Positions 1-64,000 of a stretch of 64,000 nt of DNA are shown here, piece by piece. Both the position numbers and the translations under genes were made by a program. Positions within the stretch are counted from its first letter, which is position 1, and each line of letters begins with the position of its first letter. Source of the stretch: a virus; the IMG/VR virus record IMGVR_UViG_3300045988_123818; one strand, 5' to 3'. The notes under the pieces are model-generated. The model worked only from the letters and a program-made list of their open reading frames with translations. It was not told where the DNA came from and did not search any database.

Positions 1-13
1 ATATAAGATTAAA

Positions 14-121
14 ATGACCTCGTACTACAAATATACAGAAGGTTATGATGTTTTTTGTCCTGAATGCTGCTATGAGCCTGATGTTATTAGAATAACTAAA
101 GGCGAAAACTTACAAAAATAA
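14..121 (+). CDS. small or 5-prime-truncated ORF (35 aa from the ATG), Cys-containing (CPECC)
   Basis: ATG at 14 and TAA at 119-121. The frame stays open to the window edge, so it may be the C-terminus of a longer gene. A hairpin terminator follows. Confidence 0.3.
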   Translation: MTSYYKYTEGYDVFCPECCYEPDVIRITKGENLQK

Positions 122-152
122 GTACAATATATTTTAATTTATACTAATTCTT

Positions 153-196
153 AATACGCAAACTTGGTCATTAAACTAAGTTTGCGTATTTTTGTA
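153..196 (+). terminator. hairpin terminator (13-bp perfect stem) overlapping a TAnnTTTG -7 box
   Basis: aatacgcaaactt (153-165) pairs perfectly with aagtttgcgtatt (178-190) and is followed by ttt. TATTTTTG at 187-194 lies 33 nt upstream of the ATG at 227. Confidence 0.55.
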
Positions 197-226
197 TCAC
201 AAAACCTCTTAAACCGTTTTCCTTGA

Positions 227-697
227 ATGACAAAAAATAATTACGATATTACCCGTTTGCAACGTGAGGCTCTTAGAAAAGCCTACTGTGATGTATGCAA
301 GCACTCCCGTCCGTGGAGTCAGCAAGACGCATACGTCAAGACTGCCAAGCATCCGGCTCCTCGTTATTATATCACGGCTAAAGAGGCTTACGAGAAACTT
401 CGACGCATGGCCGTTGGCGACAACTCTATTGTCGATGCTTTGGGCGATTCAAAACGTCGGCTCTACTATTCGCTTTTCGAGCGAATGAAGGAACTCTCGC
501 AGCGAAAGGAGTATGTCAACAAGTCCCTGTGGTTTCTGTGCCCTATACTTGTCTCGCTTCCGGCTCCCGAGTTCTTCTTGTCGCCACGCACGGTTAAAGA
601 TATATTTGTTAAGTACAGGCTTTATGGAAAGGATTTCCGACATCGTGAAGTGTATGGCAGTGGACGTAAAAGCAAAGCTACTGTTAACGATACTTAG
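227..697 (+). CDS. hypothetical protein (156 aa)
   Basis: Long ORF with a -7 box upstream. No motif recognised. Confidence 0.6.
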   Translation: MTKNNYDITRLQREALRKAYCDVCKHSRPWSQQDAYVKTAKHPAPRYYITAKEAYEKLRRMAVGDNSIVDALGDSKRRLYYSLFERMKELSQRKEYVNKSLWFLCPILVSLPAPEFFLSPRTVKDIFVKYRLYGKDFRHREVYGSGRKSKATVNDT

Positions 698-1136
698 TCT
701 CTTCGGTTCGCTTCCTTATAGAGGTATGGGGGTTCTGGCTAACGATAGCCTGATCCCCCACCTCACTTACAGCTTCCAACACGCCAACATTTGGCACATG
801 CTTGCCAATTTGTTTGTCCTGTGGAACATCAAGCAAAAGATGAATGTCGTGTCGGGCTTTTTGATTGCCGTAGCTGCGAGCTTCTTGCCTATGTTTACAG
901 ACAGGTCTACTGTCGGTATGTCGGGCTTGCTCTTCGCCATGTTCGGCATTATGTGGGGCAAGCGAGGCGACTTTAGAGGATGTCTTAAGGCTGGTATGCC
1001 CGTTATCCTTATAATGATGTTGATACCAGGCATTAATGGCCTGCTTCACCTTTATTGTTATTTGTTTGGTTACATTTGGTTTAAGTTGTTTTCATATACT
1101 AAGAAGGTCATTAGGTTAATAAAGAAAGGGTTTTAA
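654..1136 (+). CDS. minimal rhomboid-family intramembrane serine protease (about 161 aa, 6 predicted TM segments)
   Basis: HANIWHMLAN matches the TM2 signature H-x4-H-x3-N. GMSG matches the catalytic GxSG. LLHLYCYLFG supplies the TM6 His. The start is uncertain (ATG at 624, 654 or 726), and the ORF-track start at 513 overlaps the upstream gene. Confidence 0.75.
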   Translation: MAVDVKAKLLLTILSLFGSLPYRGMGVLANDSLIPHLTYSFQHANIWHMLANLFVLWNIKQKMNVVSGFLIAVAASFLPMFTDRSTVGMSGLLFAMFGIMWGKRGDFRGCLKAGMPVILIMMLIPGINGLLHLYCYLFGYIWFKLFSYTKKVIRLIKKGF

Positions 1137-1164
1137 TACTTTTATTCATATTTTATAATTAAGA

Positions 1165-1199
1165 AGAAGGCAGTCCGTGATGGATAGCCTTCTTTTTTT
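1165..1199 (+). terminator. rho-independent terminator between convergent genes
   Basis: agaaggc (1165-1171) pairs with gccttct (1187-1193), followed by a T7 run. Confidence 0.5.
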
Positions 1200-3861
1200 A
1201 TCTCATCTTTTCCGTAAATAGTGGCTGAAAATCCACAACCGTTCCGGCAAACGCATCCGTAGCAAGCATATTGCTTAGCTTATAACTTAAGGTGTAGTAT
1301 TTCCATGGCTTGCCGTGCAACGAATGTAGCTCACACCAGTTCCTACAATCGTTTGAGCCATATATACGTAGCGCTATCTTGCCGTTCGCCGTATCAAAGA
1401 GGTGCAATATCTGATGTATTGTCTTTAGCTGCAACGACGAACCTAACTTCAGAGGACGTGTCGTAAATGTTCCGCTATATAGTGTTGTGTCGTCATTGAT
1501 GTCTGGCTTCGATGTTAGTGATAGTACAGTCGCGTCATTGAGCTGTATGATGTTGTCGGGATAGTTATTCACCACAGCAATCACCTTTCCTGGCAACGAT
1601 GCCTTGGCGAAGGTTCCGTCATGTATCGAATATACATATTCATATTGCTCCTTGGGGTTGATGATATGCAGAAGCGAGTCACGGTAGTCGTACGCTATTA
1701 ACGAATCTCTAAGGTACCCAAGGAAGTCTCCATTGCCTACTTCAAGAAATTGCGACGGGTTGCGTCCTCGTAATTTGTCCGACACACAAGTCACCTTTCC
1801 TCCTGACACAGCCATAAGACCCTTGGCCGAAGCGAAGAATACAACACTGCCCGTTGGCGTTATCGATGCAGCATTGTTGCACACCTCGCGCGATATGGGG
1901 TAACTCGCTGCATACAATCCTTCCGAACTTACCGACATGCCATAAATGCCTTCCGTCGTGAAAACTAACAGAGGGTACTGGCCAAACTGTCCTTGTGATA
2001 TTGGCTCTGTGTTGGCTACTATGCCGAGTATGTTGCCCGTGCCTACTGTGTTGTCTCCTGAGGCTTGGAAGACAAAGGGATTGTTCACTATTGAGGTGAA
2101 TATCTGTGATGATAGAAACTCGTAGGCTGTTGGGTCTGGCGAAGGGCGGCTCACGTTCTCATTCGTAATCGTTGAATACAGAGGCAGTGTGCGGAATGCG
2201 TAGGCTCCATTAAGGCGCTCATGACGCTGTAGGGGTATACGGAAGCTTGCAGCGCTGTTTACGTCGTATACTATTACCTCGGTAGCATTCGTATCGGGAT
2301 AGTAGAACCATGAGTTGGCTACCTCTTTTAGTGTTTCTACCATGTCTGATACTACCCATGTGTCCATTGTGTCGCTTACGATGTGCACAAAATACTGCAA
2401 CCTGCAATCTCGCTGCACTATGTCCGAGTTGGCGATGAACGACGAAAAGCCTTTGAATGGATAACGCTTTACCCCAAAGAGGTTTAGTCGTTTGTTGTAC
2501 GTATACATACTCTCTGGTTTCATCGTTGTCCATCCGTAATAATCGTCTACTGACAGTTGCTCCTGTTGTAACAGTGCGCTCACTACTCCTTGCTTTATTG
2601 GCGCATCCTTCCATACTGTATTGTATATCTTATCTATCTTTACAGAGAATAGTTTAAAGAACTGTGTCTTTGCCAGCAACTCGTCTATTATCTCGTCCTC
2701 TGTCTTGAACTTTTTGGGCAATACAATATCTCTTGCCGGGAATGTCTTGAGGTTGAACACTATCTTCTTTCTTGCATTACCTCTGAATACAGCCTCGTCA
2801 TATCTCATTCCTAAGAAATCTACTACCTCTGTATTGTTTGTTTGTTCCGGATTCATGATGCTCCAATTGTCGTCTACATTAAAAGGTAGCACCTCGTCCG
2901 AAGCGAACACTACTATATCCTTCACTATGTCGCTCCACTCGTCTATGTCTTCTCCACCTACCTGATATTGCAGTTTTACGTACGAAGGACAATAGAGTAG
3001 TTTTAACGCCGAGCCTGTATCCTCCACTACCTCATGATTTTTCCATCCTACGGGCACAATGTAGTTGTTGCGTGTTATCGTAGGAAACACAGCCACGGGT
3101 GCCGATATACGTGCATAGGTACCGTCGAAAAGGCGTAGCGCAAATCGCACAAAAAAGGGGAATGCAAATGCGTTTTTCTCCTTGACAAGGTTTAGTATCA
3201 GGGATACATGGCCAGATATGGCTGTCTGCAAGTCGTCCACACGGTCGTCCTTTGGTCTGAATGTTTCGTATCTGGTGCCTGCTTCTAATGCGTTGCTACC
3301 AAGATGACTGAATGATCCGTCGTCGTTGTAGTAAGCACCAACAGTCGGATGGTCTACCAGGTAGTCTATGTCGCACAATTGGCTCTTCTTGGTTACAAGC
3401 GACTCGATGATAGGTGCTGAGGTTCGGAATTTTACCCTTGGCTTGGGCAACTCATTGCCAAGATATTTGTACGTTCCTCCTTTATATAATAGGTATGCTA
3501 AGCCTTTGTCTGTGGCCACAATAAGCGTATTGCCTACCGACGATATATTTTTAAGGCTTTTACCTATTGATATACCCTCTTGTTGGGTTTTGTCTATTGA
3601 CGATTTCTCGAAGTCTACTTTTGCAAACGTGATATTGCCCAACACCTCATCGTATAGAATGGCATTGCAGTAGTCTGGTCCTTTGTGTATGTAGACCACT
3701 TGGTTGGTAACGGTACCTGAAAGAGGGGAAGGTAATTGTATAGGGTGCATTTCGCCTGACTTATACACCATTCCTACCAACTCTACAAGTTCCGTATCAT
3801 CTGTCAACATTCCCGATGGCGATGTTGTTATTCCTTTTGAGTATGATAGCGATTTCTGCAT
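1198..3861 (-). CDS. large hypothetical protein (887 aa), probably virion-associated
   Basis: Uninterrupted 2.6-kb ORF tightly packed downstream of TerL. No catalytic motif recognised. Confidence 0.8.
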   Translation of the reverse strand: MQKSLSYSKGITTSPSGMLTDDTELVELVGMVYKSGEMHPIQLPSPLSGTVTNQVVYIHKGPDYCNAILYDEVLGNITFAKVDFEKSSIDKTQQEGISIGKSLKNISSVGNTLIVATDKGLAYLLYKGGTYKYLGNELPKPRVKFRTSAPIIESLVTKKSQLCDIDYLVDHPTVGAYYNDDGSFSHLGSNALEAGTRYETFRPKDDRVDDLQTAISGHVSLILNLVKEKNAFAFPFFVRFALRLFDGTYARISAPVAVFPTITRNNYIVPVGWKNHEVVEDTGSALKLLYCPSYVKLQYQVGGEDIDEWSDIVKDIVVFASDEVLPFNVDDNWSIMNPEQTNNTEVVDFLGMRYDEAVFRGNARKKIVFNLKTFPARDIVLPKKFKTEDEIIDELLAKTQFFKLFSVKIDKIYNTVWKDAPIKQGVVSALLQQEQLSVDDYYGWTTMKPESMYTYNKRLNLFGVKRYPFKGFSSFIANSDIVQRDCRLQYFVHIVSDTMDTWVVSDMVETLKEVANSWFYYPDTNATEVIVYDVNSAASFRIPLQRHERLNGAYAFRTLPLYSTITNENVSRPSPDPTAYEFLSSQIFTSIVNNPFVFQASGDNTVGTGNILGIVANTEPISQGQFGQYPLLVFTTEGIYGMSVSSEGLYAASYPISREVCNNAASITPTGSVVFFASAKGLMAVSGGKVTCVSDKLRGRNPSQFLEVGNGDFLGYLRDSLIAYDYRDSLLHIINPKEQYEYVYSIHDGTFAKASLPGKVIAVVNNYPDNIIQLNDATVLSLTSKPDINDDTTLYSGTFTTRPLKLGSSLQLKTIHQILHLFDTANGKIALRIYGSNDCRNWCELHSLHGKPWKYYTLSYKLSNMLATDAFAGTVVDFQPLFTEKMR

Positions 3862-3873
3862 ATCTGTTTTATT

Positions 3874-6012
3874 TTATATTGATGCCTCTGTCTTCACTCC
3901 GTCCGAATGTCCTCTCAGTCCTTCGTCTGTTCTCCACTTAGGCATTTCCATTTCATGTGTCGATACATATAGGGCTATGGCTGTTGACATCAGTACGTCG
4001 TCATGATTGCCCGAACCATCGATGTTTCCAAGCGAACCGTCCTCTTTCCTTTCGTAGATACGTAGCTCATGATACATTTCTGTGTCTGGCTCATGCCAGA
4101 GTCCATCATCCACAAAAGCCTCAAGGTTATCTATCAGCCAGCCTTTCGTTATTTTATTGGTCTGGAATCCATACTTGGCAAGCACATTGCCCGTCGTGTC
4201 CTCAGGCGACGAGCGCCTCTGGTACAGGTTGGGATAGTAGTCCGCTATCTCATTGATTATAGAGCCAAAGTGGTCGCCCTCGGTGTTGTTGTTCTTCTCG
4301 CGGTCGGCCGTGTTGCTCTCTATCACAAGCAGCGCATCGTCGTAATAGTGAGCAAGAGCTGCTGCTTTCCACGCAAGTACGTCATGTCTGCAATGTCCTC
4401 TGTATCGGGCTACCACACGTGGCTTATCCTTCATTGATGGCATCATGCCCATTCTGTCAAGCACGGTCATTACGGTATAGTCCGAAGTGGACGACTTGCC
4501 TCCAATATCCACGCTCACCACATATCTGTCTGCTACATGCAATATATTGTTGTTTGGCAAGCTCCATATCTTCAACTCGCCTTCTCCGTCTTCCCTTATC
4601 TTTATCTTTGCATTCTTTATAGCCTCCGTCGATTTCTCACCAGTGGTTACAATGTCTGCCATGTACTTAGGCTTCTTTACCTCGCCCTGCCTTAGGTCGT
4701 CTATTGAGTATGGGTTAAATACGAGTTTGCCCGAGTTTCTAAATGCCTCTTCCTCGTCGATAGGGGCCTCAGTCGCACAGAATGCGTGTGTCTTAAATTT
4801 GTTTCGGTAGTTTCTATACCAGTTGATTGCCTGGAAACAAGCTCCCTTTTCCCACATTCGCCAAAAGAATTTGCCTGTCTCTCTATATCCCTTGGGACAG
4901 GTTGAGCGGCCTTTGTTCTTTAGCAGCCACATAGCAAACTCCCTCTCGTCCTCCACTGGCTCCATGTCGTTCTCAATGATGAAGCAGGGTATGAAGATGA
5001 ATGCGTATGCGTCATTGTTCGATGGGTCCATTGCCAGTTGGCAACGGTCATAGAAGAAGCCCGAAGTTCCTCGTCCTGTTGACTCAAACACCTCTACGTT
5101 GTCTTCTTTGTTATGTATGCCGCCCGAAATTGACGAGATTACGCCTTCTGGGTCATGTTCTGGTGTCTTCTTCCAATATGCCACCTCCGAATAGTGAGCA
5201 CAGTGGAAGTTGTTACCACGCACGGCATCAAAGTTATCGAACGAGGCTACCGTCAGCGTCGAACGTCTCAACGCCTTGTTGCCATCTGTCACAATAAAGT
5301 CGTCGGGTGAGTTTTCGTATGGCGATAGCCTCAACTGTGTTCCTGGGTGTCCTATCGTCCATCCTTTCTGTCTTTCCACCGCCTTTCGGTACATCGCCTT
5401 AATCTTCTTCGATGTTCCTTTCACCTGCGACAGAACAATAGCGTTCCAACCGTCATGCCGAAAGTCTTGAATCCACTTAATATACAGCTGCGTCAATGTC
5501 GAGCCACCCCATTGTCGTGCCTTTAGGATTACCACACGTATTGCCTTTTTCTTGTGTCTCAGCTCCTCAAACAGATTGATAAGTCTTCGCTGCGGATAGT
5601 TAAGCCTGAACGGTATCATTTCACCTGATACCTTGTCCTCAATCTTATCCGTCACGAGCAATGCAAACTCTGGGTCTTCTCTGAATCTCACCTTGAATAT
5701 CTCAAAGGTCAGCAGCTTTCTTAGCTTCTGTGTGTCTTCCGAATCTTCGTCATACTCCTTGTGAAGCACTTGTATTAATACTTCTTTCATCGAGCCGAAA
5801 TGCTGTAGGTTTTTATACAGCAGGGTTCTCATGCACTCCTTCGGTACATACATCTTCGGAATGATGAAGTCTGGAATCTCAAGACATACTCTGTTCTTAA
5901 AATCATAACAACCCACACCTGTCCACGGGTCATACTCACCGAAAATTTCATCATATCGTTTCTTATTTTCGGCAAGCAATTTATCTATGTCAAGGTCGGT
6001 TATTGTCGTCAT
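3874..6012 (-). CDS. terL: terminase large subunit
   Basis: KARQWGGST resembles a Walker A motif. HYSEVAYW resembles Walker B. The RNaseH-like nuclease motifs VVSVDIGG and NHDDVLMSTAIAL are present. The 712-aa size fits. Confidence 0.85.
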   Translation of the reverse strand: MTTITDLDIDKLLAENKKRYDEIFGEYDPWTGVGCYDFKNRVCLEIPDFIIPKMYVPKECMRTLLYKNLQHFGSMKEVLIQVLHKEYDEDSEDTQKLRKLLTFEIFKVRFREDPEFALLVTDKIEDKVSGEMIPFRLNYPQRRLINLFEELRHKKKAIRVVILKARQWGGSTLTQLYIKWIQDFRHDGWNAIVLSQVKGTSKKIKAMYRKAVERQKGWTIGHPGTQLRLSPYENSPDDFIVTDGNKALRRSTLTVASFDNFDAVRGNNFHCAHYSEVAYWKKTPEHDPEGVISSISGGIHNKEDNVEVFESTGRGTSGFFYDRCQLAMDPSNNDAYAFIFIPCFIIENDMEPVEDEREFAMWLLKNKGRSTCPKGYRETGKFFWRMWEKGACFQAINWYRNYRNKFKTHAFCATEAPIDEEEAFRNSGKLVFNPYSIDDLRQGEVKKPKYMADIVTTGEKSTEAIKNAKIKIREDGEGELKIWSLPNNNILHVADRYVVSVDIGGKSSTSDYTVMTVLDRMGMMPSMKDKPRVVARYRGHCRHDVLAWKAAALAHYYDDALLVIESNTADREKNNNTEGDHFGSIINEIADYYPNLYQRRSSPEDTTGNVLAKYGFQTNKITKGWLIDNLEAFVDDGLWHEPDTEMYHELRIYERKEDGSLGNIDGSGNHDDVLMSTAIALYVSTHEMEMPKWRTDEGLRGHSDGVKTEASI

Positions 6013-6015
6013 GTC

Positions 6016-6387
6016 TTATAATCCTTCGTATTCTTTCAGTTCCTCATAGTCCGCATCCTCTATCTTCGGCACAGGCTCTGCCCCGATAGCTAACGGATCA
6101 TCTGTCTTTGTGGTCGATAACGCCACCAATTCCTGGAAGTCCTTGTTTATACCCACCGACACATCCACCTGCGACTGCTTCGGCACCACATGTTTCTGCA
6201 TGTCATGATACAGCAGCAACCAAGCTTTCGGGTCATGATCCGCAAGCTCCTCAAACAGCTCCTCAAACTTTTCCTGATTCTTCGATAGCAAATCACGGAT
6301 AAATTCCTTCTGTGCCTTCTTTCCTTTCGGCAACAGCTTCTTCCTGTTCTCCGACAAAAGAGGTATGTCGTCCAATGTCTTCACCAT
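6016..6387 (-). CDS. hypothetical acidic protein (123 aa), in the positional slot of a small terminase subunit
   Basis: Lies immediately upstream of TerL. The function is positional inference only. Confidence 0.6.
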   Translation of the reverse strand: MVKTLDDIPLLSENRKKLLPKGKKAQKEFIRDLLSKNQEKFEELFEELADHDPKAWLLLYHDMQKHVVPKQSQVDVSVGINKDFQELVALSTTKTDDPLAIGAEPVPKIEDADYEELKEYEGL

Positions 6388-6423
6388 ATATTTTCCTTTC
6401 CTTCGGTGTTACAACACCTCACA

Positions 6424-7029
6424 TCAAAACGGATTCAAGTGTTTCCTAATCGTTCCCGGCAACACCCTACTGCTCAGTTCTTTTATCACCTTCTCTCCGT
6501 CCTCCAAGTTTTTCCCCCTGTCTATCGTTCTCTGGTCTCTCGATGTTAACGTGTTGGAGAGATATTCAAACAACGCCCCATCTACCAAATACTTATGAAT
6601 GGCTTGCACCAACGCATCATACACCGTCGCATCCCAATAATCCGGCATCACCAGTATTATCTCTTTCTCCTGCCATTCTTTCAGTTCGTTCATTCTCGCC
6701 ACTCCTTCTGGTTTAGCCACATAAGCCGACAGTATTCTTTCCACCGACGCTATATATTGGTCAAACCATCTGTAGAACATTGGTCTGTGCGAGTCCGCTT
6801 CCGATGTTGTCACCTCAGTCTCTTCCTGTGTCTTCCTCGTAGCCTTGTCTATCAATGATGTCACAGAGTCCACATCAAACAACAGTTGGTCTGCCTGTAT
6901 GTAGATATGCTTTATGCTATGCCCGTATGCTCTCCTTGGTGGTTGTGGCTCAAGGGGGTTAGCTACTGGTATCCACCCTCTCTGTCTTGAAGCTACAAAC
7001 GGATGCAATTCCGAAAAATCCTTTTTCAT
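6424..7029 (-). CDS. hypothetical protein (201 aa)
   Basis: Long ORF in the packed virion operon. Confidence 0.7.
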   Translation of the reverse strand: MKKDFSELHPFVASRQRGWIPVANPLEPQPPRRAYGHSIKHIYIQADQLLFDVDSVTSLIDKATRKTQEETEVTTSEADSHRPMFYRWFDQYIASVERILSAYVAKPEGVARMNELKEWQEKEIILVMPDYWDATVYDALVQAIHKYLVDGALFEYLSNTLTSRDQRTIDRGKNLEDGEKVIKELSSRVLPGTIRKHLNPF

Positions 7030-7042
7030 ATCCTTTTTGTTT

Positions 7043-7831
7043 TTAGTAGTACTCCTTCGACACTATCACCGTAAACTCCACATACACATTGTCTGTATGT
7101 CGTGAGAATAGTCTTATCCTCGCTACTCCCGTGTTACGTGGCACAAGCTCAAATGTCATTGGTGCTCTGTAGCGCATTATCTCCACTATGCTTGGGTCTT
7201 CCGAGCGTGCTTCAATGTCGTCTACTGCTCCTGCGTCAATACTGTACGACACCGTGGCATTCTCGTCCACACGTATTATTATCTCGCCCTCCGCGTCTGT
7301 TCCGTCTACCTTTGCAGTTAGTGTTGTGGGATATTTTATTGTTGGTACTGTTGGTGCCGACAATACAAAGCAGCGTCTTATCGCAATCTCGTCCGCTGCT
7401 ACTGCCGACTGATACGGTGCTGCCTGGTTTAGGTTGCCCAACTTTACCCACCATTCGTAGCACATTGTGTCCTCTACAAACTTGGATACAAGTCTTGCCA
7501 ATGTGTCTGTTAGTGATCCGTTGTATCTTCGCGACACGTTTAGCGTGAACTCTACTATGTCGTTTGTCTTGTCGTTGTAGTATATGGCATTGTCGCCTAT
7601 CGTCTGTGCTGTAGGCACGTAGTAGTCTACAAAGATTATCTTTGCTTTTTCGAGTGCTGTTGTCAGGTCATGGTCCAATGTGCGCTCGTGCACCTCTTCG
7701 TCTCCTGCTATCTCGAAGTATGGCGTTTTCTGCCCTGGCTGTGCTGCCTCGTCTATCTTGCCTTTAAGATAGGTAGCTGCCTTTACAGCCTCGATTATCA
7801 CGGATTTTATTATCTGGAATTTTATTATCAT
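7043..7831 (-). CDS. hypothetical virion protein with a possible Ig-like C-terminal beta domain
   Basis: 262-aa ORF. The C-terminal 90 aa have an alternating beta pattern (ATVSYSIDAG...VYVEFTVIV) reminiscent of Big_2 domains. This was not verified. Confidence 0.65.
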   Translation of the reverse strand: MIIKFQIIKSVIIEAVKAATYLKGKIDEAAQPGQKTPYFEIAGDEEVHERTLDHDLTTALEKAKIIFVDYYVPTAQTIGDNAIYYNDKTNDIVEFTLNVSRRYNGSLTDTLARLVSKFVEDTMCYEWWVKLGNLNQAAPYQSAVAADEIAIRRCFVLSAPTVPTIKYPTTLTAKVDGTDAEGEIIIRVDENATVSYSIDAGAVDDIEARSEDPSIVEIMRYRAPMTFELVPRNTGVARIRLFSRHTDNVYVEFTVIVSKEYY

Positions 7832-7856
7832 GGTGACTTACTGTTTTTGTTTATAC

Positions 7857-8354
7857 CTATAGTTCAACCGAGCCCACACAGTCCGCAAGCGTCTTGTCCG
7901 CACTGCCTGGCGGTGTCTTCGTAAATATCAGTCGTGTGGCTGCAAGTAGCTGTGCCTGCACGTCCGTAGCATATTTTCCAGCAAGGTCTGGCAGTACCAT
8001 CGCCAATACCGATTGCGTTACATAAGCAATGAGTAGTGATTTCACACTGTCTTGTGCTGCTCCTGATAGTGCATCGTTGCTTCGGGTAGTGTTCACAACG
8101 AACGCTATATATTCTGCTTTATGTCCTCCGGGCTTCTTCCCAATTTCATACCCAGACAACACTGGCGATAGATTTGATGTCACAAGCTGCGCTCCGTCTA
8201 TTATGCATTGTCGCATTACCGTGTCTTCCACACTTGATAGTGTTGACACCGAGAACAGCGTGTCGCCCTTCTGTGTGCTATGGTGTTTTCCTATGATGGA
8301 CAGTTGCCGTTTTACGGCTTCTTTCACATCTTCAAGATATATGGCTATATCCAT
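7857..8354 (-). CDS. hypothetical protein (165 aa)
   Basis: ORF packed between the portal candidate and the downstream genes. Confidence 0.7.
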   Translation of the reverse strand: MDIAIYLEDVKEAVKRQLSIIGKHHSTQKGDTLFSVSTLSSVEDTVMRQCIIDGAQLVTSNLSPVLSGYEIGKKPGGHKAEYIAFVVNTTRSNDALSGAAQDSVKSLLIAYVTQSVLAMVLPDLAGKYATDVQAQLLAATRLIFTKTPPGSADKTLADCVGSVEL

Positions 8355-8371
8355 ATTTTACATTTTTGATA

Positions 8372-10363
8372 TTATTGCATCAAGTATCCTTGCGCTTGTT
8401 CTACTGCCTGTTGGTTTGCCTCGGGCACTACTCCGTTCTGTGGCGCTTGCTGCCCCATTGCCTCTTGCTGCGCCCTTAGCTCTTCCATATTACTCTGCAC
8501 GTCCTGCAGCAGCTTGTCTGCAAACGGCTCATTCAGGTTCTGTAGATACTGTATGATGTTGATGGCTCCCTTGTCAAACAACATGTCAAGCTTGTCGTTT
8601 ACGTTGTTCTGATAGGTGGCTGTGGCAGCAGCGTTCTTGATAGAAATCTTGAACATTATGTCTCTTGCGCCCAGTCTGTCATACTCTATCGGGTATGTGC
8701 TATCGCTATTGAAGATGGGTCGGCCGTCCTCATAGTATTGTTTTATCGTCATGCACTTCTTCTGTGCAATATTTTCAGTAAACGATTCCATGTCTTTCAG
8801 TATCGAGTAGAGCGAGGTTGAGGCATTCTGCGACTCTTGCGCATATCTCGAGGCCGATGTTCCAGCCGTTGGCGTCTTGCCTTGCAATGCGCCCGACACA
8901 TTCGACACTTCGCGCATCAGGTTCAGCTCCATCTGCAACAGCTCGTTTGTTCCAAGATTCACGGCGTTCGACGTGATAATGTCTGGCCTTGAGTTTGGCA
9001 GCGTTGCCTTTGGCGTGTAGAATATCATTCCGTCATACTCCGTCGCTTGCTCGGCAAACTCGTCTGGTGTCATTCCGTCCAATACCTGTGTAGGGATAAG
9101 CCATACACCCTTGGCCGACGAGCGTATTGCCATGTCGTTCATTATTATCAAACGGTTTATGTATCTCTGCTGGTCTATCACGTTTGCCATGAACGGATGT
9201 ATTTCTCCGTTGATGTACGGATAGAGCTTTATCGTGAATGGATGCGACTTAAAATCGTATGGCGTCTCTCCGCTACATAGCACGGTTCCGTCTGGTGCCA
9301 TAAACGTGTAGTACCAATACTTGTCTGCCACTTTCTTTGCCGTGATATAGGCTCTGTCTTCTGGCGGTACTCCCATCAGGTCATACTGCTCCTTTCTCTT
9401 CACATTCTTCGCGTTTAGCTCTGCTATCAACACTTTGTCGTCACATTCTATGCGGAAGTAGGCATCACTTTCGTTTTTCGCTATCGGGTCGTAGCATTGG
9501 TATCTGTATTTCGTTTCAGTCGTCCACGCTTCTATTACTCTCACGTATCGTCCGCGCTTCGACGGTATATCAAATGATATGTTCGACAGGTCGTTTGTGT
9601 CGTTGTGCATAGTTCCTTCCGTCTGACTGTCGTCTGGGTCTATGTCGAATATCCTGTTCAGGTCGTCTATACTAAGTCCGTACTCGTCTTTCGCAAATTT
9701 CTTGTACAGGTCGTTTATAGACTCGTCATGCAGCACGCCTATCAGCGACAGGTCAAGGTGTCTTGGGTCTGATCCTCCTTCCCAAAACACATAGTTTGGC
9801 TCTATGTAGTCTGTCCACGAGTCTTCTATCTCCTGTGTTCTGTCTTCGTATGTCTCTCGACACACCATTACTCCTCCTACAAGGTAGTCTTCAAGCGCGT
9901 GCTTCAACAATATCTCCATCTGTGTGTTTTGCCAGTTGCATTGCATAGTGGCAGACATCATATCCGAGAGTGACTGTGAAGAGCGTGTTCTTGCAAAGCA
10001 CACTGGCTCTGTACCTTGCTTTGCGTACATTCCCACAAGTGTGTTCAATATCGACACCATCACATTGTTCGACAACGGCACAGAGCCTTTTCTTTTCAGA
10101 TATTCTCTTTCCGTCATGTCATAGTAGTATCCGTTCTTGTACACTCTCACTGTGTCGCCCCATTGGTCGCCGTAGCAGTATCTCTTGGCCCTGTCTCTAA
10201 CCATACGCACAGCCTCCAGGTTGTTCCATGCCTGCCAACATCGCTGCAGCAGCTCATAGTCCGTCTTCTTGCCCGACTGTCTCTCCTTACGTCTCCGTAC
10301 GGTGTCAAACGTCTTGCCCGAAGTCGGCATTACACGTGATAAGGTGGGTATATTTTTCTGCAT
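8372..10363 (-). CDS. portal protein candidate (663 aa)
   Basis: Supported by size, by being the first gene of the operon divergent from scaffold and capsid, and by a Gln-rich helical C-terminus. There is no motif-level proof. Confidence 0.6.
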   Translation of the reverse strand: MQKNIPTLSRVMPTSGKTFDTVRRRKERQSGKKTDYELLQRCWQAWNNLEAVRMVRDRAKRYCYGDQWGDTVRVYKNGYYYDMTEREYLKRKGSVPLSNNVMVSILNTLVGMYAKQGTEPVCFARTRSSQSLSDMMSATMQCNWQNTQMEILLKHALEDYLVGGVMVCRETYEDRTQEIEDSWTDYIEPNYVFWEGGSDPRHLDLSLIGVLHDESINDLYKKFAKDEYGLSIDDLNRIFDIDPDDSQTEGTMHNDTNDLSNISFDIPSKRGRYVRVIEAWTTETKYRYQCYDPIAKNESDAYFRIECDDKVLIAELNAKNVKRKEQYDLMGVPPEDRAYITAKKVADKYWYYTFMAPDGTVLCSGETPYDFKSHPFTIKLYPYINGEIHPFMANVIDQQRYINRLIIMNDMAIRSSAKGVWLIPTQVLDGMTPDEFAEQATEYDGMIFYTPKATLPNSRPDIITSNAVNLGTNELLQMELNLMREVSNVSGALQGKTPTAGTSASRYAQESQNASTSLYSILKDMESFTENIAQKKCMTIKQYYEDGRPIFNSDSTYPIEYDRLGARDIMFKISIKNAAATATYQNNVNDKLDMLFDKGAINIIQYLQNLNEPFADKLLQDVQSNMEELRAQQEAMGQQAPQNGVVPEANQQAVEQAQGYLMQ

Positions 10364-10423
10364 ATTTCTATCTTACGTCATTGTCTATCAGCGCAAAAAT
10401 ACTCTAAATGACAGCGCGAAATG

Positions 10424-10464
10424 CCGTGTTTCGTCTGTCCCAAAGTTGCAGGTACGAAACACGG
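10424..10464. promoter_or_regulatory. perfect 11-bp inverted repeat in the portal/scaffold divergent region
   Basis: ccgtgtttcgt (10424-10434) pairs with acgaaacacgg (10454-10464), separated by a 19-nt spacer. Confidence 0.4.
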
Positions 10465-10563
10465 AAAAACGGACGCAAAAAATCGGGATATTCGCAAGCG
10501 TAAACAAAAATATGTAGATACCCGGAAAAGGTAAAGAATAATACACCTTATTATATATAAGAT

Positions 10564-11325
10564 ATGGCAGAAGAAAATAATGAAATCAAGACCGAAGCTC
10601 AGTCGCAAGCAGCGGCTACAGCTCCACCCGTAGACGACCGACCCAACCGCAAGGCTTTCTCCGAGCGTTTTGCCAAACGCCACAAGGACATCGACTTTGA
10701 GGACAAGGAGGCTCGCTACGCTGCTATGAACGACGATGCCGACGCCCTATCCCGATATGAGGAGGATGGCAAGGCTCTCAGCGAAATGTTCGACAACAAC
10801 CGTTGGGTTGCAGCTATGGCTATGGACCTTACAAAGAATCCCGACCTAAACCCTATCACATGGATAGCTTCTCATGGCATCGACATCGGCGCTGCTATGC
10901 AGGACGAGAAGATAGGCAAGGAGGTGGCTCAGCAGATTGCCGACTTTCAGCAGAAGAAGGCTGACGAGGAAAACCACGAAAAAGAACTTGTTGCCAACCT
11001 CCAAAAGTCGGCCGATGCTATGGACGAACTTGGTCTTGACGACGACGCTAAAGCCGACCTTTGGGAGAGTTTCTTCAAGGTTATCGGCGACGCCGAGGAT
11101 GGTATAGTCTCCACCGAGACGTGGCAGCTCTTCAAAAACGCGCAAAACTACGACGCTGATGTGGCTTCCGCACGCGAGGAGGGTGCTATGCAAGGCCGTA
11201 ACGAAAAGATTCAGAACAAGGTCAAGCGTTCCGAAAAGACCGAAATTCCGCCTTCTCTCAGTACTAACGGTGGTGTGTCACCCACCAAAAAGAAGTCCAG
11301 TGGCTTCTGGGATGGTCTGGTTTAA
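10564..11325 (+). CDS. scaffolding protein candidate
   Basis: Acidic, helical 253-aa protein directly upstream of the capsid gene. Confidence 0.55.
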   Translation: MAEENNEIKTEAQSQAAATAPPVDDRPNRKAFSERFAKRHKDIDFEDKEARYAAMNDDADALSRYEEDGKALSEMFDNNRWVAAMAMDLTKNPDLNPITWIASHGIDIGAAMQDEKIGKEVAQQIADFQQKKADEENHEKELVANLQKSADAMDELGLDDDAKADLWESFFKVIGDAEDGIVSTETWQLFKNAQNYDADVASAREEGAMQGRNEKIQNKVKRSEKTEIPPSLSTNGGVSPTKKKSSGFWDGLV

Positions 11326-11372
11326 AAGTAAAACACATTTTATTATTTATTAATTTCTAAAATATCAATTAA

Positions 11373-13058
11373 ATGAAACACTATCGGTTTATTAATTTTA
11401 TTAAAAGCGGACGTTTCCTTACTTGGCTCTTACTTATGCTTCTCTCCGTTGTAACTGGCGGCTCGTCGCTCATGGCTGTTGGCGACAATGTTGCGCCTCA
11501 GATTGGCGACGAGGGTCCTGACCCGGCTTCCGCTGCTGAGGCTGCTGCCAACGAACCCGTTGAGCCTGGCAAGAGCGACCTCAACAGCCCCGGTGGCAAA
11601 AAGGATGGTCAGGATTTAACGGGCTCTCAGGCTTCATCCACCCAGCTCAAAGAGGGTGACATGATTGACGATGAATGGGATAATAACATTGTCAAATTCT
11701 ACCCATACAAGACTCCGCTTCTCAGTATCGCTCGACAGGTCGCTGGTAAGGTTCCTATCAAGAACTGGACTGCCAAACACATGCGCATCGGTGGCGAAAC
11801 TCTCGATGGTAAGACTACTGCTCCAATCACTGGTGGCGACACCATCGAGCTTAACTCTACCAACTTCTCTGGTTCTCTCCGTCCGTTCTACAAGTGCTCT
11901 ACTGTCTACGTTCCCGACGTTGAGGGCTACAAGGAAGGTTCTACTACCGTGCGCGAGGGCGTTCTTCAGCTCTACGTTATCGAGTCCAACGGCAAGAAGG
12001 TCACTCTCCAGGCTACCAACGGCAAGGCTAAGGACAATGGCACTCCTGCCGACGACCTTGACAGCATGACCTGCCCCGACATTCCTTCGGGCTCTGTCTT
12101 CCTCGTTGGCTCAACTGCCGCAAGCGAGTCTCAGCTTATGGTTCCTCCTGAGAACATGCAGCCTCGCGAGAAGGAGGTTTGTGTGCAGAAGAAGCTGCTC
12201 AACATTCTCTTCACTACCGACTACGAGAAAGTACAGACCAAGGTGCCTATCACCGTCAAAGACCTCAAGGCTGATGCTATCATGAAGTACAACCTCCGCG
12301 CTGAGCGTTCTTACTGGCTTGGTACTAAACGACGCTTCAAGGTGCTCACCGAGGATGGTGCTGTAGAGGACGTTTACATTGCTGAGGGCATCTTGTCTCA
12401 GATTACCAATAAGTATGCTATTGGCGACGTTCATGAGTGGGCCGATTGGATTGCTCTCTCTAAGCTTCAGTTCACCGACTTTGCCGAGAACAACCACGCT
12501 TACGTCTTCGCTGGCAAGAACTTCATCGAGCGCATGGAGAAGATGAAGATTGACAAGGATGGCAAGAACGACATCATCAATCACGACGAGTTCGACCTTA
12601 CTTTCAAGCGCATCAAGGACACATTCGGTACTTTCGATGTTGTTTGGGATCAGACTCTCGACCTTATGCACATGGAGGACTTTGCCGTTATCATCGACCT
12701 TAAGGCGAGTCGTCGCTACGTGCGTGTTGCCAACAAGGAGCGCACCAACGACATGTCTAAGGGTGCAGGTGCTATCCGCGACGCTAAGCGTTGGATTCAC
12801 GAGGAGGCCGATTGTATCGCTCTCCGTGGCTACAACTCTATACTTGTTGGTCCTGAGGAAAAGATTTCTAAGCTTGGCGGGTCCACTCTTACCACTATCA
12901 TCTCTGCTCCCAAACTCCCCGAGACTCCGTCTAACGGCATGAAGGTTGCCCTTACCGAGGACTACGTCTCTGGCGATTTTCAGTACGACAAGGGTACCGT
13001 CTACTACTACAACGGCACCAAGTGGGAACTCTACAGTGGTCAGGACGTGGCTGCATAA
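11373..13058 (+). CDS. major capsid protein candidate (561 aa) with an N-terminal hydrophobic and acidic extension
   Basis: Lies after the scaffold gene and is followed by a strong hairpin. The segment FYPYKTPLLSIARQV resembles the conserved N-terminal motif of HK97-fold coat proteins of the SU10/DUF5309 type. That comparison is from memory. Confidence 0.7.
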   Translation: MKHYRFINFIKSGRFLTWLLLMLLSVVTGGSSLMAVGDNVAPQIGDEGPDPASAAEAAANEPVEPGKSDLNSPGGKKDGQDLTGSQASSTQLKEGDMIDDEWDNNIVKFYPYKTPLLSIARQVAGKVPIKNWTAKHMRIGGETLDGKTTAPITGGDTIELNSTNFSGSLRPFYKCSTVYVPDVEGYKEGSTTVREGVLQLYVIESNGKKVTLQATNGKAKDNGTPADDLDSMTCPDIPSGSVFLVGSTAASESQLMVPPENMQPREKEVCVQKKLLNILFTTDYEKVQTKVPITVKDLKADAIMKYNLRAERSYWLGTKRRFKVLTEDGAVEDVYIAEGILSQITNKYAIGDVHEWADWIALSKLQFTDFAENNHAYVFAGKNFIERMEKMKIDKDGKNDIINHDEFDLTFKRIKDTFGTFDVVWDQTLDLMHMEDFAVIIDLKASRRYVRVANKERTNDMSKGAGAIRDAKRWIHEEADCIALRGYNSILVGPEEKISKLGGSTLTTIISAPKLPETPSNGMKVALTEDYVSGDFQYDKGTVYYYNGTKWELYSGQDVAA

Positions 13059-13091
13059 AGTTTTTTATTTCCGTAATAAATTAGTTGTCCC

Positions 13092-13146
13092 GATAAGTCC
13101 TCGCTGAGCAACGGCTTTGCTCGCTAATGTCTCAGCGAGGCTTATC
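13092..13146 (+). terminator. 16-bp hairpin after the capsid gene, with a competing inner hairpin
   Basis: gataagtcctcgctgag (13092-13108) pairs with ctcagcgaggcttatc (13131-13146) with one bulge, followed by ttt. An inner gagcaa/ttgctc stem overlaps the left arm. Confidence 0.55.
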
Positions 13147-13164
13147 TTTAAAATCAAAAACTCA

Positions 13165-13584
13165 ATGATTAAGATATATAGATTAAAACAGGCTCTCAAC
13201 AATGGTCATCATGTTCTTGTTGGCGCAGGTGGCAACAAGGTTCACTACGAGTTCACAGGTGGCAACGTCATTGCTGGCACTTGTCCTGAACTTTCTCTTA
13301 AAGGCAAGTACTTTCAAGACCTTCTTGAGAGCAGTAAGCTTTTCAAGTCCGGTACAGTGGTGTTGGTCCGCGAAATCGAAACCTCCGACGACATCGACCC
13401 CGTCCCAACTCCCGAGCCAACCCCCAAGAAGCAGGTGGATAGTGTCGATTCTGTCACCACCCCCGACGAGCTTCTTGTTTACGTCAACACTAACTACTCC
13501 AAGAATTTCACCAGTCCTGCCAAGGCTCTCGCTTTTGCAGCTAAGGAAGGCATCGTCTTCCCCAAACTGTCCCTTGGCGAGTAG
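13165..13584 (+). CDS. hypothetical protein (139 aa) with a Pro/Thr linker
   Basis: The ORF-track start at 13117 lies inside the hairpin. The ATG at 13165 is more plausible. Confidence 0.65.
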   Translation: MIKIYRLKQALNNGHHVLVGAGGNKVHYEFTGGNVIAGTCPELSLKGKYFQDLLESSKLFKSGTVVLVREIETSDDIDPVPTPEPTPKKQVDSVDSVTTPDELLVYVNTNYSKNFTSPAKALAFAAKEGIVFPKLSLGE

Positions 13585-13602
13585 TTTCTTAAAGCATTAG
13601 TT

Positions 13603-14271
13603 ATGACTATCTCCGAAATCATCAACAAAGTAAAATGGTGTATCGACCACGAGACTCATGAGGATGCCAAGCTTGCCGACAATGGAGAGGATTCCTACAT
13701 GGATAATATCATACGTGCCAAAATCAACGACGCACGCCGATGGCTCGCCGTAGCCACCTCCCAATCCATCACCCTCTCCTCATCTCCAAGCTCCTCTTCC
13801 TCCTCCAGTGTTACAACACTCACTATCACCCCCTATGATGGCTTTTCCGACATCGCCACCATCACCATCCCCTTGTCTCTTTCCACCGTCACCTTATCTC
13901 GCGTACGTCTCTCGTCATGGCACAAGGCTGCCATACCTATTCTCGACACCTCCGACGACGCTCTGCTTATGTTCGACGAAACCGCCAAGGGTACTGTCAA
14001 CCGACCTCTCGCCACTGTCATGCAAGGCTCTCCTACGAGAATCCTTGTTCAGCCTTACACCTCTACCGACACTGCCGAGATTGTCTATATCGGTATAGCT
14101 TCCGACATCGACACTTCTTCTGATGATACCACCGTAGATATTCCAACCATCCACGAGTCTGCCTTCATCTACTACATTGCCTACCTCTTGCTTACCGCCT
14201 ACCAAGACCCACGTGCGCAAGCAATGTTCGCTATTGCAGTCCAGCTGACAGGCTCCAAACAGTCCGTATAG
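13603..14271 (+). CDS. hypothetical virion protein (222 aa) with a poly-Ser tract
   Basis: Long ORF in the packed late operon. Confidence 0.7.
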   Translation: MTISEIINKVKWCIDHETHEDAKLADNGEDSYMDNIIRAKINDARRWLAVATSQSITLSSSPSSSSSSSVTTLTITPYDGFSDIATITIPLSLSTVTLSRVRLSSWHKAAIPILDTSDDALLMFDETAKGTVNRPLATVMQGSPTRILVQPYTSTDTAEIVYIGIASDIDTSSDDTTVDIPTIHESAFIYYIAYLLLTAYQDPRAQAMFAIAVQLTGSKQSV

Positions 14272-14273
14272 TT

Positions 14274-14552
14274 ATGTACACTCTCACTGCATCATACTCT
14301 CCCGAAGAACTTGCCTGGGTAACTCCCGAAGTTCAGTTTCAGCGTGACATCTACCTCATCGTCACCCTCAAACGCCCCGGCAAACTCATCATCCGGCAAC
14401 GTGTCTCCGATGGTTCCAATCCGCGCGTGCCTATCCGACGTCACAAAGATATGACCTCCTTCAAGCTCCGCCTCACCATCCTCCCCGAAACCGTCGGACT
14501 ACAGATTTTCACATCAACCGAACCAAAAGAAATTAAATATGCCTACATTTAG
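14274..14552 (+). CDS. hypothetical protein (92 aa)
   Basis: Packed ORF starting 3 nt after the upstream stop. Confidence 0.65.
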   Translation: MYTLTASYSPEELAWVTPEVQFQRDIYLIVTLKRPGKLIIRQRVSDGSNPRVPIRRHKDMTSFKLRLTILPETVGLQIFTSTEPKEIKYAYI

Positions 14553-14784
14553 AGAAGACCCTAAAATCGGTTCTAAGGTCCCATTAATCAAAACTGCCGA
14601 CCTTAACGACAAGTCGGTCACTGAGAAGAAGTTGGCCGACGGAAGTATAACTAAGGACAAAATTGCCACTGGTGCAATAACAAAAGACAAACTCTCAAAT
14701 GATATTCTGAATGGTATTGCGATTGAGAGAATAACAGAAAAAGAAATCGAAGAAATAGTAGGAGAGAAAGGAGACATAAAATGA
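14539..14784 (+). CDS. small fibre-associated protein with short repeats
   Basis: Contains the repeats KSVTEKKLADGSITKDKIATGAITKDKL, which are typical of phage fibre shafts. Overlaps both neighbours. Confidence 0.55.
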   Translation: MPTFREDPKIGSKVPLIKTADLNDKSVTEKKLADGSITKDKIATGAITKDKLSNDILNGIAIERITEKEIEEIVGEKGDIK

Positions 14785-15596
14785 ATAAGTTTGTAGATGA
14801 TAAAGGACTTAAAAGATATACTGACAATATGAAACTTCTTCTTAAGAAGAAAGTTTCTAAGAAAAGACCTTATGGTCAGATAGTTATTGGTAAATCAATA
14901 AATCCAAAATCGTATGATTGGGGAACAATATATGCTTTTCGTGGACATCCATGTATAACAGTATGGAGTGATAATAAAGTTGAGACATTTAATATAATTA
15001 TTCGTGATAATACAGGTACAGATGTAAGTAATACGTATCAATCATCAGGAATACCACTTATCAACAAAAAAACTAAATTCGCTCATTTAATAAACTTAAT
15101 TGGATATCAAAGAAACATTCCATGTGGTTTTAGAATGTTTAATCCATATACAAATGGAGACACTACTATACATTTACGAGAAGTAAGTATTCCACATGCT
15201 AACCTTACAGGTACTTCAAAAAAGTATAGTTGGGTTAATGGGAAACGTGTGACAAGTAAAAAGGGAACTTTTGAGATGGCTTGTGAAACATTGAAATATA
15301 GGTTTAATCCTAAGGAAGACTATACAGGGGTTGGTATAGTAAAGTCATATCAGTTAAGTAATGGAGTTGTTGGAGTACCATATTGGAAGCATAGTGTATC
15401 TCGAGGTAAACCTTATAGAGATAAATTTCCTAATAAAAAGAAAAAATATACAAGATTTACGAGAAAAACTTCTGAATTAGGTGGTGGTTTATGGCTTGTA
15501 CGTTTCTATGATGGAAGGAGTAAAACATATATGAATGATGTAAAAGTATATGTAAGGAAAACCAAAGAAGGAAAGCTTATTTTCAAAAGGACATAA
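14781..15596 (+). CDS. tail-fibre or receptor-binding cassette 1 (271 aa, AT-rich)
   Basis: The N-terminus MNKFVDDKGLKRYT is shared with the next two genes. GC content is clearly lower than in the flanks. Confidence 0.6.
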   Translation: MNKFVDDKGLKRYTDNMKLLLKKKVSKKRPYGQIVIGKSINPKSYDWGTIYAFRGHPCITVWSDNKVETFNIIIRDNTGTDVSNTYQSSGIPLINKKTKFAHLINLIGYQRNIPCGFRMFNPYTNGDTTIHLREVSIPHANLTGTSKKYSWVNGKRVTSKKGTFEMACETLKYRFNPKEDYTGVGIVKSYQLSNGVVGVPYWKHSVSRGKPYRDKFPNKKKKYTRFTRKTSELGGGLWLVRFYDGRSKTYMNDVKVYVRKTKEGKLIFKRT

Positions 15597-15779
15597 AAAA
15601 AGGTAGCGTTATACAATAAGGATACTACACCACAAGGCATGTACTTCATTAACCATATAACTTACTACCCATTGCAAAGATACTATATAATATTCAGTTT
15701 TACAAGAGTTTGAGTAATAAAATAAATATAAAATATAAAGTTTAACAAACATTAGTAATAAATTAACAAACAAACAATT

Positions 15780-16772
15780 ATGACAAAATTTGTAGACAGT
15801 TTAGGACTAAAAAGATTAGTCACAAAGATTGCTGAAGCAGTTAGCAATGGAACTTGGCTGCCCGTGAGGAAGGGAGAAGGTGAAGGTGCTGTTGTAGAAG
15901 GAAATATTGGTAACAACAAGGCAACTGGAAGCTTTTCACATGCCGAAGGTGATTCTACAGCAAGTGGAAATAGATCTCATGCCGAAGGCAGTGCCTCTGC
16001 TATTGGAAATAGGTCTCATGCAGAAGGATTAAGCACAATAACGCGAGGTGATGCTTCTCATGCAGAAGGAAATGTAACAGAAGCAGCAGGAGACTTTTCT
16101 CATGCAGAGGGTTGGAAGACTGTATCAGAAGGAGATGCCTCGCATGCCGAGGGTGGTAGCACTAAAGCTAAGGGAAGAAATTCTCATGCAGAAGGAAAAC
16201 AAACTAAAGCATACAGTGTATTCTCCCACGCAGAAGGTTATATGACAGAGACTGGCTCTGAAAGTGACACTAACACTACTGGTGGCGCACAACATGCAGA
16301 GGGTTATAAGACAAAAGCTGTAGCACTGAGATCACATGCAGAAGGTTCTGAAACACAGGCTTTGGGATTTGCAAGCCATGCAGAAGGTTTGCGTACTATA
16401 GCACGTGGTTATAGGTCACATACTGAGGGACAAGATACTTGTATATTAAGTACTGGAGGTCATGCACAGGGAATGGCTAATTATCACACAAATGATTTGT
16501 CTGTTATACATGATATAGGTATAGGTACTGTTACTGATAGTACGGAGGAAGGTGGCACTCCTACTATTACAAGACTTTCTGCCGAGGCTATTATATGTAC
16601 AGAGGATAATAAGAATGGTTATAAATATCTGATTGGTGTAGGTGGATATGCTGGCCAGGCAATTGGTCCAGACACTAAGAGTGTGCAAGAAGTGATAGCA
16701 GACCTTGAAAAAGGAGTGGCAGCAACAGAGACTATGACTGTTGAGGATATTAGGGAGATAATGAGTGCATAG
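15780..16772 (+). CDS. tail-fibre cassette 2 with about 13 SHAEG repeats
   Basis: N-terminus MTKFVDSLGLKRL. Carries repeats of about 14 aa of the form xxSHAEGxxTxAxG, which resemble the Hep_Hag/YadA-head type. Confidence 0.75.
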   Translation: MTKFVDSLGLKRLVTKIAEAVSNGTWLPVRKGEGEGAVVEGNIGNNKATGSFSHAEGDSTASGNRSHAEGSASAIGNRSHAEGLSTITRGDASHAEGNVTEAAGDFSHAEGWKTVSEGDASHAEGGSTKAKGRNSHAEGKQTKAYSVFSHAEGYMTETGSESDTNTTGGAQHAEGYKTKAVALRSHAEGSETQALGFASHAEGLRTIARGYRSHTEGQDTCILSTGGHAQGMANYHTNDLSVIHDIGIGTVTDSTEEGGTPTITRLSAEAIICTEDNKNGYKYLIGVGGYAGQAIGPDTKSVQEVIADLEKGVAATETMTVEDIREIMSA

Positions 16773-16824
16773 AAATAAAAAATAAGATAAATAGTAACAT
16801 AAATTTTTTTTAAAACAAACAGTT

Positions 16825-17697
16825 ATGACAAAGTATTTAGACAAGGTAGGCCTTACAGAGTATACTAAGCTGATGAAGGCTCATGTAGCAAAGAGTACCT
16901 TAAAACTTGGTGAATCATCAGGTACGGCTTATGACGGAGCAAAGGGTAAGGCAAATGCAGACTTCATCAGTGGGGTGAAGAACGGCAACCTCGCCCTTGT
17001 GAAACCAGAAATCAGAGGCAGATGGAATGTGTTCAACGCAGCTGGTACAGCAGTGGAATCAATGGTTTCATCATCAACCTCCCTGTCACTTGAAAACGGT
17101 TATCAAGCATCATGGACAGGCGCATTCTCATATCCAGCAGCAAAGGAAGGCCAGAAAGTTCCAACAAGTGTATCTGGTAATTGGACTGCACTTCCAGCAG
17201 CAAATACACCCTCTGCAACATACACAACCCCAGAGAAGGTAAAGACTGACACCACCATCTCTGCAACCATCGCAGCTGCCAAAACTGGTCTTATGGTTGT
17301 TGGTTCAGATGTAAAGCCCGCAAGTGGCAATGACACAAAGACAGCATCTGCAAGTGTACACTTCTATCATCGCCGTTACTTTGGTTTGGCTTCAACATCA
17401 AGTATAACAGCAGATGTTATAAAGGGTTTGAGTAAGACAGACCTTAATAATTCACGCACAGCAAAGCTTGAAGGTATCTCAGCAACAGATGCCCAGTACT
17501 ATGTAATAGCTTATCCAAAGGCAATGGGTGAGTTGATTAAGATAGTACAGAATGGAGCCACACCATTGCTGAATGGAGGTTTTGAAAAGAGTGAGGTAAC
17601 AGTGACAAATGCAGCTGGTGCTTCAATAGTTTACTTGGTATACCGTACAGTAAACCCAGGAGCATTGAAGGATAACTCATTCCTGGATATAGCATAA
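16825..17697 (+). CDS. tail-fibre cassette 3 (290 aa)
   Basis: N-terminus MTKYLDKVGLTEYT is shared with cassettes 1 and 2. Confidence 0.6.
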   Translation: MTKYLDKVGLTEYTKLMKAHVAKSTLKLGESSGTAYDGAKGKANADFISGVKNGNLALVKPEIRGRWNVFNAAGTAVESMVSSSTSLSLENGYQASWTGAFSYPAAKEGQKVPTSVSGNWTALPAANTPSATYTTPEKVKTDTTISATIAAAKTGLMVVGSDVKPASGNDTKTASASVHFYHRRYFGLASTSSITADVIKGLSKTDLNNSRTAKLEGISATDAQYYVIAYPKAMGELIKIVQNGATPLLNGGFEKSEVTVTNAAGASIVYLVYRTVNPGALKDNSFLDIA

Positions 17698-17730
17698 ATA
17701 ATTGTTTAACATTAAAAACATAAAAAAGAT

Positions 17731-18756
17731 ATGGCATTAAAACAAGCAAATACGCTGGCTCCAAGTAATGTGTCAGCAACAGGTTTTGCCTTGGCAGACG
17801 CAAGACATATTGGAGGTCATAAAGTTGTAGCAAGCCTTACGGCTTTGTATGCATTGCAGGATTGGCAGCTGCTTAATCCTGGGGAAACAGACACAGCATT
17901 GGCATTAGGTCAGCAGTGGTATGTTAAGGGAATTGGTTTCTATAGACTAACCAACTGGGCTAATCGTAAAACATCAAGTGGTTGGATAAAGGAAGTAGAT
18001 CCAAATAACATTGACACTACTCTGTTTCAGATTGTTTCTGCTCTTCCTACAAGTGGCATTAATAAGAATCGTATATATCTTGTAGCTTCGGCAAACAGAG
18101 ACCCTAATGGTAAAAATATATATGCCGAGTATATCTATACTGGTGATACCTCAGCCACCTATGACGCAACCAAGTGGGAGAAAATTGGTGAATATACACC
18201 AACAGTGGACTTATCGCCTTACATGAAGTTGGAGCAGAAGGGTGTGGCTAATGGTGTAGCTACCTTGGATGCAAATGGCAAGGTTACTGATGGACAGTTG
18301 TGGGATGCAACAAGCGAGAATCATGGCTTGATGTCAGAAGAAGATAAGAAAATTCTTGATACAATCAATGATGAACTATATGCGGGTAAATACTCTGATG
18401 TATGTAAGTTTGATGATATATTTACACCCCTTATTGGGGATGTTGAAATACTTCAGCAATCACTTTCTGAGTCTGTTGTAAACTATGATATTGTCTATCT
18501 TACAACTAAAAATATGTTTGTAGCAAGACATGAGGGTAAATATTATAATAACTGGGCGCATAGAGAAGAAACCTTTGGTGCCTTAAATACTCCAGTAGAA
18601 GGTAAATTGTATTTAAAGAAAGCAGGACTGTCAGTGGCTGGTTCGATTGCATCACCTACTTTATATACGGGTGATAGTAATGGTCTCTATCCTCTTGCTA
18701 ATCAGGCCGATATTCAGGTAATGTCTAATGAGGAGATTGATGCTTTGTTTGCATAA
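17731..18756 (+). CDS. tail-associated or receptor-binding protein candidate (341 aa)
   Basis: Last gene of the late plus-strand operon. The assignment is positional only. Confidence 0.5.
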   Translation: MALKQANTLAPSNVSATGFALADARHIGGHKVVASLTALYALQDWQLLNPGETDTALALGQQWYVKGIGFYRLTNWANRKTSSGWIKEVDPNNIDTTLFQIVSALPTSGINKNRIYLVASANRDPNGKNIYAEYIYTGDTSATYDATKWEKIGEYTPTVDLSPYMKLEQKGVANGVATLDANGKVTDGQLWDATSENHGLMSEEDKKILDTINDELYAGKYSDVCKFDDIFTPLIGDVEILQQSLSESVVNYDIVYLTTKNMFVARHEGKYYNNWAHREETFGALNTPVEGKLYLKKAGLSVAGSIASPTLYTGDSNGLYPLANQADIQVMSNEEIDALFA

Positions 18757-18780
18757 ACATAAGTTATAACAAGTAAATAA

Positions 18781-18818
18781 AAGTGGTGAACCTTCTAAAG
18801 GGTCCACCACTTTTTCTT
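18781..18818. terminator. bidirectional terminator between convergent operons
   Basis: gtggtgaacc pairs with gggtccaccac (6+3 bp, one mismatch). T-runs are present on both strands. Confidence 0.6.
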
Positions 18819-18822
18819 TTCT

Positions 18823-21800
18823 TTAATCAATCTTATCCAAATCTTCTACAGCCTCCTGTATTATCATCTCAATATTCTTATTCGCGAAGTCCACCTGCTT
18901 CTTATCATCGGCCCACTTCTTTCTCATCGTGTTCCAATGGCGCATTCGCTTTTCCGCATTCTTGATGATATTCACCTTTCTTTGCTCAGGTGAGCCTTCG
19001 AACTTTTCCAATGCAGCAGCATTTTCAATCCTCTTCATCGTAGGCACGTTCTTCGATTTCAGCTTGTCGTTATTGGCGATAGTCTGTTCCATTTCCTCCT
19101 TGTAGTTATACCATTTGGCTTTGGTTCTCGCCATGCTCGACTGTTCTCTTGGAGTATAGAAGAGTGAGCGCAAGAATGGCACATCGCCCACTTCTATCTC
19201 GTCTGTCTTGCCAGTCGTTGCCTTTGCACCCAAGCCTGCAGTGCGTTGAGTAAATGTGCCCATACCGCCACTCCACGAACCGAAGAAATGATTGAGCATC
19301 GACGGGTCCGTTGCCCAGTCAAGAACCTCGTTGCCCTTCATTTCCGGATTACCAGGAGCTATATTGTTTGTCTTGGCGTTCACCCACTTGTTCAAGTCCA
19401 CAAGTCTTGCCGGAACATTATTATAGGCGTTCTGCCATGCCGGGTTAAGCTCTGTCTTATCGCCCGTTCGTCTTATCGGCGCACCCTTCCAGTCGTTGTT
19501 AAGCCACCATTCAATGAACGGAACTATAGCAGTAGGAGCAATACCTTCTGTAGTCATGCCAACTCCGTTTTCCAAGCTCTTTTCATAGTTCGGATTATTC
19601 AAGAAGTCCACCACCGGGAATAGCTGCGACATACATCCCACGGCATCCATAGCCATGTTTCGCTGGCTCTTCACATTCTGGGCAAATGTTTGTCCTGCTG
19701 CCAAGTCGCCAAGACTATAGAATGCTCTCAGCTCAATAGCCAACGGCACTGTCACAAATTTGTTATTGCCCACATATATACACAGGTTGTTTCTCCTGAT
19801 ATAGTCTGGTAACTCGCCATACGGGTCTTTCACGTTGCCTCTGTCCTTCTCGTCCTCATTCTGTATAATAGCATTGTTGACAGCAGCCATAATCAACGCT
19901 AAGGCAAACGGTGCAGATGTCATAGCAACAGTAGTACCCACAGGCGCACGCTTGATATTCTTTAACAGCAGGTTCGTACTCTGAATGCCAGCATTAAAGA
20001 ACATCGAGTAGTTTCTTAGGTAGCCTGCCACAAAGCCGTATGTGTTTCGCCTTGCCTTCTGCCAATCACCCATTTCTCCGTTCTTGAAGCTCTTTATAGC
20101 ATCACCCGAACCATGACGGTTGAAGTTTGTCGATACCTCCTTTGCGTCATACGCGCTTCTTGCTGCCGAACGTCCCAAGTCTCTTGATGTGCAATATGTG
20201 GCGAAGCGTGCCATATTCTCAGCCACCTCGTTCAAGCTCTCAACGTTCTCGCCCAATTTCTTAAGCAGTTCCACAGCATTAACCACAACCTTCTTCGCGC
20301 CCTTTGCCGACTCCTTTTCCACAATACTCTTGTAGCTCTTCTCCATGTCGTGCATCGAGAACAACTGAACAAAACCTGTCTCGCCGCCGTTCTCCATGAA
20401 CTCCTTGAAGTATCGCTCCATCTTCGAGTTGCCAAGCGTGCCCTCTCTGTATCGGGCATACAGTCCGAAGCCTACACCATTCTTGAAGTCTTTCATCTTC
20501 ATGCTCTTCAATCTTCCTGCGCCCTCATTGTAGAACACATTCAGCGGATTAAGCTCACCATAATAGCGTGCCCATTTCTTAGCATATCTTCCACCTTCCT
20601 TTGCCCTCACATGCGAAGATGCAAATTCCGCGTCTCTCACGATGTTTCTCATTACAAACTCCGGACTCCACGATGTTGAGGCCATAGCCATCCATCGTGT
20701 CACAGTCTGCAACCACTTTTGGCTTGCCTTGCCGTTCTCCAGCATTCCGTTCAAAGCCTGTGCCGCTCTCGGATTGCCAAGCACCACAAATCTGTGTGTT
20801 CGTCCTGCTATCTTCACGTCCACAAAGTGTTGGCTCTTGTCCTTCGCTCTTTGGAACTTGAAGCCGATGTCCGTGCTGTTGCTCAGACTCTTTGCCTCGC
20901 CCTTAGCTTGCTTGGCCCTCATGTCCGTTTCAAAGGCATCCACAATTTCTGCAACTTCATCAGCTTCGGCTCCTTCGGGAATCTTCGGATAAGCCTCCTC
21001 CCAAATGTCGTTACCGTTTCTGTCTGTGCCTATTTTTTCTACCCAAACCTTTGTCTCCTTCACAAGATTCTGCTCTCCGCTGTTTCTCACGAATCGCGCA
21101 AAGGCTTGCTTTATAGTGTTCTGCCCTCCGTTTCTTATCGCACGGTTGCCCATCAAGCCTATCTGTGCCAATATCTCCACATTGCTCAGACTCTTTCGTC
21201 CCTTGGCGTTCATCAGCGTCGTACCGATATAGTTGCTTGGGTCGCCCATTTCTGTCACATATCCGTATACGTCCTCAGCGGTAGCCTCGTCAAACTTTCT
21301 CAACGGTACATACCAGTCGAACATGCCCAATACTCCGTCATGTGTAATTTGACTTATCAGTCCACTCTCGTAGTCCGAATTTACAGAATAATCAGTAGCT
21401 GCCTTCACCTTCTTCCAGAAGTCGGCAACTGAGCCTTTCTTCATGCTTTCCATGCTCGCCTCCTGGTTCATTACCTCGTCAATAGCTCCGGCATCATCGT
21501 ATGGTGCTTTCTTGTCTGCAATACCCTGCAAGCCGTGCATACCCGAATAGTCATGCTCCTCAGCCTTGAAGTCCTTGTCCAAGTTCTTTACAATCCACTC
21601 GTCCATCTGACGGTAGTACTCTTTCAAGTCTATCTGTCCCGAGTCAAGCTTCTTTCTAAGGTCGTATTTTTCGCCCTTCCAAGCAGTCTCCAAAGCATCA
21701 ATACTATCGGATTCTTCACTCTTCACTTTTCGTTCTTCCCTTATCCAGTCTCTCACGAACAGCACACGGTTTCTCTCCAATCCATGCTTTCTAATCATAT

Positions 21801-24800
21801 ACAGATTGAAGTTCCTTATTCTGTCCTCCACCTTCTTGCCGTCGAAGCTGTCCAACACGCTCGACATAGCCTTGTCAAGCGGCTCCATATAGTGTATTTC
21901 GAAGAGCTTGGATTTGTCGCTCATCTTGCCCTCCGTGATATTTTGCATCAGATATGGATTCATCGAGCTTGCCACATCTTCAATCTTCCTGATAGACGGA
22001 TCAATAGCCTCCATCAGTTTCTTCAACGAGAGCATATTGTCCATGAAAGCCTCCGTAGCCATATAGCTATGACGGTCCAGGGCATGATGGTATCTGTCCA
22101 AAGCGGTAGCAGCACTTGGAGCCGTGCGGTAGTGTATCTCTCCGTCCGTTGTCTCCAGCCATTCCTCGCGACTCATGTTCTCGAAGTCATGGCTCTTGCC
22201 GTCGTTGTCATACAGCTCGCCGCCCTCAATCTTCGTGTACTCCGTCTTCTCATGCTCTATCTTCCACCTCACAGCCTCAGCTCTCAGCTTCCACAGCGGA
22301 CTGTCTCCATGCTTCTGCACGTTCTTCGCAAGCCACAGCATATACTTCACGTCCTTCACGTTAGGCGAAACTCTGTAGCCTATCTCATGCAGGGCATCTG
22401 TCACCTTATTCTTAATGTAGTTCCAGAATCCCGGCTCACCCTTTCCGTCCTCTGCGCTCTTGGCGATAAACTCTTCAATAGCGTCATAGAATCCAAGGTG
22501 ATTCATGTTCATCTTTTCCTTCACATAAGCTCTCAGCTCAGCATTGATAGGGTTGTCCAAGTCCATCCAAAGGTCTCTCATGTAGGAGTCAAACTTATCT
22601 CCAAGCAGTCCTCTCATACCCTTGTGTCCTACAGTCTCGTGCCAAACGGTTTTCTCCGCGGTATACGTGTCATGGATGTTCGGCATATACAGATGCACCT
22701 CGCCCGTCTTCTCGTCATACCAGCCAGTCACCTGCTTGCCGCTCTCTATATCCTTGCGCACCTTCGGGTTCTCAATCTCCTCAACCGAGTTCACCATCTT
22801 CACCTTGCCTCCAGTTCTCTTGGCAACCTTCTCCACGGTCTTGATGATACGCTCGCTCATAGCATTCGAAGCCCCTGAAGTCTTCTCAGGTGTTACAACA
22901 CCCTTGTCGTAGCTCCACCCATTCTCGTCAACATCAGCCATAGCTGCATCGTCTATAGTCTTGTTGAAGTCTTCAAGAATATCCTCAATGGCTTTATCCA
23001 TCTTGCTCTTGTCCGAAACCTCAAAGAGTTTCTTCACAGCGTCCTTCACACGTTCCCACACGCTTCGGTCTCCCTTGCGCATAAGCTCCTTTGCGAAGTT
23101 CACCACTCTGTCCATCACTCCAAGGTCAAGTGCTTTTCTCTGACGTGGGTCTGCCATCTGTGCTGCAAACTCATACTCGTCCTCAAGTCCATAGTTATTC
23201 TCTCTAAACTTCTCTTGGTTCCCAACGGCACGGTCGTATATCTCCGATATTGTCTCAACTGCCTCTATCTGTTTTTGGGTGAGCATACCGTCTGCCTTGC
23301 CGCTCTTCACAAGATGAATGGCTCCGTTCACACCCTCATGTATCATTTCATGAAGAATGGTCACAGGTAACTCTACCTTAGAAGAAGATGTTTTTACAAG
23401 TCCGTCAATAGAATATCTTATATCGCGTTCAGGCGAAGCGTAGCCCATTGGACTTGTCAGTTTGCCACTATTTATTTCATCCTGTACACCAAAGTCTACA
23501 CCAAGGCGTTTTAGCACATCGCGTGTTTGGGCAAACAGTTTTCCGAGTTCTGGGGAGGTGTTAGACTGTCTAAATATCTTTTCAACCTCTCCAAATCCGA
23601 TTTCACTTCCGGCTGACAATCCGTAAGTGTTTCTGAGATTTTCTGCTCTAACTCGTCTATAGTCAAGTTCTCTATTGATTGCAGCCAAGGCAATTCTGTC
23701 TTGTGCTTTATTTCTATGTCCTTGAAGCGTAGTCTTATTATCCGCATTAACGGACGCGAGTCTTCCAGTTCCCGCTCTCTCCGAATCTTCGCCTGTATTG
23801 CTTTCCTTTCTTCTGAGTTCATTTTCTAATTGTTTCTTTTGGTTCTCTAATACTGATTTTCGATAACGGGAAGCAAGGAAAATCTTATCTGAAACAGCTT
23901 GCATAAATTCTTCTTTGCTGTCAAAATCACTCTCTACCTCCCCAATCTCTTCATCAAACTTCTTCTCAATTCCCTCCGATGTCTTCTTGTCAACATCTTC
24001 CGGCACAACACGGCCATCGCGCTGTCCTTTCGAACCGCCCTTCGCCTTGTTATACACCTCAGCAGCGTGCTCCACTCTGTACATCACACTCTTGCCCTCG
24101 TACTTCTTCTTCAAGTATCGCTGCATTTCCTCCTCGGTCATGCCTGCCAACTTGCAAGTCAGTTTCTTTAGCTCCGCAATCACAGCCTGGCTCGTCTCGT
24201 TTCTTGTCTGACGCTCCTGTTGCTCAAAGGTCTCGTACGTGATGCCAAGGAATTTCTTCTTCTGCTCGGCACTATAACCCTCCATATCAAACGGAATAGA
24301 GTAGTCCTTCCAATCGCCTCTGACACGCACGTTGATGCCACCCTCGTTAAAGTCTACCCGCACGTTCTTCAACTCCTCCAAGTCCTTAACCGTCTGCTTA
24401 CTCTTCTTCATCATTATCGCATTGGTGTCGATAATGCGGTCGGGCATTTCCACGTCGCGCAAATCCTCGAAGAAGTCCTCTATCTTGTCGTAGTGACCGC
24501 CCAAGTCCCACTTCTCGGGATGGCCAGCCTTTGCTCGCATAGCCTCGTTGCTTATCTTGTCCACCACCACAACACGGCATACTACCTTCGTACCTGCCTG
24601 TTCGAACACGATGTCGGGCAGCTCCACCTCCGCACGTAGCACGGCGGTCTTCTCGCCCTCAATCCACTTGTCAAACTTCTTGTCCGTTGATCCTCTCGGT
24701 ATGAGAGCCACCACCCGACCGCCTTCTTCCAAGTGTTTAAATGCCTTACCCAAGTGAGCAATGGCTGTTGCTCCAGCCGTGCCGAACGGTGGGTTCATCA

Positions 24801-27800
24801 CCACCACGTCGTGCTTGTTGCTGATGTCGTAGTTCTCGAATATGGTGTTCACGAACTTTCGTCCCAAGCCTCCTGCCTTCAACTGCAACTTGGTGAACAG
24901 ACTCTGGCTCGGCTCAATGGCTGTCATTCGGTTGCCCTTTGGCACATATCGCGCAATGGCTCCATGTCCTGCGCTCGGTTCCATTGCCGTGTCGCCTTCG
25001 CCCATGTTCGCCCATTCCACCATCTTGTAGCCCAATGGTTCCGGGGTAGGGAAGTAGTCCACGCCCTCACGGTTGCGCGAGTTAAGCTTCTGGTTGGAGT
25101 AGTAGTCAAGCACAGCGTCATCGTATGGGTCGGCGTTCTGCTCCTTTGGCGCGTCAAACTCCTTGCCGCCAACGCCCTGCTGCTCAATTGGCACAACTCC
25201 GCTATGCTCCAGTATGCCCTTGGCGAAACTGTCTCTCAAGCTTCGCGCCTTACTGCCAAGCGCAAGGTTCTCCGTCGTCGATACCTGGTTGTTGAACTTC
25301 TCGCCGAACAGCATCATTTCTGAGTTCAGTCCCAATATCGGGTACTCAAATATGGCGTTGCTCTTGTTGCCGATACGGTAGGTGCGTCCCTCTATCTGCA
25401 AGACTGTGATAGGGCTTTGTGGCAGAGCCAATGTTATGCACACTCGCTGATGCTCGCCCGTCTTGTCATGCAGCGAGATTCCCTCCTTGCCGCTCGCCTC
25501 CTGAATCACGATGATGTTCTTGCCGCTGTTGTCGTCGTTGAAGGTGTCCACGGCCTTGTCCTTCACCTTTGAGCTTTCCTTGCCACTAAAGAACAGCACG
25601 TTGTCCTTGCCGAACACCTTGGCTATCTGCTCTCTTGGCATACTGTAGTCCAATGTCTGCTCCCACTTCAACAAGTCGGCATACTTCCGGCTGAAAGCTC
25701 TAACAGCCTGTATCGCCTCGTTCTTTGCTTCGCCTGGCTTCATAAGTGAGATAGAGTAATTAGCTCTATCCAACATCAAGGCGAACGGCGGCTTTATAGG
25801 TTCCTTTGTCTCCACTCTTCGGTGGAATATCACGACCTTGCGTCCTGCGTCCAAATGGGCCTTTATGCGCTCGATAATGTTAGCCACCTTCATAGTCTCA
25901 AACAGCGCGCTACCATAAGTATAGTCGCCTATCGTCTTACGGTAAGCGTCTGCCAGCACTCCGTGTCCTCTTACGGCATCCTGCACAGCTTGGTTGAACT
26001 GCTCCGCATGGTCGGGCGATACCGTCGGGAAGTCTCTTGAATAGTCATACGGACTGTCTATAATGCGTCCGCTCATGGTTCCCAACGTGTCTAGCAGATA
26101 GTCAGAGAAGGCTATCTCCTGCTTGGCTACAGCTTCGGGATTACTCGTGCTCTGCTCCAGTCTGCCATAACGGAACTTGTATGCAGCGCCAAAATGGTCA
26201 AGATAGAACTGTGTGCGCCCGCTCATTCTTCCGCCCTTTTCTTCTTCGGGATATTTGAAAATGTATCCCTCCGCATAGTCAAGGTTCTCGCGTGTATTGA
26301 ACGGTGTGGCTGAAAGGAAGATAGTCTTTGTGTCCTTCCATTCGCTTTTTGCCTGCGCCTCAAGCTTAGGCATCACCTCATTTATGTAATGACTAAAAGC
26401 CTTCTTGAATTCGCTGTGTATCTCTCCAAGCTTCGGGAAACTGGCATAATCTCCAGGAGTAAAGTTTATTATCTCCTTCGGTAATGCTTTACTTGTAGCG
26501 TATGATATGTCACGTGCCGTTGCGCTCGGATGGCTCGCTTTGTATTCGTCCTGTATACGTTTTACTTCTTTATCGCGCTCAGCGTTAAACTGCTCGCTAA
26601 GGCTCTTCATCTTCTGATAGTCTGCATTCGTCTCTTGTAGCCTAAGGAAGCAATGATTCTCGCTTCTGTTCGTCATCATGTAGTGCTGCATACTACGTGC
26701 TGTCTCCGCACCATTCTTGTTTTCCATGATACGGTGACTCTCGTCGTATATCACAGCATCCCACTTGGTTTCCAGCAGCTTCTTGTTCACTCCGAAGTTG
26801 GCGAATGTGGTGATCACCACGCCCTCGCCGCTTTCCGTCGTAGCCGTTGTGCCACGCTCCTTGGCTATGCTGTCAAGGTCGCGAATCTCCATGTTCAGAT
26901 TGCGTCCGTCCTTTATCCAGTCGCTCACCTTCTTCTGGCTCGGTGTCACAATAAGTATTCGTCCCTTGCCCTGCTTCACAAGTCGCTTCGCAATGCCAAG
27001 TCCCGTGAATGTCTTGCCCGTACCCGTGCCGTTGGTGAACATGTAGCCCTTGCCATAGGCGTGCTCTCTGTCCGCATGTTCCTTGCCGAAGAACTGTGTC
27101 TCTGCTTTCAGTACGTCCTCCTGCTGCTGAGGCAGAAGATAGGGTAGGGTCTCCTCGATGTTCTTCTTGTCGCCTATCTTCACCTTGATAGGCTCGGCCT
27201 CCATCTGTCTCTGATACTTATCGTTCAGAGGCTCTGAAAGCTTGTTTCTCAGCTTCTCGTTTCCGTGGATGCCTGCCCATTCGCCGATGGTATGGGTCTC
27301 ACCGTCCATCTGGTAAGGAGTGTTCCAATAGTCTTCGATGAATCTGTCAACATCATCATCGCTGAGGCCTATCATCTTCAACTCCTCGCCTTCCTCGGCG
27401 CGCATAGCTGCCTTCCACTCGTTGAACTTGTAGATACCTTCCTTTATTTTCAGCACAGCTCCATTAAGGTGCATCTTGAACAACTCGGGGAGCATTTCTA
27501 TCTGCTCGGGCGAAAGGTTCAGCTTCTTGAAGGGAGTCAAGGCTATCTTCACATATCCTTGTCCTGCCTTCTTCCATCTTTCCCAAAAGTCCTTTTTCTT
27601 CTGCTCGTATTCGGCGCGCTCCTGTTTTAGTCGCTCAGATGTACTATCTGGGAAATGAGTTCCTTGCTTGGTTGCAGGCTTCCGTCCTGCATTCGGGTCA
27701 AGAGGTCCATTGCCGCCGCCTTGTCCTCCTCGCTTAGGTACATTTCCCTCATTGCCAGCTCCACCGCCTCCTCGGGTGTCAGTACTTCCGGCAGATACGG

Positions 27801-30800
27801 CATCCATTCCGGGTGTATTTCCTTCACCTTTGTCAACGCGCGGTTTTCCAGTAGATACAGGAGTGTCGTTCTCACCGCCCGTTCCGCTCTCTCGCTCTCC
27901 GGGTGTAGTTCGTTCGCCGTCTGTTCTATCCACTGGTCCATCAGGTCCTCCGCCTTCTCGTCCTCGTCCCAATCCCAATTCTTGGCTGCCTCCAGTATTG
28001 GGAGCATCCAACTGTGTTCCGTCTTTTGTTCCGCTATTGTCGGGAACATTCTCATGTCTACTTCTAACATCGTTCCAAATTTTAAAGTAAGAAATTGCGT
28101 TAATTATATTGCCCTTGTCGCCACGCAAGTATGCGAGTGCGGCAGGTATCAACTCTTTGTTCTCCTCAGAAGTCAGCTCGTTTATCTCTGTTTCCGTAAG
28201 AGGATTCTTCGATGATACGGCTTCTCGTTCCTCCAAGTCCATCTGTTCCCAAGGCTTGTCTATCTTCTCGGCTTCTGCCTTGCCTACTTCCTCGCCAAGA
28301 ATCTTTCCTATCTCTCGACCGATAATCCTGCGTCGCTCCACCAAGCCAATACCGTTTCCTCTCAGCTTGGTTTCCATCGCCTGTTTCATCTTCTCTGTAG
28401 CACGCTTTATATCAGAAGCGTCGCCACTCTCCTTTGCCTTCGCCAGTTCCTCCTTAGCCTTCTGCACCTGCTCGTCCTTATACATTTCTGCAGTATGCGC
28501 CAACCAAGCCAACGGATTTGTCTTCGAAGGTTCCTCCTTTGTCTTCTCACCCTTCGGGTCTATAGCGTCTTTTATATCGCCCTTCGGTGTTACAACACTA
28601 TCGGATTTTTCACTTTTCTCTTTTCCCTTTTCACTCTCCCTCTTGACAGCCTTGTCTACTTCTCGCTGTCCTTCTGCTGGTTCGTTTCCTCCTGGTGCTT
28701 GCGGTTCAGTTCCCTCAGAGCTGCCAGCATCGCCATTTCCTTCTTTGCTTGAATGTCTTGTTTCATAGTCTTTCCAATTTCTAAGTTTTAAAAATTCGTT
28801 TACAAAATCTTCCTTTGTAGGCCTCTCGCCAAACATTTCCGCCTGACTGGCATCCGCATAATGAGCTGCATTACGGTTATATGCCATCATCAGCTCACGG
28901 AAGTCCTCAACCTTACCCTCCAGAGCAAGAGCGATAGCCTGAGATATAGGGTCAAATCTGTCCGCAGCGTTCTCGCCAAACATAGCAGGAGTGCGCAAGT
29001 ATGCGTCCACACCGCTTCCGCCTTGACGAGCTTCATATACCAACTGCACAGCCTTGTCTATCTCCTTCATCAGAGCATAGTCGCCAAGTTTCATGTTGTC
29101 TGTCACAGCACGGATGCCATTCAGAGCCTTTGTCTTAAGCATTCCGTCAACGCCCATCATACGGATAGTGTTTTCTGAGAACACGCTGCCAAGCAACAGA
29201 TTCTTCACGAAGTCCTTGCCTGCTGCCGAGAGCTTGTCTTCACTCTCACGCAATCCGGCTACCTCGTTCAGACCAATCACGCCCTTATCTATTAAACGCT
29301 TTAGCAACGAGTTTATTGCTGTAGGATTGTTAAAGAATGCATCAAGATTACCGCTTCCCTCTATCTCTGATATAATAGTGCCTATCTCGTCTGCAGAAAG
29401 CTTCTTCGAGTTCGCCACTGCTTGCTGTGTATTGCCCTGTGTCTTCTTCTCGTTCTTGTTGAACTTGGCGAAGGTTGCCGTGTCATACTTCATCGGCTCG
29501 TCACTCACAAGAACAAGGCGCGGATGCTTTATTCCGCTCTGCTCAATCTGCTCTGCGGTGAAGCCGTAATTCTCTGCATTCTCCTTCAATGCTTCAAGAT
29601 AAGCACTGTCGGTACCGTTCTTTGCTGCCTTCTGTCCCGCCATCGTTCTGCCGTTACCGTCAACAACAATGCCGTCAGATGTCACAACCGGAACCTGGTC
29701 TACTGCCTGTCCGTCATACTTCATGGCTATCATATCAGTTACCAGCTGAGCCTGCTTGTCATTCTCATAGTCACGGTCATTGATAGTCCTGCCTTCTTCG
29801 TTCACGGGGAAACCATCACTCTTCTTATATCCGTCGTTGGCATTATGCGAAGGTGTCAGACTGTCTGCTTCAACAATCTCATAGTGTCCTCTTAGCTTGC
29901 TTCCGTCAGCCAATGTACGTGTACGCTTGTTGCCCACAATACGCTTACCGCTTTCAAACTTCTCACGAACAGCGCCTAAATTACCTGCTTCACTTACCGA
30001 ACCTTCTTCACCTGCACTACCTACCTTCTCCATTCCAGCCTTAACCTTATTCGCGGTCATTACCTTCTTGATATTGGTATATAGCTCCAGTTCTGCTTTG
30101 GCGGCATCAACCGCCTTCGTCTTCTGAGCCTCAGCTTCCTTGGCGTCGTTCAAGTCGCCCGTGTAATCCACCTTTATTTTTTCGGCTTCTTTCAGCATCT
30201 TCTCGGCTCTCTTTATCTGTCCGTCTACAGCAGCTTCTGCGTTCTCGCCAAACTGCGAAGACATCCACTCCGCTCCATGTTCGGGTGTCATTTGCGAGTA
30301 GTCAGCAGTCTCACGGCCTTTCGTGTCCTTCATCATCGGCACAGGTGACCCATCGGCAAATGTTAAAGTCTCGTTACTTCCATTGCCATTATCGGATGGA
30401 TTATTTTTTTCTCCTTCCCCTATAGGCTTTACATCTTCAACTCCAGGCGCCGACGCACCCTCCTTCGGTGTTACAACACTCTCAGTCTTAGTATCGGATT
30501 TTTCACTTTTCTCTTTTCCCTTTTCACTCTCAGCGTAAGCCACCGAGTTCTTCTCCTCCAACATCGTCTGATAGTTCTTGGCATAGTCCTCCGTCTTTTC
30601 CACATGGTCAAGCTGCACGTCCTTCTTGCTCACGAAGTCCATCTCCTTTGTATTCGGGTCAAGCACGCTAAGCATGTCGCCAACGCTTTCTCTCGCTCTA
30701 CCCTCATTATCAAAGGCAACATCGCCCGCTCCAACAATAAGTACTCTGCCATTGTTGTCCTTCACAAACAACATCTGGCCGCCATCCTGCTTCTCGCCGT

Positions 30801-33735
30801 TCAGCTCGCCCTTATAGCTCCATTGCTCCACATGCTTCTGCACGGTCTCAGCAATCTTCTGTTCAGTTCCGCGATACATGCCCACAGCCTTAGCCTTGGC
30901 GTTGATGTAGTCGGCAAAAGGTGCAAGCTGTTCCTGCGTCAGTCCCGAGTTTATCAGCTCCATGTATATCTGAGGTTCCGAAAGACCTTCCTTTGTCAGT
31001 CTCTCATACTCCTGCTTCAACACATCGTTGCTTTCCAAGGCTGCATTAAACGCCTTTTCGGCATTATTCATGTTGTTCAGCACCTCAGCCACAGCCTCGT
31101 TGTTAGGATTCTCCGTGCCAAGGTTATTCTCCTCAACCACGTCCTTGCCCTCTGTCTGCGACTGGTCGGGATGCAACGTTCCTTCCGGGAACTGCTCTCC
31201 CTCATAAGCCTTTCTCAGAGCCACACAAGCGTTCTGTTCTCCCTCGCTGCGCTTCAACGGGTCTTTATCCATAGCTGCCTTCAACTGTTCAGCAGTAAAG
31301 CCAAACGTTTCGGCTACAGTCTCCAAGGTTTCTTGCGCCACCTTCTCGTCCTTTATCTGAGCTGCACCATAGGCATTACCCAAACGTTGGTTTTCGCGTC
31401 TCAGTCTGAGTGAGTAAACTACAGAGTCTCGTTCGTCTTCAGTTTTGACGATATGTTCTGACAATAGCTCTCCATATTTACTATACTCGCTTACAGTGCC
31501 TCCTCCATAACCAATATACTCCATCATAGGACGTGACGAAGGAACCGTTCCCATAACCAAAGCAGAGAACTTAGCCTTTGTGTCCCAAGGTATTGTATTG
31601 TCTGCCATTATCTCATCATAGGCAGTCTTCACAAATTCAGCGTCCGTATCCTTATACGACTCCTCACCTTTCCCTTTGGCTGCGGTCTTCTTTGCTCGCA
31701 TCGCCCAAGATGTCAGACTTTCTTTTCTCGTCAGCGGATTGTCGTGTACGTCATATCCGTAGACAGACTCCTTGCGCTTCGGTGCAGACGCGCTTCCGAA
31801 CAGCTGTTCTTTCTCCTCATTAGTGAAAGTATATCCACCAAAGGCTGCTCTCTGTCCGTCAGATGTCATAAGGTTTTTAATGTTTCTCGCCACCATGTCA
31901 AGATAGCTTTCCTTCTTGCCATCCTTCGCATAACGCTTAGGCAGTCTTGCATGTGTCAGCTTCAAGGCTACAACATTGGCGCAAGCCTCAAGGTTTCCCT
32001 CTACGCTCAGCCAATCTGTATCATGTCCCTCTATCATCTTGGCAACATTACCACCCATGTGCATACCAACGCCTTCCATAGCCAACTGGAACACCTTGGC
32101 AGGAATACGCTTCACGCCACTCACATTATAGATTCCTGCACCTACAGCACCGCCAATGCCGCCCATAGTAGCCCAGCTTGCGCCCTCAGAAAGACCGCCC
32201 ATAGTCATAAGCTTCACGGTATTGCCAATAGAAGTATCATCGCCAGTAGAGTAGTTCTGCACGGCTGCATTCGTCGAACCGTACAGCACACCCGTCACGC
32301 CTTGACTCACAGCACCCGTTGCAGCCATTCTGACGATACGACCGCGCAATGACGTGTTCGCTATTCTTGCTGCCTGGGCTACTCCGTTACCCATAACCTT
32401 GCCTGCCACGGCTGCACCAGCCTTTCCTAATGCGCCAAACACAGGAGCGTCTGCAGCAAAGCTCAATGTTCCGCGTGCAACTCTCGCACCCATACCCGGC
32501 TTAACATAAGGATTTTCCCCGTTATCGGTCATAGCCATGCCTTGCTGAGCATACTGTCTCTGCTTCTTTGACATCATGCCCATCGACAAGATAGTGCCTA
32601 TCATCGAGTCGTTGACACCACGGATGATATATTCTGCCGTACTCTTAGGCATATTACGGCTCAATTCGCTCTTCTCAAACTCCTCAGCTATCTTTGCTTG
32701 CAAGCCAGGAGCTATATAATTCTTTACATAATCCTCTGGGTCGATACCTAACGAAGCTGCCTTTTCTACTATTTCCTTCTGCATCTTCGGGTCAGAGAAC
32801 AACCCAGCCATGTCTTTCTCGGCATTCTTGCTGAGCTGATTCATTAGCTTGTCAGGATCAAGGGCTTCATTGTAAGCCTTTCCTGCTGCCATATATGCAA
32901 ATGGAGAAGCCTTGCTCAAAGCATCTTCTGCTGCAACACCTTTAACTGTCGCATCCTTAAACATCTTTTGGATACTATTGTTTATATATCCGCCAAGCTG
33001 TTTGTCAACAAGCTGTCTGCTGCTTTCTTCCAACTCATCCTCCAACTGTCCCCTTGTCTTCACAAGGTTATTGTTCACGTCCTCGTTCCCAAGGTCAAAG
33101 GCAGGAGCATTCCTTCGTCTTATCTCACCCTCAGCATTTCTACCAGCCTCTTGTCCAGCCTGTTCCATTCTACGCTCCAGTGACTTCTGTGCTCTTCTCA
33201 CACCGCCTACCATCTGTTTTACAGCACCCGGCTTTGTATAGTCTATAGGCATCTGCTCTTCATCGCGTCTTTTCGAGGCGTCAGCCTCCCTAAGACCCTT
33301 CACAAGCTCACTCTCCTTACCCACAGACACAGAAGGCGCAGCAGCGCCCCTATTCAAAGGCTTACCACCCATAGCAAAGCTATCGGATTCTTCACTCTTC
33401 ACTCTTCCCTCTTCACTTTCACCTCCCCACTTCTCTTGCGCTACCCGCTCCTGTGCGCGTCCCAATGCAGAACTATAGGATTTTTCACTTTTCCCTTTTA
33501 CCTTTTCTCTTCTCACGGTTCTTCCCGTAAACAGATGAGCACCAAAGTCACCAACACGACTCGCATCCTTTACGCTCACATCGCCTCTTCGCCCTGTCTT
33601 TCGGTCTATCACCTCCATTCGAGCACCAGGAAATGCTTTTGCAAATCCCATCGGGTCCTTGTCATACGCTGTCTTGTCTACCGTATGCCTGTTACCTTTC
33701 GCATCCTTGAAATAATAATATCTATTGTCTGCCAT
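18823..33735 (-). CDS. giant polyvalent protein (4970 aa): Gly-zipper region, ParB-like, SNF2/DExH helicase, N6-adenine MTase, two HExxH zincins, C-terminal TM module
   Basis: VVDGNGRTMA (about 29650). GTGTGKT (about 27020), DESH (about 26740) and QIEGRTYRIGN (about 25380). EPSAGHG (about 24970) and NPPFG (about 24785). HEMIHEG (about 23340) and HETVGH (about 22625). The TM segment SAPFALALIMAAV (about 19900). Confidence 0.9.
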   Translation of the reverse strand: MADNRYYYFKDAKGNRHTVDKTAYDKDPMGFAKAFPGARMEVIDRKTGRRGDVSVKDASRVGDFGAHLFTGRTVRREKVKGKSEKSYSSALGRAQERVAQEKWGGESEEGRVKSEESDSFAMGGKPLNRGAAAPSVSVGKESELVKGLREADASKRRDEEQMPIDYTKPGAVKQMVGGVRRAQKSLERRMEQAGQEAGRNAEGEIRRRNAPAFDLGNEDVNNNLVKTRGQLEDELEESSRQLVDKQLGGYINNSIQKMFKDATVKGVAAEDALSKASPFAYMAAGKAYNEALDPDKLMNQLSKNAEKDMAGLFSDPKMQKEIVEKAASLGIDPEDYVKNYIAPGLQAKIAEEFEKSELSRNMPKSTAEYIIRGVNDSMIGTILSMGMMSKKQRQYAQQGMAMTDNGENPYVKPGMGARVARGTLSFAADAPVFGALGKAGAAVAGKVMGNGVAQAARIANTSLRGRIVRMAATGAVSQGVTGVLYGSTNAAVQNYSTGDDTSIGNTVKLMTMGGLSEGASWATMGGIGGAVGAGIYNVSGVKRIPAKVFQLAMEGVGMHMGGNVAKMIEGHDTDWLSVEGNLEACANVVALKLTHARLPKRYAKDGKKESYLDMVARNIKNLMTSDGQRAAFGGYTFTNEEKEQLFGSASAPKRKESVYGYDVHDNPLTRKESLTSWAMRAKKTAAKGKGEESYKDTDAEFVKTAYDEIMADNTIPWDTKAKFSALVMGTVPSSRPMMEYIGYGGGTVSEYSKYGELLSEHIVKTEDERDSVVYSLRLRRENQRLGNAYGAAQIKDEKVAQETLETVAETFGFTAEQLKAAMDKDPLKRSEGEQNACVALRKAYEGEQFPEGTLHPDQSQTEGKDVVEENNLGTENPNNEAVAEVLNNMNNAEKAFNAALESNDVLKQEYERLTKEGLSEPQIYMELINSGLTQEQLAPFADYINAKAKAVGMYRGTEQKIAETVQKHVEQWSYKGELNGEKQDGGQMLFVKDNNGRVLIVGAGDVAFDNEGRARESVGDMLSVLDPNTKEMDFVSKKDVQLDHVEKTEDYAKNYQTMLEEKNSVAYAESEKGKEKSEKSDTKTESVVTPKEGASAPGVEDVKPIGEGEKNNPSDNGNGSNETLTFADGSPVPMMKDTKGRETADYSQMTPEHGAEWMSSQFGENAEAAVDGQIKRAEKMLKEAEKIKVDYTGDLNDAKEAEAQKTKAVDAAKAELELYTNIKKVMTANKVKAGMEKVGSAGEEGSVSEAGNLGAVREKFESGKRIVGNKRTRTLADGSKLRGHYEIVEADSLTPSHNANDGYKKSDGFPVNEEGRTINDRDYENDKQAQLVTDMIAMKYDGQAVDQVPVVTSDGIVVDGNGRTMAGQKAAKNGTDSAYLEALKENAENYGFTAEQIEQSGIKHPRLVLVSDEPMKYDTATFAKFNKNEKKTQGNTQQAVANSKKLSADEIGTIISEIEGSGNLDAFFNNPTAINSLLKRLIDKGVIGLNEVAGLRESEDKLSAAGKDFVKNLLLGSVFSENTIRMMGVDGMLKTKALNGIRAVTDNMKLGDYALMKEIDKAVQLVYEARQGGSGVDAYLRTPAMFGENAADRFDPISQAIALALEGKVEDFRELMMAYNRNAAHYADASQAEMFGERPTKEDFVNEFLKLRNWKDYETRHSSKEGNGDAGSSEGTEPQAPGGNEPAEGQREVDKAVKRESEKGKEKSEKSDSVVTPKGDIKDAIDPKGEKTKEEPSKTNPLAWLAHTAEMYKDEQVQKAKEELAKAKESGDASDIKRATEKMKQAMETKLRGNGIGLVERRRIIGREIGKILGEEVGKAEAEKIDKPWEQMDLEEREAVSSKNPLTETEINELTSEENKELIPAALAYLRGDKGNIINAISYFKIWNDVRSRHENVPDNSGTKDGTQLDAPNTGGSQELGLGRGREGGGPDGPVDRTDGERTTPGERESGTGGENDTPVSTGKPRVDKGEGNTPGMDAVSAGSTDTRGGGGAGNEGNVPKRGGQGGGNGPLDPNAGRKPATKQGTHFPDSTSERLKQERAEYEQKKKDFWERWKKAGQGYVKIALTPFKKLNLSPEQIEMLPELFKMHLNGAVLKIKEGIYKFNEWKAAMRAEEGEELKMIGLSDDDVDRFIEDYWNTPYQMDGETHTIGEWAGIHGNEKLRNKLSEPLNDKYQRQMEAEPIKVKIGDKKNIEETLPYLLPQQQEDVLKAETQFFGKEHADREHAYGKGYMFTNGTGTGKTFTGLGIAKRLVKQGKGRILIVTPSQKKVSDWIKDGRNLNMEIRDLDSIAKERGTTATTESGEGVVITTFANFGVNKKLLETKWDAVIYDESHRIMENKNGAETARSMQHYMMTNRSENHCFLRLQETNADYQKMKSLSEQFNAERDKEVKRIQDEYKASHPSATARDISYATSKALPKEIINFTPGDYASFPKLGEIHSEFKKAFSHYINEVMPKLEAQAKSEWKDTKTIFLSATPFNTRENLDYAEGYIFKYPEEEKGGRMSGRTQFYLDHFGAAYKFRYGRLEQSTSNPEAVAKQEIAFSDYLLDTLGTMSGRIIDSPYDYSRDFPTVSPDHAEQFNQAVQDAVRGHGVLADAYRKTIGDYTYGSALFETMKVANIIERIKAHLDAGRKVVIFHRRVETKEPIKPPFALMLDRANYSISLMKPGEAKNEAIQAVRAFSRKYADLLKWEQTLDYSMPREQIAKVFGKDNVLFFSGKESSKVKDKAVDTFNDDNSGKNIIVIQEASGKEGISLHDKTGEHQRVCITLALPQSPITVLQIEGRTYRIGNKSNAIFEYPILGLNSEMMLFGEKFNNQVSTTENLALGSKARSLRDSFAKGILEHSGVVPIEQQGVGGKEFDAPKEQNADPYDDAVLDYYSNQKLNSRNREGVDYFPTPEPLGYKMVEWANMGEGDTAMEPSAGHGAIARYVPKGNRMTAIEPSQSLFTKLQLKAGGLGRKFVNTIFENYDISNKHDVVVMNPPFGTAGATAIAHLGKAFKHLEEGGRVVALIPRGSTDKKFDKWIEGEKTAVLRAEVELPDIVFEQAGTKVVCRVVVVDKISNEAMRAKAGHPEKWDLGGHYDKIEDFFEDLRDVEMPDRIIDTNAIMMKKSKQTVKDLEELKNVRVDFNEGGINVRVRGDWKDYSIPFDMEGYSAEQKKKFLGITYETFEQQERQTRNETSQAVIAELKKLTCKLAGMTEEEMQRYLKKKYEGKSVMYRVEHAAEVYNKAKGGSKGQRDGRVVPEDVDKKTSEGIEKKFDEEIGEVESDFDSKEEFMQAVSDKIFLASRYRKSVLENQKKQLENELRRKESNTGEDSERAGTGRLASVNADNKTTLQGHRNKAQDRIALAAINRELDYRRVRAENLRNTYGLSAGSEIGFGEVEKIFRQSNTSPELGKLFAQTRDVLKRLGVDFGVQDEINSGKLTSPMGYASPERDIRYSIDGLVKTSSSKVELPVTILHEMIHEGVNGAIHLVKSGKADGMLTQKQIEAVETISEIYDRAVGNQEKFRENNYGLEDEYEFAAQMADPRQRKALDLGVMDRVVNFAKELMRKGDRSVWERVKDAVKKLFEVSDKSKMDKAIEDILEDFNKTIDDAAMADVDENGWSYDKGVVTPEKTSGASNAMSERIIKTVEKVAKRTGGKVKMVNSVEEIENPKVRKDIESGKQVTGWYDEKTGEVHLYMPNIHDTYTAEKTVWHETVGHKGMRGLLGDKFDSYMRDLWMDLDNPINAELRAYVKEKMNMNHLGFYDAIEEFIAKSAEDGKGEPGFWNYIKNKVTDALHEIGYRVSPNVKDVKYMLWLAKNVQKHGDSPLWKLRAEAVRWKIEHEKTEYTKIEGGELYDNDGKSHDFENMSREEWLETTDGEIHYRTAPSAATALDRYHHALDRHSYMATEAFMDNMLSLKKLMEAIDPSIRKIEDVASSMNPYLMQNITEGKMSDKSKLFEIHYMEPLDKAMSSVLDSFDGKKVEDRIRNFNLYMIRKHGLERNRVLFVRDWIREERKVKSEESDSIDALETAWKGEKYDLRKKLDSGQIDLKEYYRQMDEWIVKNLDKDFKAEEHDYSGMHGLQGIADKKAPYDDAGAIDEVMNQEASMESMKKGSVADFWKKVKAATDYSVNSDYESGLISQITHDGVLGMFDWYVPLRKFDEATAEDVYGYVTEMGDPSNYIGTTLMNAKGRKSLSNVEILAQIGLMGNRAIRNGGQNTIKQAFARFVRNSGEQNLVKETKVWVEKIGTDRNGNDIWEEAYPKIPEGAEADEVAEIVDAFETDMRAKQAKGEAKSLSNSTDIGFKFQRAKDKSQHFVDVKIAGRTHRFVVLGNPRAAQALNGMLENGKASQKWLQTVTRWMAMASTSWSPEFVMRNIVRDAEFASSHVRAKEGGRYAKKWARYYGELNPLNVFYNEGAGRLKSMKMKDFKNGVGFGLYARYREGTLGNSKMERYFKEFMENGGETGFVQLFSMHDMEKSYKSIVEKESAKGAKKVVVNAVELLKKLGENVESLNEVAENMARFATYCTSRDLGRSAARSAYDAKEVSTNFNRHGSGDAIKSFKNGEMGDWQKARRNTYGFVAGYLRNYSMFFNAGIQSTNLLLKNIKRAPVGTTVAMTSAPFALALIMAAVNNAIIQNEDEKDRGNVKDPYGELPDYIRRNNLCIYVGNNKFVTVPLAIELRAFYSLGDLAAGQTFAQNVKSQRNMAMDAVGCMSQLFPVVDFLNNPNYEKSLENGVGMTTEGIAPTAIVPFIEWWLNNDWKGAPIRRTGDKTELNPAWQNAYNNVPARLVDLNKWVNAKTNNIAPGNPEMKGNEVLDWATDPSMLNHFFGSWSGGMGTFTQRTAGLGAKATTGKTDEIEVGDVPFLRSLFYTPREQSSMARTKAKWYNYKEEMEQTIANNDKLKSKNVPTMKRIENAAALEKFEGSPEQRKVNIIKNAEKRMRHWNTMRKKWADDKKQVDFANKNIEMIIQEAVEDLDKID

Positions 33736-33759
33736 ATTTATTTATCGTGTTTTTATATT

Positions 33760-35208
33760 CTACTTCACATACTGACTCCAGTTCGTTCCTTTACCAGTAG
33801 ATGTACCACCTTTGGCTTGTGCCTTCGGCTTACTGCCAGAGCCTTGCCATCTTATAGGGTTCGCGCCCTTGCGCTGTCCCCTAATCTGCTTGGCTTCACT
33901 CTTCGACACCCTCTTGGTCACATATCCAACCTTTCTGCCCGAAGTGTTCACGCCACGCTTGGCCTTGTCGCTCGTCCTGATGTCAGCATAGCCAAATCCG
34001 TCCCTGAACGTCTTTCTAAGCGACTCGCCACGGCTTGAAGCGTCAAGCAAGCCATAGCTAATGGCACTCTGAATAATCTTACTTGCTCGATCTGCACTTG
34101 GATTCACCATCTTGCCGTCACTTCCCTCATATCCATTCATAGCACGGTCGAGTTCACGCTGCTTCTGAGGAGTAATCATACCAAGATTACGCATTTCTGT
34201 CCAAGCCTGGGCTTCCTGCTGAGGCGTAAGCTGTTTCTTGCTTGCCAGTCTTCCGTATGGAGTGGCATATCCATAACCGCCTCCTACGCCGCCGCTGCTT
34301 CCCGAGCCTCCAGCCGCTTTTGCCATTGACAAAGCCAGTCTGCTCGCACTTAGTCTTTCAGTAGCCTTGTTGTGGCGTTTGGTTTCGCCTAACCTCTCAC
34401 CTGCCAACTTCAAGTTGCCTTCTTGTACCCCAAGCAAACCATCGCGATATGCCTTCAAGTCCTTAGCGTTCTGGTCTGCTCTCTTGTCAGCACTTTTCTT
34501 AAGCTCAACCATCTGCCCTTTATAAGCTCTGTCTGCATCTGCTGCATCCATCTTTATCTGCAAGTTGGCATTCTTATACGCAGCGTCAGCCTCAGCAGCA
34601 GCTTTTCTCGCACGTTCTGCCTTTCTCTTGTCAAGGTCTGCTTGCATCTCAGCAGTCGGATTATTAAACTTCTGTAGCGCAGCTCCCTTGGAAGTATTAT
34701 AGATGTTCCCCATGTGTCGTATTGCGTCAGCTAAAGTGGCTATGCGCATATTGTTTCTCGTCATGCGCTCGTCATAATCATCATCACTCTCGCCTTCACG
34801 CCTTCCTGGTCGCTTCTTCGACAATCCGCCAAGCCACTTAAAGAAACCACCATCCCTTTGACTATCGTCCTTCTCAAACACAGCAGTAACACCCTTATCA
34901 CCACCAACAGCACCCAAATCAACACCAACCAAAGGCTTAGAGTTAAGAGCGTAAGAGGATGGCATCCTTCCTTCCATGTCTCTCGGATTTGACGTCTGCC
35001 ACGATTGTTGAGCCTTACTGCCCTCAGTCACAGGTTCCCCGTTAGGTGACCATCCTACATTTACAGGCATATTCTCAAACGTAGTAGGTCGTTTACCACT
35101 AAACACATTAGCTGGTTGCTGAGGCTGTGCCAAAACACCAGGAGCCACAACACCAGGCTGTGTTACAACACCCTCCCTCTTCTCCTTATCGTCCAATACT
35201 GTGTTCAT
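33760..35208 (-). CDS. hypothetical protein (482 aa), Gly-rich with a coiled coil; candidate internal or ejection protein
   Basis: Long ORF immediately upstream of the giant gene in the same operon. Confidence 0.75.
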   Translation of the reverse strand: MNTVLDDKEKREGVVTQPGVVAPGVLAQPQQPANVFSGKRPTTFENMPVNVGWSPNGEPVTEGSKAQQSWQTSNPRDMEGRMPSSYALNSKPLVGVDLGAVGGDKGVTAVFEKDDSQRDGGFFKWLGGLSKKRPGRREGESDDDYDERMTRNNMRIATLADAIRHMGNIYNTSKGAALQKFNNPTAEMQADLDKRKAERARKAAAEADAAYKNANLQIKMDAADADRAYKGQMVELKKSADKRADQNAKDLKAYRDGLLGVQEGNLKLAGERLGETKRHNKATERLSASRLALSMAKAAGGSGSSGGVGGGYGYATPYGRLASKKQLTPQQEAQAWTEMRNLGMITPQKQRELDRAMNGYEGSDGKMVNPSADRASKIIQSAISYGLLDASSRGESLRKTFRDGFGYADIRTSDKAKRGVNTSGRKVGYVTKRVSKSEAKQIRGQRKGANPIRWQGSGSKPKAQAKGGTSTGKGTNWSQYVK

Positions 35209-35593
35209 AATCCTCCAAGTTTTTCTTCAACAAGTCAAACGCCTGACCAAGGGTATTGACAAACTTCTCCGCCTTTTCCCTACGCTTGTACTGAAATACT
35301 ATCTCCTTGTTCAGTACAGCAATCACCTCGCACTTCTCTGACATGCGCTTAGCGTTCTTCTTCTTTATCCTCTCTATCACCTTGTCCTTATACGCCAAAG
35401 CATTCTCGGCAGACTTCAAGCAACGTTCAAACCAGTCACGCTCCTTTGTCACACCAGCAAGAGCCGACTTCAAACGCTCAATCTCTGCTGCTTGCTCGTC
35501 AACGAGCGAATCCTTCAACAAACCCGCAGCCTCCATCACACGATTAACGTCTACACCTTTCTTCGCGTTTATATCAATCTTTTTCTTTCCCAT
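35186..35593 (-). CDS. hypothetical coiled-coil protein (135 aa)
   Basis: ORF with a 23-nt overlap onto the downstream gene. Confidence 0.7.
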   Translation of the reverse strand: MGKKKIDINAKKGVDVNRVMEAAGLLKDSLVDEQAAEIERLKSALAGVTKERDWFERCLKSAENALAYKDKVIERIKKKNAKRMSEKCEVIAVLNKEIVFQYKRREKAEKFVNTLGQAFDLLKKNLEDYEHSIGR

Positions 35594-35638
35594 AGTATAA
35601 TCTTTTTTATTATTTTCCTACATGCGTTACAACGCTCC

Positions 35639-36430
35639 CTACACTCCCGTCACATTCTTCAACTTGTCCGAGTATTGGCTATACAAAACCTCGTTCTCGT
35701 TAATCTTAGGAACAACCGAGCCTCCCATAGCTGCCTTGGCTTGTGGGCTTGATACATCAACCTTGCCAGGCTTTGATGCCTTAGGAGTACCATCCAAACC
35801 AGGAGCTGCACTCATCATCGCATTACTCATATTCTGAGCGGCTGCAGCCGTAGTCTCTGCCTGCTGATTGTAAATATCCTCTCTCTGCTTAGAAAGACTC
35901 TGTTCGTTCCTCATGTGCTGATCCGAAACACTCGCCTTTCTCGCCGTGTCATTGGCGCCAATATTCGCAATAGTATTACCCATCGTCCTATTTGCTGCCT
36001 CCTTTGCCATTGCTGTACTCGCGGCTGTTCCACCGCCAACGGCTGCAGCTCCATCCGCCTTACGAATGTAATTGTCCTGAACCTCCTGAGCCCTACGCAT
36101 CAAGTTCTGACCAGCCTTTGTATCCAAGTAGTCCGTATTATACTCCTTGTCATACCAAGCCTTCTCCGCATTCGTGCGATATTTCTGCTCGGCCAATGCT
36201 CTCTTGGCTGCCTTACGCGACTTAAGACCTCCAAACAACGAACTACCTACACTCAAACCTAAACTGGCTGCACCAAGCAAACCTATCATCGGATTATTCG
36301 CGCCCGACAACTCACTAAAGCCTAATGGCAACCTAAAGTATCTGCTAATGTCTGTCATATCTATATCTTTTTTAATAACCATAACTAACATTCTTTCTCT
36401 CCAGTACCTTTTTCTTGGGGAATATAACAT
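35639..36430 (-). CDS. hypothetical protein with an N-terminal Gly-rich hydrophobic segment (start uncertain)
   Basis: Long ORF. The first ATG at 36430 lies inside repeat unit 1, so the internal ATGs at 36391, 36382 or 36358 are more likely starts. Confidence 0.7.
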   Translation of the reverse strand: MLYSPRKRYWRERMLVMVIKKDIDMTDISRYFRLPLGFSELSGANNPMIGLLGAASLGLSVGSSLFGGLKSRKAAKRALAEQKYRTNAEKAWYDKEYNTDYLDTKAGQNLMRRAQEVQDNYIRKADGAAAVGGGTAASTAMAKEAANRTMGNTIANIGANDTARKASVSDQHMRNEQSLSKQREDIYNQQAETTAAAAQNMSNAMMSAAPGLDGTPKASKPGKVDVSSPQAKAAMGGSVVPKINENEVLYSQYSDKLKNVTGV

Positions 36431-36623
36431 TGACCCCCCTTTCCGGTAGTACCTTTTCCAGGAAATATACTAACGACCTCCTTTCTGTGGAGTACCTTTT
36501 CTGGGGAAAATGATGATGACCTCCTTTGAGAACAGTACCTTTTTATACCTATGCTTTTATCTACTATAATTCGCAGCCAGTACCTAAGCCCCCACCCCCT
36601 TTGGGTCGTTCATCATCCACCTA
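36403..36623. repeat. five tandem 43-45-bp direct repeats, each starting AGTACCT
   Basis: AGTACC occurs at 36403, 36448, 36491, 36534 and 36579. Units 1-3 share AGTACCTTTT...GG.AA.AT...GACCYCCTTT. Units 4-5 are degenerate. Confidence 0.75.
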
Positions 36624-37448
36624 TGCCTCATCGCTTCCTTATCCTCGCCATCATGCCCTAACCTCTCCAACACGTCAGCACTAACCTATCCTCCCATATC
36701 ACCCACCATGCCACATACCACTCATGCCACTATCGCCACCCCTCCACATCATCAAGAGCAATCATCTTTCCCTCGTTCTCTCTACCATGCGTCTACCAAA
36801 GCCACTTTGTAACCTCCTAACTCACTATCTATCAGTCATTTACCCCTTTGGGCTATGACCCCATGAGGGTCATGTTTCAATCGCTTCGATATTTTGGACG
36901 CATCTTAGACATGGCTATAGGGTGCACATAGAACAAGGGAAGAAGCCCAATACCCCAAAAGAAGCCTAAAAGGTCCTTAGTTGCGTCAAATTTACGGAGA
37001 ACAACAACATCTTTTTCCGTATTTCGTCATGTCACAATTTTTTACTTTCCCTCACCAATCCCTTTATCGGGCACTTAATACCAAAAACCGACATACAGAC
37101 TAATTTGTTTGGTCTAACCCCCGTAATTTTTGTGACCACCTAAAAGGATAGAGGAAATTTAGAACAACTCAAAGGCATATAGATGTACGCACGAAAAACC
37201 ACTTTTGTAACAAAAAAGTCAAAAGAAGACAAAACAAAGAGTTGCAAAGGTCAGTAAAAACGGCTTACAAGTCGGAAAAACACGGAAAAATCACAAAAAC
37301 ACGCCTTATACGCTCAATAATGCGCACAAAGCACCTCACCGCATAAACACAAAAAGCCACTCCTGTGAGGATAGAGTGACTTATATATATAATATAGGAT
37401 AAAAGGTGTTTATCTGTATTGGATAAAGGGAGAACAATGGGGAGATAA

Positions 37449-37465
37449 GGGAGGCTGCGCCTCCC
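37449..37465. repeat. GGGAGGC hairpin, copy 1
   Basis: gataaGGGAGGCtgcGCCTCCCaa, 43 nt downstream of the stop of the 37508 gene. Confidence 0.5.
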
Positions 37466-37507
37466 AAGGGCTGACGCCCTACCCTCCACTGAGGCTAACG
37501 CCCATTG

Positions 37508-37885
37508 CTATTTGCCAATATTTCTTTCGAGTCTATACACGTATTTCTGGAATGAAATATAACTGTCGTATTCTTTCCCTAATGGTCCGATTATTTTTAA
37601 AAACCAAAAAAGGGCAATCAAAAATACAGCACAATACAACATATTACATATATATGATATAAAATTGTTTCCAATTATTAGTTTGCTTATGTATTTAGGG
37701 ATAAATGTGAAATAACACATTGTAAACGCAATAGCTAAAGCCACTATAACAATACCCAACAAAGCACGTAAGCAGTAATGAAATGTGTATATCATTCCAT
37801 TGTCTTGCACGCTTTCACAAAAGATAAGGAACAGATACACAAGGAACACTATTGCACATACGATACCTAATATTTTCCACTTCAT
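37508..37885 (-). CDS. 4-TM membrane protein (125 aa, AT-rich)
   Basis: Four hydrophobic segments. ATGA overlap with the upstream HTH gene. Confidence 0.65.
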   Translation of the reverse strand: MKWKILGIVCAIVFLVYLFLIFCESVQDNGMIYTFHYCLRALLGIVIVALAIAFTMCYFTFIPKYISKLIIGNNFISYICNMLYCAVFLIALFWFLKIIGPLGKEYDSYISFQKYVYRLERNIGK

Positions 37886-38175
37886 TTCGATATACTTCTT
37901 ATTTCTTCCACGATTGTATTGAACTCCTCCAGAGAATCAGCCGTGTAATGGATGCCCTTGAAGCGCACGAAGGCTGCAAAGTCGCTGTCTTTCTCTTCTT
38001 CGAACAGTTCACCGATTCTGCAACCTATGGCAGCAGCAAACTTCTCAGCAGTAGAAACACGCATGTCGTTTTTATCATTCAGCAGTCTATTAACTGATAC
38101 ACGATTTATGCCAAGACGTTTTGCAATCTCGTCTTGTGTTATACCATATCTCTTTAATACTTCTTTTATTCTCAT
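37882..38175 (-). CDS. XRE-family HTH transcriptional regulator
   Basis: ITQDEIAKRLGINRVSVNRLLND is a canonical HTH_3 pattern. It is divergent from the early operon. Confidence 0.8.
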   Translation of the reverse strand: MRIKEVLKRYGITQDEIAKRLGINRVSVNRLLNDKNDMRVSTAEKFAAAIGCRIGELFEEEKDSDFAAFVRFKGIHYTADSLEEFNTIVEEIRSISK

Positions 38176-38187
38176 ACTGTGATTTTA

Positions 38188-38369
38188 ATACGTTACATTA
38201 TTATTGCTACAAATTTACTGATTATAATTCATATGTAGTATTATTACGTTAATATCTTAACAAGTTTTAAACCGATATACGTTACTTTGTTACTTTGGTT
38301 AAGTAACGTTAATTAGTTACATTTTCTCGGCTAAAAACTTGCTTATGTAACATATATACGTTACCTTTG
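38188..38369. promoter_or_regulatory. operator/promoter array with ATACGTTAC boxes and two -7 boxes
   Basis: ATACGTTAC at 38188, 38277 and 38356. An inverted GTAACGT at 38303. TACCTTTG (+) at 38362-38369. TAAATTTG (-) at 38210-38217. Confidence 0.55.
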
Positions 38370-38425
38370 TAAGCGTAATCAAGAGATTGCATCAACATTA
38401 ATATTAACAATTTAAACATACAATT

Positions 38426-38755
38426 ATGGAAATCTACAAAATTAAGAGAAACGGATGCGAGGTAAATGTAATATTTACAGGAAAGCAATACATCTTCCAC
38501 AACTCATACTTCGGTATACTCGCTGTGGCAACACGAAAAGGCTATAAGGATGAAGAAATGCACACCTTTATTCTTGAGTACGGAGACGAAAACACGTTAG
38601 GAGGTTCATTTGGTGGTAGCTATTGCGAAACAATGGCAAAGCAGTTCATCAACAAGACAGAATCACAATACGTGAAGTGTAAAACTTATTACGAAGTTGT
38701 GGAAGTTGACGTGAACAGAAAATATTATGTAGATATATTGGCAAAGGAACGCTAA
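38426..38755 (+). CDS. hypothetical protein (109 aa)
   Basis: First ORF of the early plus-strand operon, with the conserved leader. Confidence 0.7.
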   Translation: MEIYKIKRNGCEVNVIFTGKQYIFHNSYFGILAVATRKGYKDEEMHTFILEYGDENTLGGSFGGSYCETMAKQFINKTESQYVKCKTYYEVVEVDVNRKYYVDILAKER

Positions 38756-38804
38756 CAACCATCCGTGAGCGACAGGCGCACATCGGGTTCGAGACCCGAC
38801 ACGG
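38756..38804 (+). ncRNA. structured post-stop RNA motif, copy 1
   Basis: The stop codon is followed by CAACCATCCGT. P1 is ccgtg/cacgg, then a 15-nt bulge, then P2 tcgggt/acccga. Confidence 0.35.
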
Positions 38805-38828
38805 CACTAACTTTTAAAACATACAGAT

Positions 38829-38984
38829 ATGATAACATTAGCACAAGAGATTTGTTGTTTAGATTGCAAATATGCGCACTTCTATTTCAGCAACATTAAT
38901 TCTTGCTTTGACAAGATAGTTTGTCAAGCTAACGGCAACCCAAACGGATGGAGCGGTTGTAGTAGATATTCAACAAAACATTAA
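38829..38984 (+). CDS. Cys-rich mini-protein (51 aa)
   Basis: Falls below the ORF-track cutoff. Preceded by AAAACATACAGAT-ATG. Contains 6 Cys. Confidence 0.45.
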   Translation: MITLAQEICCLDCKYAHFYFSNINSCFDKIVCQANGNPNGWSGCSRYSTKH

Positions 38985-39003
38985 CCCCTAAAACATTACA
39001 GAT

Positions 39004-39255
39004 ATGAAACAGAGTGCATATTTAGGCTTTAGTTATGATAATTGTAGCACAACAAGGAAGCTCAAAAGCAAGACCCTTAAGGGTATGTTCGCTGAAGCCA
39101 AGAGAATAGTAGACAAGTACAACAAGGTCGGTTGTCTGAAGATAACCTTACATTATGGTGTATACCTCGCACCTGTACCAAGATATGCGGGAGACTGCAA
39201 ATTTATGGAGTTTACTTTGTACGACCGCAAGGAAGAAGAGAGAATACGACACTAA
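39004..39255 (+). CDS. hypothetical protein (83 aa)
   Basis: ORF with the conserved leader AAAACATTACAGAT-ATG. Confidence 0.65.
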   Translation: MKQSAYLGFSYDNCSTTRKLKSKTLKGMFAEAKRIVDKYNKVGCLKITLHYGVYLAPVPRYAGDCKFMEFTLYDRKEEERIRH

Positions 39256-39268
39256 AAACATTACAGAT

Positions 39269-39358
39269 ATGATAGAACTTATAATTGTAGTTATGGTTGC
39301 CTCCTATGTAGCGGGTATATATGTAGGTAGACATTGGAGAGAGTTTACACAAGAATAA
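39269..39358 (+). CDS. 29-aa single-TM peptide
   Basis: Has the same conserved leader. It is the C-terminal part of track ORF 39155..39358, whose 5-prime part overlaps the previous gene. Confidence 0.35.
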   Translation: MIELIIVVMVASYVAGIYVGRHWREFTQE

Positions 39359-39370
39359 ATCGGAAGATAA

Positions 39371-39388
39371 GGGAGGCAGCAGCCTCCC
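39371..39388. repeat. GGGAGGC hairpin, copy 2
   Basis: gataaGGGAGGCagcaGCCTCCCaa, 13 nt after a stop codon. Confidence 0.5.
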
Positions 39389-39412
39389 AACGCTTCGCCT
39401 AACTTAAATCTC

Positions 39413-39604
39413 ATGGCACAGAAGACAAGAGTAGTTAATCTTACACCAATAGACGCTATACTATTGCGCAATGTCTTTAATTGCTATATCGACAACAAGC
39501 GCAAGCAGCTACAGCGTAAGAACCTCGCACCGATAACACGAAGGTTTATTGATGATGATATTGAATGTATAACAGAACTCATGACAAAAATCTTTAACAA
39601 ATGA
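39413..39604 (+). CDS. hypothetical protein (63 aa)
   Basis: ORF with an ATGA overlap onto the next gene. Confidence 0.6.
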   Translation: MAQKTRVVNLTPIDAILLRNVFNCYIDNKRKQLQRKNLAPITRRFIDDDIECITELMTKIFNK

Positions 39605-39825
39605 ACAAGTTATTAGTATCAGCACTGATAGCAAGCACATCGCTTGCAATCGTAACAACAAAGAAAGCAGTAGACGCAGAGTACGATAGAGCACAGATTA
39701 AAGAAGATGTACGCCTACTTATGAACGATATTGAAGAGTATGGAGACATCGATACTTATACAGGTTCAGACCACTTCGAACGTCTGTACGAATGGTCGCA
39801 CAATCTTAAAAACAAAGAACAATGA
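39601..39825 (+). CDS. hypothetical protein with an N-terminal signal or TM segment (74 aa)
   Basis: Hydrophobic N-terminus. Overlap-coupled to both neighbours. Confidence 0.6.
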   Translation: MNKLLVSALIASTSLAIVTTKKAVDAEYDRAQIKEDVRLLMNDIEEYGDIDTYTGSDHFERLYEWSHNLKNKEQ

Positions 39826-40061
39826 TTGAAGAAGTAAAAATCAATGGCACACCCTTTTTTGTGGGTTTGGCAGATGTGTACGGTGGAAAGATGTGGTTCA
39901 TCTGCAAATGGTATCTTGACAACGAACCATCCACTCGTAAATTCTGGACTAAGAAGGAACTCGAAGACCACTTGCGCACAATACCGAACAAAATTATCAA
40001 GCGTGAGCTACTCACAATGTTACACAAGCTACACGGCAGAGCAGTCTGTTACGCACGTTAG
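39822..40061 (+). CDS. hypothetical protein (79 aa)
   Basis: Coupled ORF. Confidence 0.65.
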   Translation: MIEEVKINGTPFFVGLADVYGGKMWFICKWYLDNEPSTRKFWTKKELEDHLRTIPNKIIKRELLTMLHKLHGRAVCYAR

Positions 40062-40110
40062 CAACCATCCGTTGGGGATAGAAACCATATCGGAGCGACA
40101 CCGACAACGG
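40062..40110 (+). ncRNA. structured post-stop RNA motif, copy 2
   Basis: The stop codon is followed by CAACCATCCGT. P1 is ccgttg/caacgg, then a 15-nt bulge, then P2 tcgg/ccga. Confidence 0.35.
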
Positions 40111-40138
40111 AGCAATATAAACTTTAAACATTACAATT

Positions 40139-40486
40139 ATGAAGACAAGCATTATCCCCTGTCCTATCAACGAGAAGGACTTATGTAGCGACACCCTATT
40201 TGACGGTCTATTTGATAATAGTCAGTATGTGGAGCGAGGAAACAGATATGTCGGTTTTATCTGTGATAATATCGCCAAGGTTGAGTATAACAACAACTTC
40301 GTTCACATGTCATTCGAAAACTCTCTACACGATAGAGAGGCAAAGCAAATCGAAGAGTGGGCACGTGAGATAGAAGACAGCTACAACGAAAATCTGATAG
40401 ACGAAGATGTACGGTTAAATGTACGCTTTAAAGTCTTTGCGAAGTCTTGCGATGTATACATCGAATATATCATCAACGAGAAGTAA
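40139..40486 (+). CDS. hypothetical protein (115 aa)
   Basis: ORF with the conserved leader. Confidence 0.65.
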   Translation: MKTSIIPCPINEKDLCSDTLFDGLFDNSQYVERGNRYVGFICDNIAKVEYNNNFVHMSFENSLHDREAKQIEEWAREIEDSYNENLIDEDVRLNVRFKVFAKSCDVYIEYIINEK

Positions 40487-40578
40487 CCCCACACAGGCTG
40501 AATGTGGTTCAAGCCACTCCACTTCGATGCAAGGTCGGAGCAGCCACCAATATTAACAACAATTTAAATCATACTATT

Positions 40579-40767
40579 ATGGCAAAGTACAAAGTATTGG
40601 TTATTGAAACCTTAAGCAAAGAGGTTGTTATCGAGGCTAATAGCGCAAAAGAGGCAAAGGCTATCGCTAACGATATACGCAGCAAAGGAGAGCTAATCCT
40701 TACGGCTGATGATTTTGATAACTTCTCAATCCATTGTTGGGAAACTTGTAAAATTAACGAAAAATAG
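40579..40767 (+). CDS. DpnD/PcfM-like small protein (62 aa)
   Basis: MAKYKVLVIETLSKEVVIEANSAKEA...LTADDFDNF fits the family pattern as I recall it. The track ORF start at 40447 was rejected. Confidence 0.55.
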   Translation: MAKYKVLVIETLSKEVVIEANSAKEAKAIANDIRSKGELILTADDFDNFSIHCWETCKINEK

Positions 40768-40774
40768 AAACACT

Positions 40775-41143
40775 ATGACATTACAGGAATATCTTGAAAC
40801 TAAGTTGGGTGAAATGGCAAGCCAAGACCCAAACTTCCGTGAGCGTTACGAGGACAAGAAGAAATCTATGACCAATTGCCTCTGTTATGTCACTCAACAG
40901 GCACGCAAACAAGCGATAAAGGGTTGTGCTGCAATTTCCGACGAAGACGTTTTGCAGATGGCTGTCCACTATTACCAAGAGAAGGACGTCAATCCAACCA
41001 ATGACACCCCAAAGGCTAAGGTAGTGGCAGCAGCACCCAAGCAAGAAAAACCGCAGCCAGTACTTATCCCCAAGCCACAACCCAAGAAAAAGGCTAAGAA
41101 AGTAGACAACTCATTACAACTTGATTTATTTGGAGAATTTTAA
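40775..41143 (+). CDS. PcfK-like protein (122 aa)
   Basis: Contains C..YV...A, D.DV...AVHYY.E, a Pro/Lys linker and a terminal LQLDLFGEF. The family match is recalled, not searched. Confidence 0.55.
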   Translation: MTLQEYLETKLGEMASQDPNFRERYEDKKKSMTNCLCYVTQQARKQAIKGCAAISDEDVLQMAVHYYQEKDVNPTNDTPKAKVVAAAPKQEKPQPVLIPKPQPKKKAKKVDNSLQLDLFGEF

Positions 41144-41144
41144 C

Positions 41145-42341
41145 ATGAAACCACGCAATAAGATAGAACAAGAGGTCGTTAACCTCTCACACAAGTTAGG
41201 CGAGATAGGCAAGCGAGACAACGCTCGCCTAATCCGCAACACATACGGCTCTTGCAAGTACGAGGATATGTACAACCGATGCTATGCCGTTATCAACCAG
41301 TCTTACAAAGGTTGGCAAGTGCTCAGATATTTCTGTATCGACCGTCACGGCAAGCGTGATATTTCCTATAGCACATGGGAGGTGTTCCAACTTTGGAACA
41401 AGGTAGGCGAAAAGCAGATACTTATAGCACGTCAGAGAGCGTTCCATTATTACGTAGACGCTTTTCTCCTTTCCTCCCCAATGGAGATACGGCAAAATCC
41501 AAAATACTGCGCATCGTGGCTGCACTTCACCGACGTAGGCTTTTCCTATATGTACGACAAGTCCATCGACGGCACATACAAGTATTGCGACAGCCTTATT
41601 CTTGCAACTGAGCGCAAGCAATGGTATCGTTTCCTGTCCGTAGACAAGTTTGCCGAGACAATCCTTAAGCAGCGTCACGAACTTGCCGAGTACATGCTTA
41701 CTAACAACATACTTGACAAGGAATACATGAAAGCCGTGCGCATTATGTTCCGCCACAACTATGTGCCAATGAACGAAGGGCACACGGCATACAATCTCTA
41801 CTTCGACATGCTACAGAACATGAAGTATATAGGATGCGACCTCTCTAACCCTCATTTCGTGTGTCCCGATAATCTCATGCACACGCACGACTGGGCATTG
41901 CACGCTCGTCAGGCTCTCGAAGCCAAGCGCAAGACCAAAGCCGAGCACGAAGAGGAGATACAGCGCATCAAGCGTGCTATGGACAAAAACGAGAAGTACA
42001 TCAAGGCTCGTAGCTGCTTCTTCGACATGACCATCAGCGACAATCTAATCACGTGTCACGTCCTACAGTCGGTAGACGAGTTCTACGAGGAAGGCACAGC
42101 GATGCACCATTGTGTATACGCTAATAGGTATTACGAAAAGCAGAACTCACTCATTCTTTCCGCTCGCATCGACGACAAGCGTATTGAGACAGTAGAGGTA
42201 GACCTTAAGCAGATGAAGGTTGTTCAGTGTTATGGTGCTTGCGACAAGTTCACGCTCTATCACGACCGCATTGTCAATCTCGTCAACAACAACATGAATA
42301 TGATTAAACAATGTCTAACATCTAAACAAATAGCAATATGA
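41145..42341 (+). CDS. PcfJ-like protein (398 aa)
   Basis: C-terminal GTAMHHCVYANRYY...ETVEVDL...VVQCYG motif. Adjacent to the PcfK-like gene. Confidence 0.55.
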   Translation: MKPRNKIEQEVVNLSHKLGEIGKRDNARLIRNTYGSCKYEDMYNRCYAVINQSYKGWQVLRYFCIDRHGKRDISYSTWEVFQLWNKVGEKQILIARQRAFHYYVDAFLLSSPMEIRQNPKYCASWLHFTDVGFSYMYDKSIDGTYKYCDSLILATERKQWYRFLSVDKFAETILKQRHELAEYMLTNNILDKEYMKAVRIMFRHNYVPMNEGHTAYNLYFDMLQNMKYIGCDLSNPHFVCPDNLMHTHDWALHARQALEAKRKTKAEHEEEIQRIKRAMDKNEKYIKARSCFFDMTISDNLITCHVLQSVDEFYEEGTAMHHCVYANRYYEKQNSLILSARIDDKRIETVEVDLKQMKVVQCYGACDKFTLYHDRIVNLVNNNMNMIKQCLTSKQIAI

Positions 42342-42739
42342 CAAGACAAGAAATCTACAAGTCACGATTCCGCACACTTACCACGGCTGAGAAGAAACGT
42401 ATTCTCAGCCGACTCTTCCCAGATGGCTACATCGAATGCAAGGACAATATCCCCGACGAGCAGACTTTTGCCGGTTACACCGAGGATTACGGACTCATTG
42501 AAGTCAGATTTTCCCTGTTTGACAGCCGTATAGACATATCTCGTGAGTTCGACACCGAAAGGACAAAATGGCTGTTCATCAACGACATCACCAACAGGGC
42601 ACTCGCTAAGGATAACGTCTATGCCAGGAACTCATCACAATTGTTTCCGTTCGACGACAATTCCCACTACTTTGTAGCGGACATGAACGAGCACAAGTTT
42701 TTCATCGGACTAAACCAAAACAAATCACAAGCAATTTAA
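42338..42739 (+). CDS. hypothetical protein (133 aa)
   Basis: ATGA-coupled ORF. Confidence 0.7.
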   Translation: MTRQEIYKSRFRTLTTAEKKRILSRLFPDGYIECKDNIPDEQTFAGYTEDYGLIEVRFSLFDSRIDISREFDTERTKWLFINDITNRALAKDNVYARNSSQLFPFDDNSHYFVADMNEHKFFIGLNQNKSQAI

Positions 42740-42751
42740 AACAATACAATT

Positions 42752-43021
42752 ATGAAAAAGAAATTCACATTTTTCTTCCCTATGTCGGGAGAGACCATAA
42801 CAAAAGAGTTTAACCTACTCGCAGTAAAGGACGCTACAGTAAAATATCTCCGCAAGCAGTCGGAGGTTCGTGGGGACATTTGCCTTGTGTCTGACGAGAA
42901 AGGCGAAATCGTGGCAATGGCGCACATCGACGACAACATGAAGGTAAAGTTCTTCATCGAGGATAATTCAGTCTCAGACATCAAAGCCATAGGGGATATT
43001 TCCCTTGAAGCCAACGCCTAA
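42752..43021 (+). CDS. hypothetical protein (89 aa)
   Basis: ORF with the conserved leader. Confidence 0.65.
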   Translation: MKKKFTFFFPMSGETITKEFNLLAVKDATVKYLRKQSEVRGDICLVSDEKGEIVAMAHIDDNMKVKFFIEDNSVSDIKAIGDISLEANA

Positions 43022-43142
43022 CCGTAAATTTTTATTAACTTTGCAAAACAGAAAGGAGGAATCCATTATGAACGCTAAAGAATGGTGCATAGTAATAGTA
43101 TTTATCTTAGCTTTGATACTTGCCTGTTAGGGCATAACCAAT

Positions 43143-43176
43143 GGCGAGTCATGACAATCTTGTGGCTCGCCTTTTC
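43143..43176 (+). terminator. rho-independent terminator
   Basis: ggcgag pairs with ctcgcc, followed by ttttcttt. A 19-aa TM mini-ORF (43068-43127) with an AAAGGAGGA sequence lies just upstream. Confidence 0.5.
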
Positions 43177-43202
43177 TTTCAACACCAAACACACTTAATC
43201 AT

Positions 43203-43901
43203 ATGAAATCAATAATAGTAATATACGACGACCTCTTCGAACTCGACCGCACCGAAGTAGCCTATCAAGGCGAGACGCAACTGAAGTCAATCGTCAAGTC
43301 GCTCATGGCTGATTATCCCGAGAGCGAGAAGGCAGAAGTCTACAACAAGATTACCCAATCTCTCGTTTATGCTTACAGACGTGACAGCAAAGGCAATGTC
43401 TACGAGATAGAACGATACGTCCCCAAGCGACCGAGCCGACCAAGAGCCACTATGACACCCGACCCCAAGTTTCCAAAACGCATGACCTTTTGGATGAACG
43501 ATGCAGTATACGACCGCCTTGACAATCTGAGAGGACACAGAGCTTCCTTCGTGCGCAAGGCAGTAGAGGAGAAACTTGAGCGAGATGGCGACCCGCTGCC
43601 TATTGACCCATGCCCCAAAGTAGAAGGACACCCCGACCGTCGCTATCATCGTTTGTTCAAGTCGCTACCTCCAACATTACGCACATACGATGCACGTGAG
43701 ACCTACCGCTCACCGCTCACCATCACCAAGACCCCCGAAAATCTATGGCGAGTCTCCTATGGCGAATACTCCACCCTACAAGGCGCACCTTCTACCGAGA
43801 ACAAAGACTTGCTTTCGGCTCTCGAATGGCTTGATATTTGGCTCAAAAAATACGGCAACAAGTGGATCGTCGGCAAAGTGATAAAGGATGAGGAGAAATA
43901 A
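43203..43901 (+). CDS. protein with a central ribbon-helix-helix-like segment (232 aa)
   Basis: MTFWMNDAVYDRLDNLRGHRASFVRKAVEEKLER resembles the CopG/Arc pattern. Confidence 0.6.
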   Translation: MKSIIVIYDDLFELDRTEVAYQGETQLKSIVKSLMADYPESEKAEVYNKITQSLVYAYRRDSKGNVYEIERYVPKRPSRPRATMTPDPKFPKRMTFWMNDAVYDRLDNLRGHRASFVRKAVEEKLERDGDPLPIDPCPKVEGHPDRRYHRLFKSLPPTLRTYDARETYRSPLTITKTPENLWRVSYGEYSTLQGAPSTENKDLLSALEWLDIWLKKYGNKWIVGKVIKDEEK

Positions 43902-43919
43902 TCTCCTTATCCTTTTTTT
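43884..43919 (+). terminator. rho-independent terminator
   Basis: aaggatgaggaga pairs with tctccttatcctt (13 bp with one G-U pair), followed by a T7 run. Confidence 0.6.
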
Positions 43920-44024
43920 AATACATATCAAGAAAAACGTGCATTTGTTTACAAAATCTTTCTAAAATCTTTCATTTTATTATTATTTTCGCTATATTTA
44001 CGTTTTTTCTAAAACAATAAGGTT

Positions 44025-44495
44025 ATGAAAGAGTTACCAAAACAAACAACAGCAGAGGTGAGCGTAATACTCAACCGCTCAATTTTCTTCTTCTATTCTA
44101 AGGCTCTTCGATACGTGCCTGTTTCCCTCATGCTCTGTCATTGGTATGGAGTATACAGTTTTCACGACAATCCACGCGAGATACTCATAGACATTCGTGA
44201 GAACGAGGAATGTATAGCCTATCTCTACTTCATGGTCTACATCTTCCCCGTTGTCTTCATGCTCCCTGCAAGTCACTTTTTTAAGCTATGTTGGATATGG
44301 CGCATACCGTTCACCTACATCATTGGCACAAATGCCATACGGCTCTATTACGGCTCATGGCTCATAACTAACGAAATGTACGATGCCGACTTCATCCTTA
44401 TCCTCATGACCTTGGCTCTGTATGTCTGTGCCATCGTACAGGTGACATGCCGCATCTTCCGACGCAACAGAACGTCTAACACTAAAACCAAATAA
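44025..44495 (+). CDS. multi-TM membrane protein (156 aa)
   Basis: At least four hydrophobic segments. Confidence 0.65.
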   Translation: MKELPKQTTAEVSVILNRSIFFFYSKALRYVPVSLMLCHWYGVYSFHDNPREILIDIRENEECIAYLYFMVYIFPVVFMLPASHFFKLCWIWRIPFTYIIGTNAIRLYYGSWLITNEMYDADFILILMTLALYVCAIVQVTCRIFRRNRTSNTKTK

Positions 44496-44497
44496 CT

Positions 44498-44962
44498 ATG
44501 AATGTACGCAACTTACTTGCTGACGCTTTCGATAGCGCAGCTTCACGCATCCGCAACAACTCTTGCGGAATGACAGACCAGGAGATGGAGTCTGCTCTTC
44601 ACAAAATGCTCTATCTGCTCGACTCCGACCACCATTTCAACGAAGACAACGCACGTGCTGCCATCGCACGTATGTACTACTTCTGTGACGACACGCACAA
44701 ATGCTATGCTCCGTTCTTTGCATACGAGGAGATAAAGGCAGCTTACGACAAGATGCAGCCGACCTTGCCCGACGATTACAATTTCTGGGACTTTTGTGTT
44801 ACCGTCAACCTCATGTACTCAAACCACATCGAAACACTCCGCTCATGGTTTCGTGACCGCAGCCGACTACTACAGAAGTCATGCGAGTTAGCACGAAGCT
44901 TCCTCCTTGACGAGGACACCGACCACCCAACAGACAAGATTTGGTGGTATGTAAATTCTTAA
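44498..44962 (+). CDS. hypothetical protein (154 aa)
   Basis: Packed ORF. Confidence 0.7.
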   Translation: MNVRNLLADAFDSAASRIRNNSCGMTDQEMESALHKMLYLLDSDHHFNEDNARAAIARMYYFCDDTHKCYAPFFAYEEIKAAYDKMQPTLPDDYNFWDFCVTVNLMYSNHIETLRSWFRDRSRLLQKSCELARSFLLDEDTDHPTDKIWWYVNS

Positions 44963-44964
44963 TC

Positions 44965-45006
44965 GAAAGGCGGATGAATAGGTTTTCCCTGTCCATCCGC
45001 CTTTTT
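44965..45006. terminator. bidirectional terminator at the convergence point
   Basis: gaaaggcggatg pairs with catccgcctttt. Confidence 0.6.
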
Positions 45007-45007
45007 G

Positions 45008-45361
45008 TTATTCCTCCTGTTTGCTTTGCTCGTACTGCTTGCACTTGTTGCGCAGCCATGACTCCAAGTTCTGTGTCTCCTCCATGAGCCGCTTCTTGCT
45101 TTCAAAGCTCAAAAGACTTGGTACTGTTGCGTGTACCCTACCAGTATATTTATTACGTACAAATATGTGAGTAAATACTTTACAATCGTGTTTGTTGGGC
45201 AATGGGATAATGCCGAACAGCTTTCTTTGTGAACAAAGATATATATATCCCATTAGGAAGACCTCCGCTACCTCCTCTCCGCTAATCTTCATTTCTTTTT
45301 CTGCTTCCAACATCATGTTGCTAACAGAAACCTCTGTGCTGTAGATAATTCTTTTCTCCAT
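45008..45361 (-). CDS. hypothetical protein (117 aa)
   Basis: ORF; last gene of the long minus-strand block. Confidence 0.65.
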   Translation of the reverse strand: MEKRIIYSTEVSVSNMMLEAEKEMKISGEEVAEVFLMGYIYLCSQRKLFGIIPLPNKHDCKVFTHIFVRNKYTGRVHATVPSLLSFESKKRLMEETQNLESWLRNKCKQYEQSKQEE

Positions 45362-45410
45362 AGTGTGTTTGTTTAATGCTACAACTTAATCCCACGGTGT
45401 TTTAATTGTT

Positions 45411-45593
45411 CTACGCTTCTAGTAACCTTTCGCACACAACACAAGCACCATTATGAGAATATTGATTATAACAAAAAAGGATAATCGGTATGAGCACTAC
45501 CCACCACGACCAGTTAATCACTCCGCAGATCTTCAACACGATAAAGGCGATCTGCAATGTTGCCATGAAAAATTCTAAAATGTTAATCTTCAT
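45411..45593 (-). CDS. 2-TM small membrane protein (60 aa)
   Basis: Two hydrophobic helices. Confidence 0.5.
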   Translation of the reverse strand: MKINILEFFMATLQIAFIVLKICGVINWSWWVVLIPIILFCYNQYSHNGACVVCERLLEA

Positions 45594-45598
45594 ATTAT

Positions 45599-45859
45599 TT
45601 AAATTTTATAAATTTGTGGTGGTATAAAACCACCTTTATTTTTATTCAAAAATTCATCGAAGGGCTTCTTCTTTTTCCCTCTTGGAACGCTCAGAAAAAC
45701 CATATCGAAGGACGGTTTGCTATATTCTCTATAAACATATTTATATCGATTATTATAACGGTCACTAATTTTCGTCAGTTTTATGTTATTCTTCTTGCAA
45801 GAAGGATATTCAACTGGAACTTCCTTCTTAGCCTTTTTCTTTGCAATACGTATTTTCAT
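45599..45859 (-). CDS. small basic protein (86 aa), N-terminus MKIRIAKKKAKK
   Basis: ORF. Its N-terminal motif is shared with the 46006 and 55252 genes. Confidence 0.5.
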   Translation of the reverse strand: MKIRIAKKKAKKEVPVEYPSCKKNNIKLTKISDRYNNRYKYVYREYSKPSFDMVFLSVPRGKKKKPFDEFLNKNKGGFIPPQIYKI

Positions 45860-46052
45860 GTCGCCTCCATTTTATAATGTTAAACCTTGAGCAGCGGAAG
45901 TAAGTCCTATAAGGGACAAACTCCCCCTTGCTCCTTTCCTCTTCCATGCGCCTTTGGTAGAGCATGGTCAGCTCACGACTCGCTTTCCGGTCTAACAGAT
46001 TGCCGTTATAGACTCTCCATCTTACTGGATATAGAAAAATCTGCCTTCCCAT
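45828..46052 (-). CDS. hypothetical protein (74 aa)
   Basis: ORF overlapping both neighbours. The start is uncertain. Confidence 0.4.
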   Translation of the reverse strand: MGRQIFLYPVRWRVYNGNLLDRKASRELTMLYQRRMEEERSKGEFVPYRTYFRCSRFNIIKWRRHENTYCKEKG

Positions 46053-46371
46053 TACTGTCCCCTTCCTTACCGCTTTGTTCGGCTTTTAATCGTTTCAACA
46101 TCTTGCGTAGTCTGTTTATCTCCCTTAACTTTGCCTCAACAGCACTCGACAGTTTCTGTGTATATTGAGGCAGTCGTCGCAAAGCTGCATTCAAGCGTTG
46201 GTCTAACTTCCAAGTTGCTGAAGGAGCGCCGCCCATCTGAGAACCATAGTAGTTCCAATGGCTTGTCCAATACGGATGATACTTATATCTACTGTGAGTG
46301 TCGCACATTCTACAATAGAAACCATAAGTAGCACTCGCCTTAATTATCTTCTTTGCCAATCTTGCTTTCAT
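46006..46371 (-). CDS. small basic protein (121 aa), N-terminus MKARLAKKIIK
   Basis: ORF. Confidence 0.55.
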   Translation of the reverse strand: MKARLAKKIIKASATYGFYCRMCDTHSRYKYHPYWTSHWNYYGSQMGGAPSATWKLDQRLNAALRRLPQYTQKLSSAVEAKLREINRLRKMLKRLKAEQSGKEGDSNGKADFSISSKMESL

Positions 46372-46374
46372 AGG

Positions 46375-46779
46375 CTATTCTTTTTTGATGTTCAACTTCT
46401 CCTGCCATTCCTTATCGTGGATAGAGCCAACAATCTCTACATCGCGTTTATAGTCGTTAACAACGACTCCATATAACGGCCATGTGCTTGTGAATAGAGG
46501 GATGGCATACACCACATCGAAGCAGTAACCGCGAACACCATCAACAACATGACCGATAACTTTGCCATTATGGGCGAGGATATCACCGTCATATATTTCC
46601 TTGCCGTTCTTGTCTTCCAGTCCTGTGTTACTGCCTACAGTCTCTGGATCAACCTCATACCCACCAACCATAGTACGAGGCTCTAAGCCTGTTGTTGTCA
46701 CTTTTTGGTTGTGAACCAAGTCACCATATCGCCAAGCGTCCGTAAAGACGTCTTTGCCACGAAATTTAATTGTTCTCAT
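46375..46779 (-). CDS. YopX-family protein
   Basis: IKFRGKD...GLEDKNGKEIYDGDIL...VEIVGSIHD fits the YopX pattern. Confidence 0.8.
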   Translation of the reverse strand: MRTIKFRGKDVFTDAWRYGDLVHNQKVTTTGLEPRTMVGGYEVDPETVGSNTGLEDKNGKEIYDGDILAHNGKVIGHVVDGVRGYCFDVVYAIPLFTSTWPLYGVVVNDYKRDVEIVGSIHDKEWQEKLNIKKE

Positions 46780-46782
46780 AAA

Positions 46783-46992
46783 TTATTCCTCCTTAAGTTT
46801 TACAGGTTCATCATTCCAGTTAAGCTCTCGTCCGATAAGCTTCTTTATGCTGCCATTAGGAAGTTGGAAACCATAGGCTCCATATCTATCTTGCGGCAAC
46901 CAATAGTTGTGCTCGACACAATCCCCAGCCCACATATCAGGCTTACAGTTGAATATCCATTCACCAATAAAATCTACCGCTACCCATGCCAT
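46783..46992 (-). CDS. hypothetical protein (69 aa)
   Basis: Packed ORF. Confidence 0.6.
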   Translation of the reverse strand: MAWVAVDFIGEWIFNCKPDMWAGDCVEHNYWLPQDRYGAYGFQLPNGSIKKLIGRELNWNDEPVKLKEE

Positions 46993-46994
46993 GA

Positions 46995-47372
46995 TTATTC
47001 CTCCTTTATGCCGAAGGGTGTACCATCGATAAATTTATACATCTTAAACATATATTCATAATCAAGCCAATTTTCTTTTGTACCAAAATTTATCCTGTCA
47101 TCCATAATACCTATAATATTGAAATATCCATGAGATGCTTTTATCCACCCAAAAGGCTGATGTTTCTGTATTTCCTGCCAACACTCTACTGCATCCTTAA
47201 ATGGGCGGTACTTGGGCTCTGACTTGATGCGGTATTCATTTGATTCAATATCGAATGTTGGCGTGGAGGTTCCGCTCCAATGTTCTTCGCCTAATTCTCT
47301 GTACTCTATTTTTCTGCCTTCTACGAACGCCTGTATAATAGGCAGAAGGTCTTTTGCTTCACTACGATTCAT
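46995..47372 (-). CDS. hypothetical protein (125 aa)
   Basis: Packed ORF. Confidence 0.7.
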   Translation of the reverse strand: MNRSEAKDLLPIIQAFVEGRKIEYRELGEEHWSGTSTPTFDIESNEYRIKSEPKYRPFKDAVECWQEIQKHQPFGWIKASHGYFNIIGIMDDRINFGTKENWLDYEYMFKMYKFIDGTPFGIKEE

Positions 47373-47395
47373 TGTTACTACTATTTGATTGTTAA

Positions 47396-47737
47396 TTATT
47401 CCATGGATATATTTATAAAATTTTTAACCTCCTGCAAATACAGACCTCCACAATCCTTTTCAAGCTCAATCATTTTTTGCTTGCTAAAGTTTGCGAGTTT
47501 TATCATTTCGACGGTTTGCACATCTTCGAGTTTCTGTACTATTCGAGCTTGTATTAGCAACCATGCTCCTCTTTCAAAATCTGTTATGTGGCTTTTCTCA
47601 GTCTTACTCAGGGCATGTCGACAAGCTCCGCACAGTTCTCGCATTCTTTTTTCGAGTTGCTCAAAGGTGTATTGTCTCCAATGATAGCCAATATAATCGC
47701 CATATATTACAGCTTCTTTTAATATTTCTTCGTTCAT
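47396..47737 (-). CDS. hypothetical protein (113 aa)
   Basis: Packed ORF. Confidence 0.65.
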   Translation of the reverse strand: MNEEILKEAVIYGDYIGYHWRQYTFEQLEKRMRELCGACRHALSKTEKSHITDFERGAWLLIQARIVQKLEDVQTVEMIKLANFSKQKMIELEKDCGGLYLQEVKNFINISME

Positions 47738-48057
47738 TTTTCTTCCTCCAATTCTTTTACAATCATTTTTACTCGCTCATATACAGAGCCGTTCCAACCA
47801 TCTTCTTGATAGTGATTATCATTGACATAATCGTCCACTCTGTTTATGAAGTCTTCAGAACTAACACCTTCTTCGTAATCCTTTTGGTCGGAAAGTTCAG
47901 AAAGAAGGCCAAAGCAATCCTTGTGCATTTTGAGTGTGCATCTACCCTCTTGTTGGAACTGACGAATATACCTATCGCCAACTTCTATAGGACAATTGCA
48001 TAAACAACAAGTGTGAGGCTTACGAGCTTTATGTTCAGTGTTAATGATGTCGTACAT
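47734..48057 (-). CDS. Cys-rich protein (107 aa), HTCCLCNC...HKDC
   Basis: ORF with a probable zinc-binding N-terminal cluster. Confidence 0.65.
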   Translation of the reverse strand: MYDIINTEHKARKPHTCCLCNCPIEVGDRYIRQFQQEGRCTLKMHKDCFGLLSELSDQKDYEEGVSSEDFINRVDDYVNDNHYQEDGWNGSVYERVKMIVKELEEEK

Positions 48058-48059
48058 GT

Positions 48060-48686
48060 CTAATATTTTTTACCTCCATGATGATAAGACCGCGTCTCGT
48101 TGTATTTCAACTTAGTGTTTATATGCCAAACAATGTCTATACCAAGACTATTTGCATAGTCTATACAAAGATACGCTATGTTGCATAATCTAATAATTGT
48201 GCTTCGATTCTGAAATTCCCTTACATCACAGTCCATTAGAAGTTTCGTCAAGTCGTAGACATTTTCAGCTACTGTCTGTTCCTTTATTCTCTCTCTTGTA
48301 GCAGGGAACAAGCCTCTGTCTTCGTCCTCTATTGGTAGTTCTAACGATGCAAGACATGACACAATACGTATCACAACATCTGCAAGTTCGTCTTCAACAG
48401 TATCTTTGACTGTTAGTTCAAACCAGTTTTTGAAAACCTTAGAATCGCTAATATAATTATGTGCTTCTGATAGAGTCATTGAGTACAATGGATCTGTACT
48501 ATCCTTTATACAATCCATAATAATATTTCTCGACCATCTGTCTTTTCTGTCTGCTTCCAACATTTCCGACAGTTCACTTATTATAAGGGCCATGAAACGT
48601 TTGTAATTTTTCATAACTCCCCATCCATTGCTTTTGTTTATTTCATTTGCATTTTTACTGATTGCTTGTAATGTTTCTTTTTCCAT
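48060..48686 (-). CDS. MazG-like all-alpha NTP pyrophosphohydrolase
   Basis: Contains ELSEMLEA and DELADVVIRI, and a C-terminal KLKYNETRSYHHGGKKY. Confidence 0.75.
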   Translation of the reverse strand: MEKETLQAISKNANEINKSNGWGVMKNYKRFMALIISELSEMLEADRKDRWSRNIIMDCIKDSTDPLYSMTLSEAHNYISDSKVFKNWFELTVKDTVEDELADVVIRIVSCLASLELPIEDEDRGLFPATRERIKEQTVAENVYDLTKLLMDCDVREFQNRSTIIRLCNIAYLCIDYANSLGIDIVWHINTKLKYNETRSYHHGGKKY

Positions 48687-48738
48687 GTTTTTTTTGTTTT
48701 AATATCTCCCTGCTGTCACAAGGAAGACGTTGACATAG

Positions 48739-48882
48739 TTATTTTCTTTTACGTTTTCTGTTTTGCAGATACTGTCCGTATTCTTTTGGTGAGCTTGTAA
48801 ATATTGGACCGCAAGCTTCCATAATCACAGGCTTGTTGTAATAAAGTCTGTATATGTTTTCTATCCGTTCTATATTGTTCAT
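48739..48882 (-). CDS. 47-aa basic mini-protein
   Basis: Below the ORF-track cutoff. ATGA overlap with the upstream gene's stop. Confidence 0.4.
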   Translation of the reverse strand: MNNIERIENIYRLYYNKPVIMEACGPIFTSSPKEYGQYLQNRKRKRK

Positions 48883-49139
48883 TTCCTTTCCTTTTTTATC
48901 CATCCTTGTTCTACACAATAGTCATAAGCCTTTTGTATTGCCTCGGTAGGAGTGTTTTCTTCTTCAACAGGGAAATAATAATGCTCACCATCCGACCAAT
49001 AAAGATGCCATTTACTGCCATAAAGACATAAAAGGGGTGTATACTCTCCTTTATCACTCATTCGTGCTACACCATCATCAGGATCGATGTCAATAGTTGG
49101 TAGTGACATGAGCATTTTGTCAATTATATTCTCCATCAT
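48879..49139 (-). CDS. hypothetical protein (86 aa)
   Basis: Coupled ORF. Confidence 0.65.
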   Translation of the reverse strand: MMENIIDKMLMSLPTIDIDPDDGVARMSDKGEYTPLLCLYGSKWHLYWSDGEHYYFPVEEENTPTEAIQKAYDYCVEQGWIKKERK

Positions 49140-49543
49140 TTTTTGTCCTCCAAAAAATCAATGTTAAGTTTATACTTCTCTTTTACTTTCTTGAATTTAT
49201 CCAAGAGGAAAGGGTTTTGCAAGATTGCATCCTTTACTTCTTGTACAGTACCATATTCAACTAATACGATAGTCTTACTACCTGGGCGTTCATCATCTGG
49301 AGAATAAGGGACACCGTAACATGTGTAAGGTACTCCGTCTGACAAGTAACGTAGAAAGGTTCCAGTATTCCCATCTAAAATCTCATCAGTTATGATTCTG
49401 TCAATCTCTTGAAAATCCTTATACTCTTTTCGTGTAAGATTAAATTTGATTCCCAAAGGATAATGCCCAACACAGCCATCAGTACCGAAGTATATTATGC
49501 GGTTTGGCTGCTTATTATGTTCTACTGGTTCAAATGTTGACAT
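49136..49543 (-). CDS. hypothetical protein (135 aa)
   Basis: Coupled ORF. Confidence 0.7.
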   Translation of the reverse strand: MSTFEPVEHNKQPNRIIYFGTDGCVGHYPLGIKFNLTRKEYKDFQEIDRIITDEILDGNTGTFLRYLSDGVPYTCYGVPYSPDDERPGSKTIVLVEYGTVQEVKDAILQNPFLLDKFKKVKEKYKLNIDFLEDKK

Positions 49544-49545
49544 AG

Positions 49546-49722
49546 TTACAAATTTTCTATTTTTTCTATAAGTTGTTTACGTGAAAGTCCACTATAGTAA
49601 TATTCACCATGTACTGTTAGGACAGAACTATTTTCACCGCACCAATCATGGATTTCCTTGATGTCTGATACTGGAATACTAACAGTATCGCGTGTACCAG
49701 AAATTACTTCTATAAACTTCAT
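49546..49722 (-). CDS. 58-aa mini-protein
   Basis: Hand-translated as MKFIEVISGTRDTV...IEKIENL. Fills a gap in the operon and has an ATGA overlap. Confidence 0.5.
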   Translation of the reverse strand: MKFIEVISGTRDTVSIPVSDIKEIHDWCGENSSVLTVHGEYYYSGLSRKQLIEKIENL

Positions 49723-49877
49723 TGTTCTTCTTCATTTCTTGGTTTTAAATTTTCACAACGGCATGTTGCTTCTCCGAAATTGATATTGGCAGGGAAAAAG
49801 TGATAATAACTACAATATCCACCAAATAGGTCCGCATAAGGACAGCACGGACAATCCCCTTGTATTACATTCTTCAT
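49719..49877 (-). CDS. 52-aa Cys-rich mini-protein
   Basis: Hand-translated as MKNVIQGDCPCCPY...CRCENLKPRNEEEQ. Confidence 0.5.
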   Translation of the reverse strand: MKNVIQGDCPCCPYADLFGGYCSYYHFFPANINFGEATCRCENLKPRNEEEQ

Positions 49878-49891
49878 CTTTGTTTATTTAT

Positions 49892-49916
49892 CTCTCCCTG
49901 CTGTCACCAGGGAGAG
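49892..49916. repeat. perfect 9-bp hairpin CTCTCCCTG-ctgtcac-CAGGGAGAG
   Basis: Intergenic within the operon. A degenerate copy lies at 48705-48727 and a half copy at 56175-56189. Confidence 0.55.
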
Positions 49917-49928
49917 GAGTGATTAAAT

Positions 49929-50063
49929 TTAAAGATTACCTGATGTTCCATCCCAAGAGTAAACAAACTCTCCTAAGGATTTCCAACCTAAACAAATTTC
50001 TCCATGTTTTCTATAATCACAAGTATTATAGCTTTTACATTTAGAGCAATCTGGCTTACTCAT
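49929..50063 (-). CDS. 44-aa Cys-containing mini-protein
   Basis: Hand-translated as MSKPDCSKCKSYNTCDYRKHGEIC... Has an 8-nt overlap with the upstream gene's end. Confidence 0.45.
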   Translation of the reverse strand: MSKPDCSKCKSYNTCDYRKHGEICLGWKSLGEFVYSWDGTSGNL

Positions 50064-50565
50064 CTACAACCTCCCAATCTTCCGCAAATACATCAGATGA
50101 GGAAGGAACCCAAGAGTCTGCTCTACCATCTGGATTGATGATAAGCATCTGATTAGTGTAGTCAATGTGAGGATTCTCACGACTCATCAAGATATTCTTG
50201 GCAGACTGAGGGAGTGACTGCATATTTGGGATGATGTCAGCTTCAATGTGTGAAGGAACCTGCTTTACGATAAACAATCCCTTACCATTCCATCCCTTGC
50301 GTCTTACAGCAAGACCAGCCTTCAGTAATTTAATAGCACCACCGAAGTTAACAGAACCTATTTCAGAATAGGCTTCCTCAAACACACTCTTAGGAGACCA
50401 AGACTTATATCCGTCTTTGTACTCTACTAAGTAGCCATCTTCCTCAACGGTTGCTGGCTTCAGTTCTCTACCAAGCACTTTCTGTGCTTCTGTCATAGTC
50501 ATAGGCTCTGCCATAATGACCTTCATACCAATAAACTTTTTCATATTATTTATATTTAATCCCAT
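50056..50565 (-). CDS. DUF2829 (Tad2/MW1434-like) protein with an N-terminal extension
   Basis: FGGAIKLLKAGLAVRRKGWNGKG...SWVPSSSDVFAEDWEVV matches the DUF2829 pattern. The N-terminal EDGYLVEYKDGYKSWSPKSVFEEAY is a common fusion partner. Confidence 0.8.
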   Translation of the reverse strand: MGLNINNMKKFIGMKVIMAEPMTMTEAQKVLGRELKPATVEEDGYLVEYKDGYKSWSPKSVFEEAYSEIGSVNFGGAIKLLKAGLAVRRKGWNGKGLFIVKQVPSHIEADIIPNMQSLPQSAKNILMSRENPHIDYTNQMLIINPDGRADSWVPSSSDVFAEDWEVVDE

Positions 50566-50897
50566 AAGGGATGGTTAATAAGTCCAAACTCGTAGACGAA
50601 GACGTAGGGGTTGCGCTTCCATGTGCCTTTTCCTGCGATCTTGTCAATGAGCAGGGAGTATGGTTTTTTGGCTGTCCCATAGGTGGCAGATTCATCTGTG
50701 ATGCTGTAAAAATGCGCCTTGTTTATTCTGCTCTCAAAATCCACGATACCCTCAGCCAAACAATCCTCTTCGCTGATGTCTTGCAGACGCTCGATACGTA
50801 TGTCGGTGGACTGGTATGCCGTGACGTATTCGTCCTCAAAGGCCATGTGTGCGGTCTCACGGAACTTGACGTTTTCGAGGGAGAAGGGACAGCTCAT
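50556..50897 (-). CDS. hypothetical protein, possibly ASCH/PUA-like
   Basis: The support is weak: RLQDISEEDCLAEGI...WKRNPYVFVYEF resembles the C-terminal ASCH pattern. Confidence 0.45.
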   Translation of the reverse strand: MSCPFSLENVKFRETAHMAFEDEYVTAYQSTDIRIERLQDISEEDCLAEGIVDFESRINKAHFYSITDESATYGTAKKPYSLLIDKIAGKGTWKRNPYVFVYEFGLINHPLWD

Positions 50898-51616
50898 TTG
50901 CTGCCTCCTTCCGTGGATGGAACTTTTGTGCCGAGGAGGTGGGCGGTGTGCTCGTTGTAGGGGATGCAGTAACGAAAATTATTGCCTAAACAAGCATAAG
51001 GAAAGTCTTTATCATCCCCCCTGTAATGTGAGAAACAGTTAGCGTACCAGTCATGTTCTTTACAGTCTCTCACTAATACTTTGTCGAACGGCTTGAACGG
51101 ACATTCGGGCTTTATTGGCTCAACTTGCAGGGTTTCGGGATTATATTTGCCATTGTAGTGCTCCTCTGCGTCAACAATAAAGCCTCTCGCGAATTCTTCA
51201 GACTCCTTGTAGAATGATTCTACGGCAAACACAATATCTTCATCCCATTCGTCTACTTCTGCATGATGTACGATTGACGCATAAAACGACGTGTAATCAT
51301 CGCTCTCCCAACCCTTAAAAACAGCTTGTGCCCCATCATCTATACTGCGCACCACGTCTCCTCGCTTGAAGAACTTTGTCCAGTCGCGCATTTCTGAGGA
51401 GGGGAAGAGGAGACATTCTGCAGAAGGATATTTTTCATAAAGTCTACCATCAGAAGTAAAATTACCTTTGCGGTCAATGCCGGTAGCTATCCATATTGGA
51501 TATGCAGAATTACTGTATATTTTCCAAAGTTCGATCTCGCCATATATCGGTGAGTACAGCTTTATCCCCTTCGGGCAGTCTTTCAATATCTCTGCTATGT
51601 TAATCTTGTTTTCCAT
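50894..51616 (-). CDS. hypothetical protein (240 aa)
   Basis: Coupled ORF. Confidence 0.7.
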   Translation of the reverse strand: MENKINIAEILKDCPKGIKLYSPIYGEIELWKIYSNSAYPIWIATGIDRKGNFTSDGRLYEKYPSAECLLFPSSEMRDWTKFFKRGDVVRSIDDGAQAVFKGWESDDYTSFYASIVHHAEVDEWDEDIVFAVESFYKESEEFARGFIVDAEEHYNGKYNPETLQVEPIKPECPFKPFDKVLVRDCKEHDWYANCFSHYRGDDKDFPYACLGNNFRYCIPYNEHTAHLLGTKVPSTEGGSK

Positions 51617-51652
51617 TGTTGTAATTTTTATTGTAACACATTTCCAAAAATT

Positions 51653-51901
51653 CTATTTTCCCGTTGGTATTTCTTCGTCAGTTCCATGCGTGACCGAATC
51701 TAATTGTCTGCAAATCTGCTTGTACATCAGCTTGCACCATTCGTCGGCAGGAGTGCCGTTTAGGCTGTCAGCATACTCCTTGATGGTAGTCAGAGCTACA
51801 TATGCGCCAACGTAAGCACTATTCATGTCGCTCTCTCGTGATTCTTCTTCTGTCACTCCACCCAGAAGGAGGATAAGCCATGTCTTGATTTTCTTCTTCA
51901 T
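51653..51901 (-). CDS. small protein with an N-terminal signal-like segment (82 aa)
   Basis: N-terminus MKKKIKTWLILLLGG. Confidence 0.6.
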   Translation of the reverse strand: MKKKIKTWLILLLGGVTEEESRESDMNSAYVGAYVALTTIKEYADSLNGTPADEWCKLMYKQICRQLDSVTHGTDEEIPTGK

Positions 51902-52146
51902 AGTTGTATGTTTCGTAGGATGAAAGGTTGTGAGGATTGAGTCCTTAGAAGATGGACTTTGACTAACTTGTGTACAGCACGTGGCTGCGCCTTGTTAAAA
52001 TCATTAACTATACGACGTTCAAGTTCTGTGTGCCATACAGGTTTATCTGTGCCAGGAAGAGTGATTTCGGCACGGACTCGCTGACCGTTGTCAAAAGTGA
52101 GAATAGCTGTGCGCTGCTCACGAGGTACAAATGGATTGTGTTTCAT
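51898..52146 (-). CDS. hypothetical protein (82 aa)
   Basis: Coupled ORF. Confidence 0.6.
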   Translation of the reverse strand: MKHNPFVPREQRTAILTFDNGQRVRAEITLPGTDKPVWHTELERRIVNDFNKAQPRAVHKLVKVHLLRTQSSQPFILRNIQL

Positions 52147-52253
52147 TTCGCACTCCTTTCTGATATAGATTGTATCGTTTTGTTATTATTTACTTTGATG
52201 TTTATAGGAGTATCTTCTTTGAAGTATTCCCATAATGTGTGCTCTTCTTTCAT
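52143..52253 (-). CDS. 36-aa mini-ORF
   Basis: Hand-translated as MKEEHTLWEYFKED... ATGA overlap with the next gene. Confidence 0.35.
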   Translation of the reverse strand: MKEEHTLWEYFKEDTPINIKVNNNKTIQSISERSAK

Positions 52254-52395
52254 TACTCTGTTGTTTTTATCGTTTCTTTACATTCTCATACAGCTCCACG
52301 ATTTCCTCGTCTGTCAGCTCACCTTCCTTGTCCAGTCCATACAGAAAGAATTTCTCCTTTGATATGGACGTCACACCTGCCTGTGCTGCAAACAC

Positions 52396-52914
52396 CTATA
52401 TACCTCTTAGTGTGCCCGTCTTGCGGAATATGTCCACTATCTTTCGCACGTAGGCGATGAAGTTTTGTGTCTGCTTGTCGTAGACAATTCTGCAATCTTT
52501 CGTCGGCTCATCTTTGTCTGACGGTTCTTCTGTTCTGCTGTCAAACAGTTCCTCTATAGCGCCGATATTCAACCCAGCCTTGCGCAATTGGTTGCCGTAC
52601 GCCTTTAAGCTGCCGCACAGTTGCTTCACTACCTCCACCGTATAGCGTGCGCCCTTCAGTTTCTCATACTCCTCATTGAGATTGTCGTACTGCTTTTTCA
52701 GGTGCTTGTATTCGCCCTCAATGGCGCTTTGCTTGTTCTTCGCCTCCATGCGCTCAAGCATATTGCGGTAGAGCACGTCCTTCTGCTCTACGAGCATGTT
52801 CAGACGCTCGTTCTCCTTTTTTAGCTCATCGCGCTCTGCCACCACCTTGTCGTAGTTGCGCAGTATTATACGTGCTTGGTCTATAGGCGAGAGGTCTTTG
52901 TTGAATGTTGTCAT
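52396..52914 (-). CDS. coiled-coil protein (172 aa)
   Basis: ORF with a heptad-like K/E/L-rich centre. Confidence 0.7.
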   Translation of the reverse strand: MTTFNKDLSPIDQARIILRNYDKVVAERDELKKENERLNMLVEQKDVLYRNMLERMEAKNKQSAIEGEYKHLKKQYDNLNEEYEKLKGARYTVEVVKQLCGSLKAYGNQLRKAGLNIGAIEELFDSRTEEPSDKDEPTKDCRIVYDKQTQNFIAYVRKIVDIFRKTGTLRGI

Positions 52915-52927
52915 AATTGTAATAGTT

Positions 52928-53224
52928 TTATTGCTTATTGTTATTCGATTCTACTATGCAACTCAGTTGTTCTACCTGCTGCTGCAACTTAAACATCTCC
53001 TTGCTCGCATGGTCTCTCTCCATTCTCGCCTCTGCCACAAGTGCCGAACCTACAACCACGCTCGCTATCAACACCACCGCCACGCAAACCCATGGCAGTC
53101 TATGAGCAAAGCTATTAATGTCTCTACTTACGCCCTTAGCAAAGGCCCAGCCGTATTTTAAGGCATACACACCTGCTTCTCTTGTCGTGGCATTAGCCAC
53201 AAAGTCTATTCTTGTTGTCTTCAT
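52928..53224 (-). CDS. single-TM protein (98 aa)
   Basis: Central hydrophobic helix WVCVAVVLIASVVVGSALV. Confidence 0.6.
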   Translation of the reverse strand: MKTTRIDFVANATTREAGVYALKYGWAFAKGVSRDINSFAHRLPWVCVAVVLIASVVVGSALVAEARMERDHASKEMFKLQQQVEQLSCIVESNNNKQ

Positions 53225-53240
53225 ATTTCTTTAGTTTTAG

Positions 53241-53843
53241 TTATTTTCTTAGCGATTTACCTCTGAACACGATTTTCTTAGTTATCGCCCTCAGTCTGTC
53301 TACGGTTCGCTCCCCATATTTCTCCACCATCTTCTCTTGCGACAAATTAGTCGTGAACATCAGCAGCTTGCCTTTCTTCTCCGCCTCGTCTACAATGTCT
53401 GGGAACCTGAGGTTTCTGTTGCCATAATTTACATCCACCGATTCCTTGCCCACATCATCTATATATATAATGTGTTTCTTTACGATGTCGTCGAATTTAC
53501 TGTTCAAGTCTTTCGCGTCATATAGAGAGATTATCTTTCTTGGGAAGTGATAAAAGTTAAACAGCACCGGGAGAATCTTTGCGCCTATCAGCGTTTTGCC
53601 TCTTCCACACTCGCCACAAAGCCACAGGCCACGCCCCTTGTTGTCCGTCAGCCATTCCGCCACTTCCTCGTATTCCGACTGCCATACAGCGCCCTCACCG
53701 CAATAGTATTTCAGCCCGTTACACAGCAACAACTTTGCGTTGTCAATGTGTATGCTTACCTTCTTCGGAGACCCAAAGAAGCCTGTACCTTGCAGCGCCA
53801 GCTCATATTCCTCCCACACGGTTTTTATGTCTTTTCCTACCAT
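53241..53843 (-). CDS. DnaC/IstB-like AAA+ helicase loader
   Basis: Walker A GECGRGKT, Walker B IIYIDDVG, and a downstream sensor region. Confidence 0.8.
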   Translation of the reverse strand: MVGKDIKTVWEEYELALQGTGFFGSPKKVSIHIDNAKLLLCNGLKYYCGEGAVWQSEYEEVAEWLTDNKGRGLWLCGECGRGKTLIGAKILPVLFNFYHFPRKIISLYDAKDLNSKFDDIVKKHIIYIDDVGKESVDVNYGNRNLRFPDIVDEAEKKGKLLMFTTNLSQEKMVEKYGERTVDRLRAITKKIVFRGKSLRK

Positions 53844-54415
53844 GTTTCTTCGTTTTTAAATTCATCCTTCTCCTTATGATATATCATTCCGATGTCCTGC
53901 GAAGTCTTACGCGACAACTTCCTTTCGTCATCGTTCTTCTTCCACCTTACCAATCTCTTTGCTATCTCAAACGTCTTTTCCTTCTCAAAGCGCATCTTCC
54001 TACCTCCTTCTTTTACCTCTGTCCAATAGTCGTAAAACTCCGCAAGCATTGGTCTTGGATATATCTCGCCGAATGGTTTGAGCTGCATTCCAAACGCCAA
54101 CTTTCTCTCTTTAAGTTCCTGCTCGGGTGTCCGTTTGGTGTCCGTTTGGTGTCCGCCGACGCTATCTAACCCCTTGGGCTTCAGTGAGATAAGTGTCCGT
54201 TTGGTGTCCGTTTGGTGTCCGTTTGAATATAGAACCTTTAGATCATACAGTTCCGTGAGATACCTGCTTGTCGTTGGTCTTGTAAGTCCAAACCGCTCGC
54301 CTAATTCCTTCATTGACACGTCACATTCACCAGCCTTACCGCATTTCCTCTTGATGTAGATGTACATTCCTATCTTCACCAAGTCAAGGTCAAGTATCTC
54401 ATCGGGAATAGTCAT
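53837..54415 (-). CDS. replication initiator candidate (winged-helix N-terminus) containing internal iterons
   Basis: Lies upstream of and overlapping the loader gene. The N-terminal LGERFGLTRPTTSRYLTELYD looks like an HTH. The repeated HQTDTKRT is encoded by the iterons. Confidence 0.6.
   Translation of the reverse strand: MTIPDEILDLDLVKIGMYIYIKRKCGKAGECDVSMKELGERFGLTRPTTSRYLTELYDLKVLYSNGHQTDTKRTLISLKPKGLDSVGGHQTDTKRTPEQELKERKLAFGMQLKPFGEIYPRPMLAEFYDYWTEVKEGGRKMRFEKEKTFEIAKRLVRWKKNDDERKLSRKTSQDIGMIYHKEKDEFKNEETW
54127..54225. repeat. 11-bp iterons GTGTCCGTTTG in two phased clusters (2.6 and 3 copies)
   Basis: Copies at 54127, 54138 and 54149 (partial), and at 54193, 54204 and 54215. The cluster offset is 66 bp, which is 6 x 11. 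Confidence 0.8.
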
Positions 54416-54416
54416 A

Positions 54417-54695
54417 TTACAGCTTCTTCAAGTTATACCCCGTCACCGCATTAAACCACCGACCTTGCCACTCTCTTGTGTCAATGCTTATGTCGCATCC
54501 CACAGCGTCACCATTGCCCAGTTGGTTCACCACGTCTACTTGCGCCCCTCTAAACGTCACCACTATATTCTTCGGATATTGCAAGCTCGTCACATGCTCT
54601 ATCACAACGTCACGTTCTCTCCACTCTCTGCCAGACTGGCTTATGCCGCTCTTCTCGGGCAGAATCTTTATTATCGGTCCTTCAATATGTATCAT
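54417..54695 (-). CDS. DUF3127-family protein (OB-fold-like)
   Basis: IEGPIIKILPEKSGISQSGREWRERDVVIE...YPKNIVVTFRG...REWQGRWFN fits the DUF3127 pattern as I recall it. Confidence 0.65.
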   Translation of the reverse strand: MIHIEGPIIKILPEKSGISQSGREWRERDVVIEHVTSLQYPKNIVVTFRGAQVDVVNQLGNGDAVGCDISIDTREWQGRWFNAVTGYNLKKL

Positions 54696-54698
54696 CTT

Positions 54699-54795
54699 AA
54701 TTCCTAATTTATTAATTCAAAACAAAGTCAAAAATCAAAAATTCATAATTGCGCCCCGGCGCAACAATTCCTAATTCCTAACTCATAATTCCTAA
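54699..54795. promoter_or_regulatory. AT-rich leader with four AATTCCTAA boxes and a GC hairpin
   Basis: Boxes at 54699, 54766, 54773 and 54787. The palindrome ttgcgcc-cc-ggcgcaa lies at 54749-54764. Confidence 0.5.
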
Positions 54796-54799
54796 TTCT

Positions 54800-55219
54800 C
54801 TACACCCACCCTGCGCCACCGCTTGCCAGCTCTGCCTTTGCGTATCTCAGACCTCTCTCGTCGTCCTTGTCCGGTATCATCACCTCGTTCATCGACGCAT
54901 AATCCAGGAAGTTCCTTATCACGCTCGACATTTCAGCTGTAGTCAGGTAACACAGCGGTTTTGGTTTTTTACTTCCGTCTGCCAGGAATATATGCGGACA
55001 CACGTCCTGCTGTATCGTCCGTAGCACACTATAGAATATCTCGCCCTGCTTGTATCCGTAGTAACTGATGATGAAGTTCAGATAAGCCATCTGCTTGTTC
55101 GTAGCCACCTCTCTGTGCTTCACTATGTCTATTGCATACCCGCAGTCGCGAGCCTTGTCTATCTCTCTCATTGCAGCCATATACTGCCTTGGGTCATTCA
55201 GCCGCTCAAAAGTCGCCAT
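54800..55219 (-). CDS. hypothetical protein (139 aa)
   Basis: Long ORF. Confidence 0.7.
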   Translation of the reverse strand: MATFERLNDPRQYMAAMREIDKARDCGYAIDIVKHREVATNKQMAYLNFIISYYGYKQGEIFYSVLRTIQQDVCPHIFLADGSKKPKPLCYLTTAEMSSVIRNFLDYASMNEVMIPDKDDERGLRYAKAELASGGAGWV

Positions 55220-55251
55220 ACCCCCTTACCCCCTTTCCAATTATTTCATTA

Positions 55252-55470
55252 TTAATGCATCAAAATAGTACCATTAAAATGTTGCCAATTTTCAAGCAAC
55301 CGCCTTTGAAGTTCTCTTTTGACTTCGTTTAAGCATTTCAACTTCCACTTTGTGCAGCGTCCTTTTACAACAAATTCGCTATAAGGGATTAACCACAATC
55401 CGCTTGTCGTATGTCGCATATGACGCTCAACGTGCTTCGCTGCCTTCTTTATCTTCCTCGGTACTCTCAT
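55252..55470 (-). CDS. small basic protein (72 aa), N-terminus MRVPRKIKKAAK
   Basis: ORF. Confidence 0.5.
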   Translation of the reverse strand: MRVPRKIKKAAKHVERHMRHTTSGLWLIPYSEFVVKGRCTKWKLKCLNEVKRELQRRLLENWQHFNGTILMH

Positions 55471-55714
55471 GTAGCAAATCGTTTTTAAAACGCATCATTA
55501 CCTCCTCAAAACTACACTCCTTGCTCTGAAGGTTCTTGACAAAATCTTGTAGCGCATCTACAACCTTGTAATCAGAATCATATTTTTTAATAAAGGCAGA
55601 ATCTTTTAATATGCAATTTATGATAAACTTTAGTGCTTCTATCACACGTTTATCACCACTATTCCGTACAAGTTCGTTATAGTCCTTTACGGATATTGTT
55701 ACCCTTGGTTCCAT
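55427..55714 (-). CDS. hypothetical protein (95 aa)
   Basis: ORF. Confidence 0.6.
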   Translation of the reverse strand: MEPRVTISVKDYNELVRNSGDKRVIEALKFIINCILKDSAFIKKYDSDYKVVDALQDFVKNLQSKECSFEEVMMRFKNDLLHESTEEDKEGSEAR

Positions 55715-55725
55715 AATTCCTATTT

Positions 55726-56022
55726 TTAAAGTTCATCAAATTCTTTTTGCAAACGCTTCTCTGTCTCCACTAATAAATCAAGGAGTTTATTTTTAAACTC
55801 CCTGTCGAGTTCTAAAAGTAAATCAATGCTCTTCAATGCCCCTTCTTTTGGTCCCCCACTAATAAATAGATAATTAGTGTTTTTACAAGCATCTATACAC
55901 CTACTCTTAATGATAGCTTTTTGATATACTTCTTCTTTCATATTGTTGTTTGTTAAAACTTCTTCAAGACAGACAAGCACAGCAAACTGGAGTTTTGTCA
56001 GGGCTTTCACCTGTAGTTTCAC
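55726..56022 (-). CDS. hypothetical protein (98 aa)
   Basis: ORF. Confidence 0.6.
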   Translation of the reverse strand: MKLQVKALTKLQFAVLVCLEEVLTNNNMKEEVYQKAIIKSRCIDACKNTNYLFISGGPKEGALKSIDLLLELDREFKNKLLDLLVETEKRLQKEFDEL

Positions 56023-56045
56023 GTCATTTTGCGGACGTTCCTTGT

Positions 56046-56077
56046 CTTGCTTTATTAGGCAAGGCTAATAAAGCAAG
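56046..56077. terminator. perfect 13-bp hairpin at an operon boundary
   Basis: cttgctttattag-gcaagg-ctaataaagcaag. There is no clear U-tract. Confidence 0.45.
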
Positions 56078-56195
56078 GCTTGAAACCTTTGCTGAATTGT
56101 CTATGCGGTAATTGATATTTTACGGCTACAGCAAATGCCAACCAGTCTAAAACGGCTCAACTTCATACTGTACTTGCTGTCAGGGAGAGTGCTTA

Positions 56196-56978
56196 TTACT
56201 TGGTCATCATGATCTGCGGCACATTTCCGTAAACCGGGAGCTTGCCATCCCACTTCTCAATCCACATCTTTTTGAGGATTGCAGGAGTGAGACTTGCAGA
56301 CTTGAGTTCGTTGGCCTCGCGCTCAGCACGTGCCTGCACGAGCATCTTCTCGGCTTCTGCCTTCTTGACGGCAACCTCGTTGAGTGCTCGCTGCGCCTCC
56401 TGAATGGCCTTGTTCTTCTGGTTGACTGCCTGCACGATAGAGTTTGGGTATTTGAGACCAGAGGTGAGTTGTTCGAGATGGAAGTGCTCATTGGCAAGTG
56501 CTTCGCTTAGTTGTGCCTCTATAGCACGTTCAACAGTATCGCGATTGCTGACAATCTGGTCGGTGGTGTACTTGTTAAGCTGTATACGGAAGGCATCCTT
56601 GACGTAGTTGTACAGCGTACCATTGACAATACTGCCGAGTTCTTTGCGGTACTTTTTGAATACCTTGGGGGCGTTGCCGTCAATCATCTTGAGAGAGACT
56701 GTAGGGTCTACTGTGAACGCAGAACCGTCCTTTGCATTAACGGTGAAAGCGGGGTAGTCGATGGTCTGGACGAACGTGGGGTACTCGTAGACCTCCTCGG
56801 TGAAGGGGTTGTACCACACACGGCCAGTGACGAGACTAACGTCGTCAACACCCTTGTCTGTACCATAAAGGTTAACGAGGATACCCTCGGAGCCTGCGTC
56901 GATGCGCTCGCTGCAAGAGGTTAGAGACACGGCTGCTGCGAGCAGCGAAAACATACAGATTGATTTAATTTTACTCAT
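56196..56978 (-). CDS. SPFH/Band-7 (prohibitin-like) lipoprotein
   Basis: Signal peptide and lipobox (AAAVSLTSC). An SPFH-like core is followed by an Ala/Glu-rich helix, AQRALNEVAVKKAEAEKMLVQARAEREANE. Confidence 0.75.
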   Translation of the reverse strand: MSKIKSICMFSLLAAAVSLTSCSERIDAGSEGILVNLYGTDKGVDDVSLVTGRVWYNPFTEEVYEYPTFVQTIDYPAFTVNAKDGSAFTVDPTVSLKMIDGNAPKVFKKYRKELGSIVNGTLYNYVKDAFRIQLNKYTTDQIVSNRDTVERAIEAQLSEALANEHFHLEQLTSGLKYPNSIVQAVNQKNKAIQEAQRALNEVAVKKAEAEKMLVQARAEREANELKSASLTPAILKKMWIEKWDGKLPVYGNVPQIMMTK

Positions 56979-57171
56979 TGTTTTTATTATTTTTAAAAGT
57001 GAGACAATTCGTTGCTAAGGACAAGAGCGTCCAAAATAAAAGGATTGCTACGCTAATCAGATTTGTTGCTGTGTCAGCTTTACTTACACCTCTCAGCGCA
57101 ATGCTGACAACAATGAGTGTTGTAACAACCCACACCACAAAAGCGGTTACTTTCCATTTAGATATTTTCAT
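56971..57171 (-). CDS. 2-TM small membrane protein (66 aa)
   Basis: Overlaps the SPFH gene start by 8 nt. Confidence 0.55.
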   Translation of the reverse strand: MKISKWKVTAFVVWVVTTLIVVSIALRGVSKADTATNLISVAILLFWTLLSLATNCLTFKNNKNNE

Positions 57172-57185
57172 TTTGTTCTATTTTC

Positions 57186-57905
57186 TTACATTAATACAAT
57201 TTTCAATCCCTTCTTCGCCACCCATGTCGGCACACCAGTCTGTCCCGCCACCGTCAGCTCAGCGTGTTTCTCGTCCAGATGTCTCTCGCTTGCATGTATC
57301 AGCGTTATCGTTCTCGCTGTCTTGTCCGCCTCGCACATCTTCAAGTACTCCACACAATGCTTCAAGCTCATGTGACTCAGCCTTATTCTGTCCGCTTGTG
57401 ATGCTACCGTACGTCCTCCTCTCACAGCTTCGTCAAGCATATCGTCCTGATAATTCGCCTCGATAAGATAATGCGACACTCCCTTCACCACTTGATGCAG
57501 ATTCCAACAGTCCGTAGCAAACATGAGCGTCTTTATCTCTGGATGATGCACAAGATAAGCGAAGCATTCCACGTCATGCTCAACTTTCAGAGGCGTTACT
57601 CTAAAGTCTCCAACTTGATATGTCTTGCCATGCTCCACCGCCGTAACGCCAAATTTATTGTTCTCTTTTACAGCAGCTGTCGAGTATACGTCTATCCCGG
57701 CACTGGTAAACTCACGCACATACTTACAATGGTCTCCATGTTCATGACTTACTATCATGCCACAAGCACGACTTCTTTTAAGCCTTCCTACGTCTTGATA
57801 TTCTCTCAAATGACAGCCAGCCTCAATCAGAAGCTGGTCGCCATTCTCTGCTTCGAGCAGATAGCCATTGCCCTTACTCGAACTGCCTACGATGCGTAGT
57901 TCCAT
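57186..57905 (-). CDS. metallo-beta-lactamase-fold hydrolase (probable nuclease)
   Basis: The HxHxDH motif appears as SHEHGDH. Directly downstream of RecT. Confidence 0.8.
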   Translation of the reverse strand: MELRIVGSSSKGNGYLLEAENGDQLLIEAGCHLREYQDVGRLKRSRACGMIVSHEHGDHCKYVREFTSAGIDVYSTAAVKENNKFGVTAVEHGKTYQVGDFRVTPLKVEHDVECFAYLVHHPEIKTLMFATDCWNLHQVVKGVSHYLIEANYQDDMLDEAVRGGRTVASQADRIRLSHMSLKHCVEYLKMCEADKTARTITLIHASERHLDEKHAELTVAGQTGVPTWVAKKGLKIVLM

Positions 57906-58807
57906 TACTTAAACGGATTATCGTCCTCTGCAGCCGTGGCAGCTTCCGCGCTTGCAGCGCCATCATTCACCACTTCTCCCGTCTCTGCGTCCACGTTGAT
58001 CACCTCCTTGGCTTCCGCAAATTCCGTATCACGATAGTCTTCTATCGTTGGAGCATCGTCCACACTAAAGGCATTCTGCATTTCGATACTCAAATATCCT
58101 TCCTTTGAGAGAAGTCTACGGAGTACGGTCTTTTTTGCCATCTCGTTAAAATTGCCGTACCATCCAATAGATTTACCTGGGCCTTGTTTCAACTGACGTT
58201 CTGCAAGCTCTGCCAGTTCCTCGTTCGACATTTTGCAGTTCTTCATCGATGGCGAGTATATTTTACAATAAGTAGCCATTTCGTCGATGGTCATATACAG
58301 CATACTTCTAAAGCCATTCTTCAATTCAAAGAAGGAGAAGTAGCCAACAGGCTTTTCCGACAATTTCTCTCCATTGAGATTAAATCCGCCTGTAAGCTTG
58401 TCGAAATCTTGAAGTTCGCCTTCATATACCACACCTGCATTGATTATTTTGTAGAGTCCGCTTCGGATTGCCAACTGAAATAAGCCCTTGTAGCCGATAA
58501 TCATTGTTGGAGTATTACCGTAAGCCACGAGATAAGCATAGCCTAACTGTTTACTTAACGGTAATTTTAACGAGGCTGCCTTCATTGCTTCTGCCATCAA
58601 CAACTTAGGGTCACACGCCCATAGTTTTGGTTCACCCGTGAATATCTCCATGAGTGATGTGGCGAACACTCCAGAATTCTCCCTAAGTACAGTCTTCAAC
58701 TCTTGCTGATAATAACTACTATCTACGATTTTTTTGAAAGCCAATACAGCATTTTGTTTGACTGTTCGTTGTGGCTGTTGGGCCACCGCTGTTGTTGTCT
58801 GTGTCAT
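57905..58807 (-). CDS. recT: RecT-family single-strand annealing protein
   Basis: GYKGLFQLAIRSGLYKIINAGVVYEGE is the RecT core pattern. The C-terminus is acidic. Confidence 0.8.
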   Translation of the reverse strand: MTQTTTAVAQQPQRTVKQNAVLAFKKIVDSSYYQQELKTVLRENSGVFATSLMEIFTGEPKLWACDPKLLMAEAMKAASLKLPLSKQLGYAYLVAYGNTPTMIIGYKGLFQLAIRSGLYKIINAGVVYEGELQDFDKLTGGFNLNGEKLSEKPVGYFSFFELKNGFRSMLYMTIDEMATYCKIYSPSMKNCKMSNEELAELAERQLKQGPGKSIGWYGNFNEMAKKTVLRRLLSKEGYLSIEMQNAFSVDDAPTIEDYRDTEFAEAKEVINVDAETGEVVNDGAASAEAATAAEDDNPFK

Positions 58808-59013
58808 TTTTCTATATATTTTATCAGTTCTTCTTTACTTTTAAACACGTGCTCCTCCTTTACGGGAGGAAACACGCAAAATCTATATTGCACGAATGGC
58901 TTTGATGTACCAAGCACTTGCACGTCCACTCCTGTTATCTTGCAGCATTGTGCTCGGTAATCATCCAGAAACCACACCGCGTCACCGATATTGTGCTTAG
59001 TCTTTATATCCAT
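58804..59013 (-). CDS. hypothetical protein (69 aa)
   Basis: Coupled ORF. Confidence 0.55.
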   Translation of the reverse strand: MDIKTKHNIGDAVWFLDDYRAQCCKITGVDVQVLGTSKPFVQYRFCVFPPVKEEHVFKSKEELIKYIEK

Positions 59014-61045
59014 AGCGCTCTATCGTTAGCTCCTTGTCTTCTGTCACCATCAGTCTTATCTGCTGTCCTCCGTCATACAACGGATTCAGCACTGCCTCGG
59101 CATTGTCTATCATGCAAGGCACGTTCACTTGATAGTATTCCTTCAAAGCTCTCGCGATATCCAGTCCAGCATTCATCTTTGCAGCTGTGTTCGAGTCAGA
59201 ATAGGGCACACCGTCCACCGAGCACTCACACCAAGGCTTGTCTGTTCCGTCCAACTGTCGTCTGAACATCGACCACTTTACCAGTCTAAAGTGTTTGTTT
59301 ACGATGTTCTCCATAGCCTCGCAGGCCATCTTCTGATAGTCGCTCACGGCTGCTATCTTGTCGTCAAGCTCGTCAAGCTGCTCTTGCCATACCTTTCGGT
59401 CGTTCTTCACAGCCTTTATCTGCTCGTTCACCTTATCCCATTGTGTCCTTACCGAGAGCCGCGCGTGTAGCGCATCCAACTCCGCCTCCTGGTCTTTTAT
59501 CTTCTTTTCCAAGTCGGCCTTAAGCTTCTTGTCCTCTTCGCTCATGCCCTCGTCAGTCGGCTTCTCCTGCTCAGCCTCTACCTTCTCTATACGGTCGCAC
59601 ACCTGCTTGTATTCTGGCTTCTCCGCAAGCAGTGTCTCTACACTCACCTTCTCATTTCCCTTCTTTACCTGTTCCTCCAGTGCCTTTTGGGCCTCTTTTA
59701 ACACTACTTCTGCCTTGTCAAGTTGCGTCTGTGTGGTCTTCTGATCCAGCTTGAAGCTTTCAATCTCCTTCTCACACGCCTTTACATCTTCTTTTATTTT
59801 TGTAGCGTCATTTCTCAGTTTCTTAAGGTCCTCAGCTTGGTTGTTGAGGAAAGCCTTTTCCGATTCCTCTTTTATCTTCTGCACCTGGTCCTCAGGCAAA
59901 GGCTGCTTGCAGGTAGGACAGAAGGCATCATCCTCGTTCCATTCCCACGTTCTTGCCTTTATAATACTCCACTTTGCTGCTCCGTCTGCCATCTCTGCGT
60001 TAAGTTCGCTGATACGGGTGTTGCATCTATTAATAGACTCGTCATACGACTTTACTTTTTTCTTCAAGTCCTCTACAGTTTGTTCAGCTTCCGTCACAGC
60101 CTTATCACATGCTGTCTTTGCCTCAGCGTTAGCCTTTATTATCTCGCCCAACATGCGCTGTGCCGAATTTTCCATCATGCGCTTGCGCTTGTGGTCAAGG
60201 TTCAGAATGTTTATATTCTGCTGTTTGCGTACCAAGTCTGCACCACCGCCGTTTATGGTGTTCAGACTATTGCGCATCTTGTCTATTTCCAGCCCTTTAT
60301 CGTCAATCTGCTTCTCTATCGCGTCCCAGTCTTCCGCTTTTGGCACCACCTTATTCAACGATCCAAGCCTTACGGGTATATCGTCAAGCTTGTCCTGTAT
60401 TTCCTTGCGATTGTATTTCAGATGTTTCAGCTCCTTGTCGATGTCTTCCTTCTCAAGCAGTTCTTTCACAGCGTCAAAGCGTGCGTCGCCACCCGTCACA
60501 TCCTCCACACTCGGAACGCCGTACATGTCGTTCAGCATCTTGCGCTGCTCGCTCCATTCCATTCCTACAAAAGCATAAGGCGATGAACAGAGCCTGAACA
60601 CCTTTTCCGGACAAATCCTGTCAACAACCTTCTTAAAGTCTCCAGCTGTCACTACCTCTCCGTCTACCTTGTACGTGTAGTTGTTAGTCACGCTACCATC
60701 TTTCTTGCGTGTCTCGGTAAGTATTCGGGTTAGCAAATGGTTCCCTGTCCACAAGGGTATGCCTTCAAGAAAGTCCGAGTCGTCACGCGTGCACAACCTA
60801 ATCTCAACCGAGTGTTCCACATCTTCAATCTCGTTGCCGTGCTCGTCCTTGGTCTTTATACCAAACTTGGTGTCACCAGCTTGGTTCGTTCCAAACAGTA
60901 CCCAACTAATAGCGTCTGCTATCGTCGATTTACCTATGCCGTTACAGCCTTTCACCACATTGATGCGGCTGCTAAACTCGTAATCGGCTTTTTCCGCACC
61001 CTTGAAGTACCTCAGGTGCAACTCGTAAATACATATCTCTTTCAT
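58997..61045 (-). CDS. SbcC/Rad50-like SMC ATPase
   Basis: Walker A GCNGIGKST. A long coiled coil with a central CPTC zinc hook. C-terminal CMIDNAE resembles Walker B. Confidence 0.85.
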   Translation of the reverse strand: MKEICIYELHLRYFKGAEKADYEFSSRINVVKGCNGIGKSTIADAISWVLFGTNQAGDTKFGIKTKDEHGNEIEDVEHSVEIRLCTRDDSDFLEGIPLWTGNHLLTRILTETRKKDGSVTNNYTYKVDGEVVTAGDFKKVVDRICPEKVFRLCSSPYAFVGMEWSEQRKMLNDMYGVPSVEDVTGGDARFDAVKELLEKEDIDKELKHLKYNRKEIQDKLDDIPVRLGSLNKVVPKAEDWDAIEKQIDDKGLEIDKMRNSLNTINGGGADLVRKQQNINILNLDHKRKRMMENSAQRMLGEIIKANAEAKTACDKAVTEAEQTVEDLKKKVKSYDESINRCNTRISELNAEMADGAAKWSIIKARTWEWNEDDAFCPTCKQPLPEDQVQKIKEESEKAFLNNQAEDLKKLRNDATKIKEDVKACEKEIESFKLDQKTTQTQLDKAEVVLKEAQKALEEQVKKGNEKVSVETLLAEKPEYKQVCDRIEKVEAEQEKPTDEGMSEEDKKLKADLEKKIKDQEAELDALHARLSVRTQWDKVNEQIKAVKNDRKVWQEQLDELDDKIAAVSDYQKMACEAMENIVNKHFRLVKWSMFRRQLDGTDKPWCECSVDGVPYSDSNTAAKMNAGLDIARALKEYYQVNVPCMIDNAEAVLNPLYDGGQQIRLMVTEDKELTIERYGYKD

Positions 61046-61049
61046 ATTA

Positions 61050-61256
61050 TCAAAATTTAGAATCCTTCAAATATATTGTTACACCGTTCAGAGTCTTGAA
61101 GTAGTTTATGTCGCCATCTTTCAATAGTTCCTTCAATACCTCCCTTAAATCCTCCTGTACGGCTGTCTTCAATTCTGCAAAGCTCACACCCATCGGTCTC
61201 TTTGTATCGTCGGGCATCATCTTCTGCAGCTTCTGTAAAACATATTCCTTGTTCAT
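61050..61256 (-). CDS. hypothetical protein (68 aa)
   Basis: ORF preceded by promoter-like motif copy A. Confidence 0.6.
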   Translation of the reverse strand: MNKEYVLQKLQKMMPDDTKRPMGVSFAELKTAVQEDLREVLKELLKDGDINYFKTLNGVTIYLKDSKF

Positions 61257-61353
61257 GTTATATTTTGTTTTATAGTTTCGTAGTAAAATGCTGTTCTATT
61301 CTCACGAACCGAACAACAAGAGTGTTGTATGACAAATAAAATTAAGATTTTCG

Positions 61354-61433
61354 TGGGGGCAGAGGGAATCGAACCCTCACATCGGAACCACTTCTTTATA
61401 ACTCTACGCTACCCAAGCCGTAGTCACGCCCCC
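61354..61433 (-). ncRNA. tRNA-like element with acceptor, D and T arms but no foldable anticodon arm
   Basis: The reverse complement is GGGGGCG-TGA-CTAC-GGCTTGG-GTAG...GAGGG-TTCGATT-CCCTC-TGCCCCC-A. The acceptor stem is 7 bp and the T-loop is canonical. The middle 25 nt, around AGAGTTATAAAGAAG, cannot form a 5-bp stem. Confidence 0.45.
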
Positions 61434-61544
61434 TTAAAACTGTCCTATGCTCACGCACCAGACAGGCAAAAAGTCTTGTAATACACGTTATAGCCACTGC
61501 TATCATCTAACATTAATAACATTTTACATACCAATATGAGCTTA

Positions 61545-62015
61545 TCAATTCATTCCTTTCAGTCGTTCGGTCTCCTTGCTGTAGTACTCAATAAGTTTCT
61601 CCAGTTCCCAATTCGACCATTTCTTCATTTCGTGCTTCCTCGATTCCAGCAATATCACTCTCTGCTCGCCAATCTTTCTTATCAACCCCTGGCGATAGTC
61701 AAGTATATTACCGTCCTTGTAGCGGTTGCAGTGCCGACATTGCGCCGAACAATTGTCTTCCGAGAACCTTAGAGCCATGTTCGTTCGTGATATGTAGTGT
61801 CCGCAGTCGGCTTGCTCAAACGGCAATACTCTTCCGCAGCTAATACATCTGAAGTACTTAAAGCCAAATTCCTTCGAGTCTCGCAAACGTATATACATCG
61901 AGAACACTCTATCAAGCTTATCCTTAAGCGATTTTGTGCTTCTCCATTTTCCCGTCCTTGCAGTTTTCCCCCAAGTGTCGGACTTGTTTTTATCTTTCTT
62001 TTTCTTCCAAAACAT
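61545..62015 (-). CDS. ninG: NinG/Rap-like recombination protein
   Basis: LDRVFSMYIRLRD...CISCG...CGHYISR...QCRHCNRYKDGN fits the NinG pattern. Confidence 0.8.
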   Translation of the reverse strand: MFWKKKKDKNKSDTWGKTARTGKWRSTKSLKDKLDRVFSMYIRLRDSKEFGFKYFRCISCGRVLPFEQADCGHYISRTNMALRFSEDNCSAQCRHCNRYKDGNILDYRQGLIRKIGEQRVILLESRKHEMKKWSNWELEKLIEYYSKETERLKGMN

Positions 62016-62019
62016 ATCC

Positions 62020-62199
62020 TTAGTATATCTCCTCCTTTCTACCCATGTCGGCAGAACGTTGTTTAATCTTCAAGTTTAGGCAGTGTATCCGCCTCATGCG
62101 CCACTCAAACAGCCTCAGCGAGCCCCTGTCTCTCTCGAGCAGCTTGTATATCTCGTCAACCCTATCTTGATAGGTGCGTGTCGTAAAAAGTTGCAGCAT
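62020..62199 (-). CDS. hypothetical protein (59 aa from the internal ATG)
   Basis: The track ORF extends to 62298, but its 5-prime part is occupied by promoter-like motif copy C. Confidence 0.45.
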   Translation of the reverse strand: MLQLFTTRTYQDRVDEIYKLLERDRGSLRLFEWRMRRIHCLNLKIKQRSADMGRKEEIY

Positions 62200-62328
62200 A
62201 GCATTGGTTTTTAAAGATTTAAAAAAACTGTCTATCCTCCCGAACCAACAGCCCGAATAGTCTAACGACACAGACTCCTCCGTGCCACATCTAAACAAAC
62301 TGCTTTAATATCTGATTGTCAGCTTTCT

Positions 62329-62553
62329 CTATTCTTCAAACATCGGCAATCTCACCTTCCTTCCCCCTAAGGAGTCCAAGGCCATCTTGCGTATGTTCTG
62401 TGCCACGCTCGAGTGTGAACGGTAAGCAAGCGCATTGTACACAGCTGTTCTTTTATATCCAAACCGATTCATCAGTACGGAAATTTGTTCCTTTGGAACA
62501 ATTATTTTCGTTTTATTTATCAACTTTGCCATATTATCTGTATATTTGCACAA
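62329..62553 (-). CDS. small putative DNA-binding protein (Cro-position)
   Basis: Divergent from the CI-like gene. A -7 box TACATTTG lies on the minus strand at 62595-62602. An alternative ATG is at 62532. Confidence 0.5.
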   Translation of the reverse strand: MCKYTDNMAKLINKTKIIVPKEQISVLMNRFGYKRTAVYNALAYRSHSSVAQNIRKMALDSLGGRKVRLPMFEE

Positions 62554-62568
62554 TAAATAAGTTTATGT

Positions 62569-62633
62569 AACGGTTGTAAACCGTTTTACCGATGCAAATG
62601 TACAACTATATGGGCAACTGCCCAAATATTTGG
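62569..62633. promoter_or_regulatory. switch region with three palindromes
   Basis: AACGGTT-gta-AACCGTT (62569-62585), GGGCAacTGCCC (62612-62623) and CCAAATATTTGG (62622-62633). Confidence 0.5.
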
Positions 62634-62697
62634 ACATAAAACTACTTTTTATTTATATATTTTTACATACGATTACATTAATAAACATTTTACAGCT

Positions 62698-63060
62698 ATG
62701 ACAACCATTACCGAACGCCTCGAAGCCCTACGCCGACATTACAACCTCTCGGCTCGTGGTCTTGCCGATCGTCTTGACCAGCGTCCGTCAACAGTCGTAA
62801 ACTATTGCAACGGCTCACAGCCTCCCAAGTTGGAGTTTATCGAGCACGTGTTAGACCTCTTCCCAGAAATCTCTGCAGAATGGCTTATACGAGGCAAAGA
62901 GCCAATGCTCGTCACCGAGCATCCCGACCTTGCCGTGCTTAAGAAAAAGTACGAGACAGAAATACTTGTCAAGGAAGGCATCATTAAAGAGCTGCGCTCC
63001 ATTATTCTGGAGAAGAACCAGAACAAGCAGTCTCCCGACCGTCAACAACTTGTAGGGTAG
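62698..63060 (+). CDS. CI-like HTH repressor (XRE/phage CI N-terminal type)
   Basis: LEALRRHYNLSARGLADRLDQRPSTVVNYCNG...AEWLIRGKEPM. Confidence 0.8.
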   Translation: MTTITERLEALRRHYNLSARGLADRLDQRPSTVVNYCNGSQPPKLEFIEHVLDLFPEISAEWLIRGKEPMLVTEHPDLAVLKKKYETEILVKEGIIKELRSIILEKNQNKQSPDRQQLVG

Positions 63061-63458
63061 TCCCGTTATACCCTTGGCTTAAAAAAGACGATTAAAGCCA
63101 ACAAAAAAAAGGTAGCTGTCCTCACGGATGGCTACCTTAGCAATAAAAGTACAATGTGTATGTAACTAAAAACGTAACTAATAACAACTCTTATATTAAT
63201 TTCTTCGCGACTTCTCTATACCATATCGACTTTTAAAAGTTTTGTCTAAAATAAAGAGAAAGAAACAAAGAGAAAATACAATAATTTATCATCAATATTC
63301 TTCATTAAACTTCTAAAAGAGTTTCAGAAGGCTGATGCTTTTTGAGCAGACTCTCCCCTTATAGAGGACTTGAAAATCCGTCTATAAGTAAGAGTCCGTA
63401 TAACGATGAGTCCCGTCAGGATCAACCCCCGTCACCACCACTTGCCAGCTAACGACAG

Positions 63459-63680
63459 TTAGTGTATGAAGCTTTCGGTGTTCGCTACCGTCCTTCCCGC
63501 GTCTTCTCCAATCAACTCTTGCGCTTCTGCCCTGGGTCCCACTTGCAGTGTTTGTTTCAAGTCGAAATGTTGCGTGGTGTATTTAGCCGTCTCTTCCACT
63601 CCGACCTTTTGAATGGGGACAAAAAAAGAGTCCCCATTCGCCGTTCGTGTAACGCTCCGAACTTTGAACGAGGACTCCAC
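63459..63680 (-). CDS. doubtful 73-aa ORF (GTG start) in a GC-richer island
   Basis: TATCTTTG -7 box on the minus strand at 63743-63750. No motif recognised. The island could instead be an RNA. Confidence 0.25.
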   Translation of the reverse strand: MESSFKVRSVTRTANGDSFFVPIQKVGVEETAKYTTQHFDLKQTLQVGPRAEAQELIGEDAGRTVANTESFIH

Positions 63681-64000
63681 ATATGTTGATTGAAGTATCC
63701 TAAATGCGCCTTATGTTAGTGCGTTACTACTAAAAAGCGATACAAAGATACGTTTTCTTGTTCATCCGACCAAATTCACTTTACATTCGTTAACACCATA
63801 AAAAATCATAATTCCGTAAACTATTTTATAAAATAGTTTGCTTGTTACCCAGAATTTACCTAACTTTGCACCATAAAAACCAAAGAAAGCTGACAATCAG
63901 ATAGTTACAATATATTATAAGTGAACCCTGCGAGGTCACTTTTAGACAATATTGCTTTTTATTTGATTGTATCGCTAACAGCTTCTTTACCAAGCTGTTA

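Follow-up and report, generated by a model that had tools for sequence, protein, structure and literature searches.

Why does one reading frame of a phage carry five similar copies of a short DNA sequence, all of them translated in the same frame? The question arises from a 14.9-kb open reading frame (positions 18823-33735, minus strand; 4970 residues according to the ORF list and its translation) that takes up 23% of the 64-kb stretch of viral DNA analyzed here (the window). An earlier note on this DNA had described five recurring K/E/S cassettes in this giant ORF and had offered three explanations for them, namely cleavage linkers for a maturation protease that gene conversion keeps alike, internal promoters or translation-initiation sites, and a selfish element inserting in frame in the manner of the Rickettsia palindromic elements (RPEs). 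We propose that the cassettes are probably in-frame captured copies of an RPE/MITE-like dispersed repeat, which would in part have multiplied inside the gene through duplication or conversion.

Carrier Gene and Phage Context

As judged from its domain content, the 4970-residue product that hosts all five cassettes is a polyvalent, DarB-like anti-restriction protein. It has Pfam matches to LPD38, ddrB-ParB, ResIII/SNF2 and Helicase_C, and this one polypeptide, encoded in a late or virion gene context, combines many effector domains. Among them are the phage-specific DdrB-ParB and LPD38, both of which are listed as specific to phage-type polyvalent proteins (PMC5512222). The ddrB-like ParB domain (29539-29907, minus strand, residues 1277-1399; PF18763, E = 4.4e-14) is located between the third and fourth cassettes, the SNF2/ResIII helicase core (residues 2217-2348) and Helicase_C (residues 2710-2789; together 25369-27087, minus strand; PF04851, PF00176 and PF00271) between the fourth and fifth, and the phage-type polyvalent-protein domain LPD38 (19171-19827, minus strand, residues 4637-4855; PF18857, E = 9.4e-27) downstream of the fifth. 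The C-terminal block resembles proteins that are labelled 'DarB-like antirestriction' in isolated phages.

The giant gene lies within the head and packaging gene region, with a portal gene (8372-10363, minus strand; PHROG 156, E = 6.6e-58) ~8.5 kb from its 3' end, and in the phage BKO1-TP3 a giant DarB-like gene directly adjoins the portal gene. The portal of the window shares 34-37% identity with those of the Bacteroides phages BS-TP4, BKO1-TP3 and BF1-TP2, and these matches indicate that the window comes from a tailed phage that is kin to isolated Bacteroides phages. No annotated phage or plasmid was matched in a megablast search with the giant gene.

Five Cassettes in One Frame

The coding strand of the giant ORF contains five purine-rich cassettes of ~42 nt (c1 to c5, at residues 82, 113, 1077, 1707 and 4005), all in one frame, and ORF translation confirmed both the in-frame copies and the peptides that the earlier note had listed. 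Their recurrence is real, as the plus-strand pattern ATCGGATTYTTCACTYTTC is matched with no mismatch at 21706, 28600, 30493 and 33382 and with one mismatch at 33475, while 0.00 matches are expected in shuffled sequence. All five features are on the minus strand. Two of them, c1 (33471-33513, residues ~75-88, peptide REKVKGKSEKSYS) and c2 (33379-33421, residues ~106-119, peptide SEEGRVKSEESDS), are in a hypervariable N-terminal linker. The c3 cassette (30462-30532, with the unit proper at 30490-30532) includes the shared tail ..TKTESVVTPK and is upstream of the ParB block, c4 (28581-28638, with the unit at 28597-28638) includes the shared tail SVVTPK and is downstream of that block, and c5 (21703-21744, residues ~3998-4011) encodes the peptide REERKVKSEESDS. 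The peptide core that the cassettes have in common is K-S-E-[EK]-S-[DN]-[ST], and the sites are linkers.

A repeat search groups the cassettes into one 40-nt family in which c3 and c4 are 100% identical and the other copies are 75-85% identical to these two. In addition, c3 and c4 both contain AGTGTTGTAACACCGAAGG, which in c3 is split by the 12-nt insertion CTAAGACTGAGA, and c2 and c5 share AGTGAAGAGTGAAGAATCCGATAG in 24 of 24 nt; alignment thus bore out what had been claimed for both pairs, including the 18-nt stretch that accompanies the identity of c3 and c4. A profile scan of the whole window found the five cassettes and no other copy, and their confinement to a single gene points to spread within it, or to a property of this gene in particular, rather than to random insertion. 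An inverted partner for the cassettes was sought within the window and none was found.

A Repeat Family of Bacterial Chromosomes and Phages

The cassettes belong, at the nucleotide level, to a repeat family of bacterial hosts. A profile HMM that was built from 36 units in bacterial loci of the Prevotella/Segatella type, with no phage units, finds exactly the five cassettes in the window (E = 5.8e-8, 5.4e-13, 6.3e-8, 1e-8 and 4.8e-12 for c1 to c5, respectively), and the next match has E = 1.8. The unit is made up of some four GNGAARA heptamers and, after them, TCCGATAGT; on the coding strand it reads (TTA)AGTGAARA, two or three further GNGAARA heptamers and ATCC(G/A)ATAGT, for a total of ~42-45 nt. 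Many of the at least 120 matches from a scan of genomes are due to chance (an estimated ~277 are expected for the 17-mer), and we therefore kept the 29 loci with a profile score >22, which represent true multi-heptamer units. Among the matches listed, 24 of these 29 unit-bearing loci are labelled Prevotella, Segatella, Bacteroidaceae or Phocaeicola, and the other five are from bins without a Bacteroidales label, which may be mis-binned. Several genomes contain more than one locus, some loci have 2-5 clusters within 8-9 kb (8-kb loci were examined), and in host chromosomes the units form tandem and inverted arrays.

The same unit is found in gut phages that are otherwise unlike the one studied here. 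In the phage contigs L001, L023, L075 and L076, which have almost no protein similarity to the window, it is the arm of palindromes that lie between co-directional genes, and arm-loop-arm copies are present in these four as well as in L101, L124, L168 and L171. Folding of the palindromes (z-scores of -6.8, -4.95 and -2.3) indicates that the full element can form a hairpin. It has terminal inverted repeats, with the ends TTAA(A)GTGAAGA... and ...TCTTCACTTAA, and an interior of ~18 nt to ~150 nt. Outside the giant gene the unit is mostly non-coding, in palindromes or tandem arrays. The exact sequence strings of the unit did not occur in the literature text searched, and the family appears to be undescribed so far.

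Some bacterial copies are nevertheless translated. According to a census based on ORF analysis of the retrieved loci, the unit is in frame between the Pfam domains of a RecD/PIF1-like helicase, a DnaG zinc-ribbon protein, an ABC-F ATPase, two biotin-carrier proteins and a BcrAD/DUF2229 activase, where it gives peptides of the form ..SE(E/K)RRVKSE(E/K)SNS... A protein search with the translated tandem unit gave no match, the word index probably being poor on low-complexity sequence. The helicase provides a series of orthologues in which the protein has 473-480 residues with the site empty, 509 residues with one element, and 538, 552 and 582 residues with expansions in unit number; the empty and filled sites are strongly diverged, and TAA or TTAA would be a candidate target-site duplication. 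The suggestion that the cassettes are a selfish, in-frame element comparable to the RPEs is hence supported by a unit that unrelated phages share with Prevotella-group chromosomes, mostly as non-coding DNA and sometimes within unrelated host proteins.

Cassettes Among Homologous Giant Genes

The earlier note had asked whether homologous giant genes lack the cassettes, and they differ in just this respect, with 0-5 copies in each of 38 homologues. In the isolated Bacteroides phage BKO1-TP3, the giant DarB-like gene (16.6 kb) lacks both the cassette and any intragenic repeat of a comparable kind, and on such comparisons the cassettes are evidently not intrinsic to the giant-gene family. Where they do occur, all of them (55 of 55) are on the coding strand and in the same frame. 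Across many contigs the orthologous cassettes are stable, which leaves current mobility in the phage hypothetical. The site of c1 shows a 15-nt indel in close homologues and unrelated sequence in more distant ones, and the c2 of the homologue L032/L056 is missing 21 nt, equivalent to three heptamers. A search of the five sites among the homologues gave no clean pair of empty and filled sites with a target-site duplication. Moreover, a nucleotide alignment of two alleles shows c5 to be a same-length replacement patch within a conserved segment, which counts against insertion there, and the giant gene only ever holds single arms and never full palindromes, which leaves classical MITE insertion there hypothetical. 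The proposed siting of the cassettes at module boundaries holds in part, as c3 and c4 lie on either side of the ddrB-ParB block at the main module-indel junctions, but it does not extend to c1 and c2 in their hypervariable linker or to the c5 patch.

Conservation at synonymous sites had been taken as a sign of constraint at the nucleotide level. Such conservation is seen between the paralogous copies within the gene but not among orthologues, where cassettes are kept no better than their flanks. Within the cassette, codon positions 1 and 2 vary as much as position 3, whereas the flanks have the usual purifying pattern. Given the orthologues, purifying constraint on the nucleotides is rejected, and what had been called nucleotide-level constraint is better termed nucleotide-level origin. 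Other candidates were dropped on reading the sequences: mutation specific to A of the DGR type, as the differences between copies are not limited to A; a slippery frameshift site, as c2 and c5 have no slippery heptamer; and a parS-like site, as the unit is not palindromic and is also present in host housekeeping genes.

Origin of the Cassettes

Each cassette would correspond to a single unit of a family of DNA repeats that is dispersed in Prevotella/Segatella-type Bacteroidales and in their phages. The native form of this family would be mostly intergenic, either as tandem arrays or as two opposed arms that give hairpin palindromes. Of the three frames in which the purine-rich arm can be read, one is open and encodes a hydrophilic K/E/S peptide (..SEKGKEKSEKSDS..), and with this open frame the unit can persist in a gene wherever a flexible, surface-exposed stretch is tolerated. 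The 15-kb DarB-like gene would offer such places in its long inter-module linkers, where single purine-rich arms may have been captured in frame, and duplication within the gene, or gene conversion over short patches, may then have copied some of them from one linker to another. Intragenic copying is suggested by the sequence that c3 and c4 share beyond the unit and by the sub-variants of c5. The repeat may have spread by transposition of the MITE/REPIN type or by recombination, and it may have passed between host and phage in either direction. From the dispersal of the repeat through Prevotella-group chromosomes and phages, the cassettes look like selfish DNA that is tolerated as flexible linkers, and they look like neither protease sites nor promoters. 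We infer that as linkers they are functionally near-neutral, although the peptide or the DNA may have a role.

An alternative that we regard as possible but unlikely is that the cassettes are in-frame recombination joints, in which identical stretches of 40-60 nt in fixed phase let a RecT-type or host recombinase swap, insert or delete modules. Large module-indel junctions among the homologues cluster at c3 (residues 1071-1122) and especially at c4 (residues 1684-1710, in about 25 homologues), where c4 consistently lies at the right-hand edge of a slot whose module content differs from homologue to homologue. The identity of c3 and c4 over 40 + 18 nt and the short-patch exchange at site 5 point the same way, and RecT-like and SbcC-like proteins are encoded in the window. 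A second, unrelated nucleotide repeat, which encodes ASLGLTKP and is also found in non-coding contexts of other phages, occupies the equivalent linkers in cassette-poor homologues, a recurrence that also speaks for our preferred explanation, and it is likewise possible, though unlikely, that host-type repeats (the K/E/S heptamer unit together with the ASLGLTKP unit) act as phase-compatible joints for the in-frame gain, loss or swap of effector modules. However, the ends of homology blocks relative to the 38 homologues are not significantly concentrated near cassettes (68 observed versus 43 +/- 21 expected, P = 0.14), the gene is mosaic throughout, inserted modules do not have cassettes on both flanks, and the major junctions near residues 3230, 3460 and 3612 are without a cassette. 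Linkers would draw module indels and repeat insertions independently, with no causal link needed.

Our preferred explanation, captured copies of a dispersed repeat, retains one part of the proposal of protease linkers made uniform by gene conversion. Conversion or duplication is supported by c3 and c4, which are the same beyond the unit, and by the patch at site 5. That the cassettes are linkers cleaved by a maturation protease, either the embedded zincin/MPTase domains or a prohead protease, is improbable. Auto-processing by MPTase domains has been predicted for polyvalent proteins, and the DdrB of P1 is processed before packaging (PMC5512222); HExxH motifs are present in the giant protein, and the core peptide shared by the five linkers would suit such a site. 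Yet the conserved zincin motif WHETVGH is found in nearly all of the 38 homologues, in those with 0 cassettes as well as those with 5, the homologue from an isolated Bacteroides phage has none, and purifying selection on the peptide is not above that on the flanks, with non-synonymous changes as frequent as synonymous ones. Non-coding DNA contains the same nucleotides too, and so do genes for housekeeping proteins of the hosts.

It is more improbable still that the cassettes are cis-acting signals within the ORF, such as an internal promoter, an initiation enhancer, or an anti-termination or protein-binding site, and the idea of internal promoters or initiation sites is not supported. The tract is rich in A and G and unstructured, the element is directly upstream of genes in other phages, and an in-frame ATG follows c2 by 15 nt as read from the sequence. 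The intergenic form in those phages is, however, the hairpin and not the single arm, and structure of the RNA is excluded for the copies in the window, with z-scores of -0.2 to -1.6 and no inverted partner. Reading of the five sites revealed neither a consistent downstream start codon nor a -7/-33 motif of the Bacteroidetes type, a search of the window and four element-rich loci against Rfam gave no family at gathering score, homologues with zero copies work, and the element is also in frame inside unrelated, housekeeping host genes. Finally, ordinary low-complexity linkers that are alike by chance or by convergence in K/E/S composition are refuted, common as K/E/S-rich disordered linkers are in large multidomain proteins, by the zero matches expected from shuffles, the same Ser codons (AGT, then TCC) in all five copies, a heptamer period that is out of phase with the codons, and the matches to the bacterial-only profile down to E = 5e-13.

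Implications

If the cassettes are indeed captured copies of this repeat, they add to Rickettsia a second clear example of protein-coding genes that house a selfish palindromic repeat, here in Prevotella/Segatella, a major lineage of the human gut. Because the element is common to phages and hosts, it would also serve as a nucleotide marker that ties uncultivated gut phages, including the present one, to Prevotella-type hosts, and the host of this phage is presumably a Prevotella-group bacterium. Giant anti-restriction proteins that are injected would have linkers in which selfish DNA accumulates, which bears on how mosaics of 5,000 residues evolve. For annotation there is a caution, in that the DNA should be checked before recurrent peptide motifs are read as processing sites. 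Were the cassettes instead recombination joints, they would amount to a counterpart, in bacterial viruses, of exon shuffling by means of selfish repeats common to phages and hosts.

Comparison with Known Systems

Short repeated nucleotide cassettes at the borders of phage modules reportedly have a precedent in the PeSL 'mobile regulatory cassettes' of T4-type phages, which Arbiol et al. in 2010 are said to have proposed as drivers of modular shuffling. Those are reportedly intergenic and consist of a promoter plus a stem-loop, whereas the cassettes of the giant gene are translated as part of a single ORF and are only weakly tied to breakpoints.

The carrier gene itself resembles the polyvalent proteins and the Dar anti-restriction system of P1 (Iyer et al., 2017, PMC5512222) in its DdrB-ParB domain, SNF2 helicase, methylase region, zincin motifs and LPD38, in its location near the portal gene, and in homologues that are annotated as DarB-like. 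The words 'linker' and 'low-complexity' are absent from the text of that paper, which indicates that recurrent linker cassettes are not described there, and the cassettes are an add-on in only some lineages of this gene.

MITEs are common to bacteria and phages, Prevotella phages being among the carriers (NAR 2024, PMC11602168), and the MITE-like BrickBuilt repeat of Porphyromonas gingivalis has inverted repeats at its ends and a tandem minisatellite inside, and is always intergenic (PMC4596501). The present family is like the MITEs in that small, non-autonomous inverted-repeat elements are present in host and phage genomes, but MITEs and BrickBuilt are described as intergenic while the copies of interest here are translated. 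The pneumococcal BOX element has a tandem sub-unit of ~45 nt between partly complementary ends, and REPIN/REP sequences occur as hairpin inverted pairs and decayed singletons. A modular tandem sub-unit is shared with the former, and inverted hairpin pairs and singletons with the latter (see also PMC10969869), but these elements are typically extragenic and the present family is often read through in one frame.

There is a close likeness to the RPEs (Ogata et al., 2000), which a MITE review (PMC10969869) portrays as short palindromic repeats of one bacterial lineage that are both intergenic and in frame in many genes. Measured against that portrayal, the present family is a repeat, apparently restricted largely to one lineage among the loci listed, that can form a hairpin palindrome, is intergenic as well as in frame in several unrelated genes, adds a conserved extra peptide in tolerant parts of proteins, and has orthologues with an empty site, as in the helicase, the sites within the giant gene not being clean. 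It differs from RPEs, as they are portrayed there, in belonging to Prevotella-type Bacteroidales, in its unrelated sequence with arms of GNGAARA heptamers, in forming in-frame tandem arrays of varying copy number as well, in being common to phages, and in the presence within the giant phage gene of one arm only, five times in a single ORF.

Cassettes and carrier gene

The window is a tailed phage with portal (8372-10363, minus strand), terminase-like, RecT-like and SbcC-like genes and 45% G+C. Its giant ORF (18823-33735, minus strand; 4970 aa) is a gene of a known kind, with the phage-type polyvalent architecture described by Iyer et al. 2017 (PMC5512222) and Pfam matches to LPD38, ddrB-ParB, ResIII/SNF2 and Helicase_C. 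The C-terminal block of its product matches proteins annotated 'DarB-like antirestriction', among them that of a 16.6-kb gene adjoining the portal gene in the isolated Bacteroides phage BKO1-TP3 (PQ571269.1 42666-59327), and neither the cassette nor a comparable internal nucleotide repeat was found in this homologue (L234). A portal-adjacent gene of comparable size is a feature seen in isolated Bacteroides phages.

The earlier note had described a K/E/S cassette recurring five times, and all five copies are indeed present in this ORF, in one orientation and one frame (aa 82, 113, 1077, 1707, and 4005), with 0.00 matches expected from shuffled sequence. The reported likeness between copies also stands: copies 3 and 4 show 100% identity over 40 nt and have 18-19 nt more in common, a stretch that a 12-nt insertion breaks up in copy 3, and copies 2 and 5 share 24/24 nt. 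The cassette has a DNA-level structure: its coding-strand sequence is AGTGAARA followed by another two or three GNGAARA heptamers and ATCCGATAGT. A period of 7 nt does not keep step with the codons, and the serine codons are uniform across the five copies (first AGT, second TCC).

A repeat of Prevotella-type bacteria and their phages

The bacterial genome scan gave many chance matches, from which true multi-heptamer loci were picked by profile scoring. Among the genome matches listed, 29 loci have such units, 24 of them labeled Prevotella, Segatella, Bacteroidaceae or Phocaeicola (three of the Prevotella-labeled loci are P. merdae), and they form tandem arrays of ∼44-45-nt period as well as inverted arrays. 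The most important test of family membership, and one free of circularity, is an HMM trained on 36 bacterial units alone, which recovered exactly the five cassettes from the 64-kb window (E 5.4e-13 to 6.3e-8), the next-best match having E = 1.8. The cassette appears to be a repeat of the host lineage. Some element-rich contigs lie in bins labeled non-Bacteroidales (L102, L150, and L192, 'Firmicutes bacterium CAG:103'; L176, Acutalibacteraceae) and may come from phages or Prevotella by mis-binning; L102 carries a primase-like gene as well as four element clusters within 8 kb.

Viral contigs matched by a 17-mer from the cassette included giant-gene relatives and contigs with almost no protein similarity to the window. 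The latter (L001, L023, L075, and L076) have intergenic palindromes in which the cassette makes up one arm: a purine-rich arm is followed by the loop (A/G)ATAGTTAAGAGAGCACAT and an inverted arm, the whole being located after the stop codon of one gene and before the start of the next. The cassette is found also outside coding sequence and outside the phage family of the window. RNA folding of the palindromes is strong (z -6.8 and -4.95), an Rfam search matched no family, and the window copies are unstructured single arms. In L076 (minus strand, ∼700-660) a phage gene terminates within the cassette (..ELVIVSEK*), so the repeat provides its last residues and stop codon. A separate group with an exact 17-mer match (L003, L004, L008, L021, L024, L025, L027, L029-L031, and L035) has it within an acidic protein segment (..TGESEKSDTVQDE..), lacks the heptamer run, scores only ∼15 bits against the cassette profile, and is probably unrelated.

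Across the bacterial and other-phage loci, 36/41 element clusters lie outside long ORFs and 5/41 run in frame through them. The host proteins concerned are a RecD/PIF1-like helicase, a DnaG zinc-ribbon protein, an ABC-F ATPase, a BcrAD/DUF2229 activase and, at two loci, biotin-carrier proteins; in every case its position is between Pfam domains, and the encoded peptides (LSEERRVKSEESNSS) are similar to window sites 2 and 5. The Prevotella helicase (L116 1806-3554; P0001-P0120) forms a length series at one loop (473/480/509/538/552/582 aa), which results from palindromic-element insertion together with changing numbers of 14-15-residue units: the site is empty at 473-480 aa, the 509-aa orthologue has one purine arm and one inverted arm, and those of 538, 552, and 582 aa are expansions in unit number. 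In effect this housekeeping gene contains a minisatellite that is translated.

Variation among homologues and alternative explanations

The earlier note offered protease linkers kept alike by gene conversion, internal promoters or translation starts, and a selfish in-frame element. The last is the best supported, by the bacteria-only HMM, the non-coding palindromes and the in-frame host copies, and the cassettes are best read as single arms, captured in frame, of a repeat resembling Rickettsia palindromic elements and MITEs. They would be tolerated as hydrophilic linkers in the DarB-like polyvalent protein and seem in part to have been copied from linker to linker within the gene; the mechanism of spread, direction of transfer and functional neutrality we infer.

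Cassette presence in homologous giant genes, which the note proposed to check, does vary: 38 homologues (51-95% identity) have 0-5 cassettes, with 55/55 occurrences on the coding strand in one frame. The linkers at sites 1-4 are hypervariable, and indels of 15 and 21 nt fall inside units. At site 5 a patch of ∼66 nt between identical flanks is replaced without change in length; every sub-variant there belongs to the heptamer family, which points to short-patch conversion. Nucleotide-level constraint, as previously inferred, is not borne out among orthologues: the cassette is conserved no better than its flanks (0.964 vs. 0.970 at site 3; 0.711 vs. 0.852 at site 5) and codon positions 1 and 2 within it are as variable as position 3, so that a common origin of the nucleotide sequence, and not strong selection on peptide or DNA, accounts for the similarity between copies. 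One homologue (L064, contig 082671) is split, with a longest ORF of 2698 aa and another cassette in the downstream part; the split could be genuine or result from a frameshift or sequencing error.

That the cassettes lie between modules holds in part. Large indel junctions among homologues concentrate at c3 and most of all at c4, the right edge of a slot occupied by differing modules, as expected if cassettes were recombination joints, but other junctions are cassette-free and nucleotide-homology ends show no significant overall enrichment near cassettes (P = 0.14). Module indels and repeats may each be drawn to linkers independently, and a role as joints therefore stays a minority reading. 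Obligatory cleavage sites are argued against by the WHETVGH zincin motif, present in nearly all homologues whatever their cassette number.

Other repeats

In cassette-poor homologues another linker recurs, (E/Y)ASLGLTKP. Its coding sequence is GCCTCACTGGGCCTTWCTRAGCC, where GCCT comes back about every 10 nt. This linker occupies equivalent sites in L036-L065 (e.g., L047 aa 110, 1064, 1083, 2593, 4142, and 4525), its count is anticorrelated with that of the cassette, and it is absent from the window. It is further seen in L198, L207, L209, L210, L212, L214, L217, and L226, and its nucleotides occur in stop-interrupted, apparently non-coding contexts of other phage contigs. A second repeat at equivalent sites, with stop-interrupted occurrences elsewhere, supports a general tendency of giant-gene linkers to acquire nucleotide repeats of the dispersed kind.

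In the window, the intergenic stretch 54725-54808, between minus-strand ORFs 54417-54695 and 54800-55219, contains a small GC hairpin (TTGCGCCGGGGCGCAA) surrounded by short repeats of the TTAGGAAT type. Over 74 nt it shares about 86% identity with L075 1404-1474, and it also matches L001 4850-4885. Both are otherwise unrelated phage contigs with the palindromic K/E/S element, and the stretch may be a further intergenic repeat that they share with the window.

Comparison with known systems

The giant ORF unites P1-Dar-like modules (a DdrB-type ParB domain, a DarB-type helicase/methylase region and zincin motifs) that the P1 Dar system encodes separately. We could not find a description of the cassette family, and its sequence strings did not occur in the papers searched. 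MITEs have already been described from hosts and phages alike, Prevotella phages among them (PMC11602168); the cassette family would be MITE-like, and transposition, whose hallmarks would be a target-site duplication and a transposase, is a candidate mode of its spread. The resemblance to Rickettsia palindromic elements lies in behavior, as the cassette family, like those elements (reviewed with MITEs in PMC10969869), sits in frame inside unrelated host proteins.

Follow-up and report, generated by a model that had tools for sequence, protein, structure and literature searches.

A putative 147-codon gene overlapping a linker of a giant DarB-like phage gene in the +1 frame

Introduction

Can a stretch of DNA that is read as a disordered linker in a giant phage protein encode, on the same strand, a second and unrelated protein? 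The question is raised by a 147-codon ORF inside a 4,970-codon gene of the viral record IMGVR_UViG_3300045988_123818, of which a stretch of 64,000 nucleotides (the window) was analysed. The initial annotation had considered an overprinted gene, a captured gene read out of frame as a linker, or an alternative C-terminus reached by frameshifting. An overlapping gene is the reading that holds, on the combined evidence of purifying selection on the +1 frame, at least 101 family clusters, a confident predicted fold and a start signal of its own. We estimate a probability of about 0.87 that the DNA encodes two proteins at once, a giant linker and an independently started protein of 147 residues. Ribosomes on the giant gene would read the overlap as a hydrophilic, disordered linker of ~150 residues joining the N-terminal third (the ParB-like region) to the helicase-methyltransferase module. 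Other ribosomes would initiate independently at the internal ATG (28070) in the +1 frame, yielding a separate protein, acidic and all-helical, whose coding region stops just short of the helicase module.

Results

The host gene and the nested frame

The features are collected in Table 1. Pfam domains recognised in the giant protein are ddrB-ParB, ResIII/SNF2, Helicase_C and LPD38, and residues 2180-3100 show 34-38% identity to proteins annotated 'DarB-like antirestriction' in cultured phages. The region containing the NPPF motif has no match in Pfam; its homologue in Vibrio phage 1.232.O is annotated as an N-6 adenine-specific DNA methylase. The profile of the conserved domain 5' of the overlap matches a separate 214-aa gene in another locus (L048, E = 6e-15). 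The domain between overlap and helicase has its homologue in the downstream part of distantly related nested loci; in lineages whose nested ORF stops 29-120 nt short of the helicase block, the domain is missing. The helicase module itself always lies directly 3' of the nested gene.

Table 1. Coordinates of the giant gene, the nested gene and associated features in the window.
Feature	Position	Strand	Basis or remark
Giant polyvalent DarB-like gene, 4,970 codons, host of the nested gene	18823..33735	-	ORF; Pfam domains
ddrB-like ParB domain, residues 1277-1399	29539..29907	-	Pfam PF18763, E = 4e-14
Conserved giant domain 5' of the overlap, residues ~1780-1895, ending ...AISYFKIWNDVR	28051..28398	-	conserved in homologues
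Leader of the nested gene, AT-rich and with little structure, inside giant coding sequence	28071..28105	-	GC 0.28
Nested ATG start codon	28068..28070	-	same position in 45/45 first-round loci
Nested gene, 147 codons + TAA	27627..28070	-	homologues, codon-phase switch, pN/pS, AlphaFold
Giant-frame linker, residues 1889-2037	27625..28071	-	translation; hydrophilic, Gly-rich, sequence unconserved
Conserved giant domain between overlap and helicase, residues ~2040-2216	27088..27618	-	alignments
SNF2/ResIII-type helicase module, residues 2217-2789	25369..27087	-	Pfam
NPPF motif, residues 2981-2984, presumed N6-adenine methyltransferase catalytic motif	24784..24795	-	pattern only
LPD38 domain, residues 4637-4855	19171..19827	-	Pfam PF18857, E = 9e-27

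The nested ORF was recovered at the coordinates and with the translation initially given, and its frame is +1 relative to the giant ORF, (33735-28070) mod 3 being 1. From stop to stop this frame runs for 158 codons (28103..27630), and no other alternative sense-frame opening within the giant gene is as long; the next are of 114, 107 and 104 codons. The product would be acidic (pI 4.4, 17.3 kDa) and all-helical, with five Trp and no Cys. G-ending codons dominate the small frame as first reported (70 of 147, with only seven ending in T), and the early preference of the giant gene for GGT and GGC is real (50 of 70 Gly codons among the first 600 codons). GGA is indeed in excess in the overlap (23 of 35 Gly codons vs 32% elsewhere in the gene), but 'almost always' was an overstatement. 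Two antisense frames had been described as open: one is stop-free (as3=S3), but the other (as3=S2) contains one stop. Antisense ORFs are listed on the plus strand at 27655..28215 and 27668..28090; in most homologues the antisense frames over the nested gene are interrupted, by 1-4 stops. With the giant-frame peptide held fixed, the probability of an open +1 frame is P = 0.01-0.36, and openness alone is weak evidence because a +1 stop requires T at giant codon position 2. Judged from the aligned homologues, conservation rather than openness is decisive in placing the nested ORF beyond chance.

Selection acts on the small frame

Among 34 distinct homologous sequences, substitutions at giant-frame positions G1/G2/G3 numbered 438/347/885 and 340/245/712 in the two flanks and 502/274/229 inside the overlap, where G1 is the third position of the small ORF. 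The suppression of giant-frame synonymous sites that the initial annotation had proposed to look for is present, the substitution peak leaving G3 inside the overlap. A nucleotide-only alignment gave the same codon-phase switch (chi-square 300, p about 1e-65), which in 6.4 kb scanned is limited to 28098..27649. In the overlap pN/pS of the small frame is 0.49, and that of the giant frame in the flanks is 0.47 and 0.49. Inside the overlap giant-frame pN/pS rises to 1.34-1.50, and the giant peptide is thus not the conserved product there. Both frames lack stops in 45 of 45 first-round loci, in all 18 nested lineages tested and in a fusion locus (L047), and the third sense frame over the same bases carries 11-18 stops in these 18 lineages and L047. 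By these substitution patterns the nested ORF is a real overlapping gene under purifying selection at the protein level; what they show selection to preserve is the amino-acid sequence of the predicted small protein.

A widespread family with a predicted fold

Homologues of the +1 product are plentiful, with 71 close ones and at least 101 family clusters at 50% identity, although these counts are not phylogenetically independent and a single large gut dataset (IMG 3300045988) supplied many of the loci. Almost all of the 101 cluster representatives are 120-155 aa long. When 80 giant genes were collected by the conserved helicase start block alone, 78 had a nested +1 ORF that directly precedes the helicase and is free of giant-frame stops, and the remaining two were variants of the same nested arrangement. 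The gene is conserved across very different phages, cultured ones included (Parlo, ZX1, Skulduggery, Ruegeria 45A6, Vibrio D274 and 1.232.O). In the cultured-phage records checked, among them Serratia, Klebsiella and Pseudomonas phages, it is unannotated, the giant CDS being given with no nested gene. Some distant relatives are genes that stand free, and these carry 2-21 stops in the giant-like frame; one of them sits among separate genes with polyvalent-type modules. Family members also occur away from any giant gene (L070).

AlphaFold modelled the nested product with pLDDT 78 from 19 sequences and with pLDDT 96.2 and pTM 0.90 from a 56-member family alignment, so that it is confidently predicted to fold. 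A probable role for the small protein is that of a partner, acting in trans, for the helicase-methyltransferase module, since its gene always directly precedes that module and is inherited together with it. No match was found in Pfam, PHROG, PADLOC, PDB sequences or Foldseek, and the proposed partnership therefore draws on position and co-inheritance only. It may serve as a chaperone, as a packaging adaptor or, within the producer cell, as an inhibitor.

Of the two readings, that of the small gene probably came first, with the giant linker superimposed on it when polyvalent modules fused. The idea of a captured gene read as a linker survives in part: the linker is selected to be hydrophilic and free-standing relatives exist, but the small gene stays functional and was not sacrificed. 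The opposite direction, in which overprinting created the small ORF de novo within an earlier linker and the free copies escaped later, is possible but on balance unlikely. It would fit the finding that nested members cover most of the family diversity (26-100% identity) and are interleaved with free ones in a single subfamily (P0111 nested; P0086, P0101 and P0108 free). However, it is the small frame that is well folded and constrained in sequence, whereas the giant frame is disordered and unconstrained, and the small protein also occurs where there is no giant gene (L070). In viral overprinting the younger frame is generally the more disordered and more narrowly distributed one (reviewed in PMC8227390 and PMC3494269), a trend against which a linker-first origin would run.

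A probable independent start

In all 14 lineages the giant codon that supplies the 'AT' of the nested ATG reads GAT or AAT, whereas the gene otherwise prefers GAC (GAC:GAT 222:94) and AAC (AAC:AAT 162:117). The five giant codons 5' of it are each held to a single synonymous codon in related lineages, including the rare TTA and AAA. In this gene the 50-nt folding energy ranks at the 92nd percentile among least-stable windows, and in 10 lineages at the 84th-98th; the leader is likely a translation-initiation region of the kind lacking a Shine-Dalgarno (SD) motif that is typical of Bacteroidota. Of 17 high-GC loci, 12 have an SD motif ahead of the nested ATG (9.8% background, P = 3e-9) and the other five have no recognisable one; none of 31 low-GC loci has such a motif. 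Three proteobacterial phages have GAGG 9 nt 5' of the ATG. Free-standing relatives start at the same Met. These motifs show the putative nested start to carry an initiation signal of the type its host uses, and SD motifs in high-GC phages together with AT-rich leaders in Bacteroidota-type phages therefore argue for independent initiation and not for frameshifting.

For the same reasons a programmed +1 (or -2) frameshift near an upstream A-run, which would make the small ORF an alternative C-terminus of the N-terminal third as initially suggested, is very unlikely. A candidate slippery A-run does exist in many lineages, as TTA AAA ATT (TTT AAA ATT in the window), where tRNA-Lys could shift its pairing by one base in the downstream direction, to the small-frame codon that directly follows a TAA; the codons of the run are conserved here though rare elsewhere in the gene. 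Yet the run is missing in the L001/L030 clade (TTA ACA GTT) and in L056 (TTA AAC GTA), and high-GC lineages carry unrelated sequence at this site. The small-frame TAA lies five codons before the ATG in most lineages, which leaves hardly any room to shift, while the nested ATG is universal, SD motifs are properly spaced in SD-using hosts and the free-standing relatives share the Met.

We consider it similarly improbable that the small ORF forms the N-terminal part of a shorter isoform, fused to the helicase module by a -1 shift near its end. Its short distance from the helicase block in many lineages (29-120 nt) would suit such a fusion, as would L047, in which the small domain is in frame with the downstream domain. 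But the position of the stop codon is conserved, by-eye inspection revealed no slippery heptamer at the 3' end of the small ORF in the window, and L047 is stop-interrupted and looks decayed.

The giant frame across the overlap

The giant frame is rich in G, T, P, D, R and E here, as first described (35 G, 15 T, 13 P, 13 D, 12 R and 10 E, with only 14 hydrophobic residues). It is not the only low-complexity linker of the giant ORF, since residues ~1651-1775 are likewise less than 15% hydrophobic. If the small gene were recoded at random with synonymous codons, 7-13 giant-frame stops would be expected, but none was observed in any nested lineage. For the linker at 27625..28071 the expectation is 8-11 stops, again with none seen; the probability of an open giant frame is <1/3000 in 12 lineages and <=2e-4 in distant lineages. 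At the wobble position of the small ORF, T preceding AA, AG or GA was found in 0 of 650 cases. Giant-frame hydrophobic residues number 11-18 in the overlap as against 26-37 expected, a depletion of hydrophobic and aromatic residues (P <= 0.001 in 14 of 14 lineages) beyond what openness needs. These biases show that wobble positions of the putative small gene serve to keep stops and hydrophobic residues out of the giant frame; the only constraint on the outer frame is that it remain open and hydrophilic. Stop avoidance and hydrophobic depletion together argue that the giant frame is translated across the overlap. That the region instead separates two genes, the open giant frame being incidental, has little to recommend it: gene calls in public databases commonly break the giant gene at this point and list the small ORF by itself, but the expected stops are absent from every nested lineage while free members carry 11-21, and incidental openness would leave the hydrophobic depletion unaccounted for.

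Least credible of all is an untranslated +1 ORF whose openness and conservation are by-products of linker composition or of an antisense gene: chance openness is within reach, and the antisense ORF 27655..28215 cannot be separated from the small ORF by periodicity alone because their third positions coincide, but such a reading is contradicted by giant-frame pN/pS of 1.3-1.5, antisense stops in most lineages, free-standing members with 11-21 stops in the other frame, a pLDDT of 96 from coevolution and the conserved ATG with host-appropriate initiation signals.

Comparison with known systems

The lambda Rz/Rz1 spanins likewise comprise a complete +1-frame phage gene inside another, on the same strand and with its own start, and the two products are thought to work together (PMC5295617, PMC6139136). 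Rz1 is a lipoprotein of ~60 residues in a 153-codon gene, whereas here 147 codons lie in a gene of ~5,000. Both Rz and Rz1 frames are functional and constrained in sequence, while the outer frame here is only open and hydrophilic; the proteins are unrelated. Another small ORF lying out of frame in a giant multi-module gene is comS, within srfAB (surfactin synthetase) of Bacillus subtilis and co-expressed from its giant mRNA. ComS, however, is a 46-residue regulatory peptide of one lineage only and overlaps an enzymatically active domain, not a linker as the nested gene does. Asymmetric constraint, with one frame folded and conserved and the other disordered and biased in composition, is shared with overprinted viral pairs such as paramyxovirus P/C (on overprinting in general, PMC8227390, PMC3494269). 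In such pairs disorder usually falls to the short or novel frame, whereas here it falls to the long host frame, the short nested one being folded and having relatives that stand free.

The host gene shows the many-unrelated-domain architecture that defines polyvalent, DarB-like proteins (Iyer et al. 2017, PMC5512222; GenBank Parlo, Skulduggery). Overlapping genes, frameshifts and linkers are not mentioned by Iyer et al. (2017; PMC5512222). The giant protein combines ddrB-ParB, an SNF2-type helicase, a presumed methyltransferase and LPD38, and its gene adjoins virion and lysis genes. In the Dar system of phage P1 (PMC12810830), small proteins such as Hdf, DarA and DdrA work alongside a giant helicase-methyltransferase antirestriction protein, which needs them in order to enter the capsid. 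The nested product showed no sequence or structural similarity to Hdf, DarA or DdrA. The small P1 proteins come from separate, non-overlapping genes, unlike the nested gene; a functional analogy between these accessory proteins and the nested product is plausible. The nested gene would add a separately translated component inside a polyvalent gene.

Results

An open reading frame within the giant gene

The initial annotation had placed an ORF in the +1 frame of the giant gene, and its coordinates, frame and translation agree with ours ((33735-28070) mod 3 = 1). The stop-to-stop opening in this frame is 158 codons long, the longest alternative sense-frame opening in the giant gene, the next ones having 114, 107 and 104 codons. 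Across the overlap, i.e. the bases read in both frames, the giant frame encodes a Gly/Thr/Pro/Asp/Arg/Glu-rich tract with 14 hydrophobic residues out of 148. Its description as a low-complexity linker was appropriate; that it was the only one is slightly overstated, as residues ~1651-1775 are likewise poor in hydrophobic residues. This second, Lys/Glu/Ser/Gly-rich tract lies ~110 residues upstream of the overlap and shows no long alternative-frame ORF and no codon-phase switch in an alignment that is gappy in parts.

The codon usage noted by eye was largely reproduced. Gly is not quite 'almost always' GGA in the overlap, but GGA makes up 23 of 35 Gly codons vs 32% elsewhere; the bias arises because GGA followed by G or A provides a small-frame Glu codon (GAG/GAA) and the small protein is Glu-rich. 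The small ORF is indeed dominated by G-ending codons (70/147, with T-ending codons at 7/147). The caution that openness of the +1 frame alone could be compositional was justified: when synonymous codons were resampled with the giant-frame peptide held fixed, the +1 frame stayed open with P = 0.01-0.36, depending on the lineage. This is unsurprising, since a +1 stop needs T at position 2 of a giant codon, i.e. an F/L/I/M/V codon. Comparison with relatives therefore had to settle the question.

Coordinates of features in the window and in homologous loci (L numbers)
Feature	Coordinates	Strand	Size or content
Giant ORF	18823..33735	-	4,970 codons
Small (nested) ORF	27627..28070	-	147 codons + TAA
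Helicase module, SNF2/ResIII-type	25369..27087	-	
Span of the codon-phase switch	28098-27649		small-ORF boundaries
Equivalent of the conserved upstream small-frame TAA	28083..28085		
Second hydrophobic-poor tract	~28411..28785	-	giant residues ~1651-1775
Antisense ORF	27655..28215	+	186 aa; overlaps nested gene, same third codon positions as small ORF
Antisense ORF	27668..28090	+	140 aa; overlaps nested gene
ORF directly upstream of giant gene	33760..35208	-	482 aa
L047 (NCBI MAG contig), in-frame fusion	204..1232 and 1233..1415		one stop between
L146 (high-GC viral contig), frame break	~4900..5000		
L001, open giant frame almost without calls	4236..9275		5 kb
L048, surroundings of free-standing member	2805..8036		NERD, McrBC, type III restriction-like genes
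L052, surroundings of free-standing member	1..7367		Dnd-like/DEAD/N6_N4 methylase cluster

Selection on the small frame

Homologs of the +1 product exist: a search of 5.8 billion proteins returned 71 relatives at 45-100% identity, almost every one of them called as an ORF of 147 aa. In their alignment Trp, Pro and Leu are invariant, replacements are conservative and indels comprise whole codons only. Of 45 homologous loci fetched, most are viral contigs of 37-86 kb; the others come from the assembly of a Leyella stercorea isolate and from MAGs of Prevotella, Alistipes and Oscillospiraceae. In 45/45 loci no stop interrupts the giant frame across the region, and the +1 ORF is intact with its ATG at the same position. 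This count overstates independence, as many of the loci are phylogenetically related and were drawn from a single large gut dataset, although the same effect is seen again in lineages with as little as ~26% identity and at GC contents from 0.29 to 0.69. Eighteen nested lineages, together with the in-frame fusion in L047, have 0 stops in both frames vs 11-18 in the third frame.

Substitutions were counted by parsimony on 34 distinct sequences according to giant-frame codon position (G1, G2, G3), G1 being the wobble position of the small ORF. In the upstream flank the counts were 438, 347 and 885, in the downstream flank 340, 245 and 712, and in the overlap 502, 274 and 229. The peak thus lies at the giant wobble in the flanks and at the small-ORF wobble in the overlap, where the giant wobble becomes the quietest position. 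A nucleotide-only alignment gave the same picture (overlap 491/260/224; flanks 362/292/778 and 294/209/609; chi-square 300, p ~1e-65). In a sliding scan over 6.4 kb the codon-phase switch was confined to the small-ORF boundaries. Nei-Gojobori estimates of pN/pS were 0.49 for the small frame in the overlap and 0.47 and 0.49 for the giant frame in the flanks; the giant frame in the overlap gave 1.34-1.50 and out-of-frame controls 1.04-1.21. At the protein level, the nested frame is under purifying selection.

Selection on the giant frame

The converse resampling kept the small protein fixed and drew its synonymous codons with the giant gene's usage. With one gene's codon usage applied to most lineages, this places 8-11 stops in the giant frame in each of 12 lineages (P(open) < 1/3000), and four distant nested lineages receive 7-13; the real sequences have no such stop. 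T at the small-ORF wobble preceding codons that start with AA, AG or GA was found in 0/650 cases vs 92/1105 elsewhere. Conditional on openness, the giant-frame peptide contains 11-18 hydrophobic residues (26-37 expected) and 0-2 aromatic/Cys residues (10-14 expected), both depletions having P <= 0.001 in 14/14 lineages. Stop avoidance and residue depletion together argue that the giant frame is translated through the overlap. It is kept open and hydrophilic by the wobble positions of the small gene, its amino-acid sequence being free to drift, and to judge from this pattern it behaves like a disordered linker. These comparisons show that the same bases should give rise to two products, a linker inside the giant protein plus a small folded protein made on its own.

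The giant gene and its relatives in cultured phages

The domains of the giant protein are ddrB-ParB, ResIII/SNF2, Helicase_C and LPD38, and the window also encodes portal, terminase, RecT-like and SbcC-like genes. With several unrelated enzymatic and LPD domains in one huge phage polypeptide, the product is a putative polyvalent protein. Its helicase-methyltransferase part shares 34-38% identity with proteins of cultured phages, the matches covering at least 90% of 920 residues. These are annotated as 'DarB-like antirestriction' in Serratia phage Parlo and Pseudomonas phage Skulduggery, as 'PLxRFG protein' in Klebsiella phage vB_KpnP_ZX1, and as methylase or hypothetical protein in Vibrio and Ruegeria phages. 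The giant gene may be called DarB-like by the annotation of these matches, P1 DarB itself not being among them.

Searches of the window's small protein or DNA against annotated phages and plasmids (tblastn/blastn) gave no match; the cultured relatives surfaced only when the helicase module or Parlo's small protein was the query. Parlo, Skulduggery and ZX1 each carry a family member in the +1 frame (E = 1e-15 to 5e-14) that ends just before the helicase block, as we call the conserved first part of the helicase module. The nested ATG is at record position 53818 in Parlo, 33577 in Skulduggery and 49373 in ZX1. In their feature tables the giant CDS is annotated alone, beside a virion structural gene and a lysis cassette. 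With the Parlo small protein as query, tblastn found a match in 6/6 distinct cultured phages possessing the full module, the giant gene being the sole annotated feature beneath it in all six records.

The ORF directly upstream of the giant gene in the window recurs at the same position in L001 (481-484 aa). It had no PHROG match; the corresponding position is annotated 'virion structural protein' in Parlo and Skulduggery.

Distribution and origin of the family

A profile search of 1.84 billion cluster representatives extended the family to 101 clusters, almost all of 120-155 aa. Genomic contexts, sampled for several of these, fell into three types. Eight deep lineages (the window clade, P0071, P0073, P0084, P0093, P0096, P0111 and P0145) are nested in giant ORFs of up to 5,334 codons, with identities to the window's small protein down to 26-28%. 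Five (P0086, P0101, P0108, P0130 and P0131) are free-standing and have 2-21 stops in the giant-like frame. One, P0100 in L047, is a decayed in-frame fusion.

In L047 the small domain is followed in the same frame by a sequence homologous to the downstream domain of the giant protein. Over the small domain, the giant-like frame has no stop for 229 codons, and no giant N-terminal part lies upstream; the locus seems to derive from the nested arrangement by recent decay or rearrangement.

Flanking genes of free-standing members had no significant BLASTP match to the giant protein, and in profile searches of these flanks only a 214-aa gene of L048 and the L047 fragments matched. In L048 the free-standing member lies among separate genes, namely a near-threshold PBECR2-like nuclease, a Pol-beta-type nucleotidyltransferase and a homologue of the upstream-flank domain; the locus looks like an unfused set of polyvalent modules. 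Restriction-type genes surround the members in L048 and L052 (see table), and in L070 the member lies among ordinary chromosomal genes with a DNA methylase nearby. Such surroundings may be defence islands or integrated mobile elements with anti-defence genes.

Nested and free members are interleaved within one subfamily, and nested-free transitions have hence occurred more than once. The small frame is folded (by prediction, see below), sequence-constrained and has free-standing relatives; we regard it as the older reading with a probability of about 65-70%. The disordered giant frame would then be an overlay, polyvalent modules having been fused by reading through an intervening gene. The reverse direction, with the giant linker reading older and the small ORF younger, is the less likely of the two but keeps a real share of the probability.

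As the strongest test, 80 viral loci were fished with the conserved start of the helicase module only, ignoring the small ORF. The family HMM matched just upstream of the helicase block in 79/80 of them, and in 78/80 the match lies in the +1 frame, without a giant-frame stop inside, and ends 29-983 nt before the block. The two exceptions conform to this pattern: in L146 the nested arrangement is present with one frame break downstream, and in L123 the giant frame reads as a low-complexity tract over a divergent +1 ORF of ~135 codons. In L146 the giant frame through the nested ORF is out of frame with the following helicase block, by a single indel, an assembly error or a genuine split of the giant gene. 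In L072-L151 the end of the nested ORF lies ~29-120 nt or ~416-590 nt from the helicase block (983 nt in a few), implying that only some lineages have a giant-protein domain of ~130 residues (window residues ~2040-2216) between the two.

In public calls, giant genes of this class seldom appear as full-length proteins. A search with the joined flanking domains returned only gene-caller fragments of 176-489 aa (P0176-P0184). In L001 the giant frame is open over 5 kb with hardly any gene called, and a 2008-aa product represents the C-terminal part. Five otherwise typical loci (L021, L034, L093, L094 and L112) have the giant frame stopped 1-2 kb downstream of the nested gene; decay to a pseudogene, faulty assembly or a natural split of the giant gene may account for them.

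Two short contigs of Leyella stercorea strain An906 (L038 and L045; NZ_JADYTS010000143.1 and ...129.1) encode proteins 97% and 44% identical to the window's small protein. This suggests that two distinct phages of the giant-gene type are associated with the same Leyella (Prevotella) strain, and points to Leyella (Prevotella) as the likely host group.

Properties and putative role of the small protein

The small protein has a mass of 17.3 kDa and a pI of 4.44, contains five Trp and no Cys, and is acidic (33 D+E vs 14 K+R). AlphaFold2 with 19 close sequences gave a pLDDT of 78 and a pTM of 0.70. With a 56-member family alignment the values rose to 96.2 and 0.90, all five models reaching at least 94.8, and nine helices were predicted. 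The models indicate that the product is a real folded protein. It had no match above noise in Pfam, PHROGs, PADLOC or PDB sequences, and Foldseek found no match for the pLDDT-96 model in PDB and BFVD (best E = 0.96, TM 0.22).

The small gene always lies directly before the helicase module and co-inheritance is strict, from which we infer that the small protein works with this module. Our preferred reading is a trans-acting partner that would stay in the producer cell, either as a chaperone or packaging adaptor or by inhibiting a potentially harmful enzyme. It is drawn from the position of the gene, from a parallel with the P1 Dar system and its small accessory proteins (cf. PMC12810830), and from the view of PMC5512222 that polyvalent proteins enter along with the DNA and undergo processing into functional units. 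The small protein could also reasonably be an acidic anti-defence effector that acts independently. It is acidic and shows no structural match; as DNA mimics of the Ocr and ArdA type have no common fold, it may still belong among them.

Probable translation start of the nested gene

The nested ATG is universal, and the giant codon that supplies its A and T is GAT or AAT in 14/14 lineages, against the preference of the giant gene itself for GAC (222:94) and AAC (162:117). In phages of the Bacteroidota type each of the five giant codons before the start uses a single synonymous codon across lineages, the leader ending in TATTTAAAAATTTACGACG immediately before the ATG. These codons include TTA (13/305 giant-gene Leu codons) and AAA (83 vs 373 AAG). 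The interval from -35 to +14 has a GC content of 0.28-0.38 and lies in the 84th-98th percentile of least-structured windows in ten lineages. An A/T-rich, unstructured leader devoid of a Shine-Dalgarno (SD) sequence is the usual initiation context in Bacteroidota. In 3/3 cultured proteobacterial phages examined, GAGG is present exactly 9 nt before the ATG, also where the giant-frame peptide differs. GGAG, GAGG or AGGAG at 6-9 nt spacing occurs in 12/17 distinct high-GC loci vs a background of 9.8% (P = 3e-9) and in 0/31 low-GC loci. Free-standing relatives start at the same Met (ML[GE]I... or MYQ.P...). The conserved ATG, the leader, the SD motif and the common N-terminus indicate that the nested gene probably initiates independently at its internal ATG. 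By eye, the Bacteroidota-type promoter TAnnTTTG was represented upstream of the ATG by an off-spacing near-match only, TAAAATTTG in the window, which is not conserved.

A small-frame TAA lies exactly five codons before the nested ATG in 15/18 listed loci, very distant ones included (L015-L066). It is made by the rare giant-frame codons TTA and AAA (or AAC/ACA). In the subclade of the window these codons are TTT AAA, and the small-frame stop is found 11-27 codons upstream. The TAA is either selected itself or a mere consequence of the AT-rich leader.

The initial annotation had also considered a frameshift-dependent C-terminus. A +1 ribosomal slip at an A-run upstream, yielding the small-ORF product, is conceivable in some lineages, and the run is present in many, but L001/L030 and L056 lack it, the leaders of high-GC loci are unrelated at its position, and the TAA mentioned stands in the way in most loci. 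As no slippery sequence is conserved and the alternative frame possesses its own universal ATG with a host-appropriate ribosome-binding signal, we consider such a slip highly improbable.

The avoidance of T at small-ORF wobble positions leaves both antisense ORFs open in the window, and the longer one has its third positions in common with the small ORF so that periodicity cannot separate the two; antisense genes were rejected as an explanation since these frames have 1-4 stops in most other lineages and are thus by-products of composition.

Discussion

The nested gene is ancient and widely conserved, and it is the giant host gene, not the small guest, whose frame is unconstrained. Many phages, among them cultured ones of Serratia, Klebsiella, Pseudomonas, Vibrio and Ruegeria, thus hide within their largest gene a protein of 125-160 residues with a confidently predicted, unmatched fold. 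The ORF is unannotated in the GenBank records checked for the cultured phages. Gene callers tend to break the giant gene at the nested ORF, and recoding or 'codon-optimising' the linker in such genes would destroy the hidden gene.

Taken together, we tentatively propose, at somewhat less than even odds, that the giant gene was assembled by read-through of a pre-existing out-of-frame small gene and that the small protein is an obligatory trans partner of the helicase-methyltransferase module. Fusion would have taken place by overprinting, the wobble positions of the older small gene being re-tuned to spell a linker. If true, nesting would guarantee that the small protein and the helicase-methyltransferase module are never inherited or expressed apart. 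By this arrangement, read-through of an intervening gene that is itself retained may be one way in which giant multi-module anti-defence proteins are built. The nested gene is an unrecognised and probably essential component of DarB-like antirestriction systems.

Nested +1 genes are already known from phages, e.g. lambda Rz/Rz1 (PMC5295617, PMC6139136), and asymmetric overprinting is well described in viruses (for reviews see PMC8227390 and PMC3494269). The paper that defined polyvalent proteins (PMC5512222) makes no mention of overlap, frameshift or linkers, and a literature search of incomplete coverage returned no prior description of the nested ORF. As the general phenomena are known, yet this ORF appears undescribed and is unannotated in the records checked, it is the particular form that seems new: a clear case of asymmetric dual coding, in which one frame carries the sequence information while the other is merely open and hydrophilic, spanning phages from those of Bacteroidota to high-GC ones and switching its initiation signal with the host.

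Follow-up and report, generated by a model that had tools for sequence, protein, structure and literature searches.

Organization of the locus and its putative upstream leader

In this study, we analysed the upstream region of a minus-strand operon in a 64-kb stretch of viral DNA (hereafter the window, that is, the whole stretch at its full length). The operon opens with a gene for a 239-aa protein and also encodes a 4970-aa polyvalent protein with a ddrB-ParB domain; upstream of the first gene lie a short array of direct repeats, a compositionally biased tract, a hairpin and a promoter-like box. The features are as follows.

35639..36358, minus strand: first gene of the operon, 239 aa, starting at ATG 36358 behind an A-rich leader
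36359..36402, minus strand: terminal partial unit and proximal leader, GGAGAGAAAGA-ATG(36391)-TTAGTTATGGTTATTAAAAAAGATATAGAT
36403..36447, minus strand: unit 1, ACCGG-AAAGGGGGGTC-AATGTTATATTCCCCAAG-AAAAAGGTACT, containing the spurious ATG 36430
36448..36490, minus strand: unit 2, CCACAG-AAAGGAGGTC-GTTAGTATATTTCCTGG-AAAAGGTACT
36491..36533, minus strand: unit 3, GTTCTC-AAAGGAGGTC-ATCATCATTTTCCCCAG-AAAAGGTACT
36542..36571, minus strand: interior of 'unit 4', the invariant 30-mer AATTATAGTAGATAAAAGCATAGGTRTAAA, defined by alignment and exact-match searches
36579..36608, minus strand: 'unit 5', GGGGGTGGGGG-CTTAGGTACT, which opens the array and has only GGTACT in common with the other units
36590..36850, minus strand: G/A/T-rich, C-poor tract (sense G 42%, C 8%) with several GGAGG motifs
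36855..36873, minus strand: hairpin ATGACCC-TCATG-GGGTCAT, with an invariant stem and a variable loop (TGACCCT...GGG.TCA is invariant in the alignment)
36987..36994, minus strand: Bacteroidota-type promoter -7 box TAAATTTG (TAnnTTTG), 636 nt upstream of the gene start

The 239-aa protein showed a weak match to the T7 internal virion protein gp14 (PF24072, E = 7e-5, below the curated cut-off). The first-pass annotation had regarded ATG 36430, which falls inside unit 1, as a probably spurious start, and comparison with relatives bore this out: the conserved start is ATG 36358, which in 56 out of 56 variants stands exactly 24 nt ahead of the conserved RLPLG codons. The start of the first gene was corrected from 36430 to 36358.

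The motif AGTACCT occurs on the plus strand at 36403, 36448, 36491, 36534 and 36579, with spacings of 45, 43, 43 and 45 bp, so that the array holds half of the 10 occurrences found on both strands of the window. At the first four sites (spacing 45, 43 and 43 bp) the longer string AGTACCTTTT is exact. The description of the locus as five tandem repeats was right as to the position of all five AGTACCT copies, but only units 1–3 are homologous throughout. Pairwise alignment matched 30–32 of 43–46 positions among these three units (about 70% identity), with scores equalled by none of 500 shuffles, and the distal GACCYCCTTT ascribed to them was found at 36432 (one mismatch), 36475 and 36518. In the same alignments, units 4 and 5 had nothing but the GGTACT end in common with the others. 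The array thus comprises three full units, two GGTACT-terminated segments of differing content and a sixth, partial unit (repeat family D1) that extends into the gene leader, where 36388–36412 aligns with the unit junctions. On the minus strand, which is also that of the operon, a unit reads GGTACT-N5-6-AAAGGAGGTC-N7-(ATA/ATT)TTTCC-N3-5-AAAAGGTACT. Tandem Repeats Finder missed the array, owing to the divergence of the unit interiors. No inverted repeat of at least 8 nt was found within or between units in 36390–36630, and motif searches of the window found the array motifs nowhere outside this locus.

Several lines of evidence point to a long sense leader. A box homologous to TAAATTTG was found in eight diverse relatives as TATTTTTG, TATCTTTG, TACCTTTG or TATATTTG, with TA and TTTG invariant and the two intervening positions variable. 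It lay 636–759 nt upstream of the gene in every relative examined, and in most of the eight it was the sole such box within about 700 nt. Between the box and the array there is no terminator-like site, and 36431–37264 contains no minus-strand ORF of 40 aa or more. It is probable, as judged from these sequence features, that the box at 36987..36994 starts the leader. The hairpin at 36855..36873 has no U-run on its 3′ side on the sense strand. The G/A/T-rich tract is 93–95% identical in close relatives, and distant ones keep its composition but not its sequence.

Folding of the sense array RNA gave z = -0.86, compared with +1.57 for the antisense strand and -1.14 for the upstream leader, and the consensus fold of 21 unit variants reached only -2.2 kcal/mol with no compensatory pair. 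A structured RNA was rejected on these z-scores and the absent covariation; an array RNA without a stable fold fits an accessible binding platform better. Searches against Rfam gave no match at the gathering thresholds or at E ≤ 5, and no tRNA was found.

Extended Shine–Dalgarno sequences, start codons and conservation

Each full unit carries on the operon's sense strand a Shine–Dalgarno (SD) sequence, AAAGGAGGT(C), which is complementary to the 3′ tail of 16S rRNA over 9–11 nt and is preceded on its 5′ side by AAAAGGTACT and a 5–6-nt spacer. Complementarity was scored against the tail ACCUCCUUUCU, in which ACCUCCUU is universal in Bacteroidetes 16S rRNA (PMC3155529) and the last three nucleotides beyond it are assumed for the host. 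Unit 2 contains AGAAAGGAGGT (36486–36476), the longest complement of the 16S tail (11 nt) in the window, or in 128 kb counting both strands, and it is identical to the SD test oligonucleotide 5′-AGAAAGGAGGU-3′ of an earlier study (PMC7797042). Unit 3 has a 9-nt complement (36527–36519). The array therefore contains at least 9 consecutive base pairs of complementarity to the 16S 3′ tail, which is the length that marks extended SDs of the rpsU/rpsR type. Elsewhere in the genome most ORFs have A-rich, SD-less leaders, and an SD-like core of at least 4 nt precedes only 16 of 67, in agreement with the earlier statement that a perfect SD-like string lies on the coding strand in a genome whose leaders otherwise lack one. 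It is very unlikely that a conserved 10-mer would match precisely an extended SD by chance.

The internal and terminal SDs differ in what follows them. Downstream of units 2 and 3 there is no canonical start codon: no ATG, GTG or TTG stands 3–11 nt past the SD, and ATA or ATT is found instead. At the terminal module, the SD-like core in the window is weak (GGAG) and lies 7 nt ahead of ATG 36391. Among the variants, a start codon (ATG, GTG or TTG) follows the terminal core at 3–11 nt in 56 out of 56, representing about six independent architectures, whereas only 32 of 104 internal modules have one, which is about chance; the distance of about 5–9 nt expected between an SD and the start codon of a translated ORF would likewise apply to all 56 terminal modules and only at chance level to the internal ones. 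In the window, ATG 36391 opens a mini-ORF in frame with the gp14-like gene; in relatives of the L008 type, the mini-ORF is a separate upstream ORF (uORF) of 12–16 codons overlapping the main ATG. In general it ends near the real start of the gp14-like gene, overlaps it or is fused to it in frame. The encoded peptides are not conserved (MLVMVIKK..., MVIGFDNFYYGRC, MFTVLACWVYEVVFL and MCN), as expected for regulatory uORFs.

The array was found in related phages as 56 distinct variants at 118 loci. The number of complete units ranged from one to three, so that no variant lacked a full unit, and in all 56 the SD strand was the sense strand of the operon. Unit 1 is missing from many relatives, giving the spacing 45, 43, 43 in place of 45, 43, 43, 45. 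The array is kept across the clade down to 64% protein identity, its unit spacing is held at 42–45 bp in all lineages, and the SD cores of the internal units persist across deep lineages while surrounding positions drift. Between genomes whose adjacent coding sequence is only 86% identical, the array is 97–100% identical. These comparisons indicate that the array is under purifying selection. The 30-mer AATTATAGTAGATAAAAGCATAGGTRTAAA is the best-conserved block of the entire 1.1-kb non-coding region; it occurs once in the window, and an exact 20–25-mer of it was present in every relative fetched. The adjacent HTH repressor-like gene is mosaic, with 35–94% identity among phages whose arrays are 97–100% identical; the neighbour of 125 aa, a variable membrane protein, occurs in only 8 of 30 relatives; and small ORFs have been gained or lost just downstream in some lineages.

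A sister clade (L031–L080) keeps the synteny of HTH gene, terminator, long non-coding region and gp14-like operon but has no array, and its non-coding region contains no extended SD. Instead it has a canonical TATATTTG promoter (TATATTTGCCCTCGAAA) about 45 nt ahead of the ATG. The array thus accompanies the long-leader arrangement.

Searches of deposited phages gave no match by DNA similarity or, for the gp14-like protein, by tblastn; the portal protein alone matched deposited phages, namely three Bacteroides phages at 34–38% identity. The phage lineage is one of gut Bacteroidota (Prevotella-type). The single bacterial match to the 30-mer lay in an assembly of Leyella stercorea, on a phage-like contig carrying the whole array and the gene.

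A proposed duplicated translation-initiation module and the alternatives to it

Taking these results together, we tentatively propose that the array consists of tandem duplicates of an extended-SD translation-initiation module placed in a long leader and acting in cis on the mRNA, a reading based on sequence comparison to which we give a probability of roughly 0.4. Because the partial unit next to the gene can be aligned with the junctions between units, the units can be regarded as duplicates of the initiation region. The module would open the operon for the ejection protein and the giant protein, embedded in about 630 nt of untranslated sense leader that is probably transcribed from the conserved TAnnTTTG promoter at 36994. 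Its extended SDs would pair with the anti-SD of 30S subunits. Ribosomes of Bacteroidia ignore ordinary SDs, and 9–13-bp extended SDs engage the anti-SD when bS21 is absent (PMC9976891, PMC13000453); for this pairing to occur, the SD helix would have to be long and to displace bS21, and possibly bS18, or keep them off. The 30S subunits so recruited could then wait or load at these sites, supplying the terminal mini-ORF and, through coupling, the operon. By analogy with STAB-SD (the stabilizing SD-like element of cry3A) they may also guard a long, naked leader against nucleases and Rho. The number of complete units, from one to three and each with GGTACT at its end, presumably drifts through unequal recombination between units, and the internal copies in the window would have lost the canonical start codon and retained the SD.

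A more specific version of this proposal holds that the multi-copy platform evolved in the leader of the phage's largest operon to engage the sequestered anti-SD of Bacteroidia with helices incompatible with bS21 and possibly bS18; judging from sequence, we consider it quite unlikely. A tblastn search of the window gave no credible match to a phage-encoded bS21, bS18 or bS6. If the platform reading were true, expression of the ejection and giant proteins would be gated to one ribosome state, or ribosomes would be converted and captured for use by the phage, and it would be the first viral exploitation of anti-SD sequestration.

The duplicated-module proposal leaves some features aside. Anti-SD pairing gives no account of AAAAGGTACT, the most conserved motif, or of the conserved C after GGAGGT, and the weak SD core of the terminal module in the window also counts against it. 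A constant period of about 43 bp, or four helical turns, is just as compatible with an array of protein-binding sites on DNA, and so is the invariant 30-mer. A DNA-level regulatory element, in which phased sites about four helical turns apart are bound by a conserved phage or host DNA-binding protein, is the most plausible of the alternatives, albeit still unlikely. Its target would be one or more promoters in or around the 30-mer, either the operon's own or a sigma-70-like antisense promoter whose -35 element abuts unit 3. Read on the plus strand, the 30-mer is TTTATA-N17-TATAAT, a sigma-70-like match of 10/12 in the window and 11/12 in relatives, a score reached by only 2 sites in 128 kb, and units 1–3 lie exactly upstream of this TTTAYA-N17-TATAAT match. 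This explanation also accommodates the constant 42–45-bp spacing, the strong conservation of AAAAGGTACT without a translational rationale, and the fact that in relatives L010–L029 the unit 5 G-run before the first GGTACT is swapped for its own reverse complement, CCCCCACCCCCC, a change tolerated by DNA recognition but not by RNA recognition. However, the RNA polymerase of Bacteroidota does not initiate at promoters of the -35/-10 sigma-70 consensus (PMC7366714), the units lack dyad symmetry of 8 nt or more, and their motifs are absent from the rest of the window. The adjacent HTH protein is not the cognate binder, since its gene is mosaic while the array stays identical; an HTH operator was rejected on the same grounds, with HTH alleles down to 35–49% identity beside an unchanged array. 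Moreover, a DNA site would have no need to match the extended SD exactly, to keep to the sense strand in every case or to have a start codon behind every last copy.

It is improbable that the array is a functionless by-product of slippage or unequal crossover at a mosaic junction between early and structural genes, its similarity among phages maintained by recombination and hitch-hiking. The copy number does vary between one and three complete units, the flanking genes are mosaic and small ORFs come and go just downstream, but the array is better conserved than the neighbouring coding sequence, its internal SD cores are kept in deep lineages despite the drift around them, and a full unit is present in every one of the 56 variants.

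Slightly more improbable still are tandem weak promoters, with a degenerate -7 box (TATATTTC) in each unit, derived from the TATATTTG of the sister clade, giving nested transcripts that start before the SDs. The units carry TATATTTCC-TGGAAAA at the place equivalent to that of TATATTTGCCCTCGAAA, about 45 nt ahead of the ATG in the sister clade, and the array clade has no canonical box closer than 636 nt. Nevertheless, the units read TATATTTC, TATATTCC or TCATTTTC and so depart from TAnnTTTG: the G of this box is found in none of about 28 distinct unit variants, which conserve TTTCC instead. There is no -33 TTTG, and other late operons of the genome rely on canonical boxes such as the ones at 10401 and 10512.

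Very improbable is a repeat RNA processed into units of about 43 nt and acting as a decoy, as something like a type III antitoxin (ToxI/CptI) or as a sponge that takes up an RNA-binding factor: phage-borne pseudo-ToxI arrays are known, the repeats are tandem, sense and 43–45 nt long with variable copy number, and each unit has an A-rich tract, but the units are only about 70% identical, have no conserved fold or covariation and no Rfam match even at E ≤ 5, and precede a T7 gp14-like gene rather than a terminator and a ToxN-like gene.

The same low standing applies to the functions suggested in the first-pass annotation, namely a partition centromere like sopC, a terminase pac or cos site, or a replication origin. 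In their favour, the array has a sopC-like period of about 43 bp, the operon encodes a ParB-superfamily domain and the array sits in the 1.1-kb conserved non-coding region, which has phased T-tracts. Against a centromere, the units contain no inverted repeat, a scan of about 45 ORFs turned up no ParA, and its only ParB-like hit was the ddrB-ParB domain of the 4970-aa polyvalent protein. Against packaging, the contig ends lie 24.9–28.9 kb from the gene in six of nine near-full-length relatives and the terminase and portal genes are 26–32 kb away (a terminase-like ORF occupies 3874–6012). The array region contains no common contig end, and a terminus was rejected, as the truncated contigs end at different places that other contigs span without a break. 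Against an origin, no initiator gene was found near the array, and a better, iteron-type candidate lies at 54126–54225, with 3+3 perfect 11-bp repeats inside a wHTH ORF. Finally, the sister clade is precisely the kind of relative, array-less with normal synteny, that the annotation had named as evidence against its own suggestions. The centromere, pac and origin annotations were removed from the array.

A number of further candidates were rejected. An attP core was considered for the 30-mer, but the Leyella stercorea contig, its sole bacterial hit, is phage-like and carries the whole array and gene, and hence is not a host attB. GTAC is not depleted as a restriction site (179 observed versus 214 expected). 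A sigma-54 reading of GGTACTGGCTGC fails because the GG-to-GC spacing is 8 nt, not 10. Apart from the SD complement, the plus-strand unit has only a 5-mer in common with 16S helix 45 and the tail (GTACC...ACCTCCTTTCT).

Comparison with known systems

The duplicated module can be compared with two systems that involve unusual SD sequences. The STAB-SD of Bacillus thuringiensis cry3A (Agaisse & Lereclus 1996; PMC4113751) is likewise a non-initiating, SD-like 16S complement in a 5′-UTR with a distant promoter (-558 in cry3A, -636 here) and a long leader, and its proposed action, binding of 30S subunits to the leader, is that which we suggest for the array. Units 2 (11 nt) and 3 (9 nt) resemble it as complements of 16S rRNA in a putative 5′-UTR without a usable start codon. 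Unlike the array, STAB-SD is a single copy in an SD-reading Firmicute with RNase J1; the array has two to four tandem copies and would operate in a host in which the ribosome keeps the anti-SD sequestered. The compilation of RNase homologues for the model species B. thetaiotaomicron does not include RNase J (PMC7366714), which weakens a literal STAB-SD mechanism, since this needs a 5′–3′ exonuclease.

The extended SDs of rpsU and rpsR in Bacteroidia, which serve autoregulation by bS21 and bS18 (PMC7797042, PMC9976891, PMC13000453), are similar in their 9–13-nt complementarity to the 16S tail in an SD-poor lineage; unit 2 coincides with the test oligonucleotide noted above, and the SD-like core of the terminal module has the usual spacing from a start codon. 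Strong SDs precede rpsR in 66% of Bacteroidia (PMC7797042). These are, however, single SDs directly ahead of the AUG of a host ribosomal-protein gene, whereas the array is phage-borne, tandem and mostly start-codon-less, and of its copies in the window the terminal one has the weakest SD.

Three other systems resemble the array in fewer respects. The F-plasmid sopC (12 × 43-bp repeats) is likewise made of direct repeats in non-coding DNA that recur about every 43 bp, but each sopC unit has a SopB-bound inverted repeat and sopAB is adjacent, neither of which was found at the array, and the sister clade dispenses with the array altogether. The SAS/ESAS motifs of Cluster K mycobacteriophages (PMC3203893) are conserved, asymmetric, sense-strand motifs with a ribosome-binding site just before start codons; they are dispersed ahead of many genes, whereas the array motif is tandem at one locus. 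Type III antitoxin RNAs (ToxI, 36 nt; CptI, about 45 nt) are tandem sense repeats of similar length upstream of a gene, but their units are near-identical, fold into pseudoknots and have a terminator and a ToxN-family gene behind them; the array differs on every count.

A gut-phage lineage with two to four extended SDs maintained by strong selection would offer a natural handle on the timing and manner of anti-SD availability in Bacteroidia. To our knowledge, the only well-understood exception to the neglect of SDs there is the autoregulation of those ribosomal proteins by which the anti-SD is masked. An SD array in the untranslated leader of an operon for injected proteins, the 4970-aa polyvalent protein among them, would also bear on how phages control very long late operons. 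If the array is a protein-binding site instead, it would be a compact, lineage-specific regulatory element of abundant Prevotella/Leyella phages.

Most viral contigs matched by GGTACT-N5-6-AAAGGAGGT had a single chance hit and came from unrelated phages that presumably use SDs, and multi-copy hits were confined to the array-bearing phage family. A search for AAAGGAGGT-N25-40-AAAGGAGGT retrieved mostly coding Lys-Gly-Gly repeats with a period that is a multiple of 3. Rare non-coding examples of tandem SDs with a period of 34–44 bp were also seen elsewhere (L298, L302 and L368).

Gene neighbourhood and layout of the array

The window encodes a portal, a terminase-like ORF, RecT, an SbcC-like protein and others, and therefore belongs to a phage. 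Four lines of evidence show that its host is a member of the Bacteroidota: the majority of the ORFs have an A-rich leader without a Shine-Dalgarno sequence (SD), as the first-pass annotation had observed; TAnnTTTG boxes, the sigma-ABfr consensus (PMC7366714), were found at intergenic positions; the closest cultured relatives are Bacteroides phages (portal identity 34-38%); and one relative was found inside a Leyella (Prevotella) stercorea assembly. The genes around the array all lie on the minus strand.

Features around the array, in gene order
38175-37882, minus strand, XRE-type HTH gene
minus strand, gene for a 125-aa membrane protein
two GC-rich hairpins, terminator-like for the membrane-protein gene, then about 1.1 kb without credible ORFs, then the array
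minus strand, directly after the array, gene with a weak match to T7 gp14 (internal virion protein)
minus strand, ORFs of 135 and 482 aa
minus strand, gene for a 4970-aa polyvalent protein with ddrB-ParB, SNF2-helicase and LPD38 domains

Direct reading of 36100-36900, together with pattern searches of the window, confirmed the five AGTACCT repeats reported earlier (36403, 36448, 36491, 36534 and 36579), which make up half of the ten copies counted over both strands; the first four match AGTACCTTTT exactly. The GACCYCCTTT string ascribed to units 1-3 was recovered at 36475, 36518 and, with one mismatch, 36432. Tandem Repeats Finder did not report the array, owing to divergence in the interior of the units. 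Units 1-3 are mutually about 70% identical by pairwise alignment, a score reached by none of 500 shuffles, units 4 and 5 have nothing but the GGTACT end in common with the others, and a partial sixth unit runs on into the gene leader (repeat family D1).

Units on the minus strand, in the direction of the operon
unit 5 (array start): G-run, then CTTAGGTACT
unit 4: GGCTGCG-AATTATAGTAGATAAAAGCATAGGTATAAA-AAGGTACT
unit 3: GTTCTC-AAAGGAGGTC-ATCATCATTTTCCCCAG-AAAAGGTACT
unit 2: CCACAG-AAAGGAGGTC-GTTAGTATATTTCCTGG-AAAAGGTACT
unit 1: ACCGG-AAAGGGGGGTC-AATGTTATATTCCCCAAG-AAAAAGGTACT
terminal partial unit: GGAGAGAAAGA-ATG...

The unit formula on the coding strand is thus GGTACT-N5-6-AAAGGAGGTC-N7-(ATA/ATT)TTTCC-N3-5-AAAAGGTACT. 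Neither strand of the array RNA folds better than shuffles, and no covariation was found among unit variants. The G-run before the first GGTACT (GGGGGTGGGGG, 36589-36602) is present as its reverse complement, CCCCCACCCCCC, between identical flanks in the related loci L010-L029; a second copy, CCCCTACCCCTTAGGTACT, occurs as a unit in some lineages.

Conservation and the start of the first gene

A protein-guided scan, two exact-pattern scans of viral contigs and one metagenome scan yielded 118 loci, among which the array region occurs in 56 distinct versions. All 56 are built alike: a G- or C-run plus CTTAGGTACT, then an invariant 30-mer, between one and three complete units, and a last GGTACT with one further SD-like core after it. 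In those relatives whose gp14-like coding sequence is 86% identical, array identity is 97-100%. As a cis-element the array is real, conserved and specific to its lineage. Absence of the array with synteny kept, which the first-pass annotation had named as evidence against its proposal, is what the sister clade (L031-L080) shows: its non-coding region of about 850 nt contains neither a GGTACT array nor an extended SD, and a canonical TATATTTG box lies about 45 nt upstream of the ATG.

In every version an ATG preceded by an A-rich leader lies exactly 24 nt 5' of the conserved ...RLPLG codons; in the window this is 36358. The annotated ATG at 36430, rightly suspected to be spurious, sits within dispensable unit 1, which is missing from many versions (spacings there 45, 43, 43). 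In 56/56 versions a start codon (ATG, GTG or TTG) stands 3-11 nt after the terminal SD-like core; 32/104 internal modules have one at that distance, which is chance level. In the window, the terminal start (ATG 36391, 7 nt after GGAG) opens a mini-ORF in frame with the gp14-like gene, while in L008-type phages the mini-ORF is a separate uORF of 12-16 codons overlapping the main ATG. Since the mini-ORFs differ wholly between lineages in sequence and length, it is initiation that is conserved and not the peptide. A T7/T8 homopolymer difference about 30 nt upstream of the main ATG (L108 vs L111-L114) sets whether the SD-led mini-ORF (MFTVLACWVYE...) forms a uORF of its own, 15-18 codons long, or extends the gp14-like protein in frame at its N terminus. 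On sequence comparison, the site just 3' of the array is a hotspot for small-gene gain and loss, because some lineages (L020, L026, L129, L156 and L167) have an additional ORF there, about 90 aa long, which in others (L004, L148 and L158) is decayed to a remnant.

Extended SD cores in a probable long leader

The perfect SD-like string noted on the coding strand is indeed there: AGAAAGGAGGT of unit 2 is complementary to the 16S rRNA 3' tail over 11 nt, the longest such match in the whole window, and unit 3 over 9 nt. ACCUCCUU is present in all Bacteroidetes 16S rRNAs (PMC3155529), and the SD oligonucleotide used for testing Flavobacterium 30S subunits is the same string as in unit 2 (PMC7797042). 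In Bacteroidia ribosomes the anti-SD is sequestered by bS21, bS18 and bS6 and ordinary SDs are ignored, but extended SDs of 9-13 bp initiate when bS21 is absent or displaced (PMC9976891, PMC13000453); strong SDs are common upstream of rpsR in the order containing Prevotella (PMC7797042). The sole other intergenic extended SD of the window preceding a start codon belongs to a self-contained mini-gene (43036-43160, plus strand), with a TAACTTTG promoter box, a 10-nt SD (AGAAAGGAGG), an ATG at 43066 opening a 20-aa hydrophobic peptide (MNAKEWCIVIVFILALILAC), and a GC hairpin with a T-run.

The TAnnTTTG box at 36994 has a counterpart at the corresponding position in all relatives examined; its nn nucleotides vary. 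No ORF or terminator-like site was found between it and the gp14-like gene; the interval holds a conserved hairpin (36855-36873), a G-rich, C-poor tract (C 8%), the 30-mer and the array. In the distal stretch of the 1.1-kb region, the minus strand has phased T-tracts (CGTGTTTTTCC, recurring at intervals of about 10 bp, 37273-37303) and several blocks conserved in both clades (37000-37300), e.g. TCGTGCGTACATCT, GGGGGTTAGACC, CCCGAYAAAGGGATTGGTG and GACGAAATACGG.

We tentatively favour, with a probability of roughly 0.4, the explanation that the array arose by tandem duplication of the extended-SD module with which the operon itself initiates translation. Transcripts of the operon would begin at the distant promoter and carry a long untranslated leader, in which selection would keep the SD cores of the internal copies as 30S ribosome binding or standby sites. 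These sites would supply the terminal mini-ORF and, through coupling, the first gene; they may also shield the leader. The nearest parallels are the extended SDs of rpsU and rpsR in Bacteroidia and the STAB-SD of cry3A, which likewise acts in a long leader (promoter at -558; PMC4113751). RNase J is missing from the RNase list of a model Bacteroides (PMC7366714). The explanation does not account for AAAAGGTACT or for the conserved C that follows GGAGGT. An SD array engaging the sequestered anti-SD of Bacteroidia ribosomes would, if true, be of high interest.

Alternative explanations and other features

That the array binds protein at the DNA level is possible, though doubtful. The constant unit spacing, the conserved AAAAGGTACT, the G-run/C-run inversion between lineages and the position of units 1-3 exactly upstream of a promoter-like element in the invariant 30-mer (36542-36571, plus strand) speak for it. 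This element reads TTTATA-N17-TATAAT in the window, TTTAYA across relatives and, in most, TTTACA-N17-TATAAT, an 11/12 match to the sigma-70 consensus (not a consensus known for the host sigma factor); only two sites in 128 kb (both strands) score as high. The element is directed away from the operon and reads into the C-rich strand, in the direction of the 36855-36873 hairpin. However, sigma-70-type promoters are not known to be used by the host (PMC7366714), no dyad symmetry was found in the units, the adjoining HTH gene varies freely among phages with a constant array, and a DNA site leaves the perfect sense-strand SD unexplained. Neutral duplication is unlikely, being a poor fit to the strong conservation, and a reading of the units as tandem sigma-A promoters, still less probable, fails because no unit variant contains TTTG.

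The partition centromere, terminase pac/cos site or replication origin proposed by the first-pass annotation is very improbable: tests on inverted repeats in the units, iterons with an initiator, and genome termini or a small terminase failed to place the array in any of these classes. Among about 45 ORFs scanned, the one ParB-like hit was the ddrB-ParB domain of the polyvalent protein and no ParA turned up. A far better origin candidate, and the best in the window, is 54126-54225, where perfect 11-bp direct repeats (GGTGTCCGTTT) form two groups of three, separated by about 40 bp, within a winged-HTH ORF (53837-54415, minus strand). A STAND/AAA-like NTPase ORF (53241-53843) comes next, and the layout is the classical iterons-within-initiator-gene arrangement. 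A ToxI-like RNA, whose defining features are missing from the array, is as improbable as the centromere, pac/cos or origin reading.

Contig ends lie 24.9-28.9 kb upstream of the gp14-like gene in 6/9 relatives with 69-75-kb contigs (among L001-L030), which suggests fixed genome termini near or beyond window coordinate 61-65 kb. Palindromic tetramers are strongly depleted across the window (CTAG, 2 observed vs 119 expected; GATC, 31 vs 177; GGCC and CCGG at 0.3-0.4 of expectation; GTAC not depleted), consistent with restriction avoidance. An ORF on the minus strand (50056-50565) carries a Tad2-like (Thoeris anti-defence 2) domain (E = 6e-19).
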